Below are positions 1 to 64,000 of a stretch of DNA of 64,000 nucleotides, in pieces (the stretch's first letter is position 1; every line of letters begins with the position of its first letter). Where the stretch lies: contig VXSK01000023.1 in NCBI GenBank assembly GCA_009838035.1, positions 74,581-138,580 of the forward strand, in the 5' to 3' direction. The translations under genes and the position numbers were made by a program. The DNA is from Gammaproteobacteria bacterium. Its GTDB lineage: Bacteria; Pseudomonadota; Gammaproteobacteria; Steroidobacterales; Foliamicaceae. The notes under the pieces are model-generated. The model saw only the letters and a list, made by a program, of their open reading frames with translations, ran no database searches and was not told the origin of the DNA.

Positions 1-187
1 GCCGCATACCTCGTTCCTCCGCCGGTACTAACCGGATCAGGTTCAAGGGGTTCCCCTATGCAAGGGTCTCAGGCCGGAATGCCGCCCCCCAGGTAAGCGC
101 AGAGTATAAGGCGTGCATCCGGCCGGCGTTCATGGTCATCGGAAAGCGCTTGGAGGATAATTGCCGCCGGAAGTACGGAGGCGGCGA

Positions 188-1060
188 ATGACCGAACCCA
201 ATCAGGATTACCGGGCGATCGACGCGGTCGTCAATATCTGGACGCCGGAGGCCCTGTCGCACCGGCCCGGCTGGCAGGGCGATTTCTTCGTCGGCAAGAT
301 GAAGGCCGAAAGCCCGCTCATGGCCGGCCTTTCGCTGGAGCAGATGATCGAGCGGCTGGACGGCGCCGGCATCGAACGGGCGTTCCTGATCGCCCCGCGC
401 ACCGGCCAGGTAGGTCTGCCGGGCTGTTATCACCTGCCTTACGAGGTTGTCGCTCGCGCCTGCGAAGAACACCCCGACCGATTCTCCGGCCTGGCCGGAA
501 TCGATCCCACCCAGGGCATGGAAGGTGTGCGAATGTTCGAGGACGCCGTGAAGAACATGGGTTTCATCGGCGCGCACCTCTACCCGCACTGGTTCGAACT
601 GGCGCCCGACCACGCTCGCTACTACCCCTTTTACGCCAAGTGCTGCGAACTGGACGTGCCCATACAGATGCAGGTGGGCCAGTCGATGATCTACGCCAAG
701 GACGCGCCGCGCCGCAGCGTCGGACGCCCGATCGCGCTGGACGCCGTGGCCTGCGATTTCCCGGAGTTGAAGCTGATCGGCATCCACGTGGGCATTCCCT
801 GGCACGAGGAGATGATCGCGATGTCGTGGAAGCACGACAACGTGTTCATCGGCTGCGACGCGCACCGGCCCAAGTACTGGCCGGACAGCTTCCGCCACTA
901 CATCAATTCATTCGGCCAGGACAAGGTCATCTTCGGCACCGACTTCCCGGTGCTGGACTTCGAGCGGACGGTGGACGACATCGACGCGCTCAACCTGCGC
1001 CCGCAGGCCCGCCGCAAGCTGATGCGCGACAACGTCCTGCGCATCTACGGCCTGGACTGA
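188..1060 (+). CDS. amidohydrolase-2 family metal-dependent hydrolase (TIM-barrel, decarboxylase/hydrolase-like)
   Basis: ORF 161..1060 with ATG at 188 (MTEPNQ). Family-like segments are IDAVVNIWTPE, GFIGAHLYPHWF and FGTDFPV. Clear paralog at 45640..46500, with well over half of positions identical by eye. Confidence 0.8.
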   Translation: MTEPNQDYRAIDAVVNIWTPEALSHRPGWQGDFFVGKMKAESPLMAGLSLEQMIERLDGAGIERAFLIAPRTGQVGLPGCYHLPYEVVARACEEHPDRFSGLAGIDPTQGMEGVRMFEDAVKNMGFIGAHLYPHWFELAPDHARYYPFYAKCCELDVPIQMQVGQSMIYAKDAPRRSVGRPIALDAVACDFPELKLIGIHVGIPWHEEMIAMSWKHDNVFIGCDAHRPKYWPDSFRHYINSFGQDKVIFGTDFPVLDFERTVDDIDALNLRPQARRKLMRDNVLRIYGLD

Positions 1061-1103
1061 ACGCCGCCTGACTTTGCTTGCTGCTATACTTCGCCGAGGC
1101 GCA

Positions 1104-1171
1104 GCCCCCGGCGGGACTCGAACCCGCTACCCCCGCGTGACGAAGGCAGAGGCAGGCACCAGCCCGGGGGC
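1104..1171 (-). other. tRNA-like structured element (possible tRNA remnant or pseudogene), 68 nt
   Basis: Minus-strand RNA has a 7-bp acceptor-like stem (GCCCCCG/CGGGGGC) and a canonical T-arm (GCGGG-UUCGAGU-CCCGC). There is a possible anticodon-like arm (CCUUC-GUCACGC-GGGGG). It has no recognisable D-arm, a 2-nt variable region and no encoded CCA. Confidence 0.3.
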
Positions 1172-1258
1172 CACGCTCTTCGCATTCTAGTGATGAGCGG
1201 ATAACCGGACATGCGGTTTTTTGTGTCGGTTTGCCGCGAATTCGACCATTCGACGATT

Positions 1259-2533
1259 TCACTGATGCAGCCATTTTCGCGCCGGGCCCGCGGTATTGAA
1301 CGAACCGGTCACAACCACGCGGGTTTCTCCGGTCGCCGCCTGTGCGGCCCGTTCGCAAGCTGCAACCACGGAATCGCACTGGGCAACGTAAGCGTGCCGG
1401 CGCGCGCTCAGTGCCTGGGCCAGGACTTCCGCGGAACAGGCCTTGGGGTTTTCAGCCGGCGCAACAATCACGTGATCGCGTTTCCGGAGCGGCAGAGCCC
1501 GTAAAAACCCGGCGACATCCTTGTCGCCGTGCATGCCCAGCACCCAGATTGTCGGGCGCGGCGGCAGGGCATTGAGGCTCTTCGCCAGGCACGCGCCGGC
1601 ATCGGGATTGTGCGCCACGTCCAGTACCCACTCCGCGCCGGCGAACTCCATGCGCTCGAACCGCCCCGGCAAGCGGCCGGCCGTCAGGATTGCCGAATAA
1701 TCGCCGACTTCGGGCACCCAATCCGAATCGAGGGTTTCCAGCACCGCAAACGCCAGGCTGGCGTTCGGCAGTTCCGCCGCATTGGCGGGATGGGCAATCG
1801 CCAGGCCGTTGCGGCGGCCGGTCCGGCCGCGCCAGTCCCAGCGCTCGCCATGCCGCTCGAAGTCGAAATCCACGCCTGCCTGGTATAGCGGCGCCCCAAG
1901 TTCCGCCGCGCGCGCGGCGATGGGCGCCGGCGCGACCCCCGCTCCGTAAAACGCCGGGCGCCCGGCGCGCAGGATCCCCGCCTTTTCGGCCGCCACCGAA
2001 TCCAGCGTGTCGCCCAGCCAGTCCTGGTGATCCATGGCGATCCGCGTGATCACGCTCACGTCCGGGTCGATCGCGTTCACCGCGTCCAGCCTTCCGCCCA
2101 GCCCCACCTCCAGCACCCAGGCCTCGCAGCCCTTCCGGCTGAACAGGCTGAAGGCCGCCAGCGTGACGAATTCGAACTCGGTGAGCCGGACATTGCCGCG
2201 CGCCGCTTCCACCCGCTCGAATTCGCGGCTGAGGCCCACCGGGTCGGCGTGCGCGCCGCCGATCTGCACCCGCTCCCCGAATTCCTGCAGGTAAGGCGAG
2301 AGATACAGCGCAGTGCGCAGCCCTCCCCTCAGGCGTAGCGCCGCGTCGATCAGCGCCGCGGTGCTGCCCTTGCCATTGGTGCCCCCCACGATCACCACGC
2401 GGCCTGGAGGCGGTTTCAGATCCAGCTTGCCGATCACTTCAGCGATCCGCTCGAGCCCCAGGTCGATCTCGCTGGGGTGTAGCCGCGCCGCATGGCGCAG
2501 CCATTCATCCAGATGCTTGGGACTGCCGGTCAT
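1259..2533 (-). CDS. folC: bifunctional folylpolyglutamate synthase / dihydrofolate synthase
   Basis: 424-aa ORF with the Mur-ligase-type P-loop VIVGGTNGKGST and FolC-like sequence along its whole length. Confidence 0.9.
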   Translation of the reverse strand: MTGSPKHLDEWLRHAARLHPSEIDLGLERIAEVIGKLDLKPPPGRVVIVGGTNGKGSTAALIDAALRLRGGLRTALYLSPYLQEFGERVQIGGAHADPVGLSREFERVEAARGNVRLTEFEFVTLAAFSLFSRKGCEAWVLEVGLGGRLDAVNAIDPDVSVITRIAMDHQDWLGDTLDSVAAEKAGILRAGRPAFYGAGVAPAPIAARAAELGAPLYQAGVDFDFERHGERWDWRGRTGRRNGLAIAHPANAAELPNASLAFAVLETLDSDWVPEVGDYSAILTAGRLPGRFERMEFAGAEWVLDVAHNPDAGACLAKSLNALPPRPTIWVLGMHGDKDVAGFLRALPLRKRDHVIVAPAENPKACSAEVLAQALSARRHAYVAQCDSVVAACERAAQAATGETRVVVTGSFNTAGPARKWLHQ

Positions 2534-2640
2534 GCCGCCGAATTGTAGTGGCCGCCACCCTTGGAACGAGGGCGTCCCGCCCTCACCGCTGGCCGGGCAA
2601 ACAGCGCATTACAATTCGCGCACTTTTCCGGAGTCAGACC

Positions 2641-3303
2641 ATGCGCAAGACAGCCTTTCCCATTCTCGCCATCGTTTCCATCGCCGCCGCGTTAGCCGTG
2701 CCCCCATCGCACGCCGAGATCGCCGCCAGCGCCGAAGAAACGCAACCCCTGTCGGCCGGCGGCGAGTCGCCGGCCTTTACCGCCCAAAACGCCGACGGCA
2801 GCGACTTCGTCTTCGAACCCTCGTCGCTGGACCGCCCGGCCATGCTGATCTTCTACCGCGGCGGCTGGTGCCCCTACTGCAATCGGCACCTCGCCGAACT
2901 TCGCCATGTGGTACCCGAGCTTGAGCAACGCGGCATGGACGTCTATTTCCTGAGCGCGGACAGCCCCGCCAACCTGGCCTCGGCGCTGCACGGCGACGCC
3001 GAGAGCCTGGACTACACGCTCCTGTCGGACGCCAGGCTGGGCGCCGCCGAAGCTTTCGGCCTCGCCTTCCGCGTGTCCGACGATTACTACCAGCGGGCAA
3101 AGAAATTCGACATCGATCTCGAAGAGGCCTCCGGCGAGACCCACCACGCCCTGCCGGTGCCCGCCGTGTACGTCATCGACGCCGACGGCGTGATCCGCTT
3201 CGCGCACTCCGAGCCCGACTACACCCAGCGACTCGGCAACGACGAACTCCGCGCCGCCGTGGACAACTTGCTGGAAGGCGGTTCAGGCGCCGGCGATGCT
3301 TAG
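2641..3303 (+). CDS. secreted AhpC/TSA (redoxin) family thiol-disulfide oxidoreductase
   Basis: In-frame ATG at 2641 gives the signal peptide MRKTAFPILAIVSIAAALAVPPSHA. Thioredoxin-fold motif GGWCPYCN. The 3' end overlaps convergent pmbA by 21 nt. Confidence 0.75.
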   Translation: MRKTAFPILAIVSIAAALAVPPSHAEIAASAEETQPLSAGGESPAFTAQNADGSDFVFEPSSLDRPAMLIFYRGGWCPYCNRHLAELRHVVPELEQRGMDVYFLSADSPANLASALHGDAESLDYTLLSDARLGAAEAFGLAFRVSDDYYQRAKKFDIDLEEASGETHHALPVPAVYVIDADGVIRFAHSEPDYTQRLGNDELRAAVDNLLEGGSGAGDA

Positions 3304-4602
3304 GTCGTCGATGAGAATCGAACCGGTGTAGATGCCGCCGCGCCGGTCCACGTCGGAACCGATGGCGGCGATGTTGCGGAACATGTCCTTCAGGTTGCCG
3401 GCCACGGTGATTTCGTGGACGGCGTGCTCGACCGCGCCGTCGCGCACCCAGTATCCGGCCGCGCCGCGCGAATAGTCGCCGGTGACGGTGTTGGCGCCCT
3501 GCCCCATCATTTCGGTCACGACCAGGCCCTCGCCCATTTCCGCCAGCAGTTCCTCCCAGGACTGACCGGTGCTTTCGAGAAAGAGGTTATGCGCGCCGCC
3601 GGCATTCCCGGTGGTTGCCATGCCGAGCTTGCGCGCCGAGTAGCTGCCCAGGAAGTAGCCCTTCAGGACGCCGCCGCACACCAGGTCGCGGTCGGCGGTC
3701 GCCACGCCCTCGCCGTCGTAGGCCCGGCTGGCCAGTCCGCGCGGGATATGCGGGCGTTCGTTCAGGTTGACGCAGTCGGCGAAAACCGGCTTGTCCAGGC
3801 TGTCGAGCAGGAAGCTGGCGCGGTTGTACAGCGCCCGGCCGCTGACCGCCGCGCAGAAGTGTCCGACCAGGCTCCGCGCGACGCGCGGCGCGAACAGCAC
3901 CGGCGCCCTGGTGCTCGCGGTCTTGCGCGCGCCCAGGCGCCTGATCGTCCGTTCGGCGGCGCTCTCCCCCACTTCCTTCACCGGAGTCAGTTCCTCCGGC
4001 GCCCGGGCCACGCTGAAATCGTAGTCGCGCTCCATCTGCCCGTCCTGCTCGCCAAGCACGACACAGGACACTGAGTGGCTGCTCGACCGGCCGCTTTGCA
4101 GAAACCCGTGCGAGTTGCCGTAAGCGAAGGCGGATTCGCCGGTATCGACGCCGGCGCCCTCCGAGTTGCTGATGCGCGGGTCCGCGTCCAGCGCTGCGGC
4201 TTCGCATTCCAGCGCCAGGTCCATGGCCTGCTCCGCCTCCAGGTCCCAGGGATGGTGCAGATCGAGGTCCGGGAACTCCGTGGCCATGCGATCCGCGTCG
4301 GCAAGGCCTGCGTATTCGTCCTCAGCCGCAAACCGGGCCAGGCTCAGGGCCTTGTCGACGGTTTTCCGAACGGCCCCGGAGGACAGGTCCGACGTGCTGG
4401 CGGAGCCGCGCCGCTGCCCCCGGTACACGGTCACGCCCAGCGAATGGTCCTGGTGGCTTTCCAGCGTTTCGACCTCGCGCATCCGCACGCGCAGGGTCAG
4501 TCCCGTGTTGTTGGAGGCCGAGGCTTCCGCCTGGCTGGCGCCCCGCTTGCGCGCGTAGCTCAGGGCATCGGCCACCCGCGCGCTGAGTTCATTGGGTGAC
4601 AT
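3283..4602 (-). CDS. pmbA: metalloprotease PmbA (TldE)
   Basis: 439-aa ORF with full-length PmbA/TldD-family resemblance; tldD lies nearby. Confidence 0.9.
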   Translation of the reverse strand: MSPNELSARVADALSYARKRGASQAEASASNNTGLTLRVRMREVETLESHQDHSLGVTVYRGQRRGSASTSDLSSGAVRKTVDKALSLARFAAEDEYAGLADADRMATEFPDLDLHHPWDLEAEQAMDLALECEAAALDADPRISNSEGAGVDTGESAFAYGNSHGFLQSGRSSSHSVSCVVLGEQDGQMERDYDFSVARAPEELTPVKEVGESAAERTIRRLGARKTASTRAPVLFAPRVARSLVGHFCAAVSGRALYNRASFLLDSLDKPVFADCVNLNERPHIPRGLASRAYDGEGVATADRDLVCGGVLKGYFLGSYSARKLGMATTGNAGGAHNLFLESTGQSWEELLAEMGEGLVVTEMMGQGANTVTGDYSRGAAGYWVRDGAVEHAVHEITVAGNLKDMFRNIAAIGSDVDRRGGIYTGSILIDDLSIAGA

Positions 4603-5074
4603 CGGCGCCCCGGACCGCTTCCGCCGTCTGGGCGGCCCGAAAAGCCTTGAGCGCGTCGCGCACGTCGGCGTCGCCCAGGGCCAGGATGGCGGTCGCCATC
4701 AGGGCGGCATTCACGGCGCCGTGCCGGCCGACTCCCAGCGTTCCCACCGGCACGCCGGCCGGCATCTGGGCCATGGACAGCATGGCGTCGGCGCCCCCGA
4801 AGGCGGCGGTCGCCATCGGAACGCCGAGCACCGGCAGCGAAGTGAGCGCCGCCACCGTGCCCGGAAGGGCCGCGGCCAGGCCGGCGCCGGCGATGACCAC
4901 CCTGATCCCGCGCTCCTCGGCCTGCTCGCAGTACTCGGCAAGCTCGCGGGGGGCGCGGTGGGCCGAAAGCGCCCGCGCTTCCCAGCCTATGCCCAGCGAA
5001 TCCAGCGTATTGGCCGCGTTCTCCATGATTTTCCAGTCCGAACGCGAGCCCATGAGAATGGCTACTTGTGTCAT
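4589..5074 (-). CDS. purE: N5-carboxyaminoimidazole ribonucleotide mutase
   Basis: 161-aa ORF with [11 protein letters not shown] and AGLAAALPG motifs typical of PurE. No purK is adjacent. Confidence 0.9.
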
Positions 5075-5116
5075 TTATGGTTTCCTGGTGGTTTGAAATT
5101 CATTGGTGCGTGGGGG

Positions 5117-6592
5117 TCACGCGGTGCCGCCGACGGTGATGCCGTCCACGCGGATGGTGGGCATGCCGACGCCCACGGGCACGGTCTGCCCGTCCTTGCC
5201 GCAAACGCCCACGCCGGGATCCAGCGCCAGGTCGCTGCCGACCATGGACACGCGCGTCAGCACCGTGGGGCCGTCGCCGATCAGCGTTGCATCGCGCAGC
5301 GGCGCGCCCAGCCTGCCGTCCTCGATCCGGTAGGCCTCGCTCGCGGAAAAAACGAACTTTCCGGACGTGATGTCCACCTGCCCGCCGCCGAAGTTCTTTG
5401 CATATACGCCCTTTTTCACCGACCGGATGATCTCTTCGGGATCGTGCGGACCCGGCATCATGAAAGTGTTGGTCATGCGCGGCATCGGCAGGTGCGCGTA
5501 TGACTCGCGGCGGCCGTTGCCGGTGGGCCCGACGCCCATCAGGCCGGCATTCAGGCGGTCCTGCATGTAGCCCGCCAGCACGCCGTTCTCGATCAGCACC
5601 GTGCGGCCGGTGGGCGTGCCCTCGTCGTCGATCTCCAGCGACCCGCGCCGGCCCGGCATGCTGCCGTCGTCCACCACCGTGCACTGGTCCGTGGCGACCG
5701 CTTCCCCGATGCGCCCGGCAAAGGCGGACACCCCCTTGCGGTTGAAGTCGCCCTCCAGGCCGTGGCCGACCGCTTCATGCAGGAGCACGCCCGGCCAGCC
5801 CGGTCCCAGCACCACGATTTCCTCGCCGGCGGGTGCTGGCTGCGCGTCCAGGTTCACCACGGCCTGGCGCACGGCCTCGCGCGCGTATTCCCCCGCGGAA
5901 TCGGCCGCTACGAGATCGGCCAAAGGCAGACGCCCGCCCCAGCCGGCAACGCCGTGGCGGACTTCTCCGTTCTGCTCCAGCAATACCGTCACGCCCAGCC
6001 GCACCAGCGGGCGATCGTCGGCCGCCAGCCGGCCGTCGGACGAGCAGACCAGCACCAGGTTGCGGGCAATGGACAGGCTGGCGATCACCTGGCGCACCCG
6101 CGTGTCCGCGGCGCGGGCCTCGCGGTCCAGGGCGTGCAGCAGTTCCACCTTGGACGTATCGGAATAACCGTCGCCGGGATCGCCGGCCGCGTAGAGACGG
6201 CGGCTTGCGCCTTCGCGGCGCAACTCGATCCGGCCCCGGCCGCCGCCGCGGGCAATGGCGCCGGCCGTTTTGGCGGCGCTCAACAGGGTGGAGGGGTCCA
6301 GGTCGTCGGAATAGGCGAAGCCGGACTTTTCGCCGCTCACGGCGCGGGCGCTCATGCCGCGCCCGCGGTCGTGGCTGGCGGTCTTGACGATGCCGTCTTC
6401 CAGCACCCAGGATTCGCCTGAATACTCCGAGAAATACAAATCGCCCCAGTCCACGCCGGGCCGCATCAGCGCGCCCAGGGCCCGGTCGAGCTGAGGGTCG
6501 CCGAGATCCGCCGACTCCAGCAGGCTGCCGCGGGCCAGCGCCAGCGCCTGCTGCTGAACCTCGAAGGTGGAAGGGTCCGGAGACTTGTTCAT
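5117..6592 (-). CDS. tldD: metalloprotease TldD
   Basis: 491-aa ORF with TldD-like HEAVGHGLE motif, downstream of yhdP as in E. coli and Pseudomonas. Confidence 0.9.
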   Translation of the reverse strand: MNKSPDPSTFEVQQQALALARGSLLESADLGDPQLDRALGALMRPGVDWGDLYFSEYSGESWVLEDGIVKTASHDRGRGMSARAVSGEKSGFAYSDDLDPSTLLSAAKTAGAIARGGGRGRIELRREGASRRLYAAGDPGDGYSDTSKVELLHALDREARAADTRVRQVIASLSIARNLVLVCSSDGRLAADDRPLVRLGVTVLLEQNGEVRHGVAGWGGRLPLADLVAADSAGEYAREAVRQAVVNLDAQPAPAGEEIVVLGPGWPGVLLHEAVGHGLEGDFNRKGVSAFAGRIGEAVATDQCTVVDDGSMPGRRGSLEIDDEGTPTGRTVLIENGVLAGYMQDRLNAGLMGVGPTGNGRRESYAHLPMPRMTNTFMMPGPHDPEEIIRSVKKGVYAKNFGGGQVDITSGKFVFSASEAYRIEDGRLGAPLRDATLIGDGPTVLTRVSMVGSDLALDPGVGVCGKDGQTVPVGVGMPTIRVDGITVGGTA

Positions 6593-7416
6593 GTCACGCC
6601 CGACGGCAGCCTGCGATGATCGAGCGCAGGAAAGCCGCTGCGCAGCCGGTCGAGATTGTCCAGCGCCACGTCATGGCAGAGCACGCCGTCGCCCTGCTTG
6701 CATTCCGCCACGACCTGCCCCCAGGGCTCGACCAGCATCGAGTGTCCGTAGCTCTCGCGCCCACCGGGATGGCTTCCATGCTGCGCCGATGCCAGCATGT
6801 AACAAAGGTTCTCGACGGCGCGGGCGCGAACCAGCAGATACCAATGCGCTTCTCCCGTCGGACGGGTAAAGGCGGCCGGTAGCGCAACCATCTCGGCGCC
6901 CTGCTCGCCCATGGCGCGAAACAGCTCCGGGAAGCGCAGGTCGTAGCACACCGCCAGCCCCAGCCGGCCGAACGGCGTTTCCGCCACGACCGGCTCGCTG
7001 CCCGCCGTGGTCGTCGCGGATTCGCGGAAGGACTCCTTGCGCCCGGGCAGGGACACGTCGAACAAGTGCATCTTGTCGTAGCGCGCCGCCAGGGTTCCGG
7101 AACCGTCGAACAGGCAGCAGGCCGATGCAGGACGGCGCGGGTCCTCCGCGCGCATGGGAATGGTCCCCGCGACGATCCACATTCCCAGCCTTTGGGCCTG
7201 CTCGGCCGCAAATTCCTGCCAGGGCCCGTCCCCCGGGTCCTCGGCATGCTCGGTGCGCATGCGCTCGGCGTCCCTGGACATCAGGGCGAAGTTCTCCGGC
7301 AGCACGGCCAGCGCCGCACCCTGGTCGGCCGCCCGGCGAAGCAAAGCCGCGGCGCGCTTGAGGTTGGCGCCGGGCTCGTCGCCCGAGCACATCTGTATGA
7401 CCGCAACCTTGCTCAT
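6589..7416 (-). CDS. carbon-nitrogen hydrolase (nitrilase superfamily, Nit/omega-amidase-like)
   Basis: Internal ATG at 7416 (MSKVAVIQM). Glu-Lys-Cys triad contexts are LPENF, YDKMHLFD and AVCYDLRFPELF. 4-nt overlaps with both yhdP and tldD. Confidence 0.8.
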   Translation of the reverse strand: MSKVAVIQMCSGDEPGANLKRAAALLRRAADQGAALAVLPENFALMSRDAERMRTEHAEDPGDGPWQEFAAEQAQRLGMWIVAGTIPMRAEDPRRPASACCLFDGSGTLAARYDKMHLFDVSLPGRKESFRESATTTAGSEPVVAETPFGRLGLAVCYDLRFPELFRAMGEQGAEMVALPAAFTRPTGEAHWYLLVRARAVENLCYMLASAQHGSHPGGRESYGHSMLVEPWGQVVAECKQGDGVLCHDVALDNLDRLRSGFPALDHRRLPSGVT

Positions 7417-10400
7417 GGCGCACCCGGGCCGGAATCCGCCGCCGGCTCGCCGGGGGCGAGGTCCGGGCTGTCCGAGTCGCCCGCCTGCCGCGGCAGCGCT
7501 TCCTCCTGCGCCTGACTCAGCAGCGCATCCCAATCCACTTCAGGCATATCGGTCAAATGCTCCTCCAGATAGCGGGCGCAATCGTCAAACGCGCCCAGGT
7601 CAATTTCTTCACGCAGCACCCGCTCCACCAGCGGCTCGTCCCAGCTGCCGCCGACCCGGTAATAGTTGGCCGAGATCGCCTGCAGGGGTTCGCGGAAGGC
7701 CTGCGAGAGCAACAGCATCGTTGCGCCCAGGCCGGTCCCGCCGACTATAACGCCGCCCAGCGAAAGTAAATCCGGCAGATTGGGGGATACTACGGCAACC
7801 TGGTCGTAACTGCGATCCTCGAGTCCGATCCGCCCAAACAGCGCGAGTTCGGCCACCGCTCCGTGCAGGCCCATATTGCAGGTGTAAGCCTGACCCTCGC
7901 GAAGGCTGAAATCGCCCGCCAGCCGGTCGAAGGGCAGTCCCTCCTCCGTCACTTCGCGGAAATCCAGCGCCAGGCGCCGCGGCAGGCGCGCCAGGCTGAG
8001 CACGCCCAGCATCCGCCCGCCGCCGGGGTCCAGGGCCGCCACTTCGCCCAACTCCGCCTCCAGGCGGACCGTTCCGTTGGACCGTCCGAGAAAGCCCCTC
8101 GAAGGCGGCCCGTCCCAGCTCGCGGAAAGGGTCATCCGGCCCCGGTCGCCGGAGATGCCGGGCGCGTAGCCCAACTGTTCCAGGGCCGCGGCGACGTCGG
8201 TACTCTCAAGGACCATGTCGAGCCGCCCCAGTTGCTCCGCACCTTCATCGTCCGTGACCAGCCAGGCCGCGCTTCCCTCGGACGAGAAGGCCGCCGACTC
8301 GGTTCGAAACCAGTTCACGGCCAGTCCGCCCGCTGTCTTCTCGTAACGGGCCCGCACGTCCCCCAGTCGCATCGGTCCGATCACAAGATCGCTCAACATG
8401 ACCTTGCCGGCCGGCAGGGCGCGCGGGTTCGCCGGTGGTTGCGGCTCCGGGTCCCGTAGCGTCAGCTTCAGCCGGTTCAGGTCCGCCAGCAACTGCCCGT
8501 TCCCGGCCCCCGCGCGCGGCCAGAACAGGCGCCCGTCGGCGAAATCGCCCTGAAGCTCCACCAGCCATCCGTCCGAGCGGGGACGCACGCGGAGCGACTG
8601 GTCCCTGAGGGTGTTGCCCATCGTATAGACCTCGCCCGCGGTCAGGTCCAGCGCCCATGGCAGGTCAAGCGAATCGGCTTCGTCCGCCAGTACCTCGGCC
8701 CATTTAGCGGGACGCAGCCGTTTGACGCGCCCGTCCACGACAAGTCCCGGACTTTCCGGCAGGCGCGGCAGGGAATCGCCGAAGTGCAGGCGCCCGCGCC
8801 TGATCCGCCATCCGTCGCCATCGTCGTCGAACTCCAGGGCGACGCCCGGCCCCAGTCCCAGCCTGCCCGTCAGGCGCGGCAGGTCCCCGGACCCCCACAG
8901 CAGTTCCAGCCGCGTGGGCCCGGCCTCATCCGCCGGCTTGTTCATTGGGTACGGAAAGGCACTGCCCAGTCCGACCAGGTCGGTCTCCAGGCGCACCCGC
9001 ACGGGACGCGCCGGACCCGCTTCCATCGCGGGCACCAGTACGCTGCCGTCCCACGCGAACTGTCCGTCGAGCCGGTCCAGCGCACAGCAGCCAAACAGTT
9101 CCTCCAGCGTTTCCGCGGTCGCCGAACCGTCCAGGTCCAGCCGATACCCGTAGCCGGCCATTCCGGCGGGGGCCCTGTTCACGTCGATCAGCAGCGGCTG
9201 ATCGAGAAACCGTCCCTGCAACTCGCGCACGCGCACTCCGGCGCGGGTAAAGCGAATGCTGCCCCTCAGGTTGGTGACCGCGGGTATCAGGTCGTTCAGC
9301 TTCATTTCTCCGCCGCCGAGTTCGGTCTCGGTGAAAATTTCCCAGGCGCTCCTGTCCGCGATGGGCAGCCTGAACTCCACGCGGGTTCCGGCCGCGCCTG
9401 AGGTCTCGGCATTGAGCAGCATGGGATGAATTCGATCGGCCATCGGAATGCGCGCCAGACCGTCGATCAGCGCCGGCAAGGGATCGTCGCTTTCGCCATT
9501 CACCTCCACGACCGGACTGGCCAGGTCGCGGACATCGGTGCGCACGTCGCGCCAGCGCACGCCCGCCAGCTCGCCCGCCGAGTCGAGAATGACCAGGGCG
9601 GATCCGTTCAGCACCAGCTTGCCCGACAGGTCCGTTACGTCGGGCCACGCCTCGTGCACCGTCAGCACACCGTCGGCAATGGCCATCTCCACCCGCAGGA
9701 CCGCGCCGCCGAACGGAAATGAATCGAGCGGTCCGCCGAGCTGCATGTTCCAGCCGTCGGCCCGGCCGGCATGAAGGGCCCGGCCCAGCCAACCGAACGG
9801 TAGTCCGCGCGTGTTTTGCCAGGGCAGAAGCGCGAGCGCGGCCGGCAGGTCCTCGATGCGATCGCCGCCGCCGCTCAGGTCGAGCACCGGAGAGCTGCCG
9901 CCTTCGGGCAGGGACAGGGAGAAACGGCCGGCGAAGTCCATCCCGTCGGCGCCGATTCTGAGATTGTTGCCTTCGATCGACCAGTTGTCCGGCCCGGTCC
10001 GCCAGCTCAATTCCGCCTGCGCCCCGGTGAGACTTACCGGCCCGTCCAGCCAGGACGCGGCGAAATCGCCGGCGCCGGGGATCGAGAGATCGGCATTGCC
10101 GGCGCCGGATTCGTGCCGCAGGCTGCCGTCAATTCCCGCCAGCGTCAGGCCCCGCTCCGGCCACTGAAGCGACAACCCGGAAAACCCGGCGCGGATTTCC
10201 GGCGGAAACGATCCTCCGGACTCCCAGCTCAGGCTCAGATCGCTGACGTCGCCGGCAACCGGCAGCAGCGCCGGAGACACTCCCAGCTCACGCGCAATTC
10301 CGAGCAGTGGCGGAATCGCGTCTTCAAGACGCACAAAGCCGGCCTCCAGTTGCAGTGCGGCGAGTTCTCCGCCGGGGCCCAGCGTCCAGCTTGCGCTGAT

Positions 10401-11387
10401 CTCGGTATCCCGCCAGTCCTCGCCGTTTCGCGCCGCCTCAAGCCGCGCGGCGGTCAACTCCGCGACGTTTCCCTCCCGATGCCATTCGAACTGACCCGCA
10501 AGGCGGTCAAAAACGTGGTCGCTCGGGCCGCCCGCGACCCACAGGTCCGCAAAGTCGAGTTCGCCGAAAAGCTGTTCGATTTCGGCGCCGTCGAGGTCCA
10601 CGAAAACGTTGAAATCGCCGGAGCCGATCAACGGCAGGCCGGCCGCTTCGGTAAGCAGTTCCCGTACTTTCGCGAGATTCACGGACCGGCCCTCCAGGTG
10701 CAGCCGCCAGCGCCCGGCGGGCAGAAAGGCGCGGGTCCATTGCGCCAGCTCGATGTCCGCCCCAACGCTCAGCCATTCGCCGTATTGGTCCGGCGGGACC
10801 AGGCGTCCGTCCAGCACGATGCGGCCATCCGCCGTGGTCACCGACAACCGCTCAAGCCATACGTTTTCGCGCACGTTCCGCGCCGGTTCCTCGAAATCGA
10901 TCCAGACGTCGCGCAATTGCAGCTCGGGCGGAACAAAAGCCAGCAGACGCGCCGGGCCGCCCGGATAGTAGGCGGGGTCGCGCCCCTGCACGGAGAAGGT
11001 GTCCGGGCCCAGCCGCCGGAGCGACAGCCTGGCGCCGACGATCGACATGCGGTCCAGGTTGAGGCCCGATCCTGGCAGGAGCGTCAGGAGATTGATGCCC
11101 ACCAGGATTTCGTCGGCCAGCAACAACGGTCCGCCGCCGCGCTCGGACATGACCCGCACGCCGCGAAGACGAAATTCGGGTCCGGCAAAGCCCCAGGACG
11201 GTTCGATCCGGGCGAACTCCACCGGATAGCCCAGCGCGTCGCTGGTCCACTCGGCGATCTCCTCCTGAAACCTCGGCGCGAGGGGCATGAGCACGCGCAG
11301 CACGCCCAGCAGCAGGGCCACCACGAGCAACGCCACGCATACGGCGCCGACCAGCCAGCGCAGGGCCTTCTTCAACGCGACGGGCAT
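7413..11387 (-). CDS. yhdP: YhdP/AsmA2-family large envelope protein (N-terminal membrane anchor)
   Basis: 1324-aa ORF with N-terminal TM segment (WLVGAVCVALLVVALLLGVL). Size and position upstream of tldD match yhdP synteny. Confidence 0.8.
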   Translation of the reverse strand: MPVALKKALRWLVGAVCVALLVVALLLGVLRVLMPLAPRFQEEIAEWTSDALGYPVEFARIEPSWGFAGPEFRLRGVRVMSERGGGPLLLADEILVGINLLTLLPGSGLNLDRMSIVGARLSLRRLGPDTFSVQGRDPAYYPGGPARLLAFVPPELQLRDVWIDFEEPARNVRENVWLERLSVTTADGRIVLDGRLVPPDQYGEWLSVGADIELAQWTRAFLPAGRWRLHLEGRSVNLAKVRELLTEAAGLPLIGSGDFNVFVDLDGAEIEQLFGELDFADLWVAGGPSDHVFDRLAGQFEWHREGNVAELTAARLEAARNGEDWRDTEISASWTLGPGGELAALQLEAGFVRLEDAIPPLLGIARELGVSPALLPVAGDVSDLSLSWESGGSFPPEIRAGFSGLSLQWPERGLTLAGIDGSLRHESGAGNADLSIPGAGDFAASWLDGPVSLTGAQAELSWRTGPDNWSIEGNNLRIGADGMDFAGRFSLSLPEGGSSPVLDLSGGGDRIEDLPAALALLPWQNTRGLPFGWLGRALHAGRADGWNMQLGGPLDSFPFGGAVLRVEMAIADGVLTVHEAWPDVTDLSGKLVLNGSALVILDSAGELAGVRWRDVRTDVRDLASPVVEVNGESDDPLPALIDGLARIPMADRIHPMLLNAETSGAAGTRVEFRLPIADRSAWEIFTETELGGGEMKLNDLIPAVTNLRGSIRFTRAGVRVRELQGRFLDQPLLIDVNRAPAGMAGYGYRLDLDGSATAETLEELFGCCALDRLDGQFAWDGSVLVPAMEAGPARPVRVRLETDLVGLGSAFPYPMNKPADEAGPTRLELLWGSGDLPRLTGRLGLGPGVALEFDDDGDGWRIRRGRLHFGDSLPRLPESPGLVVDGRVKRLRPAKWAEVLADEADSLDLPWALDLTAGEVYTMGNTLRDQSLRVRPRSDGWLVELQGDFADGRLFWPRAGAGNGQLLADLNRLKLTLRDPEPQPPANPRALPAGKVMLSDLVIGPMRLGDVRARYEKTAGGLAVNWFRTESAAFSSEGSAAWLVTDDEGAEQLGRLDMVLESTDVAAALEQLGYAPGISGDRGRMTLSASWDGPPSRGFLGRSNGTVRLEAELGEVAALDPGGGRMLGVLSLARLPRRLALDFREVTEEGLPFDRLAGDFSLREGQAYTCNMGLHGAVAELALFGRIGLEDRSYDQVAVVSPNLPDLLSLGGVIVGGTGLGATMLLLSQAFREPLQAISANYYRVGGSWDEPLVERVLREEIDLGAFDDCARYLEEHLTDMPEVDWDALLSQAQEEALPRQAGDSDSPDLAPGEPAADSGPGAP

Positions 11388-11401
11388 ATGCCGCCGGACC
11401 G

Positions 11402-11761
11402 TCAGGTTCCCGCGGCGGCGCTGTCAAACTCCCACAAGTCCTCCAGCTTGTAGAAGTCCCGCGTTTCCTGCCGCATGAGGTGGACCACCAGGTCGCCCAG
11501 ATCGATCAGCACCCATTCGCCCCATTGCAGGCCTTCCACGCCCAGGACGCGGTGCCCGGCCTTCTTGCTTCGTTCGGTCAGGCGATCGGCCAGGGCCCGG
11601 ATGTGACGCGCGTTACGGCCGGTCGCGATCAGCATGAAATCGGTCATCCCCGTTTGCGAGCGCACGTCGAGCAGGCGCACTTCGGAGGCCTGCAATTCGT
11701 CCAGGATGCCTTCGGCCAGACGCACCAGGGCCATGTCCGGCACGATGGAACGGGCGCTCAA
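11402..11761 (-). CDS. rsfS: ribosomal silencing factor RsfS (iojap family)
   Basis: 119-aa ORF with RsfS-like core (DFMLIATGRNARHIRALAD...WVLIDLGDLVVHLM). Follows nadD as in E. coli. Confidence 0.85.
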   Translation of the reverse strand: MSARSIVPDMALVRLAEGILDELQASEVRLLDVRSQTGMTDFMLIATGRNARHIRALADRLTERSKKAGHRVLGVEGLQWGEWVLIDLGDLVVHLMRQETRDFYKLEDLWEFDSAAAGT

Positions 11762-12417
11762 TTCTCACCTCCGGCGTAGGCGCCGGAATCCGAGATGATT
11801 CGCGCGACACGGGCCGGTATCAGGTCCTGCGCAAGCTCCCCCGACCGTGCCGCGCTGCGCACCCGGCTGGAAGAAACCGCCGCCACCGGCTTGCGGCAAA
11901 TCATGATGCGGCCGGCTTCCGATGCCCTCAGCTCCCGATGGTCCGCAATCGAACGCGACTCGATTTCCGCCTTGAGGGCCGCGGGCAGCGGTGCCTGATG
12001 GCCGGCGCGCGCTCCGACCAGTACGTGCGCCAGGTCGAAAATCGACCTCCAGCGGCGCCAGGTCGGCAGCGTAAGGAAGGAATCGAACCCCATCATCCAG
12101 CAGAGCGTGCGCCCGGGGTTCGCGCGCTTCAGGAACTCGAGAGTGTCCACCGTATAGCCAGTGGCGGAAGGACCCAGTTCGCACTCTTCCACCGAGAAAC
12201 CGGGTATGCCCTCCAGCGCCGCCTTGAGCATCCGCAGCCTGAGCGGCGCGGAGGCCACCAGGGCGGTGCGGTGCGGCGGGGTGGCGGCGATCACGAATCG
12301 CACCTCGGACAGCCTCGCCGCATCGGCCAGCCGGCGCGCAAGGGCGACATGCCCCCTGTGCACCGGGTCGAAACTGCCGCCCAGCAGTCCCAGCGCCGTG
12401 TCCCGCCGCTCGCTCAT
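11758..12417 (-). CDS. nadD: nicotinate-nucleotide adenylyltransferase
   Basis: Internal ATG at 12417 (MSERRDTALGLLGGSFDPVHRGH) carrying the HxGH nucleotidyltransferase motif. 4-nt overlap with holA. Confidence 0.85.
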   Translation of the reverse strand: MSERRDTALGLLGGSFDPVHRGHVALARRLADAARLSEVRFVIAATPPHRTALVASAPLRLRMLKAALEGIPGFSVEECELGPSATGYTVDTLEFLKRANPGRTLCWMMGFDSFLTLPTWRRWRSIFDLAHVLVGARAGHQAPLPAALKAEIESRSIADHRELRASEAGRIMICRKPVAAVSSSRVRSAARSGELAQDLIPARVARIISDSGAYAGGEN

Positions 12418-13439
12418 TGCTCCGCGCCCATGCGATGAGGCTCCGCCAGGCCGAAGGCCAGAAGCTGAAGTTCCGTCCACGGCTCTCCCGGCCGGGCGCC
12501 CTTGATGACCTGGTCGGCCCGCGCGGAGCGAACGAGCAACCGGCGGATGGAACGGGCGCCGTGGCGCTTCAGCGCCGAGCGGAACTCGGCCTTGCGGCTC
12601 GACCATACCCTGAGCGCACCCATGGCCGAGGGCAGGCTGTCGCCCCGCGCCGTTCGCCAGTACAGGTCCGCCAGTGTCGTGATGTCGCGAACGAGGACCC
12701 AGAGAATCAGGGTCAGAGGCGCACGTTCGCGCCTTAGCCCGGCGAGAATGCGCGCTGTCCGCCGCAGGTCCTGGCCCAGGGCGGCCGAGCCGAGCTGAAA
12801 TACGTCGAACCGGCTGGCGTCCGCGATGGCCTCCATGACCGCGTCCACGGACAGCGGTCCGGGATCGTGGGCGAGCGCCAGCTTGTCGATTTGCTGCCGG
12901 GCGGACAGCAGGTTGCCCTCGGTGCGCTCGGCCAGCAGCGTGACGGCCGCTTCGTCGGGCTGGAAACCCTCGCCGGCCAAACGTTCGCTGATCCAGCCGC
13001 GCTGCTCGCGGGCGGACAGCAGCGGCGCATCGACCCAGGTCCCGGCCTTCTCCAGCGCCCCCACCCAGGCGCTTCTTCGGGCGTTGCGGTCGAGCGCTCC
13101 GGCAACCACCATGATCAGATTGTCCTCGGGGACCGAGCCGGACAGTTCCTTGAGCACTTTCGCGCCGGCGGCGCCCGGCTTGCCGCCCGGCATCCGGACT
13201 TCGACCAGCCGCCGGCTGGCGAACAGCGATTGGCTGCAGGCGTCGGCGTACAACTCGCTCCAGTTGTAACGAGCGTCGGCCAGGTGAAGCGAGCGTTCGG
13301 AAAAGCCGCCGGCGCGCGCGGCGGCCCGGACCCGGTCAACCGCTTCGTCCAGCAACAGCGGCTCCGCCCCGGACAGCAGGTACAGGGGCGCCAGCCCTCG
13401 CTCTAGGGCGGCCGGCAGTTCGTTCGGGGTCAGGCGCAC
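12414..13439 (-). CDS. holA: DNA polymerase III delta subunit
   Basis: 341-aa ORF with HolA-like N-terminus (LAPLYLLSGAEPLL). Conserved holA-nadD adjacency. Confidence 0.85.
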   Translation of the reverse strand: MRLTPNELPAALERGLAPLYLLSGAEPLLLDEAVDRVRAAARAGGFSERSLHLADARYNWSELYADACSQSLFASRRLVEVRMPGGKPGAAGAKVLKELSGSVPEDNLIMVVAGALDRNARRSAWVGALEKAGTWVDAPLLSAREQRGWISERLAGEGFQPDEAAVTLLAERTEGNLLSARQQIDKLALAHDPGPLSVDAVMEAIADASRFDVFQLGSAALGQDLRRTARILAGLRRERAPLTLILWVLVRDITTLADLYWRTARGDSLPSAMGALRVWSSRKAEFRSALKRHGARSIRRLLVRSARADQVIKGARPGEPWTELQLLAFGLAEPHRMGAEQ

Positions 13440-13687
13440 GTATCGGCGAGCGCGACAGCTTCCTCGACCAGCAGCACCGGAATGCCTTCATGCACCGGGT
13501 AGAGCCAGCTGCGGCATTCGGAGACCAGCGCGCCTTCCATCGCCTGCGTGAGTTTCCGGCCGGCGGCGTTGCTCAACCTCCCTTCCCCGACGCCTTTGTT
13601 GTATACCGCAAGCTCCTCCGCCCCGGCCGGGCGCAGTTCGCCGCCGGTCCTCGGGCAACGCAGGAGCGACAGAAAGGATTCGTCCAC
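13430..13687 (-). CDS. Trm112/YcaR (UPF0434) family small protein
   Basis: 85-aa ORF with the LLRCPRTGGEL...YPVHEGIPVLLVEEAV pattern typical of Trm112p-like proteins. Confidence 0.7.
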   Translation of the reverse strand: MDESFLSLLRCPRTGGELRPAGAEELAVYNKGVGEGRLSNAAGRKLTQAMEGALVSECRSWLYPVHEGIPVLLVEEAVALADTCA

Positions 13688-13702
13688 GTCAGTGTGCCGT
13701 CC

Positions 13703-13951
13703 CTAGGGCCGGTCGATCTTGACGGGCGGCACCGGGTCCCAGCCCGATGGGCCCAGCGGGTGGCAGCGCAGCAGGCGGCGCAGGGACATCCCGAAGCCGC
13801 GCGGCAGGCCGTGAGTTTCGATGGCTTCCCTGGCGTATTGGGAACAGGTCGGCTGGAAGCGGCAGCGGGGACCCAGGAAAGGAGACACGCAAAGCTGGTA
13901 GGCGCGGATCAGCGCAATGGCCCCGGCTTTCAAAAGTGACACTAGAGACAT
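13703..13951 (-). CDS. yidD: membrane protein insertion efficiency factor YidD
   Basis: 82-aa product from the ATG at 13951. Diagnostic motif [15 protein letters not shown]...RLLRCHP. Confidence 0.8.
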
Positions 13952-14376
13952 TTTACGGCCCGCTGCCGGATTTCGTTCACCATGGAATGCAGGCCGTTGC
14001 TGCGGGTCGGGCTCAGGTGCCGGTCCAGGCCGGCCCCGGCGATGAAGTCGGGCGGCGTCTCCACGATCTCCGCCGGGCGCCGCCCGCTGTAAACGCGCAT
14101 CAGGATCGCCGCCAGCCCGGAAACGATCGCGGAATCGCTGATCGCAAGAAAGTAAAGGCGCCCTTCGTCCTGCCAGGACTTCAGCCACACCTGGGACTGG
14201 CAGCCGCGCAGGCGATTGTCCTCGATCCGCCACTCGTCGGGAAAGTCGGGCGCATTGCGGCCCAGTTCGATAATGTGCTGATAGCGCTCCATCCAGCTGT
14301 CGAAAAAGCCAAGCTCTTCGAGCAGTTCTTCCTGGGCGTCCCGCAGAGTTCCGGGGGACGGCGGTTCGACGCTCAC
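13942..14376 (-). CDS. SufE/CsdE-family sulfur acceptor protein
   Basis: GTG start at 14376 overlaps the hisI stop (GTGA). Conserved Cys motif [10 protein letters not shown]. Confidence 0.75.
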
Positions 14377-14843
14377 AATCGGGTGGGGTTTTCCTGCCCG
14401 GCGTAAACCTGCTCCGGATCGAACACCTTGTCGCTCTCGGTGAATTCCAGCTCGACCGGCCCGCCGCCAGAAGTCAGCGGCACCCGGCGATAGAAGCAGG
14501 ACCGGTAACCCACGTGGCAGCTCGCGCCGCCGGTCAGTTCCACCCGCAGCCATACGCAGTCCTGATCGTCGTCGATCAGCAGTTCGCGCACCCGCTGCTT
14601 CAGACCGCTGGTTTCCCCCTTGCGCCAGAGCTTGTTGCGGCTGCGGCTGAAGTAGTGCGCCTCGCCCGTGGCGATGGTCAGCTCGAGCGCCTCGCGGTTC
14701 ATGTAGGCGTGCATCAGCAATTCCCCGCTGCCGTGGTCCGTGACCACGGCCGGGATCAGACCGTTGGCGTCGAATTTCGGCGCCAGCTCGGCGCTTTCTT
14801 CCACCTGGACCACGGTCCGCCGGGGCGCAAACAGTTCGCTCAT
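14373..14843 (-). CDS. hisI: phosphoribosyl-AMP cyclohydrolase (monofunctional)
   Basis: 156-aa ORF with the HisI core (LIPAVVTD...[17 protein letters not shown]...DCVWLRVE...CHVGYRSCF). Confidence 0.85.
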
Positions 14844-14850
14844 GGCTCAA

Positions 14851-16233
14851 TCATAGCGCCGTCCGGCGCCAGGTCGTGCCTTGCGGACCGTCTTCCAGGA
14901 TCACGCCGCGTCCGGCGAGCTCATCGCGGATGCGATCGGCCGCGGCATAGTCGCCGGCCGCACGCTCCCCGGCCCGCTCGGCGATACGCGTTTCTATTTC
15001 CTCGGCGGTGAGTTCCGGTTCGCTCTCCACGGCCGTAAACCACTCCGCGGGATCGGTCTGAAGAATGCCCAAAAGAAAGCCGCCGGCCTTGAGCGCAGCC
15101 GCCCCCACGACCGGTTCCACGGCCCCGGCCCGCAGCTTGCGCGCCTCCGCGGCCAGCACGCTCAGCGCCGCCGGCGTGTTGAGGTCGTCCTCGAGCGCCT
15201 GAACGAATTCCGCCGACGGCTCCGCTGCGCGTGAATGCCCTTCCTCCCGGGTTTCAGTGGCGCAGTCGAGCAGAACGCGATACAGGCGGTCCAGACGCTG
15301 CCGGGACGCCGCAACCAGCTCGTCGCTCCACTCCAGCGGGTCCCGGTAACGCGCGCTCAGAAGCGCCAGCCGCAGAACCTCGCCCGGGACTTTCCCGCGC
15401 AGTTCGCGGATTGTCAGGATGTTTCCCCGGGACTTGGCCATCTTCGACTTGCCCATGCGGATCATGCCGTTGTGCATCCAGTAGCGGGCCAGCGGGGCGC
15501 CGTGCGCACAGCGGCTCTGCGCGATTTCGTTCTCATGGTGCGGAAAGATCAGGTCCCGGCCCCCTCCGTGAATGTCGATCGTTTCTCCCAGGTGTTCGCG
15601 GGCCATGGCCGAGCACTCGAGGTGCCAGCCGGGGCGCCCGCGTCCCCACGGACTTTCCCAGCCGGGCAGTTCTTCTGAAGACGGCTTCCACAGCACGAAG
15701 TCGGCCGGATCCTCCTTGTACGGCGCAACCTCCACGCGGGCGCCGGCAATCTGCTCGTCACGATTGCGCCCGGAAAGCTCGCCGTAAGCGGCATACGCGC
15801 CCACCCGGAACAGCACGTGGCCCTCCGCCTCGTAGGCATGCCCCGACTTCAGCAGGCTCTTGACCAGGCCGATCATTTGCGGCACGTGTTCCGTCGCGAG
15901 AGGTTGCCGGTCCGGCGCAAGCACGCCCAGCCCGGCTATGTCTTCCCGCCAGGTCCGGATCCAACGCTGCGCGACCCTCGCGATCGGCACGCCCTTCTCG
16001 GCGGCCGCCTGGTTGATCTTGTCGTCCACGTCCGTGATATTGCTGGCGTAAACGAGGTTGTAGCGGCGGCGCAAAAGGCGCGCCAGCACGTCGAACACCA
16101 CGGCCGGGCGGGCGTTGCCGATGTGGGCGGGACCATAGACCGTCGGTCCGCACACGTACATGGTCACGCGGTCCCCGTCGCCGGGAACAAAGGGCTGGCG
16201 CTCGCCGCCCAGGGTGTTGTAGAGGCTGATCAT
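14851..16233 (-). CDS. cysS: cysteine--tRNA ligase
   Basis: 460-aa ORF with the HIGH-type motif (PAHIGNARP) and the KMSKS-type motif (KMAKSRGN). Confidence 0.95.
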   Translation of the reverse strand: MISLYNTLGGERQPFVPGDGDRVTMYVCGPTVYGPAHIGNARPAVVFDVLARLLRRRYNLVYASNITDVDDKINQAAAEKGVPIARVAQRWIRTWREDIAGLGVLAPDRQPLATEHVPQMIGLVKSLLKSGHAYEAEGHVLFRVGAYAAYGELSGRNRDEQIAGARVEVAPYKEDPADFVLWKPSSEELPGWESPWGRGRPGWHLECSAMAREHLGETIDIHGGGRDLIFPHHENEIAQSRCAHGAPLARYWMHNGMIRMGKSKMAKSRGNILTIRELRGKVPGEVLRLALLSARYRDPLEWSDELVAASRQRLDRLYRVLLDCATETREEGHSRAAEPSAEFVQALEDDLNTPAALSVLAAEARKLRAGAVEPVVGAAALKAGGFLLGILQTDPAEWFTAVESEPELTAEEIETRIAERAGERAAGDYAAADRIRDELAGRGVILEDGPQGTTWRRTAL

Positions 16234-16748
16234 GGCCCGCCGGTTACGGCGGGAGCGGGAAGCGTGGCCAGGTCGCGGAGTATCTGCCAGGCCAGTTCCT
16301 CGGCCAGGGCGTCGCGCAGGACCTCCGTCTCGCGCTCCATTCCCAGCACCCGGAACTCGTCCTGCACGCGGGTGTGGTTCACTTCACGCTCGCGGTCTTC
16401 GATCAGCCTCGCCGGGCCGAGCCTGAGCGTGTAGCGCACGCGATAGCTGATTTCCGTGACCGTGGGCAGATTGTTCGCGGAAATCGCCACAAGGCTCTCT
16501 TCGCTCTCGTCGTCCAGCAGACGCAGGATTGCAACGTCCTCCCCGGGCTCGCCGTGCACCGCGACCCCGGCCAGGCGCAATTGCTCGTTCAGGGCGCGCC
16601 GAAGCGGCGTCGACCCATGCGCGCTTTGCAGCCAGATGCCGCCGGACAGCGCCGGGAACTCAAGCGGCCCCTGAAACTGAAAGCCGCAGGCCGCGAGCAG
16701 GAGCGACAGCGCGCACAAGGCGGCGCCGCGTGGCAGAAAGGCCCACAT
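16230..16748 (-). CDS. lptE: LPS-assembly lipoprotein LptE
   Basis: ATG at 16748 gives a lipoprotein signal with lipobox (LSLLLAAC). It sits directly downstream of leuS as in other Gammaproteobacteria. The longer ORF-track extension to 17369 lies inside leuS. Confidence 0.75.
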   Translation of the reverse strand: MWAFLPRGAALCALSLLLAACGFQFQGPLEFPALSGGIWLQSAHGSTPLRRALNEQLRLAGVAVHGEPGEDVAILRLLDDESEESLVAISANNLPTVTEISYRVRYTLRLGPARLIEDREREVNHTRVQDEFRVLGMERETEVLRDALAEELAWQILRDLATLPAPAVTGGP

Positions 16749-16753
16749 GAGAT

Positions 16754-19360
16754 TCACACCACGAAATTCACGACCCGGCCCGGCACATACACTTCCCGCA
16801 GGATCGGTATTTCCGCCAGGTGGGCGGCCACCCGCTCGTTGCCGCGAGCAGCGGCGAGCACGTCGGCGCGCTCGGCGCCGGCCGCCACCCGGATGCTGGC
16901 GCGAAGCTTGCCGTTGATCTGAACCGCGATTTCCACGGTCTCCTCCCTGAGCCATTCTTCGCGCGCCTCCGGCCAGGGTGCAGTGGCCAGCGATTCGGCG
17001 TGGCCCAGTCGTTCCCAGAGCTCTTCGCCCATGTGCGGCGCGAAGGGGCTGATCAGCAGCACCAGCGGCTCGGCGACGCCGCGCGGCAGTTCGTCCCAGC
17101 GCGCGGCTGCGTTGACCATTTCCATCAACGCGGCGATGGCCGTATTGAGCCGCAGTGTCCGGATGTCCTCGGTGACCTTCGCGATGGTGCGATGCAGAAG
17201 CCGCATCTGCTCGGCGTCCGGTTCCGTTTCGGCCACCCCGCGCTCGAGCAGCGACCACAGCCGGTTGAGGAACCGGTGCGGACCCTCCACCCCGCGGGTG
17301 CTCCAGGGCTTGGACTTCTCCAGCGGCCCCAGGAACATCTCGTAGAGGCGAAATGCGTCGGCGCCGCAATGGCTCAGGACGTCGTCGGGATTGACTACGT
17401 TGCCGCGCGACTTGGACATCTTGTGGGCGCGCGATTCGAGGACCACGGTCGCATCCGCGGTCAGGACAAAATTCTCCCCGCTTTTCAGCACGTCGTCCTC
17501 ACTGACGGCCACGGGTTCAAGTTCCTCGCCGCTGTCCTTCTCCACGTAGGCTGCCGGTTGCGAACCGCTCACGCGGCGCGCGCGTTCGGCCGAGACCAAC
17601 GCGCCGGCATCGTCCCTGTAGGCGGTGTATTCGCGCTCGCCGAGAATCACGCCCTGGTGCACGACCTTGCGGAAAGGTTCGTCGCAGGACACCAGGCCCG
17701 CGTCGTACAGCACCTTGTGCCAGAACCGCGCGTAGAGGAGATGCAGCACGGCGTGTTCGGCGCCGCCGATGTACAGATCGACCGGCATCCAGTAGCGCTC
17801 GAGTTCCGGATCCACGAGGCGGCTCGGATTGTGGGGATCGATGAAGCGCAGGTAGTACCAGCACGAGCCCGCCCATTGCGGCATCGTGTTGGTCTCGCGG
17901 CGCGCCGGCCTGCCGCTGGAAGGATCGACCGTTTCCAGCCAGTCCGCGGCCTTGGCCAGCGGCCCTTCCGGAGAACCGCTGGGCCGGAAGTCCTCCAGGT
18001 CCGGGAGCGTCAGCGGCAGTTCGGTTTCCGGCAGGGGACGCGCAACGCCGTCCACGAACACGACCGGAAACGGCTCGCCCCAGTAGCGCTGGCGGCTGAA
18101 CAGCCAGTCGCGCAGGCGGTATGCGATTCTCGGCCGGCCCCGGCCGCGCCGGTTAAGCCAGTCCACCGCGGCCTGTTTGGCCTCCTCCATGCGCATGCCG
18201 TTCAGGAAATCGCTGTTGATCGCCACGCCCTCGCCGCTGAAGGCCGCGTCCTCGTAGCCCTCCGGCGGTTGAACGGTGCGCACGACCTTCAGAGAATGCT
18301 CGAGGGCGAACTCCCAGTCGCGCTGGTCCTCGCCGGGAACGCCCATGATGGCCCCGGTGCCGTAGCCCATCAGCACGTAGTCGGCCACCCATACCGGGAC
18401 CTCATCGCCGGTGACCGGATGCCGGGCCCGCGCCCCCGTGTCCACGCCGTTGCGGTCGTGCGCGTCGGCCGCGCGGTCGCGCTGGCTCTTGCGCGCCGCT
18501 TCGCGGCAATAGCGCCGCACCCCGTCGATGCGCTCGGGGGTCGCGAGATTCTCGACCAGCGGATGCTCCGGCGACAGCGCCAGGAAAGTGGCGCCGAAGA
18601 TCGTGTCGGGGCGGGTGCTGAATACCCGGATCTTTTCGCCGCTCCCGATCAGCTCGAAGTCGATCTCCGCGCCCACCGAGCGGCCGATCCAGTTGCGCTG
18701 CATCTCCAGCGTGGATTCCGGCCAGTCCAGGCCGTCCAGGCCGTCCAGCAGGCGCTCCGCGTAATCGGTGATCCGGAGCATCCACTGCCTGAGCGGCCGA
18801 CGTTCGCAGGCGAAACCGCCGACTTCCGAACCCCCTTCCACGATTTCCTCGTTGGCCAGCGTGGTGCCGAGTTCGGGGCACCACCAGACCGGCTGCTCGT
18901 CCTGGTAGGCGAGACCGCGCTCGTGGAGCTTGAGGAATATCCACTGCGTCCAGCGGTAATAGTCCGGGTCGGCGGTGCTCAACTCGCGCGACCAGTCGTA
19001 CGAGAACCCCAGCGATTTCAGTTGCGTGCGGAACCGGTCGATGTTCCGGCGCGTGGTCACCCGCGGATGCGTGTTGGTGCGCACCGCGTACTGCTCGGCC
19101 GGCAGGCCGAAGGCGTCCCAGCCGATCGGGTGAAGGACGTTGTATCCGCGCATGCGCTTGTAACGGGCAACGATATCGGTCGCCGTGTAGCCCTCCGGGT
19201 GGCCGACGTGCAGGCCGGCGCCGCTGGGATAGGGGAACATGTCGAGGATGTAGGCCTTGGGCCGCGAATGATCGGGCCGGGCCGGCGTCCTGAACGTTTC
19301 GTCACGCTCCCAGCGCGCTTGCCACTTCGGTTCGATTTCGGCGAACGGATACGAACTCAT
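16754..19360 (-). CDS. leuS: leucine--tRNA ligase
   Basis: 868-aa ORF with HVGHPEGY (HIGH) and KMSKSRGN (KMSKS) motifs. Confidence 0.95.
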   Translation of the reverse strand: MSSYPFAEIEPKWQARWERDETFRTPARPDHSRPKAYILDMFPYPSGAGLHVGHPEGYTATDIVARYKRMRGYNVLHPIGWDAFGLPAEQYAVRTNTHPRVTTRRNIDRFRTQLKSLGFSYDWSRELSTADPDYYRWTQWIFLKLHERGLAYQDEQPVWWCPELGTTLANEEIVEGGSEVGGFACERRPLRQWMLRITDYAERLLDGLDGLDWPESTLEMQRNWIGRSVGAEIDFELIGSGEKIRVFSTRPDTIFGATFLALSPEHPLVENLATPERIDGVRRYCREAARKSQRDRAADAHDRNGVDTGARARHPVTGDEVPVWVADYVLMGYGTGAIMGVPGEDQRDWEFALEHSLKVVRTVQPPEGYEDAAFSGEGVAINSDFLNGMRMEEAKQAAVDWLNRRGRGRPRIAYRLRDWLFSRQRYWGEPFPVVFVDGVARPLPETELPLTLPDLEDFRPSGSPEGPLAKAADWLETVDPSSGRPARRETNTMPQWAGSCWYYLRFIDPHNPSRLVDPELERYWMPVDLYIGGAEHAVLHLLYARFWHKVLYDAGLVSCDEPFRKVVHQGVILGEREYTAYRDDAGALVSAERARRVSGSQPAAYVEKDSGEELEPVAVSEDDVLKSGENFVLTADATVVLESRAHKMSKSRGNVVNPDDVLSHCGADAFRLYEMFLGPLEKSKPWSTRGVEGPHRFLNRLWSLLERGVAETEPDAEQMRLLHRTIAKVTEDIRTLRLNTAIAALMEMVNAAARWDELPRGVAEPLVLLISPFAPHMGEELWERLGHAESLATAPWPEAREEWLREETVEIAVQINGKLRASIRVAAGAERADVLAAARGNERVAAHLAEIPILREVYVPGRVVNFVV

Positions 19361-19406
19361 GGCCGTGAATTGTACGGGCCGCCGACAGGCATCTTCGCTG
19401 GTGCGC

Positions 19407-19505
19407 GGAGCTTTCAGCCGCCCCTACGTTCGGGAGACGCCATCCCTGGCTCGGAATCGCTATCCTGCTTTTACGCTCCCAAACGTAGGGGCGGCTGAAA
19501 GCTCC
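19407..19505. repeat. hairpin repeat copy A: 24-bp perfect arms + 51-nt conserved core
   Basis: Arms GGAGCTTTCAGCCGCCCCTACGTT (19407..19430) and AACGTAGGGGCGGCTGAAAGCTCC (19482..19505) are exact reverse complements. The core is CGGGAGACGCCATCCCTGGCTCGGAATCGCTATCCTGCTTTTACGCTCCCA. Confidence 0.8.
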
Positions 19506-19544
19506 TAAAGGCGCAGCGCCAGCCCGTCCACCGCGCCGGCCAAA

Positions 19545-19644
19545 GCCCGTCGTTCGCCCCACTCCTCGTGGGAGCGTTGGAGCAGGATAGCGAGAATCGA
19601 GCCAGGGATGGCGTCTCCAACGAGGAGTGGGGCGAACGACGGGC
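19545..19644. repeat. hairpin repeat copy B: 25-bp perfect arms + 50-nt core (core inverted relative to copy A)
   Basis: Arms GCCCGTCGTTCGCCCCACTCCTCGT (19545..19569) and ACGAGGAGTGGGGCGAACGACGGGC (19620..19644) are exact reverse complements. The reverse-complemented core is TGGAGACGCCATCCCTGGCTCGATTCTCGCTATCCTGCTCCAACGCTCCC. Confidence 0.8.
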
Positions 19645-19669
19645 GAGGAAGCAGGAACGCGCAGACGGT

Positions 19670-20461
19670 CTAGCGCGTCAGGGCCGCCCAGGTCGCGTTT
19701 GGGCCGTCGGCAATGGCGCGCCGGCCGATGGCGAGCGCCCAGTCCGAACGGCGGCCGTATTCGGCCCGCCAGCGCCACAGCGGAAGGCTGAAATACTGCA
19801 GTCCGAATTCCTCGGTAAACCCGATCGCGCCGTGCACGCCGTGCGCGATCTGCGTGACCGGGTGCACGAGTTCCGAGCAGCGGCACTTGGCGATGGCCAC
19901 GGCCAGCCAGGCCGGATCGTCCTCACCCGCCGGCATGCCGTGGCGCTGTACCTCCGCGAATGCCCGCTGCGATGCCGCCTGCATGCAGGCGACATCGCCC
20001 GCCAACTCGGCCAGCTGCTGCTGCACCGCCTGAAACCTGCCCACCGGACGGCCGAACTGCTCCCGTTCTCCGCAGTACTGAACGGACCGCTCCAGCAGCG
20101 CCCGTGCCGCGCCCGCCATCTGCGCCGATCGCAACAGGGCGCCTGCGGGCAGCGGCAGGCTTCCGGAGCGCTTCTCCGCCTGCTCCGCGCTCTCGCCCAG
20201 GCCGCGCTTCACCATGATCTCCGGCAAGTGGCCCGGCGCCGCATAGCGCCCGCATGCCTCGGCGACGACGAAGGCATCGGACCAGCTCCCGCCATAGCCC
20301 CCTTCTTCCTGCCCAACCAGTACGGTGTCCAGGCCGATCTCGCGCGTCAGCGCCAGGAACTCCCCCGCACCCGAGCGCTCCGCCCCGGCGAGGTATTCAG
20401 GCGTGAGCAGTTCGGAGAACAGGCGTTCCACCGTATCCAGGAGCAGAGAATCGCTGCTCAT
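19670..20461 (-). CDS. acyl-CoA dehydrogenase family protein, short partner subunit
   Basis: 263-aa ORF with ACAD C-terminal-domain-like sequence (REQFGRPVGRFQAVQQQLAE) but too short for a full ACAD. Its start shares 1 nt with the upstream ACAD stop (TAATG). Confidence 0.7.
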   Translation of the reverse strand: MSSDSLLLDTVERLFSELLTPEYLAGAERSGAGEFLALTREIGLDTVLVGQEEGGYGGSWSDAFVVAEACGRYAAPGHLPEIMVKRGLGESAEQAEKRSGSLPLPAGALLRSAQMAGAARALLERSVQYCGEREQFGRPVGRFQAVQQQLAELAGDVACMQAASQRAFAEVQRHGMPAGEDDPAWLAVAIAKCRCSELVHPVTQIAHGVHGAIGFTEEFGLQYFSLPLWRWRAEYGRRSDWALAIGRRAIADGPNATWAALTR

Positions 20462-21612
20462 TACCGCAAGCCCAGCCCGCGCGCGATGATGCCGCGCAGG
20501 ATTTCACCGCTGCCGCCGCGGAGCGAGAACGACGGCGCCAGGATTGTCATCAGGTGGAGCGCCTGCTGGTACGGCAAAGCATCGGCGGACGTCTCCGGGG
20601 GCAGATCGACCAGTTCCTGGGCAAGAGAGGGGATCGACTGCTCGAAGCGTGTGCCCATGTCCTTGACTATGGCCGCCTCCAGATTGGGAGACTCCCCGGC
20701 CTGAATCATCGCCGCCACCGACAGAGACATGGCGCGAAGCGCGCCCAGTTGCGCGACCACGCCGCCGATCGCTTCGGCGGCGGTGTCGCCTGCCTCGCTT
20801 TCCTTGAGGACCCTCAATAGCTCGTTGAACAAGGCCTGGCAGGAGAGATAGCGCTCGGGTCCCGAGCGCTCCAGCGCCAGTTCCTCGATCACCTGCGCCC
20901 AGCCCTCGTTCTCGATCCCGATCAATGCGTCTTCGGCCAGCAATGCGCCCTCGAAATGGACCTCGTTGAAATGTTCGCGGCCGGCAATGTCCCGGATCGG
21001 CGCGATGCGTAGGCCGGGCGTGTTGCGCAGATCCACCAGGAACTGCGACAGCCCCTTGTTGCGGCGCTGGCCTTCGCCGGTGCGAAACAGAGCGATCATG
21101 TAGTGCGCGCGGTGCGCGTTGGTGGTCCAGATCTTCGTTCCGTTGACCCGCCAGCCCGACGAAGTCCTCGTCGCCCGGGTGCGCAGCGAGGCCAGGTCCG
21201 ATCCCGAATCGGGCTCGCTCATGCCGATGCAGAAACACAGTTCCCCGCGGCAGATGCGCGGAATGATGCTGCGCTTGAGTTCCTCGCTGCCGTAGCGCAG
21301 GATCAGCGGGCCGCTCTGCCGGTCGGCGAACCAGTGAAAGCCGGTCGGCGCGCCGGCGGCCAGGCACTCCTCCAGCACCACGAACCGCTCGAGCTGCGAG
21401 CGTCCGGCTCCGCCGTACTCCTCTGGAAAACTCAGTCCGATGAAACCGGCCTCGCCCATGCGGCGGCTGAAATCCGGGTTGCAGGCGTCCCAGGAGAGTG
21501 CCCGTTCGCTCAGCGGCACGTCCCGCAAGGCGTCGGCGAGAAAGGCGCGCACCTCCGCGCGCAGCGCCTCCGCGGCCTCGGGCAATTCCGGCGGAATAAA
21601 TTCAGCCCGCAT
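20461..21612 (-). CDS. acyl-CoA dehydrogenase (full length)
   Basis: 383-aa ORF with ACAD-like segments (FPEEYGGAG, CIGMSEPDSGSDLASL, NGTKIWTTNA). Confidence 0.85.
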   Translation of the reverse strand: MRAEFIPPELPEAAEALRAEVRAFLADALRDVPLSERALSWDACNPDFSRRMGEAGFIGLSFPEEYGGAGRSQLERFVVLEECLAAGAPTGFHWFADRQSGPLILRYGSEELKRSIIPRICRGELCFCIGMSEPDSGSDLASLRTRATRTSSGWRVNGTKIWTTNAHRAHYMIALFRTGEGQRRNKGLSQFLVDLRNTPGLRIAPIRDIAGREHFNEVHFEGALLAEDALIGIENEGWAQVIEELALERSGPERYLSCQALFNELLRVLKESEAGDTAAEAIGGVVAQLGALRAMSLSVAAMIQAGESPNLEAAIVKDMGTRFEQSIPSLAQELVDLPPETSADALPYQQALHLMTILAPSFSLRGGSGEILRGIIARGLGLR

Positions 21613-21648
21613 ATGGCGCGTTGACGCTGCGCAAGCCGGCGAAGCTCC

Positions 21649-21963
21649 CTATTCTTCGGGAGCGATGGTGAGGGTAAGGCCGTCCAGTTCCTCGGAGAAC
21701 CTGAGCTGGCAGGTCAGGCGCGAACTCTCTGTGAAATACTCCAGTTCCGACAGCAACTCTTCCTCTTCCGGCGATCGGGGCGGCAACCTGTCGCGCCAGG
21801 CGGAATCGATGTAGCTGTGGCAGGTCGCGCAGGAACACATGCCGCCGCACAGCGCCTCGACCCCGTTGTCGAGCTCGCGCAGGGTCTCCATGACGCTGGC
21901 GCCGGTCTGGCCTTCCACGACCAGTGACTCGCCCATCCGGTCGGTTACGTAAATGCGCGCCAT
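21649..21963 (-). CDS. 2Fe-2S ferredoxin (adrenodoxin/putidaredoxin type)
   Basis: 104-aa product from the ATG at 21963. Cluster motif CGGMCSCATCH plus a distal Cys (LTCQL). Confidence 0.85.
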   Translation of the reverse strand: MARIYVTDRMGESLVVEGQTGASVMETLRELDNGVEALCGGMCSCATCHSYIDSAWRDRLPPRSPEEEELLSELEYFTESSRLTCQLRFSEELDGLTLTIAPEE

Positions 21964-22000
21964 TGCCGATCCAGATTGCTGTCCCCTGACGGGCGCCGGC

Positions 22001-22342
22001 TCAGGCCGTGCCGGCGTTACGGTCCAGCGGCGTGTGGAAGTACTCGCTCTCCTCGCAATGCTGCTTGACCTCCTCCATGAGGCGGGCCAGCCGCTGCTCT
22101 GCGGTCGATACCGACGCGCAGGACTCGCACAGCGGATCGCTGCAGGGCTGGCGCGAAAACAGCCAGAAATGGACCGCGCCGGCCAGCAGGCCCGAGGCGA
22201 CGTCCCAAGCATCCGGCTCGTCGTTGGATTCCAGCAGCCTGTTGCCGCCGTTGATGACGGCGTCTATCGCTTCCTGGAAACCTTCGGGATACTCTTCTTC
22301 GCCGGTGAAGTAGTCGTCCGGCAGCAGATTATCGGTACTCAT
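22001..22342 (-). CDS. hypothetical small acidic protein (possibly DUF3144-like)
   Basis: 113-aa ORF co-directional with the ferredoxin/ACAD genes. The family guess rests on remembered pattern only. Confidence 0.5.
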   Translation of the reverse strand: MSTDNLLPDDYFTGEEEYPEGFQEAIDAVINGGNRLLESNDEPDAWDVASGLLAGAVHFWLFSRQPCSDPLCESCASVSTAEQRLARLMEEVKQHCEESEYFHTPLDRNAGTA

Positions 22343-22394
22343 GCGCTTACCCGCACTACGCTTACGAGGCCCTCATATGGTACCACCGACGGCG

Positions 22395-25016
22395 TCAGAA
22401 ACGGTAACTCAAGCGGAAGTAGACGAACCCGCCGTTGTAGTCGTACGGGGAACTCTCGGGCTGTGCGTTACCCTGGCCCGAAGACTCCGCCTCGACGGCG
22501 CCGGGCGAAGTATCGAACAGGTTCTGCACTCCGGCGCTCGCGGTGTATCCGCCGGCGAAGTCGTAGCTCAGTTCCGCATCCACCAGGAAATCGCCGCCCC
22601 AGGAATCGAGGCTGGCGCAGCCGGCGCTCTGGAAACGGCAGGCGTCCCAGCCGGCAAAATAGCTTCCCCGGGCTAGCAGGCGCCAGGCGCCCCAGGCATG
22701 GTCCCAGGTAGCCGCGATGCGGTGCGCGGGGTTCATGTCTTCCAGTTCGGTGCGGCGGCGCATCGACAGCAGGCTGACGGTCTGGACTTCGTCCAGCTGT
22801 GTCCCAAGGACTTCGCTGACCGTAAACGGGGGCGAGAAGTCGTCCAGTTCGGTCCGGGTCCAGTTCCAGGCCAGCGTCAGTTCGCTGCTTCCCCCGAATG
22901 CTGCGAAAGCGTAGTTCAGGGACACGTCGAGGCCGGTGGTCGTGGTGCCGAAATCGTTGGTCAGGAAGTTGATGGTCGTCACCTCGCTTCCCGCCGCCAG
23001 GCCGCTTTGCTCCAGCAGCAGCGCGATCTGGTCGGTAATCCGGATATCGCCGGTCGGCGAAATGCGGTCGTCGATTTCAATGCGGAAGAAGTCGGCCCTG
23101 ATGCGGGCGTCCGCGGAGAAATCCCAGGTCAGCCCCACTGAAAAGCCGACCGAGGTCTCCTCCTTCAGCGGTTCGCCGCCCAGCGCCCGGGCCACGGGAT
23201 TCGTGGGCGGGACCTTGCCGACTTCCCGCAATCCTCCGAGACCGCCGAATGTTGTCGAAAGCACCGATACGTTCGCCTGACCGGGCGAAGGTGCGCGAAA
23301 ACCGGTGCTGGCCGTCGCGCGCAGGGCGAGATCTTCGGACGCCCGCCACAAGGCCGAGAGCTTGCCGTTGACCGTGGTGCCGAAATCGTCGTAAAAGTCC
23401 TCGTAACGCAGCGCAAAGCCCATGGTCAGGTCGGCCGTCAGGTCGGCCTCCAGATCGACGTAGGCCGCGTAGTTCGGGCGGTCCCACTTGCCCGCATTGC
23501 GCGGATTCAGGCCCTGGAATCCGTTCGAACCGATGCTGAAGGAACCGGCGATGCGGCCGTCGGCGTAGGGCCCGACGCGGTACGAGTCCGGATCGCCGGC
23601 CACCGTTTCGAATTCCTCGCTGCGCCACTCCAGTCCCGCGGCCACGTTCAGCGGCGAGTAGAACGCGCCGACCTCGAGCGGATAAACGGCGTCCAGGTTC
23701 ACGTTGGTCTCGTTCTGTACGTATTCGCGCGGCTTGAAGTCGGTGGGCGTCTCGGGCCCCAGCGACGCGTTGATCGTGTTGCGCATGAAGAACGCGACCT
23801 GGCTTTCGGCGCCTGAAACGCTCAAATCCCAGCTCAGGCCGTTCAGAAATTCACCGCGCAGCCCCCCGGTAAGGCTGAAGTCGGTGATGTCGGCCCCGAA
23901 ACGGGGCGTAAAACCGCCGGGGAAACGCTCGTTGAAGAGAAAACAGGAACCCCGCGTGGACTGTACGAACGCGCTCACGGCGCTGAAGTCGGCCTCCAGC
24001 CCCGGAACGGCCGCCAGGCAGTCGATCGCGTCATTGGGGTTCAGGTCCGCGACCAGGCGCCGCGAGCCGGTGCGGAAAACGCCGTTGCGCGCCGCGCTGC
24101 CCCCGGGAGCGCGGAAGAAGAAGCCGCCTTCCGACGTGCGCGTCGAATAGTTGCCGAAGGAGTAGAGCTCGATCCCTGACGGCAGTTCGGCGGCCATGTT
24201 GTAGAACGTGGTGATCGCATCGTCGATGACCGGGTTGCCCCAGATCTGGGCCGGCTCGGCAACCGGGTAGCCCTGCGCCGCCAGCGCCGAGGCGTTGGCC
24301 CGCTGGACTGCCCGGACCGTCGGGTCCAACGTCTTGTACTCCGCGCTCAGATTGAGGAAACCGGCGGCGCCCAGCGGCAGCCCGACATTGCCCGCCACTT
24401 GCGTCAATCCGCCGTCGCCCTCGTAGTACTCGCCGTAGCGGGCCTCCAGCATTCCGCCCTCCGAACTGTTCCTGAGCTGAAAGTTGATTACTCCCGCAAT
24501 CGCGTCGGACCCGTACTGGGCCGAGGCGCCGTCGCGCAGAATCTCGACACGGTCGATCGCGATGGCCGGGATCACGAACAGGTCCGGCCCCTGCGAGCCG
24601 GAATTGAGCGAACTGCCGAGAAACGCAATCACGCCGGAGCGGTGACGGCGCTTCTCGTTCACCAGCACCAGCGCCGAATCGGGCGGCAGGCCGCGCAGGG
24701 TGGCGGGCCGCACCAGGGTCGCTTCGTCGTCGATGCCGTGCCGCTGCACGTTGTAGGACAGCGTCGTGTTTCGCAGCAGATCGTCAAGATCGGTTGCGCC
24801 CTGGTTCATCAGGTCCTCGCCCGACACCACGTCCACGGGAACCGGCACGTTGTCCAGGCTCGCGTCCTTGCGCCGGGTTCCGACCACGACGATTTCCTCC
24901 AGCACGGGCGTCGAAGCCTCCTGCTCGCCCGATGCGGGCTCCTGAGCGGCAGCCCCGGGCGCGCCCACAAAACAAACCGCCGATGCAAGGAGAACCTTGC
25001 GTATACAGGTATTCAT
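22395..25016 (-). CDS. TonB-dependent outer-membrane receptor
   Basis: 873-aa ORF with a signal peptide, plug-domain start (LEEIVVVGTRR) and a C-terminal beta-barrel ending in the aromatic residue (FRLSYRF). Confidence 0.9.
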   Translation of the reverse strand: MNTCIRKVLLASAVCFVGAPGAAAQEPASGEQEASTPVLEEIVVVGTRRKDASLDNVPVPVDVVSGEDLMNQGATDLDDLLRNTTLSYNVQRHGIDDEATLVRPATLRGLPPDSALVLVNEKRRHRSGVIAFLGSSLNSGSQGPDLFVIPAIAIDRVEILRDGASAQYGSDAIAGVINFQLRNSSEGGMLEARYGEYYEGDGGLTQVAGNVGLPLGAAGFLNLSAEYKTLDPTVRAVQRANASALAAQGYPVAEPAQIWGNPVIDDAITTFYNMAAELPSGIELYSFGNYSTRTSEGGFFFRAPGGSAARNGVFRTGSRRLVADLNPNDAIDCLAAVPGLEADFSAVSAFVQSTRGSCFLFNERFPGGFTPRFGADITDFSLTGGLRGEFLNGLSWDLSVSGAESQVAFFMRNTINASLGPETPTDFKPREYVQNETNVNLDAVYPLEVGAFYSPLNVAAGLEWRSEEFETVAGDPDSYRVGPYADGRIAGSFSIGSNGFQGLNPRNAGKWDRPNYAAYVDLEADLTADLTMGFALRYEDFYDDFGTTVNGKLSALWRASEDLALRATASTGFRAPSPGQANVSVLSTTFGGLGGLREVGKVPPTNPVARALGGEPLKEETSVGFSVGLTWDFSADARIRADFFRIEIDDRISPTGDIRITDQIALLLEQSGLAAGSEVTTINFLTNDFGTTTTGLDVSLNYAFAAFGGSSELTLAWNWTRTELDDFSPPFTVSEVLGTQLDEVQTVSLLSMRRRTELEDMNPAHRIAATWDHAWGAWRLLARGSYFAGWDACRFQSAGCASLDSWGGDFLVDAELSYDFAGGYTASAGVQNLFDTSPGAVEAESSGQGNAQPESSPYDYNGGFVYFRLSYRF

Positions 25017-25137
25017 TGCGCTGCCCCCGCATTCATTCGCCGGCGCATCCTAGCAGATACCGGGTTTCCGGAGAGCGAGGACATGTCCCTCGCGGCGTCC
25101 CGCCTTCGCGGAGGACGGGACGCCTTCGCCCCCGGGG

Positions 25138-26451
25138 TCAGGTCGCGGGTTGCGGGATACCGTACTCGCGCAGCGTCGCCTCCATCGTGGGCCGGCCCAG
25201 CCGGATCCGGCTGTCGCTCAGGAGGTAGGAAAACACGAAGCCGGCGCCGAGCATCATCACGCCGATCAGGAAGCAGTAGAGCACGGCCCGGTCGGGATAC
25301 ACGTCCTTCAGGTAGCCTACGTACACCGGCCCGGCAATGCCGGCCGCCGCCCAGGCCGTGAGGATGGCGCCGTAGATGGTGGACATCTTCTTCGGACCGA
25401 AAACGTCCAGCACAAACGACGGCATGGTGGCGAACCCGCCGCCGAAACACAGCAGCACATAGCAGACCAGCGCGGAAAACACGATGGGATTGGTTTCGGT
25501 CATCAGGATACCGAACACCACCATCTGGCTGGCCAGCAGGATCCGGAACACGGCCACCCGTCCGATGCGGTCGGACAACAATCCCCAGAACAGGCGTCCC
25601 ACGCCGTTGCACAGGGAGCTCACGGCAATCAGCGTTGCGCCGTATTCGGCAAGTATGGCCGGTTCGAGCGAAGGATCGGACAGCCCCCAGACCTCCTGCA
25701 GCAACTCCGACTGGAAACTGATCACGGAGATGCCCGCGGCGATATTGAAGAAGAAAACGATCCAGAGTATGACGAAAGCCGGGGACCTGATGTACGGCCA
25801 CACCGACTCGGTCCCGCCGGCGGCGGATGCCTGCGGCGCGGACGGAGTCCCGGGCGCCGGCTCCGTTTCCGGGGGATTGCTCAGGAAGAAGCTGCAGGGA
25901 ATCAGTACGCAAGCGAAAATCACGCCCAGCCACACAAACACCAGCGACAGGTCCTGGCCCGCCTGCAATACGAGCAGGGGCGCCAGGCCCTTGCTCAGCA
26001 GAAAGGCGCCCACACCGAATCCCATCACCACGATGCCCGTAACCAGTCCCTTGCGGTCGGGAAACCATTTCGCGACGGTAGCGACCGGCGTCACGTATCC
26101 CATCCCGATGCCCGCGCCGCCGATCACTCCGTAGCCCAGGTAGAACAGCGGAATCCAGTCCAGGTACAGCGCGAGGCCGCCGATCAGGTATCCGACGGAA
26201 AACAGGGCGCTGCCCAGCAGGGCCAGCCGCCTCGGCCCCTGCCGCGGCAGCGCCTGCCCGGCCCATGCGGCCGAGACGCCGAGCGTAAAGATCGTGATGC
26301 TGAATGCCCATGCGGACTGGGTAAACGTCCAACCCGATTGCCTGACCAGGATCGTCTGAAAGAAGCTCCAGGCGTAGACCGTGCCCAGGCACACCTGCAG
26401 CGTCGTGCAGAAAAGCGCGATGACGGTCCGCGGCAAGCGAATCGTTTTCAT
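25138..26451 (-). CDS. MFS transporter, oxalate/formate antiporter (OFA) family-like
   Basis: 437-aa polytopic ORF with an OFA-type N-terminal motif (CLGTVYAWSFF). It starts 3 nt after the upstream gene's stop. Confidence 0.85.
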   Translation of the reverse strand: MKTIRLPRTVIALFCTTLQVCLGTVYAWSFFQTILVRQSGWTFTQSAWAFSITIFTLGVSAAWAGQALPRQGPRRLALLGSALFSVGYLIGGLALYLDWIPLFYLGYGVIGGAGIGMGYVTPVATVAKWFPDRKGLVTGIVVMGFGVGAFLLSKGLAPLLVLQAGQDLSLVFVWLGVIFACVLIPCSFFLSNPPETEPAPGTPSAPQASAAGGTESVWPYIRSPAFVILWIVFFFNIAAGISVISFQSELLQEVWGLSDPSLEPAILAEYGATLIAVSSLCNGVGRLFWGLLSDRIGRVAVFRILLASQMVVFGILMTETNPIVFSALVCYVLLCFGGGFATMPSFVLDVFGPKKMSTIYGAILTAWAAAGIAGPVYVGYLKDVYPDRAVLYCFLIGVMMLGAGFVFSYLLSDSRIRLGRPTMEATLREYGIPQPAT

Positions 26452-26453
26452 CG

Positions 26454-27200
26454 TTACGCCAGCGGCGCGGCCTTCAGGGACTCGGGTTTGGGCCCCTTCC
26501 GGGCAACGTACAGGAACAGGCGGGCCAGGTGGCCGGCTTCATCGTCCCGGCCCAGTATTTCCCTGTCCGACACCGCGCCTTGGTCCTCATCCCTGGCGAG
26601 ATCCACCGCGTAGGCCAGCAACTCGCCGAGCGGCCGCGCCGCCAGGTTGACGAGCCAGATCGCGGCCAGTACGCCGAACACCAGGATTCCGGCAACAAGA
26701 TAAATCTGCTGCCCGATGGCCCGCTGGATCTTGAGCGCCACCACGTCCAGATCCATGCCCACATGAACGGTCCCGGCCACCCCGGCCAGGATCGGGCTGC
26801 CGACTTCCACGAAATAGCCCATTCCCGGAATTTCCCGCTCCACGGGTTCGGTGCTGCGATGATCGCTTTCGAGAATGGCCTCGGGTATGCCCGGCACAAA
26901 GGTATGCGCGAGGTATTCGCCGGTTTCGCTGGTGATGTAGATGTAACGGATCCCCTGAATTTCGATGAACTGGTCCACCAGCGACTGCAGGGTGGCCATG
27001 TCGCGGTTCAGGAGAATGTCCACGCTGGAGTCCGCCACGGTCTTGGCGATGTTCCTGCTGTTGATCTCGTACTCGGCCGACAGCTCCGTATTGACCGTAT
27101 AGACGCAGAGGGCGGACGTCGAAAAAACGATCACGCCGAAAACGGCGAATATGCCGAATCGCGTGCGCCGGAATAGTTTCTCGATTTTCATGTCATGCAA
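26454..27200 (-). CDS. membrane sensor-like protein: TM - periplasmic domain - TM - HAMP, no output domain
   Basis: 248-aa ORF with two hydrophobic segments. HAMP-like segment RPLGELLAYAVDLARDEDQG...DDEAGHLARLF is followed by only about 15 aa. It overlaps the upstream binding-protein gene by 8 nt. Confidence 0.6.
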   Translation of the reverse strand: MHDMKIEKLFRRTRFGIFAVFGVIVFSTSALCVYTVNTELSAEYEINSRNIAKTVADSSVDILLNRDMATLQSLVDQFIEIQGIRYIYITSETGEYLAHTFVPGIPEAILESDHRSTEPVEREIPGMGYFVEVGSPILAGVAGTVHVGMDLDVVALKIQRAIGQQIYLVAGILVFGVLAAIWLVNLAARPLGELLAYAVDLARDEDQGAVSDREILGRDDEAGHLARLFLYVARKGPKPESLKAAPLA

Positions 27201-28497
27201 ATTTGGCTTGCCAATCCTGTAAAGTGACGAAACGGCCGTCCTCGACGACCGTGTAGTAAACGGTCTGCAGTCCCTGGCGCCGGTCCGGCCCGAACGAAAC
27301 CGCCTCGCCGACCCCGAGATCGAAATCCCTCACCGAAAAGACCGCTTCCTCCAGCCTTGCCCGATCGACCTCGCCGTCCAGCCGGCTGAGTATTTCCGCC
27401 AGCAGCTTGGCGTTGAGGAAGCCCTCCAGGCTGCCGAAACTGTAGGGGAAGGGCGCGTACTCCTCCTTGACCAGTTCGGGCGGAACCTGTGGGTCGTAGC
27501 GGGCCATGAGTTCGCGGTATTCGCGCACGCAGGGCAGCGACAGGTCCTCGTAACTCGGAACGACCTGGGAATTGACCAGCAGCCGGGTATAGGCCTCGCC
27601 GTCCTCGCGCCCCTCGGTCAGCAACTTGAGCATGTTCTCGCTGCCCACGAAGGACAGGTTGGCGATGGGCACATCCAGTCCGAGGTCGACGGCGTCACGG
27701 GCAAACGCTGCGCAGGCCGCGTAGGCCCCGATGCATATGACCGCGTCCGGCTCGGCCGCCTTGAGGATCTCGACCTGGCGGCGCATGGTGCCGGTGAACG
27801 GCGCGCCGCGGCTGTAGGTGGCTTCGCCGGCGATGCGCAGACCGTGCGGCGCCAGGGCCGCCCTTACGCCGGCCCAGCCGCTGCGGCCGTAGGCGTCCGC
27901 CTGGTAGAAAACGGCGATGCGCTCCTTGCCGATGCCCAGGAAGTTGTTGACCAGGCCGGCGGTCTCCTGCGCGTAGGAAGCCCTGAGGTTGAAGGCGAAA
28001 TCGCCGTACGGCGGCTGCCTCTGCGGCTGGGCGCCGGTGAAGGGAAAGAACATGAAGATGTTTTCGTCCTGGAATTTCTTCAGCAGCGGCAGCACGCGCG
28101 TGACGGTAGGCGTTCCCACGTAGCCGAACAGCAGGAAGACCTGGTCCTCCAGCATCAGCTTCATCGTGTTTTCCACGCACGGGTCGGGCTGGTAACCGTC
28201 GTCGTACATCTTGAGCACAATCCTGCGGCCGTTGATGCCGCCGTTCTCGTTCACCCGGCTGAAGTAGGCGCTTGCGCCGCGGTAGAGTTCGGTGCCCAGC
28301 CCCCGGGACGGCCCGGAAAACGCCGCCGATACGCCGAGCACGATCTCGCCGGCGTACTGCGGGCCGCCGGAGCCGGTGTCCGCCGGATCGGTGTCCGCCT
28401 GGAGGAAACGGCTCGCCGTCCCGCCGAACACCCTTCCCCACGGCGCCAGAACGGCGGCCGCCAGTCCGTAACGGATCAGCTCCTTTCTCGTCAGCAT
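27193..28497 (-). CDS. periplasmic binding protein, type 1 (Leu/Ile/Val-binding-protein-like)
   Basis: 434-aa ORF with an N-terminal export signal (RKELIRYGLAAAVLAPWG). Overall resemblance to LivK-type ABC substrate-binding proteins, but no ABC permease or ATPase genes are nearby. Confidence 0.8.
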   Translation of the reverse strand: MLTRKELIRYGLAAAVLAPWGRVFGGTASRFLQADTDPADTGSGGPQYAGEIVLGVSAAFSGPSRGLGTELYRGASAYFSRVNENGGINGRRIVLKMYDDGYQPDPCVENTMKLMLEDQVFLLFGYVGTPTVTRVLPLLKKFQDENIFMFFPFTGAQPQRQPPYGDFAFNLRASYAQETAGLVNNFLGIGKERIAVFYQADAYGRSGWAGVRAALAPHGLRIAGEATYSRGAPFTGTMRRQVEILKAAEPDAVICIGAYAACAAFARDAVDLGLDVPIANLSFVGSENMLKLLTEGREDGEAYTRLLVNSQVVPSYEDLSLPCVREYRELMARYDPQVPPELVKEEYAPFPYSFGSLEGFLNAKLLAEILSRLDGEVDRARLEEAVFSVRDFDLGVGEAVSFGPDRRQGLQTVYYTVVEDGRFVTLQDWQAKFA

Positions 28498-28551
28498 GAA
28501 CGAATCCGGCGACGCGCTGTCAGGAAACTCCCATATTCCACAGTGGGACCA

Positions 28552-29058
28552 TCAAGTCTGTCTCACGGTCCGGTCGCGGGCGGCTCTGCGCGCATTCAGG
28601 AATTCCTCCGCTTCCCTTAGCCGCTTTGCATCGGGGTTGATGCGCTTGCCTTGTTCTATGTCCTCGGCCGCCTTGCTCAGGCTCCCGGTCAGGGTATGCA
28701 GCACGGCGCGATTGGAGTACGCATGCCAGTTGTTCGGCTTCAGCCGGAGTGCCTCGTTGCAGTGCTCCAGCGCCTCCTGGAACTTGCCGCCCATCACGTA
28801 GCCCGCGCAAAGGTTGTTGTGCGCGGATGAGCGCGTGCGAATGCTGTGGGCTGTTCCCGCCGGCGAACGCAATCCCTCCAGGGTCAGCCGTATACCCTCC
28901 TCGAAGTCGCCCAGGCGCAGCGCCAGGGCCCCGTCGGAAAGATTCGGATCGGCCCCGAACACCGACTGGGATGCGGAACTCTGCCCCACCGCCGGCCCCG
29001 ACGCCAGCATCATGGCGCTTGAGAGGCAGACGAGGCATGCGCGTATCGATACCGACAT
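28552..29058 (-). CDS. secreted TPR-repeat protein
   Basis: 168-aa ORF with a signal peptide (ACLVCLSSAMMLASGPAVG) and TPR-like repeats (FQEALEHCNEALRLKPNNWHAYSNRAV). Confidence 0.65.
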   Translation of the reverse strand: MSVSIRACLVCLSSAMMLASGPAVGQSSASQSVFGADPNLSDGALALRLGDFEEGIRLTLEGLRSPAGTAHSIRTRSSAHNNLCAGYVMGGKFQEALEHCNEALRLKPNNWHAYSNRAVLHTLTGSLSKAAEDIEQGKRINPDAKRLREAEEFLNARRAARDRTVRQT

Positions 29059-29067
29059 GTCTATATC

Positions 29068-30549
29068 TTACGCTGCCTTCGGGTAGATCTCCGACAGCGG
29101 CCGGCTGCGGCCGTCCGGCTGAACGATCCGGCAATGCTCGCGGCGCAGCAGCCGCGGCTCGGCGACACCGCAGGAATGCGCGATGATCTTCAGTTCCTCC
29201 TCGATCCGGCGCTGGTAATTGGCCACGCTCACCGCCTTGGTGGGCGGATCGAGACCGCGTTGCAGCCGCCGGTTGTGGGTGGTGATGCCCGTGGGGCAGG
29301 TGTTCTTGTTGCAGCGCATCGCCTGTATGCAGCCCAGGGCGAACATGAAGCCCCTGGCGGACACCGCAAAGTCCGCCCCCGCGCACAGTGCCCAAGCCAC
29401 CTCCGTGGGCGTGATCAGCTTGCCGCTGGCCACCACCCGCACACGATCGCGAAGGCCGTGGCGCTCAAGCGCGTCCACCAGCATGATCAGGCTCTCCCGC
29501 AGCACCATGCCCACGTTGTCCATGAGCGGCATCGGGGCCGCGCCCGTGCCGCCGTCGCCGGAGTCCACGGTAATGAAATCGGGCGCCGCGTCCGGCCCGC
29601 GTCGGTTGATCAGTTCGAACAGCTCATCCAGCCACTGCGGATTGCCGACCACGGCCTTGTAGCCGGTGGGTTTGCCGCCCACGTCCCGAACCCTGGCGAT
29701 CAGGTCCAGCAGTTCCCCGTTGTTGCTCACCTCGCGATGGCGGTTCGGGCTTACGGCGTCCTCGCCGGTACGGATACCGCGGATGCGGGCAATCTCGCCG
29801 GTCACCTTCGCGCCCGGCAGGATCCCGCCCTTGCCGGGTTTGGCGCCCTGGCTCAGTTTGATCTCGATCATTTTCACCTGCGGGTTCGAGCCGACTTCCC
29901 CGAGGCGTTCCTCGCTAAGCGCGCCATCGGGCGTGCGCACGCCGTTCTTGGCCGTTCCGAACTGAAACACGATGTCGTTGCCGGCCTCCAGGTGCCAGGG
30001 CGAGAGCCCGCCCTCGCCGGTGTTCATCCAGCATCCGGCCGTCGCCGCGCCCTTGCCGAGCGCCGTGACCGCCGGCCTGGATATGGCCCCGAAACTCATT
30101 CCGGAAATGTGAAAGATGCGGTTGGTCGTGTAGGGATTGGGACCGTCCGCGCCCACCGTCACCTTCGAGGTGTCGCGGCATTCCTCGTCCAGCAGGCCGA
30201 AGGGCGCGTTGGCGAAGATGGCCGTGCCCGGCCAGCGCGTTTCGCGGGTCGAGCCGAAGGCCACGGTCATGGAGCCGGCGCTGGAAGCCCGGCCGACCCA
30301 GTTGCGCTGCGCCCGGTTGAACGGCATTTCCTCCCGGTCCATCGCGAACATGTACTGCCGCATGAACTCGCCCATGACCTCGAAAATCCGGCGGAAACGG
30401 CCGATGACCGGGTAATTGCGGCGAACGGCGTTGGCAGTCTGCGCAAGGTCCACGATCAGCAGCACGAACAGCGCCAGCAGCGTGGTCCCGACCGCAAGAA
30501 GAAACAGGCGCGTCAGGAGTTCGACGGCCTGATCAACGAATTCCATCAT
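29068..30549 (-). CDS. membrane-anchored FMN-binding glutamate synthase family protein (GltB FMN-domain-like)
   Basis: Start taken at MMEFVDQ (30549). N-terminal TM segment. SQGAKPGKGGILPG matches the gltB FMN-domain motif QGAKPGEGGELPG seen in this window. Confidence 0.8.
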   Translation of the reverse strand: MMEFVDQAVELLTRLFLLAVGTTLLALFVLLIVDLAQTANAVRRNYPVIGRFRRIFEVMGEFMRQYMFAMDREEMPFNRAQRNWVGRASSAGSMTVAFGSTRETRWPGTAIFANAPFGLLDEECRDTSKVTVGADGPNPYTTNRIFHISGMSFGAISRPAVTALGKGAATAGCWMNTGEGGLSPWHLEAGNDIVFQFGTAKNGVRTPDGALSEERLGEVGSNPQVKMIEIKLSQGAKPGKGGILPGAKVTGEIARIRGIRTGEDAVSPNRHREVSNNGELLDLIARVRDVGGKPTGYKAVVGNPQWLDELFELINRRGPDAAPDFITVDSGDGGTGAAPMPLMDNVGMVLRESLIMLVDALERHGLRDRVRVVASGKLITPTEVAWALCAGADFAVSARGFMFALGCIQAMRCNKNTCPTGITTHNRRLQRGLDPPTKAVSVANYQRRIEEELKIIAHSCGVAEPRLLRREHCRIVQPDGRSRPLSEIYPKAA

Positions 30550-30616
30550 GCTCAACCCCCATGCGGCCACCCGGTTTCGGAAGGGGCGGCCTGGTGTGCT
30601 GTCCGACAGCACACAG

Positions 30617-30689
30617 TGGGCCTGGCAGGATTCGAACCTGCGACCAAGTGGTTATGAGCCACCTGCTCTTACCACTGAGCTACAGGCCC
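30617..30689 (-). tRNA. tRNA with CAT anticodon (Met, or Ile2 if lysidine-modified)
   Basis: Minus-strand sequence is GGGCCTGTAGCTCAGTGGTAAGAGCAGGTGGCTCATAACCACTTGGTCGCAGGTTCGAATCCTGCCAGGCCCA. It folds as a full cloverleaf. The D-arm and variable region resemble E. coli ileX more than metT (by memory). CCA is not encoded. Confidence 0.9.
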
Positions 30690-30756
30690 TCCGAAGGCTC
30701 GAAGTATAGCCGCACCAGCGTTTTTAGCCGGGTCGCCCGACCCCGCTGCCGCGGCT

Positions 30757-31377
30757 CTAGCGCCGGCGTTTGCGCCAGGAACCGGGTCCGGTGTTGCCCC
30801 TGATGGGATAGGAGTGCGGAAGCACGGCCAGCCGGGCGAGATGCTGGCGCTGCGGATCATCGGATCTCGCAGCTTCCAGCAGTTCGCTCCATACCTTGGG
30901 CCGGTCGGCGAACCGGGCCTTCAGAATGCTACCCGAGTGGGGGGCCAGGCCCTGAATGTCGCCGAAGTTCAGATTGCGCACCGGTTCTCCTTCCTGGCCG
31001 GCGGCGCCCAGCCAGAGCGACGAGAGCGTGTGCTTCTGCTGGGCGTCCTGTGTGAGCCAGGTCATCAGCGCCGCGCCGAACACCTGCTCCGCGGCCTCGT
31101 TCCCGAGCATGCCCCGGTCCTCTCCTTCTTCGCTGTCACGCACCGTCTCCGCCTTCTCGACGGCGCCGCGGGTAACGGTAACCAGCAGCAGCGGCACGCT
31201 AGCCACCAGATCGCGCTGCGAATCCGTCAATGCCCTGATTTCGCGGCATAATTCTTCGGGAAGCCCATACTTGCTTTCGGCTGCTTCACCGTCAAGTTGA
31301 GCAATCAAATCGACAAAGCGACGGTTGATTTCGAAGATTTCTTCCAGTCGCTTTCGTTCTTCTGATTCGTCTGCCAT
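30757..31377 (-). CDS. FlhD-like N-terminal domain protein (putative FlhDC/SetCD/AcaCD-family activator subunit)
   Basis: 206-aa ORF with RBS AAGGAG. Residues about 11-70 (LEEIFEINRRFVDLIAQL...YGLPEELCREIRALTDSQRDLVASVPLLLV) align by eye with E. coli FlhD (LKHIYDINLSYLLLAQRL...[29 protein letters not shown]). The C-terminal half is unassigned. Confidence 0.55.
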   Translation of the reverse strand: MADESEERKRLEEIFEINRRFVDLIAQLDGEAAESKYGLPEELCREIRALTDSQRDLVASVPLLLVTVTRGAVEKAETVRDSEEGEDRGMLGNEAAEQVFGAALMTWLTQDAQQKHTLSSLWLGAAGQEGEPVRNLNFGDIQGLAPHSGSILKARFADRPKVWSELLEAARSDDPQRQHLARLAVLPHSYPIRGNTGPGSWRKRRR

Positions 31378-31490
31378 TCGTTACTCCTTGCGGGTTCGAC
31401 ATATTGTCGTTGTTTTTCTTTCCTTTACTATTGAGACAAACACCGCGTTCGCGATCAACCCCGAAAAAGTGGCCTGATTGTCCAATTTTT

Positions 31491-31502
31491 CGATTGCAAT
31501 CG
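31491..31502. promoter_or_regulatory. perfect 12-bp palindrome CGATTGCAATCG in the AT-rich divergent FlhD-like/FlhC-like intergenic region
   Basis: Self-complementary sequence 30 nt upstream of the FlhC-like ATG. The operator role is only a guess. Confidence 0.2.
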
Positions 31503-31531
31503 CGGTTGGAATTCGGTAGAAAGCCTGCCCC

Positions 31532-32116
31532 ATGCGTGTAACGCAAAGCCGTTATGACGGTGAACTGGACCGCTTCCATCTGGCCATCCGCATGCTCGGA
31601 TTGCAGGCCCGCACGAGCACAATCGGACGGTACACGGGCCTCTCCAGCGACCGCATACGCAAGGCCTATGTCAGCTATGTGGCCGAGCATGGCAAAAACA
31701 GGCTGCCCCGGCGCAAGCGGGGCCGGCCACCCAGCCGCGTGGCCCATTTCTTCAAGACCCGCCACCGGCATTGCGAATCGACCGTCCTGGTTTCGCTATT
31801 CATGCACGCCGGACTGCTCGTGCCGGACGGCCCGGCCCGGTGCAGGGTGCCGGGTTCGCTGAGCCTTCTGTCGCAGGGGCGCCGCCTGTGCGACGCCTAC
31901 GAAATGCACCGCCGCATGATGCCCGGCGGAGAAATGTCGCTGGAACTCGCCGCCACCCTGCTACGCGCCCTGGGGGAGACGCACGAACTTGTGATCACGG
32001 AGTGCGATTACTGCGGCGCGTTATATGTCCATGACGCGTACGCCCTGGACTATGGGCGCAGCCCATTCTGCGATCCGCCCCGGCCAGCTGGCCGGGCGCG
32101 GTATCAGCAGCGGTAG
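31532..32116 (+). CDS. FlhC-like transcriptional activator subunit
   Basis: 194-aa ORF, the same size as FlhC. By-eye alignments to E. coli FlhC: HLAIRMLGLQARTSTIGRYTGLSSDRIRKAY vs [31 protein letters not shown]; GRPP vs GSPPP; C-terminal Cys cluster ECDYCG...PFC vs CNCCG...CSLC. Confidence 0.65.
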   Translation: MRVTQSRYDGELDRFHLAIRMLGLQARTSTIGRYTGLSSDRIRKAYVSYVAEHGKNRLPRRKRGRPPSRVAHFFKTRHRHCESTVLVSLFMHAGLLVPDGPARCRVPGSLSLLSQGRRLCDAYEMHRRMMPGGEMSLELAATLLRALGETHELVITECDYCGALYVHDAYALDYGRSPFCDPPRPAGRARYQQR

Positions 32117-32125
32117 CGGCCCCAA

Positions 32126-32977
32126 TTACCCGGCCAGTTCGGCCACGAAAGCGTCGAAGCTGCGCAGGGGATGGCCGACCGCCTCCTGTGACGCGGCGAC
32201 CTCGGCTTCGCTGGCCGCGGGGCCATGCGCCTGCTGGGCCAGAAACATCTTCTTGAGCGAATCCAGCAGCCAGGGCGCGAGAAAGGCCTTGACCGACTCG
32301 CCCCATTTCTCCACGTCGTCGCCGCCGTAAAAGACCTCGCGCCCGAAGTGCCTGGCGTAGACCGCCGCCGCCCCGGGACCGCTGATCGTGTCCGGGCCGT
32401 GCAGGTCGTATTCGGCGCCGTTGTGTCCGTCTTCCGTCAATGCGCGCACGGCGCAGTCGGCGATGTCGCGCGTGTCCACCCGGTTCTGGCCGATCGTCCC
32501 GATGGGCATCGGATAGACGCCGAAGTCCTTGACGACGCGCACCACGGACAGGTCGGTCTGGTTGAAGTAACTCGGGCGCAGGATCGTGTACTCGGCGCCG
32601 CTTTCCCTGATCGCCGCCTCGATGGGCAGTTTGCTGCGGCTGTGCGGAATCGGGGGCTCCTGGTCCGGGTTGTGGACCGACAGGTAGACGATCCTTCCGA
32701 CGCCGGCCGCCTTCGCGGCGTTGACGGCGTTCAGGCCGCGTTGCGTCTCCGTTTCCCCGTTGGCGGTGATCAGGAAGAACCGGTCCACGCCGTCGAAAGC
32801 CGCGTCCAGGCCGCTGCCCGTTTCCAGGTCCGCCACGGCCCCTTCCGCGCCCTCCGGAAGGGCGCCCAATTTGTCTTCCGAGCGGCTCAGCGCGCGCACC
32901 GTTTCACCCGAGGAAAGCAGGGCCGCCACCGTCGGGCGGCCGACATTGCCGGTCGCGCCGGCTACGAGAATGGTCAT
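32126..32977 (-). CDS. NmrA-like NAD(P)-binding atypical SDR
   Basis: Internal ATG at 32977 (MTILVAGATGNVG Rossmann motif), 283 aa. The ORF-track extension to 33790 is antisense to the next gene. Confidence 0.8.
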   Translation of the reverse strand: MTILVAGATGNVGRPTVAALLSSGETVRALSRSEDKLGALPEGAEGAVADLETGSGLDAAFDGVDRFFLITANGETETQRGLNAVNAAKAAGVGRIVYLSVHNPDQEPPIPHSRSKLPIEAAIRESGAEYTILRPSYFNQTDLSVVRVVKDFGVYPMPIGTIGQNRVDTRDIADCAVRALTEDGHNGAEYDLHGPDTISGPGAAAVYARHFGREVFYGGDDVEKWGESVKAFLAPWLLDSLKKMFLAQQAHGPAASEAEVAASQEAVGHPLRSFDAFVAELAG

Positions 32978-33049
32978 ATGAACAGGTTCCGTCTGACTGA
33001 AGAAATTCGCGCCGTACATGTTATAAACACGGCCGAAGCATCGCAAGGA

Positions 33050-33976
33050 ATGAGCACCCTGACCGATATTGAAAACCGGGCCGGACTCGCCCGCATCACC
33101 TGCGGCTGGAAAAAGCCGGAACTGCCGCTTTCCTGGGTGCGCCGCTACTGGCGGGACGTCCATAGCCCCGCCATTACACGCCGGGCCGGAATTTACGATT
33201 ACCGGCATTACCAGTACGACGAGGTCGATTCCGCGCTGTTCGGCGCCGTCAAGGGTGTCGAACTCGATTGTCCCCTCGGCGAGCGGCTCATGTGGAATTC
33301 GGACGTCCGTTACCTGGACGAGGCCGGCCTGGCGGCCTTCGACGCCATGCCGCCGCCCGAAGTGAAGCCCCACCTGCTCGGCGACATCGATCTGATCGTG
33401 GAAAGGAGCACGACCTATCGCGCCGTGGGTTCGAATGCCCTCACCCTGGTGGACCGCACGGCCGACGCCGCGCCCCAGGGTCCGCCGGCCAAACCGGCTT
33501 ACGCCCTGTTCATGCGGCAGCGGGCGGACGAATCCTCTTTTCGGGCATGCGTCCGGACCCTGGCCCGGCGCTGGTCGGAGTTCGATGGCGTGCTGCGGGT
33601 CCGCATGAGCCTGTTCGAAGTCCCGGACATGGAGGCCGAGCGCAAGGCCGGTTATCCGATCAAGACACACCCGACGGAGCAGCAATACCAGGCCACAATT
33701 GAAATCGTCTTGAGCGAGCGGGAGGTGGGCCGGGATCTGCTCAGTGACCGGGTCGGCGTGGATTGGGCAGGCCCGATCCGCACGATTCACGCCTATCCGG
33801 TGGCGGCCTGCTACACCAGTGTCTACGCCGGCCGGCCCACCCTCGTCGGGCTACGCGGATATGCCGCCCACCAGGCCATCGGGGCGCTGGGCGCGGACAA
33901 CCAGACGGAACCCGGCCTGCTGGAATGGATGTACGGGCCCGTGGCGAGCGATGGCACATCCGGAGAGGGCGTGTGA
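33050..33976 (+). CDS. hypothetical protein (possibly tandem EthD-like / dimeric alpha-beta-barrel domains)
   Basis: 308-aa product from the ATG at 33050 (MSTLTDIENRAG). Weak EthD-like pattern (RRYWRDVHSPAI...YRHYQY). Its stop overlaps the next gene's GTG start (GTGA). Confidence 0.55.
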   Translation: MSTLTDIENRAGLARITCGWKKPELPLSWVRRYWRDVHSPAITRRAGIYDYRHYQYDEVDSALFGAVKGVELDCPLGERLMWNSDVRYLDEAGLAAFDAMPPPEVKPHLLGDIDLIVERSTTYRAVGSNALTLVDRTADAAPQGPPAKPAYALFMRQRADESSFRACVRTLARRWSEFDGVLRVRMSLFEVPDMEAERKAGYPIKTHPTEQQYQATIEIVLSEREVGRDLLSDRVGVDWAGPIRTIHAYPVAACYTSVYAGRPTLVGLRGYAAHQAIGALGADNQTEPGLLEWMYGPVASDGTSGEGV

Positions 33977-35334
33977 ATCTCACGGTGGCCGAACGGCTGG
34001 TGGCGTTTGCCCGGAAACATGCCGGCGACGGCGTTCCGGACGATGTCCGCCACGAGGCGAAGCGCCTGTTGCTGAATCAGCTCAAGGCTTCGGTGGGCGC
34101 GACCGATCACGAAGTGGTGCGCATTCTCAACGACTGGGCCGGCGCGACCGGCGGCGAGGGCAATGCGCAGGTACTGTGGCTGGGGACGCGCATGGAGCCG
34201 GCCCGCGCGGCGATGGTGAACGGCGCCCTGTTCGAAGTGCTGGATTTTCATGACACCTACATTCCCTGCTACATGCACGCTACCTCCGCGGTACTGCCCG
34301 CCGTGCTGGCGGCGGCACAATCCGGCGGCAACAGCGGGCGTGACGTGGTGGACGCGCTGTCGCTGGGCATCGAAGTGGAATTGGCCTGCGCCCGGGCGCT
34401 GATGCCCACCGGCTACTACCGCGGTTTCGTACCGGCGGGACTGACGGGCGGGGTCGGCGCGGCCGCCGCCTGCTCGCTGCTGGCGGGACTGGACGGCCAG
34501 CGCATGCGCAACGCGCTGGCCATCGCCATGTGCACGGCCTTCGGCACTTACGAGTCGGTGGGGAGCATGACGCTGTCCTACATCACCGGTGCGACCGCCA
34601 TGTCGGGACTGACCGCGGCCGAACTGGCCGGGCGCGGAATGGACGCGCCCGCGACCGCCTTCGAAGGCGACAAGGGAATGCGCGAGTCGTACTCGGACGA
34701 ACCGGCCGGGAAAATCGAAGAAGTCCTCGATTCGCTGGCGGACCCCTGGTGCATCCACGGCCAGAGCTACAAGTCGGTGCCCACCGAAACTATCACCCAC
34801 GCCCCGATCGAATGCGCGCTCGCATTGCGGCCGAGGGCAAACGGCCGGAAAGTGGCGCGGGTGCGCATCCTGGTCGAGCCCATCGTCGTGGACATCTGCG
34901 ACGAACGCATGGAGCGCTTTGGCGATCCGCACAGCGAACTCACCGCGCGCTTCGACCTCTGTTTCTGCGTCGCGGCGGCCTGGCGGCGCGGCCGCTTTAC
35001 GCTGGACGAAATGCGCGAGCCCGCCTACACCGATCCCGATATCCTGGCGCTGCGCTCACGCATTGAACTGGTGCGCGACGAGACCCGCGAGAGTTTCGAC
35101 GGCTGCTCGATGGAAATCGAGTTCACCGACGGCACGACCGAGTCCACCTCGGTGGATGCGTTCCTCGGCAGCCCCGGCCGGCGGATGAGCGACGACGAAC
35201 TTGCCGGGATCTTTCGCGCCTCGGCGGAACCCGTATTGCCTGCCGGCCGTGTCGATGAAATTCTTGCAGCGGTCTGGGACCTGGAATCCGCCCCCGACAT
35301 CGACGGCATGATGTCGCTGTGCCGGCTCGCCTGA
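33973..35334 (+). CDS. MmgE/PrpD family protein (2-methylcitrate dehydratase-like)
   Basis: GTG start at 33973 (VNLTVAERLVAFARKH). About 453 aa with PrpD-family-like sequence throughout. Confidence 0.8.
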   Translation: MNLTVAERLVAFARKHAGDGVPDDVRHEAKRLLLNQLKASVGATDHEVVRILNDWAGATGGEGNAQVLWLGTRMEPARAAMVNGALFEVLDFHDTYIPCYMHATSAVLPAVLAAAQSGGNSGRDVVDALSLGIEVELACARALMPTGYYRGFVPAGLTGGVGAAAACSLLAGLDGQRMRNALAIAMCTAFGTYESVGSMTLSYITGATAMSGLTAAELAGRGMDAPATAFEGDKGMRESYSDEPAGKIEEVLDSLADPWCIHGQSYKSVPTETITHAPIECALALRPRANGRKVARVRILVEPIVVDICDERMERFGDPHSELTARFDLCFCVAAAWRRGRFTLDEMREPAYTDPDILALRSRIELVRDETRESFDGCSMEIEFTDGTTESTSVDAFLGSPGRRMSDDELAGIFRASAEPVLPAGRVDEILAAVWDLESAPDIDGMMSLCRLA

Positions 35335-35344
35335 GCCGCTTGCC

Positions 35345-36184
35345 ATGACGACCCTTTCACTGCCCGGCGGAGAAACGATCTGGTACCGGCGCTCCGGCAG
35401 CGGTGTTCCGGTACTGCACATCCATGGGTCGGCGTTCGGGCACCGCAATTTCGAGCGCCTGACGCCCTTCGTCGCCGACGACTTCGAGGTCATCGATTTC
35501 GATCTCCCCGGCTATGGCCAGAGCTCCGGCGCGCCGCGGGAGGGCGGTCTGGAAGGCGTTGCCGATCAGGTGCACGAGTTCATCGGGGCGCTGGAACTGG
35601 CGCCGGTGCACGTGCACGGGACTTCCTTCGGCGCGATGGTGGCCCTGATCCTTGCGGCGAAGTATCCGAAGTCGGTCGACCGGCTGGTGCTGAGCTGCTT
35701 TCTGGCCCGCTACGACGGCGCGGCCCGCATGATGCGCGCAACCTGGAGGCGGGCGGCGCGCGATAGCGGTATGGCGGCCGTAGCGGACCTGACCGCCGTG
35801 GCCGGTTTCGGGAGGGCGTTCTATGAGCGCCAGGAGGCCGAAGCGCAGCTCGCCTCGATGCGCGAGGCGTTCAGCCGGACCGACGTGGACGCGTTCGTGC
35901 GCGGCACGAAAACCCTGGAACAGGTGGACTTGAGTCCCTGGGCGCGCCGGATCAAAGCGCCCTCGCTATTGATCGCGGGGGAAGAGGACAACATGACGCC
36001 GTTCAGCCCGGCGGGAAGCGGGATCGGCTTTTCCTCGATTCGGCAGATGATCCCAGGCTGCGAACTGGTCGTTCTTCCCGACTGCGGCCACTACCTGGTG
36101 ATCGAACAGCCGGAAGCCACGGCGGCCCTGGTCGGGAAATTCCTTCAGGCCGTCCCCACGGTCAAACAGGGCGGTCGCCCTTGA
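35345..36184 (+). CDS. alpha/beta hydrolase
   Basis: 279-aa ORF with HGSAFG oxyanion region, nucleophile elbow HGTSFGA and a C-terminal His context (DCGHYLVIEQP). Confidence 0.8.
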   Translation: MTTLSLPGGETIWYRRSGSGVPVLHIHGSAFGHRNFERLTPFVADDFEVIDFDLPGYGQSSGAPREGGLEGVADQVHEFIGALELAPVHVHGTSFGAMVALILAAKYPKSVDRLVLSCFLARYDGAARMMRATWRRAARDSGMAAVADLTAVAGFGRAFYERQEAEAQLASMREAFSRTDVDAFVRGTKTLEQVDLSPWARRIKAPSLLIAGEEDNMTPFSPAGSGIGFSSIRQMIPGCELVVLPDCGHYLVIEQPEATAALVGKFLQAVPTVKQGGRP

Positions 36185-37031
36185 TCGTGACGCGCCGCCC
36201 CTTGCGCCGGGCGGGCCGGTAGTCCCAGATCGCCCGATGCATCGCGCAGCGGTTGTCCCAGAAGGCGACGTCGTTGCGTTCCCAGCGATACCTGATCTGA
36301 AAGTCGATGCCTTCGCAGTGATCGAAGAGGAATCCGAGCAGCGCTTCGCTCTCGGCCGCTTCGAGTTCGTTGATCCGGGTCGTGAACGTCCGGTTTACGT
36401 AAAGCGCCTTGCGGCCGGTCTCCGGGTGCGTACGGACGACGGGGTGAGTCGCGCTTGGATATTCCTTGCCGGTATCGTCCACACCGCGATCGGAGTAGCG
36501 CTCGCGGTAAACGTGTTCGGATTCGTGCAGGGCGCTCAGTCCTTCGAGAATCCGCTTCATCGGCTCCGATAGAGCGTCATAGGCCGCGTACATGTTTGCG
36601 AAGAGCGTGTCGCCGCCCACCGGAGGGAGGATGTGCAGTTGCAGGATCGTGCCGAGCGGCGGCACTTCGTCGCAGGACACGTCGGAGTGCCAGAATTCGC
36701 CGTTGGCGATCTTCGAGTCCCTGCTCACGTAGATTTCGAAGATTTCGGGATAGCCCGCCATCTGAGGGGCGGCTGGGTGCATGTGAAGCTCGCCGAACAT
36801 CCTGCCGATCCCGATTTGAGTTCGCGGGGAAATCTCCGTCTGGTCCTTGAAGAACAGCACCTGGTGCGCGAGCAGGGCCGCGCGAACCTGCTCGTACGTC
36901 GCGGGATCGAGGCCGTCCGCGAGATCGACGCCCCTGACTTCGGCGCCTAGCGCGGGCGCGTATTGCCTGATGTCGAGCGCCGGCCCGGCGCCATCTGGGG
37001 CTGTTCGCGCGTTGGAAAAGCGTTTCGGCAT
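36162..37031 (-). CDS. TauD/TfdA-family Fe(II)/2-oxoglutarate dioxygenase
   Basis: Internal ATG at 37031 (MPKRFSNART). HxD motif in FWHSDVSCD. Overall TauD-like. Confidence 0.8.
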   Translation of the reverse strand: MPKRFSNARTAPDGAGPALDIRQYAPALGAEVRGVDLADGLDPATYEQVRAALLAHQVLFFKDQTEISPRTQIGIGRMFGELHMHPAAPQMAGYPEIFEIYVSRDSKIANGEFWHSDVSCDEVPPLGTILQLHILPPVGGDTLFANMYAAYDALSEPMKRILEGLSALHESEHVYRERYSDRGVDDTGKEYPSATHPVVRTHPETGRKALYVNRTFTTRINELEAAESEALLGFLFDHCEGIDFQIRYRWERNDVAFWDNRCAMHRAIWDYRPARRKGRRVTIKGDRPV

Positions 37032-37060
37032 ATGCGATATGGTAGCTGCGCTTCGGTCCC

Positions 37061-37158
37061 GCCCTGCTGGCGCCCCCTTCTTCCTGGAGACGCCATCCTG
37101 GCTCGATTCTCGCTGTCCTTGCTCCAACGCTCCTGGAAGAAGGGGGCGCCAGCAGGGC
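37061..37158. repeat. hairpin repeat copy C: 24-bp perfect arms + 50-nt conserved core
   Basis: Arms GCCCTGCTGGCGCCCCCTTCTTCC (37061..37084) and GGAAGAAGGGGGCGCCAGCAGGGC (37135..37158) are exact reverse complements. The core is TGGAGACGCCATCCTGGCTCGATTCTCGCTGTCCTTGCTCCAACGCTCCT. Confidence 0.8.
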
Positions 37159-37227
37159 TACGGCAGTGCCAACCCTGGCCGTGGCACTTATCATGGAAAT
37201 CCTTCAGCGTGATGCCGGGGAGGACAC

Positions 37228-39219
37228 GTGAAGCCTGACAAGCAGCCCCATCCAACTCCGTCCGAACCGGAGGAGCCGGCGCGCGTCAACCGCAGGGATT
37301 TCGTTTCGTCCGCAATGGCGGCCGGGTTGGCCGCCGCGGGCGTGGGCGCCGCCGGCAAGGCGTCGGCAACGCAGGCGGCCGGCGATGCGCAGGAGCCGGG
37401 CGCGATGCCGCCCACGGCCGCGCAGGAGGCGATGGAATCCGAAATACCGGACGGCTATACGGCCGGGCAGGCGCGCGAGTATTTCGTCCGCAATCCGGGG
37501 TCCGATTTCATGCTGGACGTCATCCGGCGGCTCGGTCTCGAATACATCGCCACCAACCCGGGTTCCAGCTTCCGCGGACTGCAGGAATCCATCGTCAACT
37601 ACGGCGGCAACCAGGCGCCGGAACTGCTGACCTGCGTGCACGAGGAACAGGCGGCGGCCATGGCCCATGGCTACTACAAGGTCGGCGGAAAGCCCATGGG
37701 CGTGCTCTGCCACGGCACCGTGGGACTGCAGCACGCTTCCATGGCGGTCTATAACGCGTGGTGCGACCGGGCGCCGATGATTCTGCTCGCGGGCAACCAC
37801 CTGGAGGCGACGGATCGCCGGGCGGGCGTGGAGTGGTCGCATTCCGCGCAGGACTGCGTGCGGGTCATACGGGACTACATCAAGTGGGACGACATGCCGC
37901 TTTCCCTGCAGCACTACGCCGAGTCCATGGCCCGCGGCCTGAAGATCGCGATGACGCCGCCGGCGGGGCCGGTGGCCGTGGTGCTGGACGGGCATCTTCA
38001 GGAGGCCGAGGCGGGCGACCGGGATCTGGTCCCGACTGCCGTTTCCCTCAACCGGCCGCCCATCGGCGACGAGGGCGCGGTCGGGGAGACGGCTCGCATG
38101 CTGCTGGAAGCGGAATCGCCCGTCATCGTGGCGGACCTGATGGCCCGTGATCAGGAGGGCGTGGACCGGCTCGTCGCGCTGGCCGAGGCCCTGCAGGCGC
38201 CGGTGGTCAACCAGTTCGGGCGCATGAACTTCCCGAACACGCACTACCTCTCGCAGGGAGCGGCCGCGGTGGCCCAGGCCGACGTCGTGCTCGGACTGGA
38301 ACTCTTCGACGTCTGGGGCGTGATCAACACCGTGCGCGACCGGGTCCACCGGGACAGCGTGCGCAAGGCGCGGCCGGACGCACGCGTGATCAGCATTGGG
38401 TCCAACGACCTGTTCACCAGGTCCAACTACCAGAATTTCCAGCGTTTCTACCTTTCGGACCTCTCCATCGCCGGGGACGCGCAGGCCACGTTGCCCTTGC
38501 TGACCGATGCCGTGCTCTCGGCGATGACGCCCGCGCGGCGCGCGAGCAACGCCGCGAGGGAGGCCAGCTGGCGGGAGATCCACTCGCGCGCCCGCGGACA
38601 GGCCCTGGACGACGCGCGCTACGGATGGAACGCGGTTCCGGTGAGCACGGCCCGCCTCTACGCCGAACTGTGGCAGGTGGTCAAGGACCGGGACTGGGCG
38701 CTGGTCTCGGACGACGGCGCGCAGAGCCGATGGGCCCGCCGGCTGTGGCCCATCGAAAGGCACTATCAGTACATCGGCCGCTCGGGCGGGGCCGGTCTCG
38801 GCTACGGCGCTCCGGCGGCCGTAGGCGCGGCGCTGGCCCACCGCCCCCAAGGACGGTTCGCGGTCAACGTGCAGAAGGACGGCGACATGATGTACACGCC
38901 GGGCGCGTTCTGGACCGCCGCCTATCACGGCATTCCGCTGTTGACGGTGACCCACAACAACCAGGGCTACCACCAGGAATACATGCACCTGCAGCGCATG
39001 GCGGCGCGGCGCCAGCGCGGAATCGAAAGCAGTTGGCGGGTCGGCAACGAATTGCGCAATCCCGACATCGACCTGGCCGGCATTGCCCGCGCCACGGGCG
39101 TGTGGGCCGAGGGGCCGATTCTGGATCCGGCCGATCTGGGCCCGGCCCTGGCCCGCGCCGCGGAAGTCGTCGATGGCGGAGAGCCGGCATTCGTGGACGT
39201 TCGCTGTCAGCCGAGATGA
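37228..39219 (+). CDS. thiamine diphosphate-dependent enzyme (ALS/pyruvate oxidase superfamily) with twin-arginine signal
   Basis: GTG start with RBS GGGGAGGA. Tat motif NRRDFVSSAMAAGLAAAGVGAAGKASA. Pyr-domain Glu context VHEEQAAAMAHGYY. ThDP-binding motif KDGDMMY...THNNQGY. Confidence 0.8.
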   Translation: MKPDKQPHPTPSEPEEPARVNRRDFVSSAMAAGLAAAGVGAAGKASATQAAGDAQEPGAMPPTAAQEAMESEIPDGYTAGQAREYFVRNPGSDFMLDVIRRLGLEYIATNPGSSFRGLQESIVNYGGNQAPELLTCVHEEQAAAMAHGYYKVGGKPMGVLCHGTVGLQHASMAVYNAWCDRAPMILLAGNHLEATDRRAGVEWSHSAQDCVRVIRDYIKWDDMPLSLQHYAESMARGLKIAMTPPAGPVAVVLDGHLQEAEAGDRDLVPTAVSLNRPPIGDEGAVGETARMLLEAESPVIVADLMARDQEGVDRLVALAEALQAPVVNQFGRMNFPNTHYLSQGAAAVAQADVVLGLELFDVWGVINTVRDRVHRDSVRKARPDARVISIGSNDLFTRSNYQNFQRFYLSDLSIAGDAQATLPLLTDAVLSAMTPARRASNAAREASWREIHSRARGQALDDARYGWNAVPVSTARLYAELWQVVKDRDWALVSDDGAQSRWARRLWPIERHYQYIGRSGGAGLGYGAPAAVGAALAHRPQGRFAVNVQKDGDMMYTPGAFWTAAYHGIPLLTVTHNNQGYHQEYMHLQRMAARRQRGIESSWRVGNELRNPDIDLAGIARATGVWAEGPILDPADLGPALARAAEVVDGGEPAFVDVRCQPR

Positions 39220-39590
39220 GCGCGCGTTCGCGGATCCCCCTGCCGCCGGGCATTGCCGCCCCGGTGTTGCTGCTGTTGACTCTGGGCGCCACGCCTGCGT
39301 GGCCTGACGAACCCGGCGACGAGGCCAAGGAAGGCCTTGAGCTGTATATCAGCCAGCAGTGTTGGCAGTGCCACGGCTATGAAGGACAGGGAGGCGTGGC
39401 CGGCGTCCGTATTGCCCGGACCGTCCTGCCTTTTGAAGCGTTTGCGCGGCTGGTCCGGTTCACGAACCTGATGCCGGCCTATTCGCCGAAGGTGCTCAGC
39501 GACGATCAGCTCCGGCAGATCTACGACTATGTGCGTTCCATTCCGGAGCCGCCGCCGCTGGAAGAGATCCCGGAACTGGATTTCGACTAG
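39216..39590 (+). CDS. mono-haem c-type cytochrome (periplasmic)
   Basis: 124-aa product whose ATG overlaps the upstream stop (ATGA). Signal peptide. Single CWQCH haem-binding motif. Confidence 0.8.
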   Translation: MSARSRIPLPPGIAAPVLLLLTLGATPAWPDEPGDEAKEGLELYISQQCWQCHGYEGQGGVAGVRIARTVLPFEAFARLVRFTNLMPAYSPKVLSDDQLRQIYDYVRSIPEPPPLEEIPELDFD

Positions 39591-40747
39591 ATCGCGCAGC
39601 TCGTCGCGTCGAATCCATAGACCCACTCGGTGCTGGCGGCGCGCTGCCGTTTCTTGTCCCCCGTCAGGCGCTGGTACAGGTTCGTCTGCGCCCTGGACTG
39701 CAGGATGACGCGCGCCGTGCGTTCGCGGCGCACCGCCTGGTAGCGCGACAAGGCCACGTCCAGGTCGTCGAAGGCTTCAATGCACCGCGCCAGGATCGCG
39801 GCATCCTCGACCGCCATGGCCGAGCCCTGCGCCATGAAGGGCAGCATGGGATGGGCCGCGTCGCCCAGCAGCGCCACGCGTCCGTAAACCCATTGCTCCA
39901 GCGGGTCCCGGTCGAACAAGCCCCACTTGTAGAGCGCGCCCGCGGGAGTCGCCGACAGCAGTGACTGCACATCCTCATGCCAGCCGGCGAATTCCTTCTG
40001 CACTTCTTCGAGTGGCGCGGGCCGGTTCCAGCCCTCCTCCACCCATTCCCGCTGGGCGGCGATGGCCACGTAGTTCACCAGCGAACCGCCGCGCAGCACG
40101 TATTGCACGATATGCCGGTCCTCGCCGATCCACACGACCGACGCCCGGTCGGTTACGCGCTCCGGCAAGCCCCCCGCGGGGACCAGTGCGCGCCACGCGA
40201 CCTGCCCGCGGAACCGCGCCTCTGCGCGTTCGACAAGCTGGCCGCGCACGGTCGAACGCACGCCGTCGCATGCCACCAGCAGGTCGCCCTCCGCCGACGC
40301 GCCGTTGACGAACCGCACGGTGACGCTTGAGCCGTCCTGAGCGCTGCCCGTTGCCCGGTGTCCGGCGTAAAGGTCCGTGCCGCCCTGGTTCCTCACGGCG
40401 GAGAGCAGCGCGTCCAGCAGATCGCTGCGGTGAATGTGCAGCCAGGGAGCGCCGTGGGTCGATTCCATGACGTCCGCCAACGGTGCGTCGCCCATCAGCG
40501 CCGCGTCGTCGAAACGCCGGTAGCGGGAGGCAGGCGGACGCATGCCGCTGCGGTCCAGCGGCGCCCCAAGACCGAAATGCCTCAGCACGCGGGTGGCGTT
40601 GGGCGTCAGCATGATGCCCGCGCCGATCTCGCCGAATGCGGGGGCCTGCTCGTAGAGCTGCACGGAATGGCCGGCGCGGGACAGCGCCAGCGCGCAGGTC
40701 AGTCCCCCGATCCCTCCGCCCACGATAAGGACGCGCTGCGCCTGCAC
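39587..40747 (-). CDS. FAD-dependent aromatic-ring monooxygenase (salicylate/3-hydroxybenzoate hydroxylase-like)
   Basis: 386-aa ORF with VLIVGGGIGGLTCALAL (GxGxxG) and the LLGDAAHPMLPFMAQG motif. Confidence 0.85.
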   Translation of the reverse strand: MQAQRVLIVGGGIGGLTCALALSRAGHSVQLYEQAPAFGEIGAGIMLTPNATRVLRHFGLGAPLDRSGMRPPASRYRRFDDAALMGDAPLADVMESTHGAPWLHIHRSDLLDALLSAVRNQGGTDLYAGHRATGSAQDGSSVTVRFVNGASAEGDLLVACDGVRSTVRGQLVERAEARFRGQVAWRALVPAGGLPERVTDRASVVWIGEDRHIVQYVLRGGSLVNYVAIAAQREWVEEGWNRPAPLEEVQKEFAGWHEDVQSLLSATPAGALYKWGLFDRDPLEQWVYGRVALLGDAAHPMLPFMAQGSAMAVEDAAILARCIEAFDDLDVALSRYQAVRRERTARVILQSRAQTNLYQRLTGDKKRQRAASTEWVYGFDATSCAI

Positions 40748-40765
40748 GTTCGAACCCGTACGCCG

Positions 40766-41659
40766 TCAGGCTTTCAGCAGGAAATCGGCGATCGCCGCCT
40801 GAATCCTGTGCCGGGCCGGCTGCAGATGCGCGTAGTCCCCTCCGCCAGGGACCACGACCAGGGCCTTGTCCTCTGTCGGCAGCCGCTCGAAGTACTCGGC
40901 CCGCTGGATTCCGCCGTGCATGTAGGCGGCCTTGCCCGCGCCGCTGCCGTAGATCATCAGCACCGGGCAAGGCAGCGCCTCGGGGTCGGCCGGAATGCTG
41001 CCCCGCGCGTTCTCGCGCCGGATGCCGTTGGGCGAGCGCGGCTCATGCTCGACGACCCAGTCCGCCAGCGCACGGCGCATCTCCTCGGCCCCGTACTGCG
41101 CTTCGCGTTCGAAAAAGTACTCCCAGCCGCCGCTCCACCAGGGCTCTTCCGGCTCGAACGGAATCAGGTTGCCTCCGCCCAGCGCCGGGTCGAGCAGCAC
41201 CATGCGCGCCACCCGGTCCGGGTGCTGTTCGCCGTAGCGGGCCACGATGCGCCCGCCCCAGGACCAGCCCAGAAGGTGCGGCTGCGGGTGGCCCCCTGCC
41301 GCCAGCCAGTCCATGACGCTCGCCAGATCCTCGATCGCCACGTCCGTATCGACGGTGAGCGGATCGTCGGGAGCATCGGACCGGCCATATCCGCGCAGCG
41401 AAAACGTCACGGCAGCCAGGCCCCGCTCCACCAGGGCGTCCATCAGCGAGTAGTCCTCGCCGCCCGGAAAGCCGAAGTCGAAACCCGCCTGGCCGGTCAA
41501 GTTGGCGCCCTGCACCAGCACCACGACGTCGGCGCAACCGGGCGCAAGACCCTTGCTGCGGGTCGCGAGTTTCCCGGCCGGCCCCGGCACAAAGAAGTCA
41601 AAGCCTTCAGTCACGGCTTCCCCTGCACGGCGAGCCCGCATGATACATTCGCACTCCAC
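40766..41659 (-). CDS. alpha/beta hydrolase
   Basis: 297-aa ORF with nucleophile elbow GWSWGG. The start could instead be the ATG at 41641. Confidence 0.75.
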   Translation of the reverse strand: MECECIMRARRAGEAVTEGFDFFVPGPAGKLATRSKGLAPGCADVVVLVQGANLTGQAGFDFGFPGGEDYSLMDALVERGLAAVTFSLRGYGRSDAPDDPLTVDTDVAIEDLASVMDWLAAGGHPQPHLLGWSWGGRIVARYGEQHPDRVARMVLLDPALGGGNLIPFEPEEPWWSGGWEYFFEREAQYGAEEMRRALADWVVEHEPRSPNGIRRENARGSIPADPEALPCPVLMIYGSGAGKAAYMHGGIQRAEYFERLPTEDKALVVVPGGGDYAHLQPARHRIQAAIADFLLKA

Positions 41660-41680
41660 TCAGGCGCCGGGGGGCGGCAG

Positions 41681-42766
41681 ATGAACAGGAGAGACGTTTT
41701 GCAGGCATCGGCCATGGCAGTTTCGGCGGGGATTATTGGCGGCACGGCAACCGGAAAGACTTCCGCGAACGAGGCTGTGGAGGCGGCGCCTCGCACCCGG
41801 TCCGGGATGACGCTTACGCCGCCGGAAGAGTCCAATCCCCTGGAAGCGAAGATCGTGGTTTTCACGACGGTGTCGCCGGACGTGGACGCCAGCATCCGCT
41901 TCTACACCGAAGTGATGGGCATGAGCCTCGCCGACGAGGGCGCGCTGCCGGCGGATGCCACGACCGCCCCCGGCGTCGGCAAAGCCGGAAGGCGCTATGC
42001 GACGCTGCACATGCCGGAGCCCTCCCGTAGCGCACAGGTACGAGTGCTCGAAGCGCCGCAGGGGGCCGGGGCCAACCGCCCGCGGCCCGACTCCGGCCCC
42101 TGGGACCCAGGGCTGCTGGTCATGGAAGGCGGGACACGGGACCCGGCCGAGTCCTACCATCGCCTCGCGTCGGCGAACACCCCGGTGATCTCGCCGCCGC
42201 GTTACTACTATTTCCGCAACACGACCTGGCGACGCGACGTGGACGTGATGAGTTACGCGGCTTTCGGGCCAGGCGGAGAGCAAATGTTCATTACCGCAAA
42301 TGTGCGCGGCGACCGGCCGGATTGGACGTTGCCGGGGCTGCATTCCGGGTTTCACAACGCCGCCATCACCAGTCTCGACCAGCGCCCGGTGGACGCGTTC
42401 TTCGAGCAGGCGCTGGGACTCAAGCGCAGCTCGCAGCTCGAATGTTTCCAGCGCAACGCCAACGAACTGATAGGGGCGCCGAACGACAGTTACTTCCTGT
42501 GGGGCAACGTGGGCAGCGGGGTCAGCATCGAGGTGTGGGAATTCAAGGCGGACAGCGGCACCGTGTATCCGACCTCGCTGGACCGGACCGGACTGGCGAT
42601 GCTCACGATCCGCGTCAACGACCTCGACAAGTGCCGCGCGCAGTGCGACTCCAACGGTATAAAGCCCGTGGGCGAAGGCGCCCTGCCCATGCACGGCAAT
42701 CCGGAACCGGACGGCTTCACGCTACGCGGCGCGGTCGGCGAACTCATTGAAGTGATTGCTGCCTAG
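41681..42766 (+). CDS. two-domain VOC (glyoxalase/extradiol dioxygenase-like) protein with twin-arginine signal
   Basis: ATG at 41681. Tat motif MNRRDVLQASAMAVSAGIIGG. Two VOC-like domain starts (DASIRFYTEVMGM; VDAFFEQALGLK). The family assignment is pattern-based only. Confidence 0.65.
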   Translation: MNRRDVLQASAMAVSAGIIGGTATGKTSANEAVEAAPRTRSGMTLTPPEESNPLEAKIVVFTTVSPDVDASIRFYTEVMGMSLADEGALPADATTAPGVGKAGRRYATLHMPEPSRSAQVRVLEAPQGAGANRPRPDSGPWDPGLLVMEGGTRDPAESYHRLASANTPVISPPRYYYFRNTTWRRDVDVMSYAAFGPGGEQMFITANVRGDRPDWTLPGLHSGFHNAAITSLDQRPVDAFFEQALGLKRSSQLECFQRNANELIGAPNDSYFLWGNVGSGVSIEVWEFKADSGTVYPTSLDRTGLAMLTIRVNDLDKCRAQCDSNGIKPVGEGALPMHGNPEPDGFTLRGAVGELIEVIAA

Positions 42767-42778
42767 CCGGCGGATTCC

Positions 42779-44098
42779 ATGACGGATTCCGCATCCAGGG
42801 CCACCAGGCCTTTTGCCGCGACGGTCCTGTATCGTCGCTACGTGCTCGGGTTGTTGCTGGTCGTAATGACCCTCAACTACGCCGACCGCTATGTGATCGG
42901 CATCCTGATGCCGCAGATCAAGTCCGACCTTGGGCTGAGCGACACCCAGATCGGGTTCATAACCGGAGCGGCTTTCACGCTTTTCTACGCGCTGCTCGGC
43001 GTGCCGATCGCCCGCCTCGCGGACCGCCGCTCACGCCGCAGGATCATCGCCGCGGCGCTGGCGCTCTGGAGCCTGATGACCTGCCTGTGCGGGCTGGCCC
43101 GGTCGTTCGTCCAACTGGCGATATTCCGGGTACTCGTCGGGATCGGCGAGGCGGGCTGCACACCGCCCTCGCATTCCCTGATATCGGACTACTTTTCTCC
43201 CAAAGAGCGCGCCATGGCCATGGCCGTGCTCGGCCTGGGCTCGTCCCTGGGCGTGTTCCTGGCTTTCCTGGTCGGCGGCTGGATCACCGACGCCTACGGC
43301 TGGCGGGTCACGCTCGTGACCTTCGGCGCGCCGGGCGTGCTGATCGCGCTCGTGGTTCATTTCACGCTGCGCGACCCGCCGCGCGGCCACAGCGAAGGCC
43401 TCGAGGTCGCCGAAAAGGCGCCGCGCATGTACCCGGCATTCCGCAGCCTGTTGACCAAGAGAACATTCAACTACATGGTCCTGGGCGGCAGCATGTACGG
43501 CATGGTCAGCACCGCCCTGCTGGCCTGGCTGCCGTCCTTCTATACCCGCACCCACGGACTGGAAATCGCCACCGTCGGCACCTGGCTGGCCTTCACCAAG
43601 GCCCTGCCGCACGCCGCCGGCACGCTGCTCGGCGGACTGCTGGCCAGCCGGCTCGCGAAGTACGGAGAGAAGCCGCCCATCTATCTCTGCGCGGGCGTGC
43701 AGGTCCTGGCCGCGCCCTTCTACGCCCTGGTACTGCTTGTCCCCGATCCCACGGCGGCTCTGCTGTGGCTCATCGTGCCGGCCTGCGTGGGTGTGATGCA
43801 GGGGCCGGTGCTGTTCGCCACCATCCAGGGCGTCGCCGACGTCCGCACCCGCGCCGTCGCCTCGGCGCTCATGATCCTGATCATCAACCTGATCGCCGGC
43901 ATCATCGGCCCGCAGTCGGTCGGCGTGGCCAGCGATTTCCTGGCGGGTACGCTGGGCGCGGATTCGTTGGGCGTGTCGCTGCTGATCGTGTCCGTGACGT
44001 GCAGCCTCGGCTCCGCCGCCTTGTTCTACCTCGCCTCCCGCAGCATCGAACACGACCTCGTGCTGCCGGGTAGCGCGGTCAAGTCAGCCGAGGTCTGA
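42779..44098 (+). CDS. MFS transporter
   Basis: 439-aa polytopic ORF with the MFS loop motif (ARLADRRSRRRI). Confidence 0.85.
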   Translation: MTDSASRATRPFAATVLYRRYVLGLLLVVMTLNYADRYVIGILMPQIKSDLGLSDTQIGFITGAAFTLFYALLGVPIARLADRRSRRRIIAAALALWSLMTCLCGLARSFVQLAIFRVLVGIGEAGCTPPSHSLISDYFSPKERAMAMAVLGLGSSLGVFLAFLVGGWITDAYGWRVTLVTFGAPGVLIALVVHFTLRDPPRGHSEGLEVAEKAPRMYPAFRSLLTKRTFNYMVLGGSMYGMVSTALLAWLPSFYTRTHGLEIATVGTWLAFTKALPHAAGTLLGGLLASRLAKYGEKPPIYLCAGVQVLAAPFYALVLLVPDPTAALLWLIVPACVGVMQGPVLFATIQGVADVRTRAVASALMILIINLIAGIIGPQSVGVASDFLAGTLGADSLGVSLLIVSVTCSLGSAALFYLASRSIEHDLVLPGSAVKSAEV

Positions 44099-44194
44099 TC
44101 CGCCGGTGGCAGTAGCCACTGCGGAAGTTCTGTGGAAACATAGACGCGGCCCGGTCCAGGCATCGGGCGCGAAGCGGGAAAACGGGAATCAAAC

Positions 44195-45622
44195 ATGAGC
44201 GATAACTACGACGTCATCATCATCGGCGCGGGTTCGACCGGAATGCCAACGGGCATTTTCGCGGCGGAACGCGGTGCCAGGGTGCTGCAGATCGAGGCGG
44301 ACAAGCGGATCGGGGGGACGCTGTACTGGTCGTCGGGACAGATGAGCGCGGCCGGCACCCGGCTGCAGGAGGCCGCCGGGATCGATGACAGCGCCGAAGA
44401 GCACTACGAGGACGCCATGCGCATCTGCAACGGCACGATGGACCCGGCCCTGGGGCGCATGGCGATCGAAAACGCGAGCGACACGCTGGACTGGCTCACG
44501 GGCCTGGGCTTCGAGCCGCTGCCCGGCCACCCGGTCGCCGGCAGCGCCCATGAGCCCTACCGCACGCGGCGCTACTGCTGGGGCGAAAAGCTGGGCGTCA
44601 GCGTCCTCGAGGCCATGACGCCCCCGTTCGAACGGCTGATCGCGGACAGCCGCATCGATCTCAGGCTTGAAACGCGATTCACGCGGCTGCTCCAGGACGA
44701 TTCCGGCGCCGTGACCGGCGTGGAAGTGGAAACGGCGTCCGGATCCACGGAACGCCATTACGGACGGAATGTCGTCCTTGCTTCGGGGGGCTATGCGGCG
44801 AACCTCGAGATGTGGGCCGAAATCACGCCGCAGTACGCGCTGACCTCCTACTGCAATCCGTACTCGCGCGGCGACGGCATCCGCGCGGCGCGGGAACTGG
44901 GCGCCACGGTGTCGGGCGGCGACTCGTTCCTCACGACCGTGGCCGGCTTCCGGCAAGACGCCGACGACCCGCTGTCGGGCGCCCACCTGCGCCTGAACCC
45001 GGCCATTCGCAAACCCTGGGAGTTCTACGTGAACGGCGAGGGCAGGCGGTTCGTGCGCGAGGACCATCCCAGCATCGACCACATCGAACGGGCCGTGCTG
45101 GCATTGCCGGGCTTCATCCTCTACGTGATATTCGACGAACCGATGCGGCAGAACGCGCCGGTGATCACGCTGGAGACCCGCGAGGAAATGGCGGCGCGGT
45201 TCGGCAAGCACGCGCATTTTCTCAAGGCCGACAGCCTTGCCGATCTGGCCGCACAGATCGGAGCGGACCCCGAAACGCTGGAGCAAACCACCGCGCAGTT
45301 CAACCAGGCGGTGGAGTCGCGCCACGATCCCGAGTTCGGCCGCGAGCACATGATCCGCCCGATCGGCACGCCGCCGTTCTACGCGGTCAAGGCGGTCGGC
45401 TTTACCGTGATCAGCCCGGCGGGCATCGACGTCGACGCGGACTTGCGGGTCCTGCGCGAAGACGGCTCGGCGATCCCGAACCTGTATGCCGCGGGAGAGG
45501 CGCTGGGCTTCAGCAAGCTCAGCGGCAACGCCTTCGTGGGCGGCATGTCCCTGACGCCGGCGATCACCTTCGGACGCCTGCTCGGCCGGGACATTCTCAG
45601 TTGGGAGAACGGCGGGGCCTGA
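44195..45622 (+). CDS. FAD-dependent oxidoreductase (fumarate reductase / 3-ketosteroid dehydrogenase flavoprotein-like)
   Basis: 475-aa ORF with YDVIIIGAGSTG dinucleotide motif and C-terminal FAD contact region (LYAAGEALG). Confidence 0.8.
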   Translation: MSDNYDVIIIGAGSTGMPTGIFAAERGARVLQIEADKRIGGTLYWSSGQMSAAGTRLQEAAGIDDSAEEHYEDAMRICNGTMDPALGRMAIENASDTLDWLTGLGFEPLPGHPVAGSAHEPYRTRRYCWGEKLGVSVLEAMTPPFERLIADSRIDLRLETRFTRLLQDDSGAVTGVEVETASGSTERHYGRNVVLASGGYAANLEMWAEITPQYALTSYCNPYSRGDGIRAARELGATVSGGDSFLTTVAGFRQDADDPLSGAHLRLNPAIRKPWEFYVNGEGRRFVREDHPSIDHIERAVLALPGFILYVIFDEPMRQNAPVITLETREEMAARFGKHAHFLKADSLADLAAQIGADPETLEQTTAQFNQAVESRHDPEFGREHMIRPIGTPPFYAVKAVGFTVISPAGIDVDADLRVLREDGSAIPNLYAAGEALGFSKLSGNAFVGGMSLTPAITFGRLLGRDILSWENGGA

Positions 45623-45639
45623 CCGCCGGAAAGGGCCGC

Positions 45640-46500
45640 ATGTCCGGCATCGTCGACATCGTCTGCAATCTCTATACGCCGCAAACGGTAGCGGAGGGCC
45701 GCACCGGCCTGGACACAGCGTTCAGGGACCAGATCCGCATGCCCGAGGACATGCGCGGCGGCGTCGAGATCGCCGACTACCTCGCACGGATGGACCGAGC
45801 CGGGATCGAACGGTCGCTGCTCGTCGCCGTGCGCGCTGGGCAAATGGGCCTCAAGGACTCCTTCGAGGTTCCCTATGAATATGTCAGCGATGTGTGCGCG
45901 GAGTATCCGGCGCGCTTCTCGGGCCTGGCGGGGATCGACCCGACGCGCGGAATGGAGGGGCTGAAGGACCTGGAATACGCCGTCAAGGAGCTGGGCTTCG
46001 TCGGCGCCCACTGGTACCCGCACTGGTTCGCGATGCCGCCCGACGCGGCCCGCATGTATCCCTACTACGCCAAGTGTTGCGAGCTCGATATCCCGATCAT
46101 GATGCAGGTCGGCCAGAACCTCATCTACAGCCGCTCTAAGCGCCTGCCTTCGGTGGGCCGGCCGATCGCGCTGGACCCGGTGGCCGTCGATTTTCCCGAT
46201 CTGAAGCTGATCGGCATCCACATCGGCGTGCCGTGGACCGAGGAGATGATCGCCATGTGCTGGAAGCACGAAAATGTCTATACCGCCGGCGACGCTTACG
46301 CACCCCGCTACTGGCCGGCGCCTTTCGTCCACTACCTGAACTCGTACGGGCGCGACAAGGTGATGTTCGGCACCGACTGGCCGGTCATCGACCCCGAGCG
46401 CGCGGTGGCCGAAGTCAACGGACTGGAACTCAGGCCGGAATCCCGGCAGCGCCTGCTGCGCGACAACGCGCTGAAGGTCTTCCGGCTCCCCTCGCAGTGA
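45640..46500 (+). CDS. amidohydrolase-2 family metal-dependent hydrolase (paralog of 188..1060)
   Basis: ATG at 45640 (MSGIVDIVCNLYTPQ). Shares long stretches with the first gene (RFSGLAGIDPT, YAKCCELD, VGRPIALD, LKLIGIH, EEMIAM). Confidence 0.8.
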   Translation: MSGIVDIVCNLYTPQTVAEGRTGLDTAFRDQIRMPEDMRGGVEIADYLARMDRAGIERSLLVAVRAGQMGLKDSFEVPYEYVSDVCAEYPARFSGLAGIDPTRGMEGLKDLEYAVKELGFVGAHWYPHWFAMPPDAARMYPYYAKCCELDIPIMMQVGQNLIYSRSKRLPSVGRPIALDPVAVDFPDLKLIGIHIGVPWTEEMIAMCWKHENVYTAGDAYAPRYWPAPFVHYLNSYGRDKVMFGTDWPVIDPERAVAEVNGLELRPESRQRLLRDNALKVFRLPSQ

Positions 46501-48041
46501 TGGGTTCGAACGGCGTTCCCGACCTGCCTGCCTCGTACCGGCCGCTGTCCGTGGCCGGCGGCATCCGGGCCGCCATGAGCCGCGACCCCGAAAAGATCGC
46601 CGTGCGCCATGGCGATCAGGAGCGGAGTTACCGCGACCTGGTGTCCCGAATCGACCGGGTCAGCGCGTGGATGCTGGACGGGCTCAAGCTCGAACCGGGC
46701 GCCCACGGCGCCATCCTGGCCGGGAACTGCATCGATTACCTGGAGATCGTGGCGGGCGCGGCCCAGGCAGGGATTCCGCTGGCGACCGTCAATCCCGGGC
46801 TGAGCCCCAGGGAGGTGGCGGGCATCTGCGACGATGCCGAAGCGCGGGTGCTGTTCGTCGATGCCGAACGCGCCGAGCTTGCGCGGGACACGGACTTCGC
46901 CTCGGTCGAGCAGGTGTTCGTCCTCGGCGACGATCTCGAGCGCCGTCTGACCGCCGCCCGGCCGCGGGCCGACTTGGCGCCGGTGCATGAGTGGGAGACC
47001 TTCACGATTCCCTACACCTCGGGCACCACCGGCAAGCCCAAGGGCGTGCTGGTTTCGCACCGGTCGCGGATCCTGCAGTTCCACGGAATGGCGTCCGAGT
47101 ACGGTTGTTATTCGCCGGACGACCGGTTCCTGGGATTTACGCCGCTGTGCCACGGCGGCGGCCTCGCGTTCAGCATTGCCTCGATTTACCTCGGCGGACA
47201 GCTTGAACTGTTGTCGCGCTTCGACCCCGGGGAAGTGCTGCGCCGGCTGGACGAGGGCGCGGCGACCGGCGTGTTCATGGTGCCCACCCACTTTCACGCC
47301 ATCTTCGCGCTGGAAAAGGCGGTGCTTGCGAAGCACGCCACCCCGGCGCTCAAGTCCATCATCTCCAACGCCGCCGCGCTGCCACAGGCCACCAAGGAGC
47401 GGATCGTGGACCACTTCGGCGACGGCATACTCCACGAGACCTACGGGTCCACCGAGGCCGGCATCGTATGCAACCTGCGCCCCGCCGACCAGCTTCGCAA
47501 GCAGCGCTGCGTGGGGCAGCCGTTCACGTCCACCGAGGTCAGGCTGCTGGACGAAAACGGCGAGGTTGGACCCGGAGAAGTCGGCGAGCTGTTTTCGAAC
47601 AGCCCTTTCCTGTTCAACGGCTACTGGCGAAAGCCCCGCGAGACCGCCGGGGCCTTTCGCGACGGCTGGGTGTCGGTGGGCGACCTGGCCCGGCGCGACG
47701 AAGAGGGCTACATCTATATCGTCGATCGGAAGAAGGACATGGTGATCAGCGGCGGCGTCAACATCTTCCCGCGCGAAGTCGAGGAGGAACTGGTGCGACA
47801 TCCGGACGTCCTCGACGCCGCAGTGGTGGGCGTGCCCGACGAGCGCTGGGGCGAAAGCCTCAAGGCCTTCGTGGTGCTGCGCGCCGGCCTGACGCTTAAC
47901 GCGGAGGAACTCGCGACTTTCTGCGAGGGCCGGCTGGCCCGCTTCAAGATACCCAGGACCGTCGAGACCCTCCCTGCCCTGCCGCGAAACGCTTACGGCA
48001 AGGTGCTGAAGGGCGAGCTAAGGAACGACCGTCCGGCCTGA
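46500..48041 (+). CDS. AMP-dependent acyl-CoA synthetase/ligase
   Basis: ATG at 46500 shares its A with the upstream stop codon (TGATG). AMP-binding signature YTSGTTGKPKGV. C-terminal Lys context (NAYGKVLK). Confidence 0.85.
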   Translation: MGSNGVPDLPASYRPLSVAGGIRAAMSRDPEKIAVRHGDQERSYRDLVSRIDRVSAWMLDGLKLEPGAHGAILAGNCIDYLEIVAGAAQAGIPLATVNPGLSPREVAGICDDAEARVLFVDAERAELARDTDFASVEQVFVLGDDLERRLTAARPRADLAPVHEWETFTIPYTSGTTGKPKGVLVSHRSRILQFHGMASEYGCYSPDDRFLGFTPLCHGGGLAFSIASIYLGGQLELLSRFDPGEVLRRLDEGAATGVFMVPTHFHAIFALEKAVLAKHATPALKSIISNAAALPQATKERIVDHFGDGILHETYGSTEAGIVCNLRPADQLRKQRCVGQPFTSTEVRLLDENGEVGPGEVGELFSNSPFLFNGYWRKPRETAGAFRDGWVSVGDLARRDEEGYIYIVDRKKDMVISGGVNIFPREVEEELVRHPDVLDAAVVGVPDERWGESLKAFVVLRAGLTLNAEELATFCEGRLARFKIPRTVETLPALPRNAYGKVLKGELRNDRPA

Positions 48042-48049
48042 GGTCGCCG

Positions 48050-49492
48050 CTAATCGCGCGCCGCCGCCGGGGCGCCGATCGCGTCCGCCGTACCGCGCAT
48101 TTGGGCGAGCTGCTTCTCGGTAAGCCGGTAGGAAACCAGCCAGAACAGCGCCAGCGCCTGCAGGGTCGCGGGAATCCAGGCCTTGCCGTTAACGATGGCG
48201 GTAATCGCGCTGTCCGGCTGCTCCACGGCGCCCAGCGTGGTCTCCACCAGGCCCGCGGCGGAAAAGTAGAAGCCCATCAGCAGGGGACCCAGCGCGAAGC
48301 CGGTCTTTTCGACAAAGCCCAGAACTCCGGTGTAGAGCGCGGTGCGGACCTTGCCGGTCCGGATGCGGTCGTATTCGATCGTGTCGGGCAGCATCGAGAA
48401 CCCGATCGTCAGGCCCCCCGCGCCGAATATGCCGACGAAACAGGATCGCAGGACGAACACGACGTCGCCTTCCGTGGGCGTGGCGAAGGCCCATGAGATG
48501 AGCGTGATCGCGGAGCCGACAATCGCGACCATGTAAACCCAGCGTTTGTCCTTGCCGCGGCTGAAATAAGCCCAGAGCGGCACCGTGCAAAGGCCGGCGA
48601 AGTTGCCCGCCAGGGTGGAAAGCGCCAGGCCCCCTTCGCCCCGCTCCAGGAAATAGGTCATATAGAACAGCAGGGCGCTGCCGTTGACGCCCACGCCCAG
48701 GTACAGCGTGGCCTTGAGCGCGGCGAGAGTAAGGAAGGGCCGGTTGTTCGCCAGCGCCCGAAAGTAATCGGCGATCGAATAGCGGTCCTGCTGCGAGCTG
48801 GGCAACTCCCGAGCGCGCCGGGTCAGCAGTACCGTCGTCATCATGGTTGCGGCGATCAGGATGCCGACCAGGATCGCGACGATCCCGTAGGCCCTGCGAT
48901 CGGCGCCCATGTAATTGATCAACGCCGGCATGCCGGCGCCGATGAGAATGCCTGCGAAGTTGGAATACCCCACCCGCCACGCCATGATCGACGTTCGCTC
49001 GTTGTAGTCGTCGGTCATTTCCGCGGGCATCGCCATGAACGGCACGTAGAACAGCGTGTAGCCGGTGAAATAGGCGATCAGCACGATGAGCTGGTAGATC
49101 GCGAGGGCATTCATCGACGCCAGCGCCGGCGCGTTGAACGTGAGGATCAGCGCCAGTCCGGACATGAAGGCGCCCAGCGCCATCCACGGGCGCCGCCGGC
49201 CCCAGCGGCTGCGGGTTGTGTCGCTCAGAAACCCGATCATCGGGTCGCTGAATACGTCGTAGATCCTGGTGATGAACAGGATGAGGCCTGCCAGGGCCGG
49301 GTCCACGCCCAGGTGATTGACCAGGAAGTAGAGGACGAAGACATTGACGATGTACAGCATCCCCAGGCAGCCCATCGAGCCCACTCCCCAGCCCGCCTTG
49401 AGCGACAGGGGCAGCTTGCCGACGTAGCCTGGCGGGTGCTGTTGCGGCGGTCCGGCCACGGCCCGAGCCTTCCCGCTGTCCGCGGCGGCCAT
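48050..49492 (-). CDS. GPH-family (MelB-like) cation symporter
   Basis: 480-aa polytopic ORF with the GPH signature region (RIYDVFSDPMIGFLSDTTRSRWGRRRPW). Confidence 0.8.
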   Translation of the reverse strand: MAAADSGKARAVAGPPQQHPPGYVGKLPLSLKAGWGVGSMGCLGMLYIVNVFVLYFLVNHLGVDPALAGLILFITRIYDVFSDPMIGFLSDTTRSRWGRRRPWMALGAFMSGLALILTFNAPALASMNALAIYQLIVLIAYFTGYTLFYVPFMAMPAEMTDDYNERTSIMAWRVGYSNFAGILIGAGMPALINYMGADRRAYGIVAILVGILIAATMMTTVLLTRRARELPSSQQDRYSIADYFRALANNRPFLTLAALKATLYLGVGVNGSALLFYMTYFLERGEGGLALSTLAGNFAGLCTVPLWAYFSRGKDKRWVYMVAIVGSAITLISWAFATPTEGDVVFVLRSCFVGIFGAGGLTIGFSMLPDTIEYDRIRTGKVRTALYTGVLGFVEKTGFALGPLLMGFYFSAAGLVETTLGAVEQPDSAITAIVNGKAWIPATLQALALFWLVSYRLTEKQLAQMRGTADAIGAPAAARD

Positions 49493-49494
49493 GC

Positions 49495-50673
49495 TCAGTC
49501 CCCGGCGGCCATTTCGCGTAGGCGCGGAAACACCTCGTGGCCGAGAAGTTCCAGGTTGCGCAGCGTGTGGCCGTAGTCTTCCACGGCGAAGTGGGAAACG
49601 CCCAGGTGGCCCACGCCGAACCTCACGCGCAGCTCGTTCAGTTGCCGCGCCACCGTTTCGGGACTTCCGACAATGATCTGGCGCGTCTCAAGCGCCTTCT
49701 CGTATCCCTGGGTGAAGAAGGCATAGGGCGTCCCGCCCATGTACCGGCGCCTGGCGATGGCCGCCTCCCGGCTCACGTAGCCCGGCGGCGCCATCCAGGC
49801 GCCCACGTCGGGATGGATCTTCATGTCCACCATGCTCGTGACCTGCGCCACCCGGCCTCCGAACTGCTCCCGGCCTTCCTCGAGCGCCTGCTCGTCGGTG
49901 GGCGCCACGTGCACGCGGGTGAAATACCCGCGATGGGCGGGCGTCGGCGTGTGGCCATGCTGCACCGCGATCTCGTCGTAGGCCTTGAACAGCGCATCGG
50001 TCGCCTCCAGCCGCGTGGCGAGGGCCACGTAGGGGTAGCCGCGCTCGGCGGCGAACTCCACGGTCTCGCGGCTCGTGGATCCCGGAATCATGACGGGCGG
50101 ATGCGGCTTCTGCAGCGGCAGCACCCAGGGATTGACACAACGGTAGTTGTAGTGCTTGCCCTCCCAGACGAAGGGGCCGGGCTGGGTCCAGGTCTTCAGG
50201 ATCAGGTCGTGCGCCTCGGCGAACATTTCCCGGTTGTGCAGCGTGTTGATCGACATCGCCAGCGACTCCACCGCCCCGCCCCGCACGAAACCGGAAATGA
50301 GCCGGCCCTTCGAGAACAGGTCGATCAGCGCCAGCTCCTCGGCCAGGCGGACCGGGTTGCCGTTGATCGGAAGGATGTTTCCGGCGATGAAGATCTTCAC
50401 GCGTTCGGTGAGCTTGGCCACGACCGTCGCGTACAGGTTGGGCGCGGGAGACATGGCCGCCGGGGCGTTGTGATGCTCGTTGACGACGATGGAGTCGAAG
50501 CCCACCTGTTCGGCCACCACGTATTCCTCGTGATAGCGCTCGAACAACTCGGCGGCGCGCTCTCCGTCGAAGTGGCGATTGGAAAACTTGAGCATGACGG
50601 CGCCGAACTCGGCCGCCGCTTCATGCGGATAACCCAGATAGGGATGGTTGACGAAGTAGTGCAGTTGGAACAT
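49495..50673 (-). CDS. LLM-class (luciferase-like) flavin-dependent oxidoreductase
   Basis: 392-aa ORF with luciferase-like features (GFDSIVVNEHH). Confidence 0.8.
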   Translation of the reverse strand: MFQLHYFVNHPYLGYPHEAAAEFGAVMLKFSNRHFDGERAAELFERYHEEYVVAEQVGFDSIVVNEHHNAPAAMSPAPNLYATVVAKLTERVKIFIAGNILPINGNPVRLAEELALIDLFSKGRLISGFVRGGAVESLAMSINTLHNREMFAEAHDLILKTWTQPGPFVWEGKHYNYRCVNPWVLPLQKPHPPVMIPGSTSRETVEFAAERGYPYVALATRLEATDALFKAYDEIAVQHGHTPTPAHRGYFTRVHVAPTDEQALEEGREQFGGRVAQVTSMVDMKIHPDVGAWMAPPGYVSREAAIARRRYMGGTPYAFFTQGYEKALETRQIIVGSPETVARQLNELRVRFGVGHLGVSHFAVEDYGHTLRNLELLGHEVFPRLREMAAGD

Positions 50674-50676
50674 CGT

Positions 50677-51519
50677 TCAGTCCGCCTTCAGCCCGGCGCC
50701 GAAACCGGTCACGGCGCCCGCGAACTCGACGGGCTTCTCCAGGTGCGCGTAGTGCCCGGCGTCGCCGATCGTGACCAATTTGGCCGCGGGCAACGCGTTG
50801 AGGAAGCGCTCGGCGACGGGCGGCGGCGTGATCACGTCATTTGCGCCCCACAGCAGCAGGGCCGGGTTCGTGAAGCGGGCCAGCGCCGGCAGCAGCGACC
50901 GGTCGTGCATGTACGGCTTGAAGCCGAGCAGCGCCGCGAGCTCCATCACTTCCAGGTCCTGGGTCACCGCGTCGTCGTCGAGTTCGCCCGACCACAGGTC
51001 CTGAAACGCGGCCGAGCGGGCGTCGTTGTAGCCGAACGAGATGTACCGGCGGTAGGGCATCAGGAACAGGTCCGGCGTGTTCATCTCGCCGGTGGCGGTG
51101 CCCTGCGAACCAACCAGAACCAGTCCCGCGAACCGTCCGGGTTCCATCGAAGTCATTTCCGCCGCGATCCAGCCGCCCATCGAAGCGCCGCCCAGGATGC
51201 AGTTGCCGATGCCGCCGCCGTCGAGCGCCGCCAGCAAGACCTTCGCGACGTCGCGCGCGCTATTCACCCACTCGGGCAACACCGATGCGCCGATGCCGGG
51301 CAGGGTCGGCGCCAGAACCGTGAAGCGCTCCGCCAGGCGCGCGTGGTGCGGCAGCCAGCCGCGCTGCCCCTCTTCGCCGTGCAGCCAGACGAGTTTCGGG
51401 CCGCTTCCCCCCCTCAGGACTTCCAGCGGCGCAAGGCCCTTGAGCGTGACGGTTGCCCGCCCATCGGAATTATTCATGAATAAATGCCGGAGTCCCTCCG
51501 CCCGGTAATGTAGCCTCAC
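50677..51519 (-). CDS. alpha/beta hydrolase (meta-cleavage-product hydrolase-like)
   Basis: 280-aa ORF with nucleophile elbow GASMGG and a C-terminal His context (DAGHYAHLEKP). The start is uncertain (GTG at 51519 or ATG at 51477). Confidence 0.75.
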   Translation of the reverse strand: MRLHYRAEGLRHLFMNNSDGRATVTLKGLAPLEVLRGGSGPKLVWLHGEEGQRGWLPHHARLAERFTVLAPTLPGIGASVLPEWVNSARDVAKVLLAALDGGGIGNCILGGASMGGWIAAEMTSMEPGRFAGLVLVGSQGTATGEMNTPDLFLMPYRRYISFGYNDARSAAFQDLWSGELDDDAVTQDLEVMELAALLGFKPYMHDRSLLPALARFTNPALLLWGANDVITPPPVAERFLNALPAAKLVTIGDAGHYAHLEKPVEFAGAVTGFGAGLKAD

Positions 51520-51608
51520 AGCCGGCCCAACGCCAGTTCTCCGGCTGCATCGGCCAACGATTTCCGCTCGAAGGGCGCGCCTGGCCGGGGGTGTAAAATA
51601 TTTCGGTT

Positions 51609-51905
51609 ATGACCGATGACACCAACGTAATGCCGGCAGCCCGGCCATTCGAGATCGTAACCCTCGAACAGACCGATTCTCCGGACGGTTCCGACGCCGA
51701 TAACTGGTACCGCTACGAACTGACCCAGGGGACGACCACGATTACGGGCTACAAGCAGGGCGAGGCCGACGAGGTGCGCGAAGAGGTCACAAGTCTGGTA
51801 TCGCGACTGAACGAGCGGCGCGCGGGCAAGACCAGCCGCGTGCATCTCACGCGGATCGGCCGCAAGAGCCAGCAGCGGGCGCAGGCGGCCACCCGCAACA
51901 CCTGA
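51609..51905 (+). CDS. hypothetical small protein
   Basis: 98-aa ORF in its own intergenic slot with an acidic N-terminal half and a basic C-terminal tail. I recognise no family. Confidence 0.4.
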   Translation: MTDDTNVMPAARPFEIVTLEQTDSPDGSDADNWYRYELTQGTTTITGYKQGEADEVREEVTSLVSRLNERRAGKTSRVHLTRIGRKSQQRAQAATRNT

Positions 51906-51917
51906 ATCCGGCGCCCA

Positions 51918-52856
51918 ATGTCGATTGACGTTCTCGTAAGCGAAGTGGGGCCGCGCGACGGTCTACAGAGCCTCAATGTGATCATGCCCACCGAGGCCAA
52001 GAAGGCCTGGATCCGGGCCGAAGCCGCCGCGGGCGTGCCCGAAATCGAAGTGGGCTCCTTCGTGCCTCCGAAACTGCTGCCGCAGATGTCCGACTGCGAG
52101 GAACTGGTACGTTACGCCGTGACCATCCCCGGGCTGCACGTCACCACGCTGGCGCCGAACCTCAAGGGCGTGGAGCGGGCGGTCGCCGCCGGCACGCACA
52201 AGGTGAGCATTCCGGTTTCGGCCAGCGAGACGCACAGCAAGGCGAACGTGCGCAAGAATCACCCCGAAATGCTCGAGGAGGTTCGTCGCATCAACGAGAT
52301 GCTGGACGAACTTCCCGAGGAACGCCGCCCGATTTTCGAGGCCGGAATCGCCACTGCTTTCGGCTGCACGATGGAAGGGCCGGTGCCCGAAAGCAAGGTC
52401 CTCGAACTGGCCCATGCACTGGTCGAGGCGGGCTGCCGGGAAGTGGGTTTGTCGGATACGACCGGCTACGCGAACCCCGCACAGATCCGGCGGCTGGTGC
52501 GCAGGGTGAAGTCCGAGATCGGCGAAGAGAAACTCACCGGCGTGCACCTGCACAACACGCGCGGCTTGGGCCTGGCCAACGCCATGGCGGCGCTGGAAGA
52601 AGGCATCACGACGCTCGACAGCTCGCTGGGCGGCATCGGCGGCTGCCCGTTCGCCCCCGGCGCCAGCGGCAACATCGTCACCGAAGACTTGGTGTTCATG
52701 CTCGAATCGATGGGCCTCAATACCGGCATCGACCTCGACCGCCTCCTGAAGGTCCGCGACGTGGTCAACGAAGCGCTGCCCAGCACCGAGATGTACGGCT
52801 TCACCCCCGAAGCCGGCTTGCCCCTGGGCTTCCACCCCGGCTGGGGCACCGCCTAG
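51918..52856 (+). CDS. hydroxymethylglutaryl-CoA lyase
   Basis: 312-aa ORF with EVGPRDGLQ and the HxH metal-site context (GVHLHNTRG) typical of HMGL-like enzymes. Confidence 0.85.
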   Translation: MSIDVLVSEVGPRDGLQSLNVIMPTEAKKAWIRAEAAAGVPEIEVGSFVPPKLLPQMSDCEELVRYAVTIPGLHVTTLAPNLKGVERAVAAGTHKVSIPVSASETHSKANVRKNHPEMLEEVRRINEMLDELPEERRPIFEAGIATAFGCTMEGPVPESKVLELAHALVEAGCREVGLSDTTGYANPAQIRRLVRRVKSEIGEEKLTGVHLHNTRGLGLANAMAALEEGITTLDSSLGGIGGCPFAPGASGNIVTEDLVFMLESMGLNTGIDLDRLLKVRDVVNEALPSTEMYGFTPEAGLPLGFHPGWGTA

Positions 52857-52978
52857 CCCTCCGTTCTTTCCGCTCCCCCTCCTCTTCGGAGACGCATGAA
52901 CCCATCCATGGGGCTCGGCGGCGGCTATCCTGCCGCCGACGCTCCGCAGAGGAGGGGGAGCGGAAAGAACGGAGGGCT
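52855..52978. repeat. hairpin repeat copy D: 31-bp perfect arms + 62-nt expanded core
   Basis: Arms AGCCCTCCGTTCTTTCCGCTCCCCCTCCTCT (52855..52885) and AGAGGAGGGGGAGCGGAAAGAACGGAGGGCT (52948..52978) are exact reverse complements. The core TCGGAGACGCATGAACCCATCCATGGGGCTCGGCGGCGGCTATCCTGCCGCCGACGCTCCGC is the family core with short insertions. Confidence 0.75.
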
Positions 52979-52994
52979 GTCCGAGGTTGCGTTG

Positions 52995-54497
52995 TTAGGG
53001 GAGTTCGGTGGAGCCCATGAGGTGGCGGTCGATCTCGCGGGCTGCTTCGCGGCCTTCATTGATGGCGTTCACGATCAGTGACTGGCCCCGGCGGCAGTCG
53101 CCGGCCGCAAACACGTTTTCGACGTTGGTTCGGTACAGTCCATAGTCGGCCCGATAGTTGCCCCGTTCGTCGTAGGCCAGGTCCAGCGCGTCGGAGACCG
53201 CGTGCTCCGGGCGCAGGAAACCCATGGCCAGGAGCACGAGGTCGGCCGGCCACTCGCGTTCGCTGCCGGGCACGTTTTCGAACTTGCCGTCCTTTAATTG
53301 GACGTCCATAGTGCGAATACCGGCAACTCGGCGTCCATTTTTCCCGATTCCGTTGGCGCCGGACGCACTCCCCTCCCTGCGCGCAGTAAATTCCGTTGAC
53401 GAAATCAGGTAAACGCGCGGGTCCTTGCCGAATAGGGTCGCGGACTCCTCGTGGCCGTACTCGGTGCGGAAAATCACCGGCCAGGTGGGCCAGGGATTGT
53501 GCGGCGCCCGCGTGGCCGGCGGCTGCGGGAACAGCTCGAAGTTGACCAGGCTCCTGCAGCCGTGGCGCAGCGCCGTGCCGATGCAGTCGGTTCCGGTGTC
53601 GCCACCGCCGATCACGATCACGTCCTTGTCCTTCGCGGAAATGTAGTTGCCGTCGGCGAGATTGGAATCGAGCAGGCTGCGCGTGTTCTGCGTCAGAAAA
53701 TCCATCGCGAAGTGCACGCCTTCGAGGTCGCGCCCCGGTATCGGCAGGTCGCGCGGAACGGTCGCCCCGGTCGCGAGCAGCACGGCGTCGTATTCCTCCG
53801 CCAGTTCGCGCACGTCGATGGAGCCGCCGCTGCCGTCGCCGACGTCCGCGTTGACTTGAAACTCCACGCCCTCCTCGCGCATGAGGTCCAGTCGCCGCTC
53901 GACTATTTCCACCTTGTCCAGCTTCATGTTCGGGATGCCGTAGGTCAGCAGGCCGCCGATGCGGTCGGCGCGCTCATAGATGACGGCGACGTGGCCGGCC
54001 CGGTTCAACTGCTGCGCTGCGGCAAGCCCGGCGGGCCCGGAGCCGATCACCGCAACGCGCCGTCCGGTGCGGAAAGACGGAGGCTCGGCGACGATCCAGC
54101 CCTCCTCGAATCCCCGGTCGGCGATCGCCATCTCGATGTCCTTGATCGTGACCGCGGGGTCGGTGATGCCCAGCACGCAGGCGCCTTCGCAGGGCGCCGG
54201 GCATACGCGGCCGGTGAATTCCGGAAAATTGTTGGTCTTGTGCAGTCGGTCCAGTGCTTCCCGCCACTGGTCCCGATAGATGAGGTCGTTCCACTCCGGG
54301 ATCAGGTTGTGGATCGGGCAGCCGTCGTCCGACTGGCAGAACGGCACTCCGCAATCCATGCAACGCGCGCCCTGCCGCGCGAGGTGCGCGGCGTCGGGCC
54401 CGGTGTAGATCTCCCGGAAATCGCGCAGGCGCTCGTTCGCGTCGCGATACGGCGCGGACGCGCGCGCGTACTCCATGAACCCCGTCGTCTTGCCCAT
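52995..54497 (-). CDS. gltD: glutamate synthase small subunit
   Basis: Start at [10 protein letters not shown] (54497). Cys clusters CMDCGVPFC and [21 protein letters not shown] motif. Confidence 0.9.
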
Positions 54498-54516
54498 CGC
54501 GCTTGTGCTCAGGCTG

Positions 54517-59112
<4,596 letters not shown>

Positions 59113-59318
59113 GGGCCGATACTCAAACCGTGTGCAGCGCCGCCATCGTTGCGCCGGCCGTCCTGCCGGCGCGGGAAATTCAGTTGGTGGCTTGAAACGC
59201 GAGCAAACCGGCGCTTCGTGCTGAAACGCCAACCGCCTAGCTTCCCAAAAAGCGCCGGATAAATCAAGTTTCGCACGCGCGTTGTGTGGCAATATCACCC
59301 TTTGAAGGAGAGGATGAA

Positions 59319-59609
59319 ATGGCTGAATTACTTTCGACGGAAGAGGTGGCGGAGCGGCTTGGCGGTCTGCCGGGCTGGGGTCTGGACGGGGGCAAGTTGC
59401 ACCGGTCGTTCCGCTTTGCGGACTTCCGGAGGGCATTCGCTTTCATGACCGGCGCGGCGCTGGCGGCCGAAAAGCTCAACCATCATCCCGAGTGGTTCAA
59501 CGTCTGGTCGAAGGTGGACGTGCATCTGAACACGCACGAGGCCGGCGGAATCACCGAACTCGACTTTCAACTGGCTGAGGCCATGAACGAACTGGCCGAC
59601 GCGCAGTGA
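59319..59609 (+). CDS. phhB: pterin-4a-carbinolamine dehydratase
   Basis: ATG at 59319 with RBS GAAGGAGAGG. NHHPEW motif. 96 aa. Confidence 0.85.
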   Translation: MAELLSTEEVAERLGGLPGWGLDGGKLHRSFRFADFRRAFAFMTGAALAAEKLNHHPEWFNVWSKVDVHLNTHEAGGITELDFQLAEAMNELADAQ

Positions 59610-61258
59610 AAGCCGTTTACGAACGCGGGGCAGGGTCGCCGTTCGCCTCGCGTTCCGAAGCCTTCAGTACCCGCGGCATGGTCGCGACCAGCCAGGTGTT
59701 CGCCACCCAGGCCGGGCTCGACATACTGCGCTCCGGCGGCAACGCCGTCGATGCGGCGATCGCCGCGAACGCGGTGCTGGGCCTTACCGAACCGACCGGC
59801 TGCGGCATCGGCGGCGACCTGTTCGCGATGGTCTGGGAGCCGGACAAGGACGCACCCGTAGGCCTGAATGCTAGCGGCCGCGCGCCGCGCTCGCTGAACC
59901 TCGACGTGTTCCGCCAGCTCTCCCTGGATTCGATCCCCTCCCTCGGACCGCTGCCGGTTTCAACCCCCGGCGCCGTGGACGGCTGGTTCGAGCTGCATGG
60001 GCGCTACGGCTCGCTGGACTTCGGCGAGCTGCTGGCGCCAGCCATCGAACTGGCCCGGGAAGGGTTTCCGGTAGGCCAGTTGACGGCGTCCGCCTGGGCC
60101 CGCAACGCCCGTTCCCTGCGCGAGTTCCCGGGGTTCGCCGATTGCTTCATGCCGGACGGCGAGGCGCCGGCCAAGGGCCAGGTCTTCGCCAATCCGCGTC
60201 TGGCAAAAACCTACGAAACGCTGGCGTCGGACGGCAGGGAGGCCTTCTATCGCGGCGAGATCGCCTGGAAGATCGCCGCCTACATGCGCGAGAACGGCGG
60301 CTACCTCGACGAGTCGGACCTGGCCTCGCACGCTTCCGAATGGATCAGGCCGGTATCCTCCGGCTACCGCGGAAACGACGTCTACGCCCTGCCCCCCAAC
60401 ACGCAGGGCATCGCGACGCTTCAGATCCTCAACCTGCTGGAGCAGCACGACATCCGGCCGCTGGGGTTCGGCTCGGCGAAATACATGCATCTGCTCATCG
60501 AGGCCAAGAAGCTGGCTTTCGAGGACCGCGCGCGCTACTACGCGGACCCCGCCTTCGTGGCGACTCCGACCGAAGAGCTGATTTCCAAGGAATACGCGCT
60601 GGAGAGAGGCAGGCTGATCGATCCCGAGCGGGCCACCACCGCGGTCGTCCACGGCGACCCGAGGCTGGATTCGCCGCAGACTGTCTACCTGGCGGTCGGC
60701 GACCGCAACGGCCTGCTGGTCTCGCTGATCCAGTCCAACTACCGCGGCATGGGATCGGGCATGACGCCGGGCGACCTGGGCTTCGTGCTGCACAACCGCG
60801 GTGAATTGTTCAACCTCGATCCCGACCACCCGAACGCGCTGGTCCCGGGCAAGCGCCCGTTTCACACCATCATCCCGGGACTTGCGCGCTTCGCCGGCGG
60901 CGAGCGTCTCGCGTTCGGGGTCATGGGCGGCTCGATGCAACCGCAGGCGCAGGCGCAGGTCATCGCCAACGTGGTCGATTTCGACATGGACCTGCAGGCG
61001 GCCGGCGACGCTCCGCGCGTCTTCCACAGCGGCTCCAGCCAGCCCACCGGCGAGGCGGCGCAGGAGGACGGCGGCAGGCTCGCGCTGGAACCGGGCTTCG
61101 GAGAGGCGGTGCGCAAGGAACTGACCGGCATGGGTCACGTCATGGGACGGGCGCGCGGCGTGTTCGGCGGTTACCAGGCCGTCATGCACGATGCGCGCAG
61201 CGGCGTGCTGACCGGCGCCTCGGATCCGCGCAAGGACGGCCAGGCCGCGGGGCTGTAG
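59606..61258 (+). CDS. ggt: gamma-glutamyltransferase
   Basis: 550-aa ORF with GGT-family resemblance throughout (GGNAVDAAIA, PPNTQG, GGSMQPQ). 4-nt overlap with phhB. Confidence 0.9.
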   Translation: MKAVYERGAGSPFASRSEAFSTRGMVATSQVFATQAGLDILRSGGNAVDAAIAANAVLGLTEPTGCGIGGDLFAMVWEPDKDAPVGLNASGRAPRSLNLDVFRQLSLDSIPSLGPLPVSTPGAVDGWFELHGRYGSLDFGELLAPAIELAREGFPVGQLTASAWARNARSLREFPGFADCFMPDGEAPAKGQVFANPRLAKTYETLASDGREAFYRGEIAWKIAAYMRENGGYLDESDLASHASEWIRPVSSGYRGNDVYALPPNTQGIATLQILNLLEQHDIRPLGFGSAKYMHLLIEAKKLAFEDRARYYADPAFVATPTEELISKEYALERGRLIDPERATTAVVHGDPRLDSPQTVYLAVGDRNGLLVSLIQSNYRGMGSGMTPGDLGFVLHNRGELFNLDPDHPNALVPGKRPFHTIIPGLARFAGGERLAFGVMGGSMQPQAQAQVIANVVDFDMDLQAAGDAPRVFHSGSSQPTGEAAQEDGGRLALEPGFGEAVRKELTGMGHVMGRARGVFGGYQAVMHDARSGVLTGASDPRKDGQAAGL

Positions 61259-61302
61259 CAGCCCGTGGCGGAAGGCCCGGCTGCTGCTAGCATGTGCGCG
61301 CT

Positions 61303-62325
61303 ATGAACGGCAAGAACCTCGTTACGCTCACCGGGATTACCACGACCGGCACGCCGCATCTCGGCAACTACGTGGGCGCCATCCGCCCGGCGGTGGAGGC
61401 GAGCCGCAGCGCGCCCGCCGGCTGCAGCTTCTTCTTCCTGGCCGACTTCCATGCGCTGGTCAAGAACCGCGACGCCGACGAAGTGGCGCAGTCCAGCCTG
61501 GAAGTGGCCGCCGCCTGGCTGGCGGCGGGCCTGGACACCGAAAACGCCGTGTTCTACCGGCAGTCCGACATCCCCGAAATCCCGGAACTGACCTGGGTCC
61601 TCACGACGCTCACGGCCAAGGGACTGATGAACCGCTCGCACGCCTACAAGGCGGCGAACGACGCCAACCGCGAGGCCGGCGTGGCCGACCTGGACCGCGG
61701 GGTCACGATGGGCCTGTTCTGCTACCCCATCCTGATGGCCGCCGACATCCTGATGTTCAAGGCCGACCGCGTGCCGGTGGGCAAGGACCAGCGCCAGCAC
61801 GTGGAAATGGCCCGCGACATCGCCCAGCGCTTCAACCATCACTACGGCGAACTGCTGACCGTGCCGGAAGCGGACATCGACGAGCACCGCGCGGTGCTGC
61901 TGGGGCCGGACGGGCGCAAGATGTCGAAGAGCTACGGCAACGTGGTGCCGCTGTTCTGTCCCGCGAAACAATTGCGTAAATACATCATGCGGGTGAGGAC
62001 CAACTCGCAGGCGCCCGGCGAGCCCAAGGACCCGGACGAGAGCCTGTTGTTCGACCTGTACCGCTCGGTGGCGAGTCCGGAAGAAACGGCCGCGATGCGC
62101 GAGCGCTACGCGGCGGGCATCGGCTGGGCGGAGATGAAGAACGAACTGTTCGAATACCTCGACGCGCTGCTGGCGCCGGGACGGGAGGTATATGACCGCC
62201 TGATCGCCAATCCGGGCGACGTCGAGGCCGAACTGAAGCACGGCGCCGAACGGGCCCGCGAGATCAGCGAACCGCTGATGAGGGACATCCGCCACGCGGT
62301 CGGACTGCGCGCGCTTAAAGCCTGA
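61303..62325 (+). CDS. trpS: tryptophan--tRNA ligase
   Basis: Start taken at the ATG at 61303 (MNGKNLVTLTG). GTPHLGNY (HIGH-type) and KMSKSYGN motifs. Confidence 0.9.
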   Translation: MNGKNLVTLTGITTTGTPHLGNYVGAIRPAVEASRSAPAGCSFFFLADFHALVKNRDADEVAQSSLEVAAAWLAAGLDTENAVFYRQSDIPEIPELTWVLTTLTAKGLMNRSHAYKAANDANREAGVADLDRGVTMGLFCYPILMAADILMFKADRVPVGKDQRQHVEMARDIAQRFNHHYGELLTVPEADIDEHRAVLLGPDGRKMSKSYGNVVPLFCPAKQLRKYIMRVRTNSQAPGEPKDPDESLLFDLYRSVASPEETAAMRERYAAGIGWAEMKNELFEYLDALLAPGREVYDRLIANPGDVEAELKHGAERAREISEPLMRDIRHAVGLRALKA

Positions 62326-62377
62326 GGGCGCGAATATTGGTTAACATACGCGGCCTGAATAACTCGGGGAAACATCC

Positions 62378-63169
62378 ATGCGTACGTTCATATCGCTGCC
62401 TGCCGCCGTTGCGGCCTCCCTGCTGATCGCCGTGTCCGGACAGGTGGCGCCGGTTCAAGCCGAAGAAGCGGCCGCGGAGGGAGACATGAAACCCCTGGTC
62501 CTGGTGGCGGGAGCCACGGGCAAGACGGGGGTGCTGGTCGTGCAGCAACTCAAGGCGAAGGGCTACCCGGTGCGCGCCTTCGTGCGCAACGCGCAAAAGG
62601 CCGCCGATCGTCTGGGACCCGATATCGAGGCCGTTGTCGGCGACTTGAGGGACCCGGCCAGCATCGCGGCCACGCTGGATGGCGTGAACGTGGTCGTCAA
62701 CGCGGCGGGTTCCGGAGTCCCGGCGCCGGACGACAACATGCCGGAGCACGTCGATTTCGAAGGCGCCCGCAATCTTGCCGACGCTGCGGCGGCGGCCGGC
62801 GTCGGCCACTATGTCCTGATCTCCTCGATGGGCGCGACGCAGGACGACCACCAGTTGAACCGCCTGTTCAACAACATCCTGATCTGGAAGCGCAAGGGCG
62901 AGGAAGCGGTCGCGGCCAGCGGCATCCCCTACACCATCATTCGACCGGGCGGCCTGAACGACGGACCCGGCAACGAGCAAACGGTCATCTTCGAACAGGG
63001 TGACCTTCCGGGCCTGGAAAAGGCCATCAGCCGCGCCGACGTGGCGCGAGTCACCGTCGCCGCGGTCAAGGACGATGGAGCGCGCAACAAGGTGTTTGAA
63101 ATCTACGCGCGCGACGGCGAACCGCAGACAGGCTTTTCCGGCGAATTCGGCGCACTTGGAGGATCCTGA
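62378..63169 (+). CDS. exported NAD(P)-binding atypical SDR (NmrA/PF13460-like), paralog 1
   Basis: Signal peptide MRTFISLPAAVAASLLIAVSGQVAPVQA, then the Rossmann motif LVLVAGATGKTG. Confidence 0.75.
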   Translation: MRTFISLPAAVAASLLIAVSGQVAPVQAEEAAAEGDMKPLVLVAGATGKTGVLVVQQLKAKGYPVRAFVRNAQKAADRLGPDIEAVVGDLRDPASIAATLDGVNVVVNAAGSGVPAPDDNMPEHVDFEGARNLADAAAAAGVGHYVLISSMGATQDDHQLNRLFNNILIWKRKGEEAVAASGIPYTIIRPGGLNDGPGNEQTVIFEQGDLPGLEKAISRADVARVTVAAVKDDGARNKVFEIYARDGEPQTGFSGEFGALGGS

Positions 63170-63171
63170 CC

Positions 63172-63969
63172 ATGCGTCCCTTCAAACTGATCGGTTTTCT
63201 GGCGGCGGCCTCCCTCGTCGCGGCCGCCTGCGGACAGAGCGGCGACGCGCCTGCCGAGGAGCCCGCGGCCCAGGACCTGGAGCCATCCAAGCCCCTGGTG
63301 CTGGTGGCCGGCGCCACCGGCGGGACCGGCTCGCTGGTCGTCGCCGAACTCATCGAGCAGGGCTACCCGGTGCGCGCCTTCGTGCGCAGCACGGCCAAGG
63401 CCGTCGAACGCCTGGGCGCGGACGTGGAAGCGGTGGTGGGCGATCTCAAGGACCCGGCCAGCATCGCCGCCGCGCTGGACGGCGTCGGGGCGGTGATCAA
63501 CACGGCCAGCGCCAGCGCCAGCGGAGGGCCCGAGAACTCCGCGGAGCACGTCGATTTCGAGGGCGCCCGCAACCTTGCCGAAGCGGCGCTGGCGGCGGGA
63601 GTCGGCCAGTACGTGCTGGTTTCGTCGCGGGGCGTAACCGACGACGATCACTACCTGAACCGGATGTTCAACAACATCCTGATCTGGAAGCGCAGGGGCG
63701 AGGAAGCCGTCGCGGCCAGCGGGATTCCCTACACGATCGTTCGGCCGGGGGGCTTGAGCGACGATCCCGGCGGCATGCAGACCGTCATCTTCGAGCAGGG
63801 CGATACCCAGTCGGAGGGCATCTGGATCACGCGCGCCGACGTGGCACGGATCTGCGTGGCGGCGCTGGCGGACGAAGCGGCGCTCAACAAGGTGTTCGAG
63901 ATTCACGCCGAGGACGGGGAGCCGCAAGCGGACTTTGCCGCGGAATTCGCATCGTTGAGCGCATCCTGA
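63172..63969 (+). CDS. exported (possibly lipoprotein) NAD(P)-binding atypical SDR, paralog 2
   Basis: Signal peptide with Cys (FLAAASLVAAACGQ), then LVLVAGATGGTG. Collinear with paralog 1 (shared EHVDFEGARNLA, NNILIWKR.GEEAVAASGIPYTI.RPGGL). Confidence 0.75.
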   Translation: MRPFKLIGFLAAASLVAAACGQSGDAPAEEPAAQDLEPSKPLVLVAGATGGTGSLVVAELIEQGYPVRAFVRSTAKAVERLGADVEAVVGDLKDPASIAAALDGVGAVINTASASASGGPENSAEHVDFEGARNLAEAALAAGVGQYVLVSSRGVTDDDHYLNRMFNNILIWKRRGEEAVAASGIPYTIVRPGGLSDDPGGMQTVIFEQGDTQSEGIWITRADVARICVAALADEAALNKVFEIHAEDGEPQADFAAEFASLSAS

Positions 63970-64000
63970 CGCCGGCGAATCGGCCTTTCAACTGACGAGG

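Follow-up and report, generated by a model that had tools for sequence, protein, structure and literature searches.

Hairpin elements in the intergenic regions of the window

The stretch of DNA analyzed here (the window, 64 kb) contains four long inverted repeats, A, B, C, and D, and no others. In a search for inverted repeats of at least 18 nt with partners within 150 nt, these were the four longest and best pairs; six further matches were 74 to 88% complementary, five of them noise-like and one pairing the A core with the B core. All four were found exactly at the coordinates given by the initial annotation, and all are intergenic, as it had stated, with D beginning within a stop codon. A and B lie between tandem genes, C between divergent genes, and D between convergent genes. 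A core of 47 to 58 nt common to the four is enclosed by copy-specific arms, for which we recovered the previously reported perfect outer runs of 24 (A), 25 (B), 24 (C), and 31 (D) bp. At the inner end of each perfect run there is a 1x1 mismatch (C·A in A, T·C in B, T·T in C, and T·C in D), just past which every copy has the inner helix GGAG(A)CG/CGCTCC that had been noted.

Element A (19407 to 19505; 52.8 bits with the family covariance model) has its core sense on the + strand, antisense to leuS transcription. Its 24-nt 5' arm (19407 to 19430) pairs perfectly with the 3' arm (19482 to 19505), and coreward of the former are the mismatch C19431·A19481 and the pair G19432-C19480. The 47-nt core (19433 to 19479, + strand), of the A type, is composed of GGAGACG, the small hairpin CCA-TCCC-TGG, CTCGGAATCGCTATCCTGCTTTTA, and CGCTCC and is identical over its 47 nt to the core of copy L074 from a related genome (blastn, 49/49 including flanking bases). 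In element B (19545 to 19644; 63.6 bits), the core sense is on the − strand, which is also the coding sense of the acyl-CoA dehydrogenase and leuS genes. Its 48-nt core (19571 to 19618, − strand) belongs to a B/C subtype of the A type, and its 25-nt arm at 19545 to 19569 pairs perfectly with the second arm at 19620 to 19644, with a mismatch at the junction (19570/19619). A conserved unpaired 5' flank of B (19645 to 19654, CTGCTTCCTC on the − strand) recurs at copies L122B, L061b, and L120a. A and B are indeed 39 nt apart with cores in opposite orientations, their 3' core ends facing each other.

Element C (37061 to 37158, + strand; 65.7 bits) is located between a TauD-like gene (start 37031, − strand) and a divergent TPP-enzyme gene (start 37228, + strand). 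Its arms (37061 to 37084 and 37135 to 37158) enclose a core at 37086 to 37133 with a T·T junction at 37085/37134. The conserved unpaired 5' flank (37048 to 37060, + strand, GCGCTTCGGTCCC) matches the L074 flank at 12/13 nt, and the conserved 3' flank (37159 to 37168, + strand, TACGGCAGTG) is of a TACGG type also seen at L074 and L087b. The cores of B and C, for which about four differences had been estimated, differ by two substitutions and two single-base length differences.

Element D (52855 to 52978, + strand; 109.8 bits) starts within the stop codon of an HMG-CoA-lyase-like gene; its far end is 16 nt short of the stop codon of a convergent oxidoreductase gene. Its 31-bp arms (52855 to 52885 and 52948 to 52978) lead into the mismatch T52886·C52947 and the pair C52887-G52946. 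The 58-nt core (52888 to 52945, + strand), of the D type, is a three-way junction of the inner helix GGAG.CG/CGCTCC, hairpin 1 (52901 to 52912, CCCA-TCCA-TGGG), and hairpin 2 (52915 to 52939, UCGGCGGCGG-CUAUC-CUGCCGCCGA); this longer type additionally contains CATGAAC, and its second hairpin, GGCGGCGG/CTGCCGCC, is a true one. The D core adopts an identical fold with RNA and DNA parameters on both strands, and A to D as a set fold far more stably than shuffled sequences (z-scores of −8 to −14, both strands).

The 21-nt motif at the 5' end of the core occurs twice in the window, versus 0.02 occurrences expected by chance. With filters off, the covariance model retrieved A to D as the sole copies in the window (53 to 110 bits; next match, 15 bits). 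Immediately outside the palindrome are short conserved sequences that do not pair. They are asymmetric (5' ...CCCTC; 3' TT.., TACGG.., or TCTAGATTGCG), form no direct repeat, and on the 3' side begin with merely one to three T residues. The arms themselves had been described as sharing only a loose flavor. This holds for most of their length, which is copy specific, but the inner CCCCCTCCT/AGGAGGGGG and the outer GCCC/GGGC are partly conserved.

Distribution of the family

The family comprises at least 21 copies in 12 genomes or metagenome-assembled genomes (MAGs), i.e., the 4 in the window and at least 17 in related genomes, with element lengths of 98 to 142 bp. A first genome scan with a loose pattern yielded, among the matches listed, about 110 chance matches and eight real loci, which contributed nine copies. 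All copies are in MAGs labeled Gammaproteobacteria, and the complete MAG chromosomes OZ243929, OY762933, and OZ220729 are among the carriers. LeuS relatives with 80% identity or more fall into a single clade, one member of which is named Candidatus Foliamicus. A tighter core pattern gave no match in viral contigs and a single contig in the JGI metagenomes, and no family match was found in plasmids and phages. Comparison with Rfam, which had been proposed as a check, returned no family at the gathering threshold; the only matches were to generic microRNA-hairpin models, which scored 43.9 to 50.9 bits, well short of the threshold (77 bits for the best-scoring model), on both strands equally. A literature search with the core sequence returned only vectors with the CMV promoter, and searches on Foliamicus and on sponge symbionts together with REP gave nothing useful. 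The hairpin repeat is an undescribed intergenic family of about 100 bases from an uncultured gammaproteobacterial clade. The possibility that the arms act as guides or spacers was rejected, as they have no match elsewhere in about 406 kb of related loci beyond chance 14-mers.

Mirrored changes in the stem

Across 20 copies, the 595 stem positions comprise 583 Watson-Crick pairs, no G·T pair, and 12 mismatches, 9 of which fall at one fixed junction position, the three stray ones all being A·C on the core-sense strand. All 19 arm columns vary on both sides, and 92% of the cells are paired, a value that falls to 42 to 53% when the partner is slid by one to three columns and that none of 500 shuffles reaches. 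Stem length is 27 to 30 bp in 17 of the 20 copies.

Direct evidence as to how the stems change comes from copies that occupy the same locus in different genomes, a sample of two robust pairs and one more. In the two robust pairs, 12 of 13 arm changes have a mirror image on the opposite arm; 7 of these 12 are transversion pairs, for which there is no route via G·U. Window element B and L122B, at a locus with 84% identity at fourfold-degenerate sites, differ at 5 of 26 arm positions, four of them mirrored and one giving A·C. L078 and L103, with a fourfold-site identity of 55%, have cores identical at 57 of 58 positions; their arms differ at 8 of 24 positions, all eight mirrored. The third pair, L126 and L136, has a mirrored 1-bp indel along with mirrored substitutions. 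With independent mutation at the fourfold-site difference of 0.16, and with one-third of random double changes restoring a pair, about 0.2 mirrored and 7 one-sided changes would be expected between B and L122B, where 4 and 1 were observed. In the two robust pairs, the rate of arm change is close to that of fourfold-degenerate sites.

These comparisons bear out the proposal that the arms are diverged homologs with compensated changes: in same-locus copies, essentially every change is mirrored. Independent point mutation cannot explain this pattern, whereas templated copying from arm to arm can. Of the three explanations initially offered, the regeneration of one arm from the other is favored by the absence of G·T among 595 positions, the mirrored transversions, the mirrored indel, and the approximately neutral rate. 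It requires no new machinery, because template-switch correction is already documented: in proteobacteria it corrects imperfect inverted repeats and can maintain hairpins (PMC5941160, PMC8794818, PMC7202029).

The conserved tip and the possibility of a structured RNA

Eight D-type cores from seven genomes have a mean identity of 97.4%, versus 41% for their arms and 35% expected from base composition alone; between copies more generally, the arms are 41% identical and the tip is 81 to 97% identical. That the D-type core remains 97% identical across genomes with saturated silent sites indicates that the tip is constrained. The strongly conserved 58-nt tip points to a binding partner, either a transposase or a host factor. 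The base of the element is constrained too, though less strongly than the tip, and these parts are presumably what a protein, such as a hairpin-binding single-strand transposase or a host factor, recognizes. Neither a transposase nor another partner protein was found in the sampled DNA.

Within the three-way junction, compensated variants are seen in all three helices (GGAG/CTCC to GGGG/CCCC in the inner helix; CCCA/TGGG, GTCA/TGAC, and CACA/TGTG in hairpin 1; GGCGGC/GCCGCC to CTGGGG/CCCCAG in hairpin 2), and the unpaired core nucleotides are almost invariant. Such a pattern could be produced if, as initially suggested, the element acts as a structured RNA, with the long stem being a processing or stabilizing helix, e.g., an RNase III substrate or a REP-like protector of mRNA 3' ends, and the junction being a protein- or ligand-binding RNA domain, perhaps set free as a small RNA of about 60 nt. 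The positions of many copies, 11 to 25 nt past a stop codon or overlapping one, would suit this role, as would the observation that, in paired elements, a transcript from either side meets the sense copy first; by the same geometry, one copy of each pair is antisense to a transcript from either side. Further, four of five independent unambiguous copies are sense to the upstream gene, a count that stood at seven of eight before sites between convergent genes and same-locus duplicates were removed and that represents a nonsignificant bias. Against an RNA function, a selected RNA helix would tolerate G·U, which is absent from the 595 stem positions, and both strands fold equally well; copies are also found between divergent genes (C and L121) and indeed in every kind of intergenic context; neither a U-tract terminator nor a promoter consensus was found in scans of the A/B and D regions; and no Rfam family matches. 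Taken together, we regard a structured RNA as an unlikely explanation, albeit the strongest of the rivals. A terminator scan of the A/B and D regions reported no element as terminator-like; the D region gave a single such site, a 5-bp stem (52843 to 52860) that is distinct from the element hairpin. A self-cleaving ribozyme or riboswitch was likewise considered and rejected, there being no Rfam match up to an E value of 10 and a misfit between the junction strands and the hammerhead consensus.

Gain, loss, and replacement of elements

Among the loci compared, elements lie upstream of leuS only in the window and in L122; the corresponding spacer is 55 to 57 nt long and free of any palindrome in L124 and L134 and 117 nt long in L135. 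The C site is empty in L132, again with no palindrome. These clean, palindrome-free empty sites in relatives show that arms and core are gained as one unit, and those at the leuS and C loci speak against the earlier suggestion that a small core inserts into preexisting palindromes. Of the relatives sampled, L136 is the nearest to the window at the D locus (fourfold-site identity, 80%). Its element there has different arms and a different core type, which shows that the lineage of the window has had its element replaced. A derivation of the arms of window D and L126 from the same ancestral copy fits by position and was rejected, as L126 is not the best sequence match to D. No two copies within one genome share arms, so that arm-carrying transposition is something we infer rather than observe.

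Core type, arm sequence, and flank type reassort among copies, and this requires something further: copies may convert one another, or the core may move by itself. The only similar arms at different loci, those of L087a and L126 (19/20 inner nt), carry different core types. The core difference between B and L122B is of about the neutral amount, and its differing blocks correspond to the core of the adjacent inverted copy A, so local conversion explains it.

Movement of the core alone would involve a 47- to 58-nt two-hairpin cassette passing between single-stranded palindrome tips by peel-and-paste of the IS200/IS605 or RAYT type, with the arms belonging to the locus. Core types do differ on same-locus or similar arms (B versus L122B; L087a versus L126) and under one flank type, and the two tip hairpins resemble the hairpins that Y1 transposases bind at left and right ends, as well as the "clover" fold proposed for REPINs (PMC3116915). 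Moreover, an IS110-family insertion sequence in a relative interrupts a small hairpin that has the same apex motif, precisely at its tip (CAGGAT^GCCC), indicating that hairpin tips serve as targets in this clade. We nevertheless consider a mobile core rather improbable, because a search of 341 kb of related DNA gave no long palindrome lacking a core, three loci have empty sites free of any palindrome, neither a direct repeat nor a target motif can be seen where core and arm meet, and the B versus L122B difference is accounted for by local conversion from A. The core does not appear to be a remnant of the IS110-family element of L131, with which it has no similarity beyond the 9-nt target motif.

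The empty sites also bear on the idea that the element is a functional site at the DNA level, a cruciform or hairpin on both strands serving binding, nicking, or recombination, in which perfection would result from selection and not from a copying bias. Strict Watson-Crick pairing on both strands, the constant stem length of 27 to 30 bp, and a T-shaped fold that forms with DNA energy parameters on both strands are compatible with this, as might be a likeness to the T-shaped terminal hairpins of parvoviruses. However, the empty sites show that copies are dispensable; no associated gene was found; and, for selection on point mutations to yield mirrored changes at a near-neutral rate, including transversion pairs and an indel, a copying step would still be needed. 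This is in our view the least probable of the alternatives and very unlikely.

Proposed explanation and significance

On balance, we favor a lineage-specific family of mobile hairpins, with REP/REPIN-type miniature elements as its closest kin, whose arms are probably kept perfect by template switching during replication. Each unit combines a stem of about 28 bp with a conserved T-shaped tip, in which the inner helix GGAG/CTCC is joined by two small hairpins with (A/G)TCC in their loops; on either side of the palindrome lies a short motif, that on the 5' side being unpaired. As the comparison of loci shows, the unit is gained, lost, and replaced whole, and, as the two robust same-locus pairs show, the middle of the stem drifts at an approximately neutral rate free of sequence constraint. 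A change in one arm would soon be erased or copied onto the opposite arm, and complementarity would thus stay perfect; this probably happens by intramolecular template switching as the DNA replicates, i.e., quasipalindrome correction, whose predicted pattern is the one observed. Recopying of arms combined with drift of the midstem would leave old copies that share a tip but carry unrelated, perfectly matching arms. No Y1/RAYT or PF01797-type gene was found in about 250 kb of gene tables from related loci or among the window open reading frames.

The stem is held at 27 to 30 bp in most copies, which points to selection on the helix and not only to passive correction. Further, other bacterial hairpin repeats are not known to be perfect despite the same replication machinery, so that more than template switching may be involved. 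A more radical reading would be a new kind of mobile element recognized only by its T-shaped tip, which moves via a fold-back (hairpin-primed) intermediate, so that every move resynthesizes one arm from the other and sometimes prolongs it into the flank. A possible footprint is the 3' arm end of window D, which is the reverse complement of the unpaired flank of L126 and L136. We give this version little credence, although, if true, the stem would be free cargo and the perfect arms would stem from transposition chemistry and not only from replication slippage. The swapping of cores between stems is a second possible footprint of fold-back movement.

The repeat family does not at present demonstrate a new biological mechanism. 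It does provide a clean natural case in which the stems of a whole repeat family evolve pairwise at an approximately neutral rate with no wobble intermediates. Such pairwise evolution makes the debated role of template switching in keeping hairpins measurable, by counting mirrored versus one-sided changes in same-locus copies. The family also adds an undescribed repeat architecture, a conserved three-way-junction tip on a free stem.

Comparison with known systems

The elements are not CRISPR-like, as previously argued, since copies are scattered and pairs are inverted rather than direct. Nor are they attC-like: attC sites have R''/R' core sites (RYYYAAC/GTTRRRY) at the ends of an imperfect palindrome and lie beside gene cassettes, whereas the present elements end in GCCC/GGGC, have perfect stems, and neighbor housekeeping genes in conserved order. 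The GC-rich hairpin with a U tract that typifies intrinsic terminators is absent from the elements in the scanned A/B and D regions. Like the Correia/NEMIS and ERIC MITEs, they are small, noncoding, intergenic, and hairpin forming, but they have neither conserved terminal inverted repeats nor a target-site duplication, and we agree that their conservation is the reverse of the MITE/Correia pattern, with arms only 41% identical between copies and a conserved tip. Minimal IS200/IS605 (PATE-like) elements carry a pair of subterminal hairpins and a short, fixed target motif on the 5' side, and they lack both terminal inverted repeats and a duplication. The present family might be compared with them on account of its two small hairpins and recurrent 5' ...CCTC, but these hairpins are inside a long stem, and no TnpA gene is known for the family.

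The small REP-like hairpins of the sister lineages L128 to L131 are intergenic, belong to the same clade, and have the apex CA-GGA-TG/CA-TCC-TG, which also caps the second hairpin of certain cores. Each is a simple 8-bp hairpin without the long outer stem or the GGAG/CTCC helix, and they often lie in 60-nt tandem arrays. The ends of parvovirus genomes (the AAV ITR) also combine a long stem, two small hairpins, and a three-way junction, are bound by Rep, and have one arm regenerated during replication. The present elements are chromosomal repeats with no sequence similarity to these ends and no Rep-like gene, so the likeness would be a structural analogy only.

The closest resemblance is to REP sequences and to REPINs, the hairpin-forming REP doublets, which RAYT transposases mobilize; these are likewise intergenic, noncoding, multicopy hairpins of about 100 nt that occur singly, paired, or clustered and persist for long times in a lineage, and their RAYT (Y1 transposase) gene is a single-copy gene with repeats on its flanks; the short palindromic intergenic repeats described here number four in 64 kb. 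REPINs too are intergenic hairpins of about 100 nt with compensatory changes, and a two-hairpin "clover" fold has been proposed as their recognized form (PMC3116915). However, there is no GTAG-type head and no RAYT gene in the sampled DNA, and the small hairpins are in direct order, while those of REPINs are inverted. REPINs have conserved REP sequences at the hairpin ends and a variable middle. In place of two inverted conserved end REPs, only GCCC/GGGC and an inner C run are partly conserved here, the tip is best conserved, and most of the stem is copy specific, so that the usual REP/REPIN conservation pattern is inverted in this family.

Quasipalindrome correction, which is a mutational process and not an element, predicts perfect arms, changes (transversions and indels included) that are mirrored in a single step, and retention of the palindrome over its sequence (PMC5941160, PMC8794818, PMC7202029). 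Most demonstrations of it concern short arms or reporter genes; here, correction would span arms of 24 to 42 bp and a spacer of 50 to 60 nt across a whole repeat family.

Architecture of the hairpin elements

The window contains four hairpin elements, A (19407-19505), C (37061-37158) and D (52855-52978), all with the core on the forward strand, and B (19545-19644), with the core on the reverse strand. The initial annotation described them as a conserved core between copy-specific complementary arms, and both this description and the boundaries proved correct: when the window was searched for inverted repeats (minimum 18 nt, partners within 150 nt), no pair was longer or better than A to D. Six further matches are 74-88% complementary, five being noise-like and one reflecting the A core against the B core. 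From the outside in, each element consists of a perfect outer arm (24, 25, 24 and 31 bp in A, B, C and D, as noted earlier), a single mismatched (1x1) position, the GGAG(A)CG / CGCTCC inner helix and a core of 47-58 nt. The A-type core of A, B and C comprises GGAGACG, CCA-TCC(C)-TGG, CTCG..GCT(A/G)TCC..TGC.... and ACGCTCC; the long D-type core of D, GGAGACGCATGAACCCATCCATGGGGCTCGGCGGCGGCTATCCTGCCGCCGACGCTCC, is predicted to form a three-way junction bearing two small hairpins. On both strands the elements exceed shuffled sequence in folding stability by 8-14 SD, with RNA and DNA folding alike. Scanning the window, filters off, with a covariance model derived from 16 copies recovered A to D only, at 53-110 bits, the next match scoring 15 bits.

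Across 20 copies the stems hold 583 Watson-Crick pairs, no G·T pairs and 12 mismatches, nine of them pyrimidine·pyrimidine or C·A immediately outside GGAG/CTCC and the other three isolated A·C or C·A. Counting the inner helix, 17 of these 20 copies have a stem of 27-30 bp; this constancy, together with the recurrent junction mismatch, suggests selection on the helix. Covariation is evident in an alignment of 18 sequences, in which all 19 arm columns vary on both sides and 92% of arm cells are paired, against 42-53% with the partner slid (0 of 500 shuffles attain the observed values). Between copies the arms are 41-42% identical versus 35% expected from composition, an excess due to the partial conservation of an inner motif, CCCCCTCCT / AGGAGGGGG, and of an outer GCCC/GGGC. 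The D-type core is 97.4% identical across eight copies from seven genomes. Variants of the tip are compensated in the inner helix (GGAG/CTCC to GGGG/CCCC), in hairpin 1 (CCCA/TGGG, GTCA/TGAC and CACA/TGTG) and in hairpin 2 (GGCGGC/GCCGCC to CTGGGG/CCCCAG), and the tip loops retain (A/G)TCC. Conserved unpaired flanks lie beyond the palindrome on the 5' side (..GCTTCCTC or ..CCCTC(C)) and the 3' side (TT(T/C/G).., TACGG.. or TCTAGATTGCG), indicating that the unit exceeds the palindrome by about 20 nt.

Among the 21 copies collected in total, ten are paired at a spacing of 34-131 nt, and the core 3' ends face one another in four of the five pairs. Positions 4009-4139 of the related contig L034, between its paired elements, contain a tandem repeat of roughly 37 nt, in about three copies, whose unit reproduces the outer part of the arm of one element (L034a; ..GCATATGCAGGAGGCGGGCAGGCGCAGCCCAT..). 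An unusual copy in L087 (4582-4716) has a 25-bp perfect stem, an extra hairpin of about 30 nt (TGCTTGC..GCAAGCA) inserted ahead of hairpin 1 and a diverged core 3' half.

Paired evolution of the arms

Comparison of copies at shared loci revealed that the arms evolve as pairs at a roughly neutral per-site rate. Window B and its counterpart upstream of leuS in L122 (fourfold-degenerate sites of leuS 84% identical) differ at 5 of 26 arm positions, four mirrored and one an unmirrored A·C. If sites differ with probability 0.16 and random double changes restore pairing with probability 1/3, independent point mutation predicts about 7 one-sided and 0.2 mirrored changes here, against the 1 and 4 observed. 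Between L078 and L103, whose fourfold sites are 55% identical, the core is identical at 57 of 58 positions, and 8 of 24 arm positions differ, all eight mirrored. Transversion pairs, which lack a wobble intermediate, account for 7 of the 12 mirrored substitutions in these two comparisons. Arm substitutions are likewise mirrored between L126 and L136 (70% of fourfold sites identical), as is a 1-bp indel (GGCTT-TT..AA-AAGCC versus GGCTTATT..AATAAGCC); in L136 the core is disrupted and two unmirrored changes adjoin it.

Paired change at a roughly neutral rate implies that one arm must be copied from the other. During replication, template switching between the inverted-repeat arms would achieve this; such switching is documented in Escherichia coli reporters and proteobacterial comparative data (PMC7202029, PMC5941160) and has been proposed to maintain hairpins (PMC8794818). 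The earlier idea that one arm is regenerated from the other is thus supported by the mirrored changes, as a known mutational mechanism. The palindrome of window D includes AGCCCTCCG, which forms the unpaired 5' flank in L126 and L136, so that the matching CGGAGGGCT at the 3' end of D looks newly made; judging from these sequences, this arm end may be a footprint of arm-to-arm copying. If the four copies per 64 kb are extrapolated to several hundred slowly turning-over copies, the copies would trace back to common ancestors much earlier than the time in which neutral sites saturate, and unrelated arms could be explained without special hypermutation.

Core type, arm sequence and flank type also reassort among copies. 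At different loci, one L087 copy (L087a) and that of L126 have 19 of 20 inner arm bases in common but D-type and A-type cores, respectively. The core difference between B and its L122 counterpart consists of blocks equal to the neighboring inverted copy A, which suggests local conversion.

Gain, loss and replacement

Elements separate the acyl-CoA dehydrogenase-like gene from leuS in the window and in L122, a 92%-identical relative, but not in L124, L125, L134 or L135, which identifies A and B as insertions in that sub-lineage. This spacer has a length of 55-57 nt in L124 and L134 and of 117 nt in L135, and the C locus in L132 is an 89-nt spacer; all these empty sites are palindrome-free. In 341 kb of related DNA, all perfect inverted repeats of window-like genomes whose arms reach 16 bp or more contain the core, and empty long palindromes are absent. 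The arms therefore come and go together with the core, and the earlier alternative that a core drops into pre-existing palindromes is rejected.

Elements are also exchanged in place. At the D locus, L126 and L136 have an element whose arms are related (85% identical) and whose 3' half is A-type; L136 is nearest to the window (80% of fourfold sites), yet the window has different arms and a D-type core, so the element was replaced. At the A position, L122 has a different element with 29-bp arms and no GGAG helix, flanked by remnants that resemble the window A arms and no longer pair.

Several other features were observed in this region and elsewhere in the window. In L125 alone, a 495-residue ORF without a Pfam family (8057-9544) occupies the spacer that gained A and B in the window lineage. 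A TACAAT motif (19369-19374, reverse strand, within GCCCGTACAATT) directly precedes the leuS start codon (ATG at 19360), ending 8 nt upstream of it, too close for a ribosome-binding site to fit between; the motif is conserved in four relatives (L122, L124, L125 and L135), and L134 has it as TTACAAT. Such an arrangement suggests a leaderless leuS mRNA and places A and B upstream of the likely leuS promoter. A TPP riboswitch aptamer (1-99, reverse strand; 57.5 bits, above the gathering score) is clipped by the window start, its gene lying outside, and a tRNA gene with anticodon CAU occupies 30617-30689 (reverse strand; 77.5 bits).

RNA or DNA

The elements may alternatively act as structured RNA, as the initial annotation also considered. 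Many copies lie 11-25 nt past a stop codon, and four of the five cases that are both independent and unambiguous share the sense of the upstream gene, a bias that is not significant. However, the stems contain no G·U pairs, both strands fold equally well, divergent genes flank some copies, a transcript entering a pair from either side would meet one antisense copy, and scans of the A/B and D regions showed no terminator or promoter consensus at the elements. Arm maintenance is placed at the DNA level, and the tip may be read as either DNA or RNA. We found no partner protein, and no transposase in the window or the related-locus gene tables except in an IS110-family insertion sequence in L131.

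Small hairpins and an insertion sequence in a sister lineage

This IS110/IS1111-family element (L131 14571-15975; PF01548 and PF02371), with subterminal repeats GGTCCGCCCC/GGGGCGGACC, lies exactly in a small-hairpin tip, CAGGAT^GCCC (CAGGAT^ATGCCC), within a 60-nt tandem array; site and array are uninterrupted in L129 and L130 (14526-14850). Apart from the 9-nt target motif, the insertion sequence has no similarity to the core. The tandem unit of about 60 nt (L129 14526-14860; L130 14526-14850) comprises two small hairpins (GAGGGCTTCCAGCCCTC, GGAGGGCAGGATGCCCTCC), and the array differs in length and internal arrangement between L129 and L130, which come from one sample. Its tip motif, CA-GGA-TG / CA-TCC-TG, is that of hairpin 2 in some cores. 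Such small hairpins are common and scattered in the sister lineage L128-L131, whereas the window lineage lacks them, with none in the window outside the elements.

Distribution and relationship to known systems

A genome scan with a loose pattern recovered at least eight real loci, all in metagenome-assembled genomes labelled Gammaproteobacteria bacterium; JGI metagenomes yielded one matching contig, and plasmids, phages and viral contigs none. Homologs of LeuS, HMG-CoA lyase and TauD place the window within a tight clade, with about 15 LeuS relatives at 80% identity or more and the next matches at 65%. A member of this clade bears the name Candidatus Foliamicus (order Candidatus Foliamicales), and isolate names suggest sponge microbiomes as a possible source. 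Several related genomes have no copies in 20 kb of DNA with conserved gene order.

The elements are neither MITEs, attC sites, CRISPR arrays nor intrinsic terminators, and no Rfam family matches them, the sole matches being generic microRNA-hairpin models far below threshold and equal on both strands. They are well suited, as a natural system, to measuring template-switch correction and offer a lead toward a putative binding partner, although they do not so far amount to evidence for new biology. Among known systems the REP/REPIN class is closest: its members are intergenic, hairpin-forming and about 100 nt long, occur in pairs and clusters, show compensatory changes and are long-lived (PMC3116915). 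The present elements are also about 100 nt, intergenic and often paired, with compensatory changes, but depart from the REPIN layout of conserved REPs at the ends and a variable middle: they form a hairpin repeat specific to one lineage, in which the T-shaped tip is conserved and the arms are free and self-correcting.

What the first reader, a model, noticed from the sequence alone, without database searches (positions are those of the whole stretch)
30757..32116. Orphan, divergently transcribed FlhD-like / FlhC-like pair next to a tRNA and a regulator-less catabolic cluster
The 194-aa plus-strand ORF aligns by eye with FlhC along its length, including the N-terminal helix pattern, the G-x-PP segment and the C-terminal CxxC...C region (only 3 of the 4 Zn-site Cys are seen). 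The 206-aa minus-strand ORF has an FlhD-like N-terminal ~60 residues plus an unassigned C-terminal half. FlhD and FlhC form the flagellar master activator. Homologous pairs (SetCD, AcaCD, SgaCD) are the master activators of SXT/R391 ICEs, IncC plasmids and SGI1. In all of those the two genes form one operon. Here they are divergent across a 154-bp AT-rich spacer that contains a perfect palindrome, CGATTGCAATCG. No flagellar, conjugation or integrase genes are in the window. The adjacent ~20-kb catabolic cluster contains no LysR/IclR/TetR/GntR-type regulator that I can see. A domesticated FlhDC-family activator controlling catabolic or periplasmic-enzyme genes would be unusual.
Basis: partly seen in the sequence, partly recalled or inferred. 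Interest (0 to 1): 0.55.

Follow-up and report, generated by a model that had tools for sequence, protein, structure and literature searches.

The report
Chromosomal divergent FlhC / double-FlhD regulator pair
Two back-to-back genes encode distant relatives of the flagellar master regulator FlhDC, and they belong to a widespread, unannotated chromosomal family that has nothing visibly to do with flagella or plasmids and whose target genes are still unknown.

Summary
The 194-aa plus-strand protein has the FlhC fold; FlhC chains are its only significant structural matches. The plasmid activator AcaD has the same tandem build.

The pair is not an orphan. It belongs to an uncharacterised family, annotated "hypothetical", found in uncultured Gammaproteobacteria (Ca. 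Foliamicus relatives and sediment metagenomes). In that family the two genes are always adjacent and always divergent: 22 of 22 close loci and 78 of 78 wider-family loci. They share a short AT-rich spacer with a conserved element that occurs nowhere else in the loci examined. All contexts are housekeeping chromosome, with no flagellar, conjugation, integrase, plasmid or phage link.

The proposed control of the neighbouring 32-53 kb catabolic cluster is not supported. That cluster is syntenic only in close relatives and carries no copy of the spacer element. The 12-bp palindrome is not conserved.

Most likely this is a heteromeric, self-regulated FlhDC/AcaCD-type transcription factor acting at its own divergent promoter region. 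Its wider regulon is unknown. I rate it a new variant of a known kind, of moderate interest.

The parts
30757..31377 (-). D-like gene (206 aa): tandem double-FlhD protein
   Evidence: Conserved family of 51 close homologues. Part of a wider family of 194 representatives at E<=1e-3. dN/dS 0.13-0.35.
31147..31353 (-). First FlhD-like domain (about aa 9-77)
   Evidence: BLASTP to E. coli FlhD residues 7-50, E=5e-4. Family profile A4 hits only FlhD in the PDB: 8j56_A 4.7e-7, 5hxg_B 1.2e-4, 1g8e_A 2.1e-4. 34 of 123 members hit Pfam FlhD. Foldseek local match to 1g8e over 60 columns at rmsd 1.7 A, not significant.
30829..31092 (-). Second FlhD-like domain (about aa 96-183)
   Evidence: The C-half profile A7 alone has FlhD chains as its top three PDB hits (E 0.004-0.007, next best 0.67). 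5 of 46 C-halves hit Pfam FlhD, best 5.2e-6. hhalign of N-half against C-half gives E=3.8e-4 over 65 columns in register.
31384..31389 (-). Shine-Dalgarno AAGGAG of the D-like gene
   Evidence: Read directly from the sequence. The CTCC core is conserved in the spacer alignment.
31378..31531 (.). Divergent 154-bp AT-rich spacer
   Evidence: 46.8% GC against 66.8% for the window. The divergent layout holds in 22 of 22 clade loci and 78 of 78 wider-family loci with room upstream.
31426..31503 (.). Conserved core of the spacer: blocks ACTATTGAGACAAAC (31427-31441), GATCAACCCCGAAAAAGTGG (31453-31472), and T-run plus TTGCAAT (31486-31500). Candidate promoters and operator.
   Evidence: Alignment A3 shows invariant columns. 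An nhmmer model hits exactly once per clade locus and nowhere else. The blocks are unique in the window.
31491..31502 (.).
   Evidence: Exact and unique but not conserved as a palindrome; only the TTGCA[AT]T core is kept. That core could be a -35 box (TTGCAA, 17 bp, TAGAAA). This is inference only; the consensus scan found no sigma-70 site.
31532..32116 (+). C-like gene (194 aa): FlhC-fold subunit
   Evidence: Foldseek hits FlhC chains only. Pfam FlhC is below cut-off in 28 of 28 members. dN/dS 0.05-0.18.
31709..31738 (+). Invariant basic loop RRKRGRPPSR (aa 60-69), AT-hook-like
   Evidence: R61-P67 is invariant in the family. It aligns with RGSPPP of E. coli FlhC. Two members give weak Pfam AT_hook hits. 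This is a low-pLDDT loop in the model. DNA contact is inferred, not shown.
32003..32071 (+). C-terminal Cys cluster C158-x2-C161 ... S177-P-F-C180 (zinc-ribbon-like, 3 of 4 Cys)
   Evidence: Alignments. It aligns to the CxxC of FlhC. The wider family has CPxC at the second pair.
30616..30689 (-). tRNA-Met(CAT): conserved left boundary of the variable D/C cassette
   Evidence: ARAGORN. Present at the same position in L001 and L002. Identity to L013 drops sharply right after it.
32126..32980 (-). NmrA-like gene, convergent with the C-like gene: conserved right boundary
   Evidence: Pfam NmrA. Present to the right of the pair in 22 of 22 clade loci.
25138..30549 (-). Co-directional conserved cluster downstream of the D-like gene (Glu_synthase-domain protein, TPR, Peripla_BP_6, sCache_3_2, MFS): candidate local target
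   Evidence: Pfam. Syntenic with the pair in 19 of 22 clade loci. No terminator-like site was found between the D-like stop and the tRNA. Co-transcription is not shown.

Best explanation
The locus encodes a two-subunit transcription regulator of the FlhDC superfamily. It is a chromosomal, non-flagellar and non-mobile branch of that superfamily.

One subunit (194 aa) has the FlhC fold, with a Cys-cluster C-terminus and an invariant basic RKRGRPP loop. The other (206 aa) is a fusion of two FlhD-like domains. It therefore resembles, within one chain, the FlhD dimer that each FlhC binds in FlhD4C2. The plasmid master activator AcaD has the same build.

The two genes are always adjacent and divergent, and they share a short AT-rich spacer. 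The most likely mechanism is that the proteins form a heteromer (probably D2C2). The heteromer binds the conserved element in its own spacer and co-regulates the two divergent transcription units. In this clade those units are the D-like gene, possibly with the downstream tRNA-Met and uptake-like cluster, and the monocistronic C-like gene. In the wider family they are a D-like/ABC-2 exporter/SRAP operon and a C-like/NudC operon. Any further regulon is unknown.

Shown: the folds and homologies, the double-FlhD architecture, the invariant pairing and divergence, the private conserved spacer element, purifying selection on both genes, and the chromosomal housekeeping context.

Inferred: complex formation, DNA binding at the spacer, autoregulation, and the direction of regulation.
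For: FlhC fold: Foldseek hits FlhC chains only. There is full-length weak sequence similarity.

Double FlhD. The same duplication is present in AcaD (hhalign of N-half against C-half, E=4e-6), and the family profile aligns with AcaD over 152 columns.

Pairing and divergence: 22 of 22 loci and 78 of 78 loci. The partners in the wider family are C-like at 37-42% identity.

Spacer: a conserved core found only in the spacer. The wider family has a near-invariant TACTATATATGG-N8-ACCATAAAAGGTAA element with dyad symmetry, again found only in the spacer.

Co-inheritance as a unit: in L013 both genes and the spacer diverge together (dS 0.9-1.3) while the flanks have dS 0.07-0.22.

Functionality: dN/dS is 0.05-0.35.

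Precedent for a heteromer: AcaD co-purifies with AcaC (PMC4207636). The FlhD4C2 structures are 2avu and 8j56.

Context: housekeeping chromosome in the window and in the wider family. No plasmid, phage or viral-contig relatives.
Against: No direct evidence exists that the two proteins interact or bind DNA, and a multimer prediction could not be run.

The window protein itself gives no Pfam FlhD hit, and the full-length D-like model has no significant fold match. The FlhD assignment rests on profile-level, transitive evidence with E-values of 1e-3 to 1e-7.

One of the four zinc ligands is missing in this clade.

The conserved spacer blocks could simply be promoter elements rather than an operator. 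The clade and wider-family elements do not cross-detect each other.

No sigma-70-like promoter was found by the consensus scan.

The target genes are unknown.
Confidence: 0.62

Rival explanations
1. One reading: a domesticated FlhDC-family activator that controls the adjacent, regulator-less 32-53 kb catabolic gene cluster.
For: No classical regulator domain was found among the cluster genes scanned. The pair is physically adjacent to the cluster. The PrpD-hydrolase-TauD-TPP block follows the pair in the seven closest relatives.
Against: The block is absent next to the pair in 15 of 22 clade loci and in the entire wider family. The C-like gene is separated from it by a convergent NmrA gene. 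No copy of any conserved spacer block, and no hit of the spacer HMM, occurs anywhere else in the window. The space between the C-like gene and NmrA is an insertion-prone variable zone.
Confidence: 0.07
2. A remnant or satellite of a mobile element inserted next to tRNA-Met. For example, a SgaCD-like sensor or activator left behind by an ICE or genomic island, or one that responds to such an element.
For: All previously described non-flagellar FlhDC-like activators are on mobile elements. The pair is adjacent to a tRNA. The cassette has been exchanged between closely related genomes. The D subunit shares the AcaD architecture. A variable insertion zone lies to its right.
Against: There is no integrase, relaxase or T4SS gene in 64 kb or in about 100 related loci with 10-kb flanks. 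The chromosomal position is the same across a whole order-level clade, and a different but equally stable housekeeping position holds in the wider family. The pair lies on the 5' side of the tRNA, not at its 3' end, where elements integrate (established knowledge). No relatives were found in 72,556 plasmids, 50,697 phages or the IMG/VR contigs. GC content is close to the genome's.
Confidence: 0.07
3. A true but very divergent flagellar master regulator (an FlhDC orthologue) whose flagellar regulon lies elsewhere in the genome.
For: FlhC and FlhD are the only detectable relatives in Pfam and the PDB. Whole genomes could not be inspected.
Against: The scores are below the Pfam and NCBIfam FlhC cut-offs (22 against 27 bits; 20.7 against 216 bits). 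The D subunit is a double domain rather than the 116-aa FlhD. The genes are divergent rather than an flhDC operon next to motAB. No mot, che or fli genes lie within 10 kb in any of about 100 loci.
Confidence: 0.06
4. The two proteins do not act as one DNA-binding complex. For example, the double-FlhD protein could be an anti-activator or adaptor, or the C-like protein could act alone, with the linkage reflecting antagonistic regulation.
For: The D-like gene evolves two to three times faster than the C-like gene. Divergent promoters allow independent expression. BisC/BisD show that FlhC-like proteins can work with unrelated partners, and AF3 did not predict a robust BisC-BisD interaction. One zinc ligand is missing.
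Against: Co-occurrence is strict at 100%, and the genes and spacer are exchanged together as a cassette. Both FlhDC and AcaCD need both subunits (PMC4207636).
Confidence: 0.12

Closest known systems
AcaCD of IncA/C plasmids (with SetCD of SXT/R391 ICEs and SgaCD of SGI1)
   Same: A heteromeric two-subunit design with an FlhC-like subunit of about 185-195 aa carrying a C-terminal CxxC...C cluster. The D subunit is about 200 aa and, as shown here, is a tandem pair of FlhD-like domains in both. Both are only weakly similar to Pfam FlhC and FlhD (PMC4207636; PMC4542580). Both are non-flagellar.
   Different: acaD-acaC form one operon with overlapping genes on a conjugative plasmid, under Acr1, Acr2 and AcaB control. 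Here the genes are divergent, chromosomal and far from any transfer genes. Sequence similarity is marginal (hhalign E=1e-4 for D and 2e-3 for C; tblastn finds nothing). AcaC keeps four Cys; the window protein has three.
FlhD4C2, the flagellar master activator (E. coli 2avu/1g8e; Cupriavidus necator 8j56)
   Same: The C-like model superposes on FlhC (TM 0.71-0.75 normalised by target). Each half of the D-like protein matches the FlhD profile and structures. The RG(R/S)PP loop and the CxxC are aligned.
   Different: FlhD is a single 116-aa domain that dimerises, whereas here two domains are fused. flhDC is an operon next to motAB. Scores are below the family cut-offs. There is no flagellar context. 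One zinc Cys is lost.
BisC/BisD of ICEclc (DUF2857-type)
   Same: A distant FlhC-like subunit works with a second activator subunit and has positive autoregulation. Weak DUF2857 hits were seen for some family members.
   Different: BisD carries a ParB-like CTP clamp domain, and its activator domain is not detectably FlhD-like. BisC lacks the zinc site and has an extra N-terminal dimerisation domain. It is ICE-borne. None of this applies here.

Membership tests
FlhC (Pfam PF05280 / NCBIfam NF009365) | Sequence score above the curated family cut-off | tested here: not met
   22 bits against a 27-bit cut-off. 20.7 bits against 216. All 28 relatives are also sub-threshold.
FlhC (Pfam PF05280 / NCBIfam NF009365) | FlhC three-dimensional fold | tested here: met
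   Foldseek: 8j56_C/F and 2avu_E are the only hits with E<1 (E 1.6e-5 to 5.6e-4, TM 0.71-0.75 normalised by target) on a pLDDT-80 model.
FlhC (Pfam PF05280 / NCBIfam NF009365) | Four-cysteine zinc site (CxxC...CxxC) | tested here: not met
   C158, C161 and C180 are present; position 177 is Ser here and Ser or Gly in most of the clade. The wider family has all four. Metal binding itself is not testable here.
FlhC (Pfam PF05280 / NCBIfam NF009365) | Encoded in an flhD-flhC operon within a flagellar or motility gene neighbourhood | tested here: not met
   The genes are divergent. No flagellar domains were found in the window or in related loci. Compare E. coli flhDC-motA. Whole genomes were not inspected.
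FlhD (Pfam PF05247) | Detectable FlhD domain | tested here: inconclusive
   The window protein gives no Pfam hit, and 3 of 29 close relatives hit weakly. The wider-family profile hits only FlhD in the PDB (4.7e-7) and 34 of 123 members hit PF05247. Homology is therefore supported transitively, not directly.
FlhD (Pfam PF05247) | Single-domain protein of about 116 aa that forms homodimers | tested here: not met
   The protein is 206 aa with two FlhD-like domains in tandem.
AcaCD/SetCD/SgaCD mobile-element master activators | D subunit of about 200 aa paired with an FlhC-like subunit | tested here: met
   AcaD is 202 aa with an internal repeat. The profile aligns over both halves.
AcaCD/SetCD/SgaCD mobile-element master activators | D and C genes co-transcribed as one operon | tested here: not met
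   Divergent in 100 of 100 loci. acaD and acaC overlap in one operon.
AcaCD/SetCD/SgaCD mobile-element master activators | Carried by a conjugative plasmid, ICE or mobilisable island and activating transfer genes | tested here: not met
   No transfer or integrase genes nearby. No plasmid, phage or viral relatives.
AcaCD/SetCD/SgaCD mobile-element master activators | Physical heteromer that binds a specific box upstream of target promoters | not testable with these tools
   No multimer prediction or binding assay was available. Only the conserved spacer element is known.
BisCD (ICEclc) | D-type subunit with an N-terminal ParB/CTP clamp domain | tested here: not met
   No ParB-type Pfam hit in the D-like protein or its relatives. 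For the BisD architecture.

The most novel reading that the evidence does not exclude
This is a widespread, ancient chromosomal branch of the FlhDC superfamily. Its fused double-FlhD subunit would give a D2C2 complex instead of the D4C2 assumed for all relatives. It travels as a self-contained 'regulator plus own operator' cassette that can be swapped between genomes. It may represent the stock from which the AcaCD/SetCD-type master activators of resistance plasmids and ICEs were recruited, and it may control a regulon unrelated to motility or transfer: an ABC-2 exporter and NudC in sediment bacteria, and an uptake-like cluster in sponge- or host-associated Foliamicales.
Probability: 0.25. Interest if true: 0.65.

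Novelty: new variant of a known kind. Interest (0 to 1): 0.45.

Why it matters
In the literature I could search, FlhDC-type heteromeric activators are known from only two settings: the flagellar hierarchy and the master switches of resistance-spreading plasmids, ICEs and islands. A third setting, chromosomal and neither flagellar nor mobile, with several hundred relatives in genome and metagenome collections, would broaden the view of what this regulator architecture is used for. It would also offer an outgroup for understanding how AcaCD and SetCD arose.

The finding that the D subunit is a tandem FlhD repeat, both here and in AcaD, bears directly on the assumed FlhD4C2-like stoichiometry of AcaCD and SgaCD (PMC8373056). 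It is testable with existing reagents.

For this particular window, the practical consequence is negative. There is no evidence that the pair regulates the neighbouring catabolic genes.

Tried and rejected
(1) Direct searches with the D-like protein (Pfam, NCBIfam, PDB sequence, close-family profile) found nothing. Only the exhaustive profile search and a deeper alignment resolved it.

(2) Foldseek with the full-length D-like model gave no significant match.

(3) tblastn of the C-like protein, a wider-family D-like protein and E. coli FlhC against plasmids did not reach AcaC or AcaD. I located acaDC from the gene order in the paper instead. Accession KF551948 is not in the collection.

(4) The metagenome scan with the 123-sequence D alignment failed because it was too divergent. 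I repeated it with three C-like partners.

(5) I considered a sigma-54 promoter reading of TGGC...TTGC in the spacer and rejected it: the GG-GC spacing is two bases short and the bases are not conserved (read). The sigma-70 consensus scan found nothing.

(6) Cross-detection between the clade spacer model and the wider-family spacer model found no hits. The shared ACTAT / GAyCA / AAAAGGT pieces seen by eye are not statistically supported.

(7) For an RNA hairpin in the wider-family C-leader, RNAalifold found no consensus and per-sequence z-scores are only moderate. I did not claim it.

(8) The Pizza-protein PDB hits come from many sub-threshold matches to a designed repeat protein and were discarded. 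P0281 (a 2355-aa insect protein) is a spurious repeat match.

(9) The literature search for Foliamicus returned nothing.
Full report
**1. What is there**

The two ORFs are exactly as described: 31532..32116 (+), 194 aa, and 30757..31377 (-), 206 aa. They are separated by a 154-bp spacer. tRNA-Met(CAT) lies at 30616..30689 (-), immediately downstream of the minus-strand gene. The spacer is 46.8% GC in a 66.8% GC window.

Both ORFs are real genes. Each has dozens of homologues at 50-95% identity with many invariant columns. Pairwise dN/dS is 0.05-0.18 for the plus-strand gene and 0.13-0.35 for the minus-strand gene.

**2. The plus-strand protein is FlhC-like**

Sequence evidence is consistent but sub-threshold:
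- Pfam FlhC gives E=1.5e-4 and 22 bits against a 27-bit cut-off.
- The NCBIfam FlhC equivalog gives 20.7 bits against 216.
- All 28 relatives hit FlhC weakly.
- BLASTP against E. coli FlhC aligns residues 15-190 at 25% identity, E=7e-7. The alignment includes RGRPPS against RGSPPP and the CxxC.

The AlphaFold2 model (pLDDT 80, pTM 0.78) settles the question. The only Foldseek hits with E<1 are the three FlhC chains 8j56_C, 8j56_F and 2avu_E, with E from 1.6e-5 to 5.6e-4 and TM 0.71-0.75 normalised by target.

C158, C161 and C180 are conserved, and position 177 is Ser or Gly. The wider family described below keeps CxxC...CPxC.

An invariant basic loop, RKRGRPP (aa 61-67), sits in a low-confidence region of the model and resembles an AT-hook. 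That it contacts the AT-rich spacer is my inference.

**3. The minus-strand protein is a tandem double FlhD**

On its own it hits nothing in Pfam, NCBIfam or PDB sequences. The close-family profile also finds nothing. BLASTP to E. coli FlhD gives only a short match: residues 11-51 against 7-50, 32% identity, E=5e-4. The full-length model has no significant fold match, only a local 60-column, 1.7 A alignment to 1g8e.

An exhaustive profile search found 194 cluster representatives at E<=1e-3, nearly all about 200 aa and matching end to end. A 123-sequence alignment of these (A4) behaves as follows:
- It hits only FlhD among 177,635 PDB sequences: 8j56_A 4.7e-7, 5hxg_B 1.2e-4, 1g8e_A 2.1e-4.
- 34 members hit Pfam FlhD individually, best 1.5e-8.

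The C-terminal halves alone (A7) behave the same way:
- FlhD chains are again the three best PDB hits (E 0.004-0.007, next best 0.67), covering FlhD residues 23-101.
- 5 of 46 hit Pfam FlhD, best 5.2e-6.
- The N-half and C-half profiles align with each other in register, 65 columns, E=3.8e-4.

The 'unassigned C-terminal half' is therefore a second FlhD-like domain.

The same holds for the plasmid activator AcaD, taken from pAR060302. Its residues 24-88 and 106-170 align at 28% identity (hhalign E=4e-6, probability 87%). Both half-profiles of the present family hit both AcaD halves. The full profile aligns with AcaD over 152 columns, E=1.1e-4. AcaD is reported as 22.8 kDa and co-purifies with AcaC (PMC4207636). 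I found no mention of this duplication in the papers I could search. One of them assumes a possible FlhD4C2-like hexamer for AcaCD and SgaCD.

**4. The pair is not an orphan**

*Close relatives.* In 22 related loci from uncultured Gammaproteobacteria or Ca. Foliamicus MAGs (order Ca. Foliamicales), the two genes are always adjacent and divergent.

*Wider family.* A metagenome scan with the wider family's C-like partners confirmed 357 relatives. In all 78 fetched loci that have room upstream, a D-like gene lies divergently, typically about 120 bp away. The partners are 37-42% identical to the window's C-like protein.

*Annotation and mobility.* Public sources call these proteins 'hypothetical protein'. 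No relatives occur in the plasmid, phage or viral-contig collections.

**5. Genomic context**

The window is ordinary core chromosome. It carries LeuRS, CysRS, a class I Trp/Tyr-type aminoacyl-tRNA synthetase, holA, RsfS, YhdP, TldD/PmbA, PurE and GltBD, along with transporters and oxidoreductases. No flagellar, conjugative, integrase or classical regulator domains appear among the 50 genes scanned.

Within the clade, neighbours are conserved as follows:

| Neighbour | Position | Loci with it (of 22) |
|---|---|---|
| NmrA-like gene, convergent | right | 22 |
| tRNA-Met, Glu_synthase-domain, TPR, Peripla_BP_6, sCache_3_2, MFS cluster | left, co-directional with the D-like gene | 19 |

In the wider family the synteny is different but equally stable and housekeeping. 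The order is mevalonate-pathway genes, GspA/GspB, SRAP, ABC-2 permease, ABC ATPase, D-like | C-like, NudC-type NUDIX, then argR-argGCDFBH. What stays constant across the family is therefore the divergent pair itself, not any particular neighbour.

**6. The spacer**

Alignment of 19 clade spacers shows three conserved blocks:
- ACTATTGAGACAAAC (31427-31441)
- GATCAACCCCGAAAAAGTGG (31453-31472)
- a T-run followed by TTGCA[AT]T (31486-31500)

Each block is unique in the window. An nhmmer model of the core hits exactly once per locus and nowhere else in the window or in about 440 kb of clade sequence.

The wider family has a near-invariant TACTATATATGG-N8-ACCATAAAAGGTAA element with dyad symmetry. 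It too is found only in the spacer, sometimes duplicated there.

Perfect 12-bp palindromes are common in this window (34 of 415 tiles). Near-matches are at chance level. The site is not palindromic in relatives. Its conserved TTGCAA core, followed 17 bp later by TAGAAA, may be the C-like promoter. That is inference only; the consensus scan found no sigma-70 site.

**7. A cassette that moves as a unit**

Compared with L013, nucleotide identity is 85-100% up to the tRNA-Met gene. It falls to 47-82% across exactly 30700-32116 and returns to about 92% at NmrA. Synonymous divergence of the two genes (0.92 and 1.27) is 5-10 times that of the flanks (0.07-0.22). This indicates allele replacement by recombination rather than mere relaxation. 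Other neighbours (sCache, MFS) show similar mosaicism in other genome pairs, so recombination is general in this population. I do not read this as evidence of mobility.

**8. Mechanism**

The best-supported reading is a heteromeric FlhDC/AcaCD-type transcription factor. Its D subunit is an intramolecular pseudo-dimer, so the expected stoichiometry is D2C2. It would act at the conserved element of its own divergent promoter region and thereby co-regulate the two flanking transcription units.

Steps shown: the folds and homologies, the architecture, the invariant linkage and divergence, the private conserved element, purifying selection, and the context.

Steps inferred: complex formation, DNA binding, autoregulation, and any regulon.

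A mobile-element origin and a cryptic flagellar role are unlikely but could not be excluded without whole genomes.

**9. Verdict**

This is a new variant of a known kind of regulator. Its distinguishing features are that it is chromosomal, always divergent, has a double-FlhD subunit, and in this clade has a 3-Cys site. It is of moderate interest mainly because the family is large, unannotated and unexplored, and because the double-FlhD finding carries over to AcaD.

Noticed in passing
window 30700-32116 compared with L013 9800-10606 and L012: The D/C pair and its spacer form a sharply bounded divergent cassette (47-82% nucleotide identity, dS 0.9-1.3) inside flanks that are 92-99% identical (dS 0.07-0.22). 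This suggests allele replacement by homologous recombination anchored at tRNA-Met and NmrA.
   Followed up: partly
Between the C-like gene and NmrA: window 32117-32125; L002/L007 8570-12790; L013 10607-12470; L020 10544-14570; L012 10544-11357: The short gap between the C-like stop and the convergent NmrA gene is an insertion-prone zone. Relatives carry 0.8-4.2 kb of extra DNA there, for example a TonB-dependent receptor plus a beta-lactamase-family gene in L002. IS-related genes lie just beyond NmrA in L002.
   Followed up: no
L109 13425-14033 (acaD of pAR060302): AcaD, annotated 'hypothetical protein', is itself an internal tandem repeat of an FlhD-like domain (residues 24-88 against 106-170, 28% identity, hhalign E=4e-6). 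This bears on the assumed D4C2 stoichiometry of AcaCD and SgaCD.
   Followed up: partly
Wider-family loci L024-L089, about 30-50 nt upstream of the C-like start codon: A GC-rich inverted repeat of variable sequence, followed by T's, lies between the conserved element and the Shine-Dalgarno. In some loci it is a second ATGGTC-N6-GACCAT palindrome. It could be a leader hairpin or attenuator, or a second operator. The fold z-score is only -1.2 on average and RNAalifold finds no consensus.
   Followed up: partly
window 25138-30549 (and 22395-25016): A conserved cluster of unknown function sits next to the pair: a membrane-anchored Glu_synthase (FMN) domain protein, a TPR protein, Peripla_BP_6, a small sCache_3_2 protein, an MFS transporter and, in some genomes, a TonB-dependent receptor. 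It looks like an uptake or sensing module. A canonical GltB/GltD pair lies elsewhere in the window (52995-59436).
   Followed up: no
L110 5986-6561 (Azospirillum brasilense plasmid p2): A gene annotated as an 'FlhC family transcriptional regulator' sits beside a Tad/Flp pilus gene cluster and is preceded by a small hypothetical gene. This may be another non-flagellar use of an FlhC-like regulator.
   Followed up: no
L014 9609-9708; L009 and L010: L014 (WTGP01000012.1, 100% identical, probably the source MAG) has a 100-base run of N inside the C-like gene with duplicated flanks, which is an assembly gap. L009 and L010 are two copies of the locus in one 3.2-Mb chromosome (near its end and about 62 kb from its start), possibly a terminal-overlap assembly artefact.
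   Followed up: partly
window 40358-42766 and 32126-33790: Longest-ORF calls are inflated in this high-GC DNA. The 802-aa ORF has glyoxalase domains only in residues 502-774. The 554-aa ORF contains a roughly 285-aa NmrA gene and is overlapped by a 583-aa ORF on the opposite strand. Small ORFs at 39207-39626 and 39977-40330 gave no Pfam hit.
   Followed up: no

Follow-up and report, generated by a model that had tools for sequence, protein, structure and literature searches.

To our knowledge, all characterised members of the pyruvate oxidase/acetolactate synthase/benzoylformate decarboxylase (POX/ALS/BFDC) superfamily of thiamine diphosphate (ThDP) enzymes act either inside the cytoplasm or on the cytoplasmic side of the membrane, and those that oxidise their intermediate always employ FAD as the relay. 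In a 64,000-nucleotide stretch of gammaproteobacterial DNA (contig VXSK01000023.1; the window in what follows), a gene for such an enzyme carries a twin-arginine (Tat) signal and overlaps a gene for a c-type cytochrome, which raises the question of what a ThDP enzyme would do in the periplasm and where its electrons would go. The conserved export signal and the near-constant cytochrome c neighbour suggest a periplasmic enzyme, widespread and so far undescribed, by which an organic acid would be oxidised and the electrons delivered to the respiratory chain. More specifically, we propose that the two-gene operon encodes a ThDP-dependent oxidoreductase, exported by Tat and free of flavin, that transfers electrons from a 2-oxoacid (or aldehyde) to cytochrome c, an assignment to which we give an even chance of being correct; the features of the locus are collected in Table 1.

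Table 1. Features of the ThDP enzyme/cytochrome c locus (positions in the window)
Feature	Position	Strand	Basis or remark
Promoter-like GTGCCA-17-TATCAT, 5′ of ThDP gene	37166..37194	+	consensus scan; weak
Shine-Dalgarno GGAGG, 4 nt 5′ of GTG	37219..37223	+	seen in sequence
Tat-signal ThDP enzyme, 663 aa, three domains (PYR, middle, PP)	37228..39219	+	ORF with GTG start
Twin-arginine signal peptide, residues 1–47	37228..37368	+	RR 22–23 (nt 37291–37296), h-region 26–43, c-region K44-A-S-A47
Catalytic Glu E139 (with E140), ThDP-activating by homology	37642..37647	+	HMMER alignment to BFDC E47
His162, equivalent of BFDC catalytic His70	37711..37713	+	alignment to P. putida BFDC; invariant
Middle-domain loop P298-VIVADLM-305, site of the Gly-rich loop in FAD/ADP-binding relatives	38119..38142	+	
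ThDP-Mg2+ motif D551-G-D...N577-N578	38878..38961	+	sequence and alignment to BFDC GDGS...NN; invariant (74 homologues)
Clade His/Gln/Glu/Met cluster after NN: H576, H582, Q583, E584, M586, H587, Q589, M591	38953..39000	+	
ATGA overlap of ThDP-gene stop TGA (39217–39219) and cytochrome ATG (39216)	39216..39219	+	translational coupling
Monohaem class I cytochrome c, 124 aa	39216..39590	+	PF13442, 37.6 bits (cut-off 27); PF00034
Cytochrome Sec signal, residues 1–28	39216..39299	+	
Haem site CWQCH, residues 49–53, single CxxCH	39360..39374	+	
Probable axial Met86, in MP.Y	39471..39473	+	
Tat-signal VOC (glyoxalase-fold) protein, 2 kb from module	41681..42766		PF00903

A complete ThDP enzyme with an export signal

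The preliminary description of this locus had read the 663-residue open reading frame as a complete enzyme of the ALS/pyruvate oxidase superfamily, and this was borne out by Pfam: TPP_enzyme_N (PF02776, residues 91–197), TPP_enzyme_M (PF00205, residues 287–423; 39.9 bits) and TPP_enzyme_C (PF02775, residues 497–658) all score above their gathering cut-offs, giving the PYR, middle and PP domains of the three-domain superfamily architecture. The AF2 model (pLDDT 80.6, pTM 0.82; residues 1–60 modelled as disordered) matches structures of the superfamily with TM scores of 0.73–0.82. The best Foldseek matches were the BFDC-like 4q9d, HACS, BAL and BFDC, although BFDC, BAL, HACS, ALS and Gcl all score around 1e-30 and are not told apart by Foldseek as the nearest fold. 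Amongst NCBIfam models, PRK08327 ranks first (255 bits against a cut-off of 456) and BFDC second; Xsc (TIGR03457) reaches 85.1 bits against a cut-off of 676, and models for pyruvate oxidase or PoxB are absent from the best 25 matches. Upstream of the gene, an Rfam scan returned no TPP riboswitch or other meaningful RNA element. Sub-threshold matches to microRNA precursors in this region stem from a 29-nt inverted repeat, and the TATCAT region of the promoter-like element recurs in the nearest relative (L001), whose intergenic region is collinear with this one.

The N-terminus bears the twin-arginine signal that had been claimed for it: VNRRDFVSSAMAAGLAAAGVGAAGKASA spans residues 20–47 and includes the motif N-R-R-D-F-V, a moderately hydrophobic h-region and a basic c-region with a lysine and an AxA site, which together make up the signature of a Tat substrate at the level of sequence. 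All three top-ranking NCBIfam models for the N-terminus describe Tat signals; TIGR01409 reaches 13.9 bits, just under its cut-off of 16.7. Translation from a downstream methionine had been raised as a way in which the signal might be lost; the Shine-Dalgarno sequence in front of the GTG codon supports the upstream start with the RR signal included, and orthologues at 59–94% identity share this start position and retain [NSD]-R-R-x-F-[LIV]. The RR motif is kept in around 112 of 120 homologues, occurs in every full-length match down to 42% identity (clade members at 42–52% included) and is also present in cultured Caballeronia and Novosphingobium.

It could be argued that the RR stretch is non-functional, or forms an uncleaved anchor facing the cytoplasm, such that the enzyme would be cytoplasmic and the adjacent cytochrome an operon coincidence. 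The slightly sub-threshold TIGR01409 score of the window copy would fit such a reading, but we consider it highly improbable: hundreds of sequences from several phyla retain the motif, the h-region and the AxA site, the signal-less sister clade is devoid of the entire N-terminal segment of ~70 residues, and export signal and periplasmic cytochrome co-occur throughout the clade.

The cytochrome c partner

Directly at the end of the ThDP gene, the ATGA stop/start overlap with a gene for a 124-residue signal-peptide protein containing a single CWQCH site was found as previously described. This protein displays the hallmarks of a class I c-type cytochrome, namely a Sec signal, one CxxCH, a distal methionine and a length in keeping with the ~80–120 residues of the class. 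The identical 4-nt overlap recurs in loci L001, L004, L006, L018, L061 and L072, and in P0130 the two genes abut with a 1-nt overlap. When linkage was counted as a CxxCH ORF whose start lies between −26 and +154 nt relative to the ThDP stop codon, a cytochrome c gene lay immediately 3′ of the ThDP gene in 72 of 78 assessable species-level genomes and was missing in the other six, against a background of CxxCH in only 6.5% of all ORFs of the assessable loci. The linked loci span Gammaproteobacteria, Acidobacteriota, Alphaproteobacteria and Betaproteobacteria (Burkholderiales), and the linkage persists in the deepest members of the clade. The partner cytochromes form one orthologous family: C..CHG, MP.Y and LSD..L..I..Y are conserved in an alignment of 65 sequences (64 loci plus the window), with MP.Y present in all 65.

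Cultured Caballeronia and Novosphingobium have an additional second cytochrome c domain or gene appended, as expected of an electron-transfer chain, and the module resides on plasmids of the cultured Caballeronia zhejiangensis, Burkholderia sp. SFA1 and Novosphingobium sp. KACC 22771. A motif scan using one genome per species identified 562 that encode relatives among the 600 matches listed, the total being at least 600. Electrostatic docking was considered as a basis for complex formation and rejected, given that the pI ranges of the cytochromes (4.2–9.6) and the enzymes (5.4–7.9) reveal no consistent complementarity. Conservation of the RR motif and of the cytochrome neighbour had both been put forward beforehand as checks on the locus and both hold across the clade, the cytochrome being absent from the signal-less sisters; a predicted periplasmic location and a partnership with the cytochrome are thus well supported.

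Active site residues and the flavin question

The stretch previously picked out as the context of the catalytic glutamate, VHEEQAAAMAHGYY, is located at residues 137–150 and contains E139, which is invariant among 74 homologues and also kept in the sister clade. S113 aligns with Ser26 of BFDC, and both S113 and H162 are invariant. The Mg-ThDP motif had been given as KDGDMMY(x22)NNQGY; the motif is indeed present, but its spacer comprises 20 residues rather than 22. Written in the canonical form it corresponds to DG-X24-NN, which falls inside the GDG-X24–27-NN spacing with lysine in place of the first glycine. HMMER pairs His281 of BFDC with H374 inside an insertion-bearing region in which the pairing is ambiguous. 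H339 was considered as a special catalytic histidine and discarded, as it sits in an FP.TH.L motif common to CDH and Gcl and hence represents a superfamily feature.

The residues of the cluster that follows the two asparagines show conservation of 90% or more within the Tat clade and of no more than 25% among the signal-less sisters; H587 is invariant within the Tat clade, yet not clade-specific under this 90%/25% criterion. When the BFDC alignment is extended into this region, Q583 and H587 fall on the BFDC pocket positions A460 and F464.

In the middle domain, the loop that reads NPVILAGGGV in CDH and RPVIVAGGGV in Gcl is SPVIVADLMA in the window enzyme, with a clade consensus of PVIVADRMA that resembles FAD-free BFDC. 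The Gly-rich dinucleotide loop of the FAD-binding members (PoxB, ALS, Gcl, CDH) is therefore missing from the window enzyme, and the replacement of AGGG by ADLM indicates that FAD binding has probably been lost. The earlier question of whether the central domain keeps its FAD-binding residues is thus probably to be answered in the negative and the enzyme, as judged by this one loop, is probably flavin-free.

These data bear on the possibility of a PoxB-like flavoenzyme, in which the middle domain would hold FAD or another organic redox cofactor in a non-canonical manner and electrons would pass through this cofactor from ThDP to cytochrome c, in effect a periplasmic “pyruvate dehydrogenase (cytochrome)”. 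Such an enzyme would agree with the FAD relay of every oxidising superfamily member that we know to be characterised, with Tat export being typical for proteins with tightly bound redox cofactors and with the intact middle domain (PF00205 at 39.9 bits). The BFDC-like ADLM/ADRM sequence in place of the AGGG loop of CDH and Gcl argues against it, as does the NCBIfam ranking, and we judge it improbable.

Signal-less relatives and gene neighbourhood

The nearest relatives of the Tat clade share 35–41% identity with it and do not have a signal, residues ~3–70 (signal and linker) being absent. A cytochrome c neighbour was never seen beside the sister genes examined; these are instead found next to genes for an NAD-type aldehyde dehydrogenase, an FMN 2-hydroxyacid dehydrogenase or LigAB/Rieske proteins. 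The sister contexts represent the classical arrangement of a decarboxylase and a downstream dehydrogenase and, by analogy, the cytochrome of the Tat clade would occupy the position of the sisters' dehydrogenase in the NAD-free periplasm.

The divergent TauD-like gene (PF02668, 234 bits) and the Tat-signal VOC protein 2 kb downstream, noted beforehand as context, are both present; however, they are lineage-local and lie outside the conserved module. Since this context is common only to the window and its closest relative and is not found clade-wide, it was rejected as a clue to the substrate. Clustering of all ORFs from 80 loci revealed no conserved neighbour beyond the cytochrome. A conserved third gene, be it for a dehydrogenase, a chaperone or a transporter, was dismissed on these grounds: the most frequent neighbour after the cytochrome is an MFS transporter (10 of 80 loci), and none of UbiD, XDH-Mo, TctC and amidohydrolases is present in more than nine of the 80. 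The gene context of the module is thus highly variable and suggests no substrate, and without a conserved third gene a separate dehydrogenase that could use the cytochrome is not on hand.

This last point weighs on the alternative that the periplasmic ThDP enzyme is a decarboxylase, lyase or carboligase (BFDC-, BAL- or HACL-like) without an oxidative step. It would then release an aldehyde, and the cytochrome would serve a separate periplasmic dehydrogenase, not linked to the pair (for example an aldehyde dehydrogenase of the PQQ or Mo type), for the oxidation of this product. The nearest solved relatives, BFDC, BAL, HACS and CDH, are all non-redox enzymes, the flavin loop is missing, BFDC-type residues are retained, and Mo subunits of the xanthine dehydrogenase family lie nearby in 7 of 80 loci, all of which speaks for this alternative. 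On the other hand, the cytochrome is the one gene conserved with the ThDP gene, whereas no dehydrogenase gene is; the cytochrome family follows the ThDP clade from phylum to phylum, often with translational coupling, and the cytoplasmic sisters that are paired with aldehyde dehydrogenases have no cytochrome. We therefore regard this alternative as unlikely.

Oxidation by the cytochrome could also start from a different substrate class. In a ThDP aldehyde or 2-oxoaldehyde:cytochrome c oxidoreductase (acting for example on glyoxal, methylglyoxal or glycolaldehyde), ThDP would add directly to the carbonyl group and the hydroxyalkyl-ThDP would be converted into acyl-ThDP and hydrolysed, all without decarboxylation. 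Architecture and evidence are identical to those of the 2-oxoacid oxidoreductase, the polar residues Q583 and H587 occupy phenyl-pocket positions of BFDC, and the Tat-signal glyoxalase-fold protein is encoded 2 kb away; this VOC neighbour is, however, not kept in other lineages, and the His70 equivalent as well as the sister contexts (FMN 2-hydroxyacid dehydrogenase of the upstream type, aldehyde dehydrogenase of the downstream type) suit 2-oxoacids better. This reading appears quite improbable to us.

Proposed mechanism and implications

For the 2-oxoacid:cytochrome c oxidoreductase that we favour, the 663-residue subunit would fold, dimerise and load ThDP-Mg2+ whilst still in the cytoplasm, because ThDP active sites are built where the two subunits of a dimer meet and the cofactor is not supplied in the periplasm; the folded enzyme would then cross the membrane via the Tat pathway, presumably as a holo-dimer. 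The co-translated 124-residue cytochrome c would be exported unfolded via Sec and receive its haem in the periplasm. There, the enzyme would bind a polar 2-oxoacid (or, less likely, an aldehyde), which would be decarboxylated on ThDP to the enamine/carbanion as in the related benzoylformate decarboxylase. Rather than an aldehyde being released, the enamine would be oxidised by the dedicated cytochrome c in two one-electron steps without the participation of a flavin, after which the acyl-ThDP would be hydrolysed to the carboxylate and the reduced cytochrome would feed a terminal oxidase.

ThDP enamines are very strong reductants, with FAD, lipoamide and Fe-S clusters as natural and ferricyanide and DCPIP as artificial oxidants. 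Our findings raise the tentative possibility, which we would sooner expect to fail than to hold, that haem c is a previously unrecognised natural oxidant of these enamines, such that a flavin-, Fe-S- and CoA-free Tat-exported holo-dimer oxidises a polar 2-oxoacid (or aldehyde) and passes single electrons via a ThDP radical to its dedicated cytochrome c. In the POX/ALS/BFDC superfamily ThDP is buried deep at the dimer interface, and direct transfer to an external haem would thus be without precedent and might need a relay. A conserved, exported and apparently flavin-free enzyme with a cytochrome c of its own would extend ThDP enzymology to another compartment and another electron acceptor, and ThDP would join the cofactors that Tat moves through the membrane. 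Such an enzyme would also provide a respiratory entry point for a periplasmic substrate. If haem c is indeed the oxidant, the system would couple respiration to the oxidation of extracellular organic acids in soil and sediment lineages that number in the hundreds, among them Woeseiaceae/Rariloculaceae, Acidobacteriota, Xanthobacteraceae and Burkholderiales; the host bacteria are abundant and mostly uncultured inhabitants of soils and marine sediments.

Comparison with known systems

A search of open-access full texts revealed no member of this ThDP superfamily that is periplasmic or exported by Tat, and none with a cytochrome c partner, in agreement with the earlier statement that the locus could not be mapped to a known system. 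The closest family by sequence are the uncharacterised, cytoplasmic “thiamine pyrophosphate-requiring proteins” of the PRK08327 type (best NCBIfam model, 35–41% identity), although the window enzyme, at 254.7 bits, stays below the equivalog cut-off of 456 of this model (NF006203). Core residues common to both are E139, H162, H205, R215, K219, W220, R444, Y581, R595 and R597; unlike the window enzyme, the sisters possess neither the signal nor the H576/H582/Q583/E584/M586 cluster.

BFDC (MdlC, EC 4.1.1.7) and BFDC-like proteins (1bfd, 4q9d, 6qsi, 7orx) share the three-domain fold (Foldseek E ~1e-32 to 1e-30), and provide the best PDB matches by sequence (E 8.6e-25), yet with an identity of only ~22% and 158.1 bits against the BFDC equivalog cut-off of 493 (NF005485). 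The BFDC residues Ser26, Glu47 and His70 have equivalents in the window enzyme, and neither protein has the Gly-rich FAD loop. BFDC is, however, a cytoplasmic, non-oxidative enzyme without a cytochrome partner, whereas the window enzyme carries a Tat signal and has an adjacent cytochrome, and has Gln/His (Q583/H587) aligned with positions A460/F464 of the hydrophobic phenyl pocket.

With regard to the proposed reaction, pyruvate oxidase/PoxB from the same superfamily, formerly named “pyruvate dehydrogenase (cytochrome)”, offers a precedent: this pyruvate:quinone oxidoreductase oxidises the ThDP enamine independently of CoA, and the electrons enter the respiratory chain. PoxB utilises an FAD relay and ubiquinone as the acceptor at the cytoplasmic membrane face, whilst the window enzyme lacks the FAD loop, is predicted to be periplasmic and would presumably use a soluble cytochrome c. 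Flavin-free, stepwise one-electron oxidation of a ThDP intermediate by a metal centre is known from pyruvate:ferredoxin oxidoreductase and oxalate oxidoreductase, which differ from the window enzyme in belonging to an unrelated ThDP family and in being cytoplasmic, oxygen-sensitive, dependent on Fe-S relays and mostly CoA-using.

The genetic and cellular logic of the pair is that of SorAB sulfite dehydrogenase, NicA2-CycN nicotine dehydrogenase and flavocytochrome c sulfide dehydrogenase. In systems of this type, the catalytic subunit is loaded with its cofactor and exported by Tat, and the neighbouring gene encodes the acceptor, a small monohaem cytochrome c that leaves the cytoplasm via Sec. 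These enzymes employ molybdopterin or a flavin, none of them ThDP, and their catalytic subunits are unrelated in sequence to the window enzyme; at the level of genes, however, the module reproduces the same arrangement, with a Tat-signal catalytic subunit and an adjacent Sec-signal cytochrome c that are conserved as a pair.

The gene pair and its surroundings

The ThDP enzyme belongs to the ThDP decarboxylase superfamily, with all three domains of the pyruvate-oxidase/ALS/benzoylformate decarboxylase (BFDC) superfamily scoring above the Pfam threshold; the adjacent ORF encodes a cytochrome with a Sec-type signal, a single CWQCH and a Pfam match to Cytochrome_CBB3 (class I). The motifs cited for both proteins in the preliminary description were all found in the sequence, including the ThDP motif KDGDMMY...NNQGY, although the spacer given there as 22 residues was counted as 20 (DG-X24-NN). 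Since the upstream neighbour is divergent and the downstream neighbour convergent, the two overlapping genes form a bicistronic unit.

Features of the ThDP enzyme/cytochrome module, its surroundings and related loci (window coordinates unless a locus is named)
Feature	Position	Strand	Remarks
ThDP enzyme ORF, 663 aa	37228-39219	+	GTG start; GGAGG 4 nt upstream
Overlap ATGA (TGA stop of ThDP gene/ATG of cytochrome)	39216-39219	+	sequence
Partner cytochrome ORF, 124 aa	39216-39590	+	
TauD-like ORF	36162-37127	-	listed start TTG; taurine dioxygenase homology from residue 51
29-nt inverted repeat	37061-37158		97% complementary, 40-nt spacer
VOC/glyoxalase-fold protein, 361 aa	41681-42766	+	own twin-arginine signal (MNRRDVLQASAMAV...); predicted Tat passenger
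Catabolic-looking cluster around pair	33763-36184 and 39587-46500		
Dihaem fusion: orthologous cytochrome domain and second class-I domain	L093 7848-8468		Caballeronia zhejiangensis plasmid p3
Partner cytochrome gene and, directly after it, second cytochrome c gene (123 aa)	L094 6716-7428		Novosphingobium sp. KACC 22771 plasmid
Sister contexts (P0142, P0148, P0143)	L085, L086, L088-L090		FMN 2-hydroxyacid dehydrogenase and MFS transporters; aldehyde dehydrogenase and TctAB; LigAB and Rieske oxygenase

The surrounding cluster encodes MmgE/PrpD, two alpha/beta hydrolases, a 3-hydroxybenzoate-6-monooxygenase-like FAD enzyme, an MFS transporter, an FAD_binding_2 oxidoreductase and an Amidohydro_2 protein, and is not common to the clade as a whole; in the closest relative (L001) the comparison covered the TauD-like neighbour, which was confirmed. 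At 290.7 bits the TauD-like protein stays below the taurine dioxygenase equivalog cut-off (313), which leaves its substrate uncertain; its translation probably begins at the ATG of 'MPKRF' near 37031. With the VOC protein, a second predicted Tat passenger of an unusual type is encoded 2 kb away from the module; this adjacency is not kept in other lineages. The intergenic region that separates the divergent TauD-like and ThDP genes contains the inverted repeat, which occurs once in the window and gives rise to sub-threshold Rfam microRNA-precursor matches; L001 lacks it in the corresponding region (5880-6000), which is collinear in other respects, and the repeat thus resembles a short palindromic insertion.

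The twin-arginine signal

In the N-terminus of the ThDP enzyme, MKPDKQPHPTPSEPEEPARVNRRDFVSSAMAAGLAAAGVGAAGKASA followed by TQ, a twin-arginine motif (R22-R23) precedes a mildly hydrophobic h-region of 18 residues; the c-region contains Lys and terminates in A-S-A. When this N-terminus was analysed in isolation, the top three NCBIfam matches were all Tat-signal models; TIGR01409 scored 13.9 bits, slightly below its cut-off of 16.7. The AF2 model is disordered over residues 1-60 and confident for the remainder (pLDDT 80.6, pTM 0.82).

Almost all of the best 120 homologues (59-94% identity) are 645-670 aa long, and some 112 have [NSD]-R-R-x-F-[LIV] at the corresponding position, the exceptions being N-terminally truncated calls. 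A separate search, exhaustive over 1.84 billion cluster representatives, returned 8998 matches, among which the full-length ones at 42-52% identity align from about residue 20 and all retain the RR motif. Matches at 35-41% identity are shorter (560-610 aa), align only from about residue 90 and carry no signal, and in a joint alignment residues 3-70 of the window protein are wholly missing from these signal-less sisters. Homologue lengths, motif conservation and the sisters alike speak against a downstream start that would remove the RR signal, and from these sequence comparisons we conclude that the Tat signal marks a clade and did not arise from faulty annotation. Set beside both the sub-threshold TIGR01409 score and the retention of the motif, a non-functional signal appears highly improbable, and we predict with high confidence that the ThDP enzyme is periplasmic.

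Partnership with the cytochrome

One genome per GTDB species was scanned with two motifs that both include Tat-clade-specific residues; at least 600 matches were obtained, and 562 of those listed encode a relative. The best 80 of these at least 562 relatives were compared as loci, and derive from Gammaproteobacteria (Rariloculaceae/Woeseiaceae and others), Acidobacteriota (Vicinamibacterales, Bryobacteraceae, Terriglobia), Alphaproteobacteria (Xanthobacteraceae, Beijerinckiaceae, Rhodospirillaceae) and Burkholderiales. Downstream sequence was sufficient in 78 loci, and 72 of these have a CxxCH ORF that begins -26 to +154 nt from the ThDP stop, several of them sharing the same ATGA overlap. CxxCH occurs in just 6.5% of all ORFs of the compared loci, partner cytochromes counted in. 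Clustering of all neighbouring ORFs in the best 80 loci revealed no other conserved neighbour. The deepest Tat-clade members looked up, P0130 (42% identity) and P0126 (46%), also have an abutting cytochrome gene. The partner cytochromes align as a single family, G-C-[WY]-x-C-H-G...R-[IL]-A-P...M-P-x-Y...L-S-D..L..I..Y, in which the conserved Met is likely the sixth haem ligand. A dedicated redox partnership between the two proteins is probable.

The module is also found on plasmids of cultured bacteria (Caballeronia, Burkholderia and Novosphingobium). The cytochrome part is extended by a fused second class-I domain in Caballeronia zhejiangensis, whose pair is WP_244808613.1 and WP_244808614.1, and by a second gene in Novosphingobium sp. 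KACC 22771. A dihaem partner also occurs at a MAG locus (L032), and in Novosphingobium a 793-aa ORF after the second cytochrome gene is a probable TonB-dependent receptor.

None of the five sisters with readable context has a cytochrome gene beside it: an aldehyde dehydrogenase follows one and an FMN 2-hydroxyacid dehydrogenase another, one is preceded by LigAB and Rieske genes, one lies beside a molybdoenzyme and one has uninformative neighbours. Signal peptide and cytochrome thus co-occur in the Tat clade and are co-absent from the sisters. These contexts suggest that the members of this uncharacterised family are, taken as a whole, 2-oxoacid decarboxylases that serve catabolic pathways; substrates that are aldehydes and not oxoacids appear improbable, even if ThDP could also add to an aldehyde. 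NAD is absent from the periplasm, and the occurrence of cytoplasmic sisters beside NAD-dependent aldehyde dehydrogenases and of the predicted periplasmic clade beside cytochrome c supports the mechanism proposed below. It is unlikely that the enzyme is non-oxidative and leaves the oxidation of its decarboxylation product to a separate enzyme.

Type of ThDP enzyme

Among solved structures, the enzyme comes closest in sequence to BFDCs (4q9d, 8.6e-25; Pseudomonas putida BFDC, ~2e-22), followed by cyclohexane-1,2-dione hydrolase (CDH), benzaldehyde lyase and glyoxylate carboligase (Gcl), families among which Foldseek gave no separation. In NCBIfam the top model is PRK08327 (255 bits, cut-off 456), with BFDC next (158, cut-off 493); both scores fall below their cut-offs, which places the enzyme outside every curated family. 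Membership of the BFDC, PoxB, Xsc, ALS and PRK08327 families was ruled out by curated thresholds or defining features.

S113, E139 and H162, invariant in the clade, align with BFDC Ser26, Glu47 and His70 (HMMER); for His281 the pairing is ambiguous. After the first strand of the middle domain, the domain in which the preliminary description had asked about FAD-binding residues, the Gly-rich ...AGGGV loop of FAD-binding CDH and Gcl is replaced by ...ADLMA (ADRMA in the clade consensus), resembling ...VLGPDV of FAD-free BFDC; for this reason we infer that no flavin is bound. Given this loop, a cryptic flavoenzyme seems distinctly unlikely.

Tat-clade-specific residues directly follow the NN motif (H576, H582, Q583, E584, M586, Q589, M591). 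With H567 they belong to a His/Gln/Glu/Met run (residues 567-591) that is conserved in the Tat clade and different in the sisters, and that could serve as substrate pocket, metal site, electron path or docking surface. When the BFDC alignment is extended, Q583 and H587 fall on A460 and F464 of the phenyl pocket, which suggests a polar substrate.

Proposed mechanism and comparison with known systems

On the simplest reading, the enzyme would load ThDP-Mg and dimerise in the cytoplasm before folded export by Tat, and the cytochrome would follow the Sec route and mature in the periplasm. There, a polar 2-oxoacid would be decarboxylated to the ThDP enamine, or ThDP would add to an aldehyde; the cytochrome would withdraw electrons from this intermediate, whose potential is very low, one at a time in two steps, presumably passing them to respiration, and the acyl-ThDP would then be hydrolysed. 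A Tat-exported, flavin-free ThDP oxidoreductase that passes electrons to its own cytochrome c is, as a complete scheme, a reading to which we give about an even chance.

The finding itself is real, conserved far outside the window and unexplained by any characterised system. In the open-access full-text literature we found no report of a Tat-exported, periplasmic or cytochrome c-linked superfamily member, nor any prior description of periplasmic members of this clade. Specialists in both ThDP enzymes and Tat export would be surprised by a ThDP oxidoreductase that works in a new compartment and with a new electron acceptor. Chemically it would resemble PoxB, but apparently without the flavin of that enzyme, and PFOR (pyruvate:ferredoxin oxidoreductase), whose Fe-S clusters are missing here. 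In operation it would be like the periplasmic dehydrogenase:cytochrome c pairs SorAB and NicA2-CycN, from which the present pair would differ in using ThDP as catalytic cofactor.
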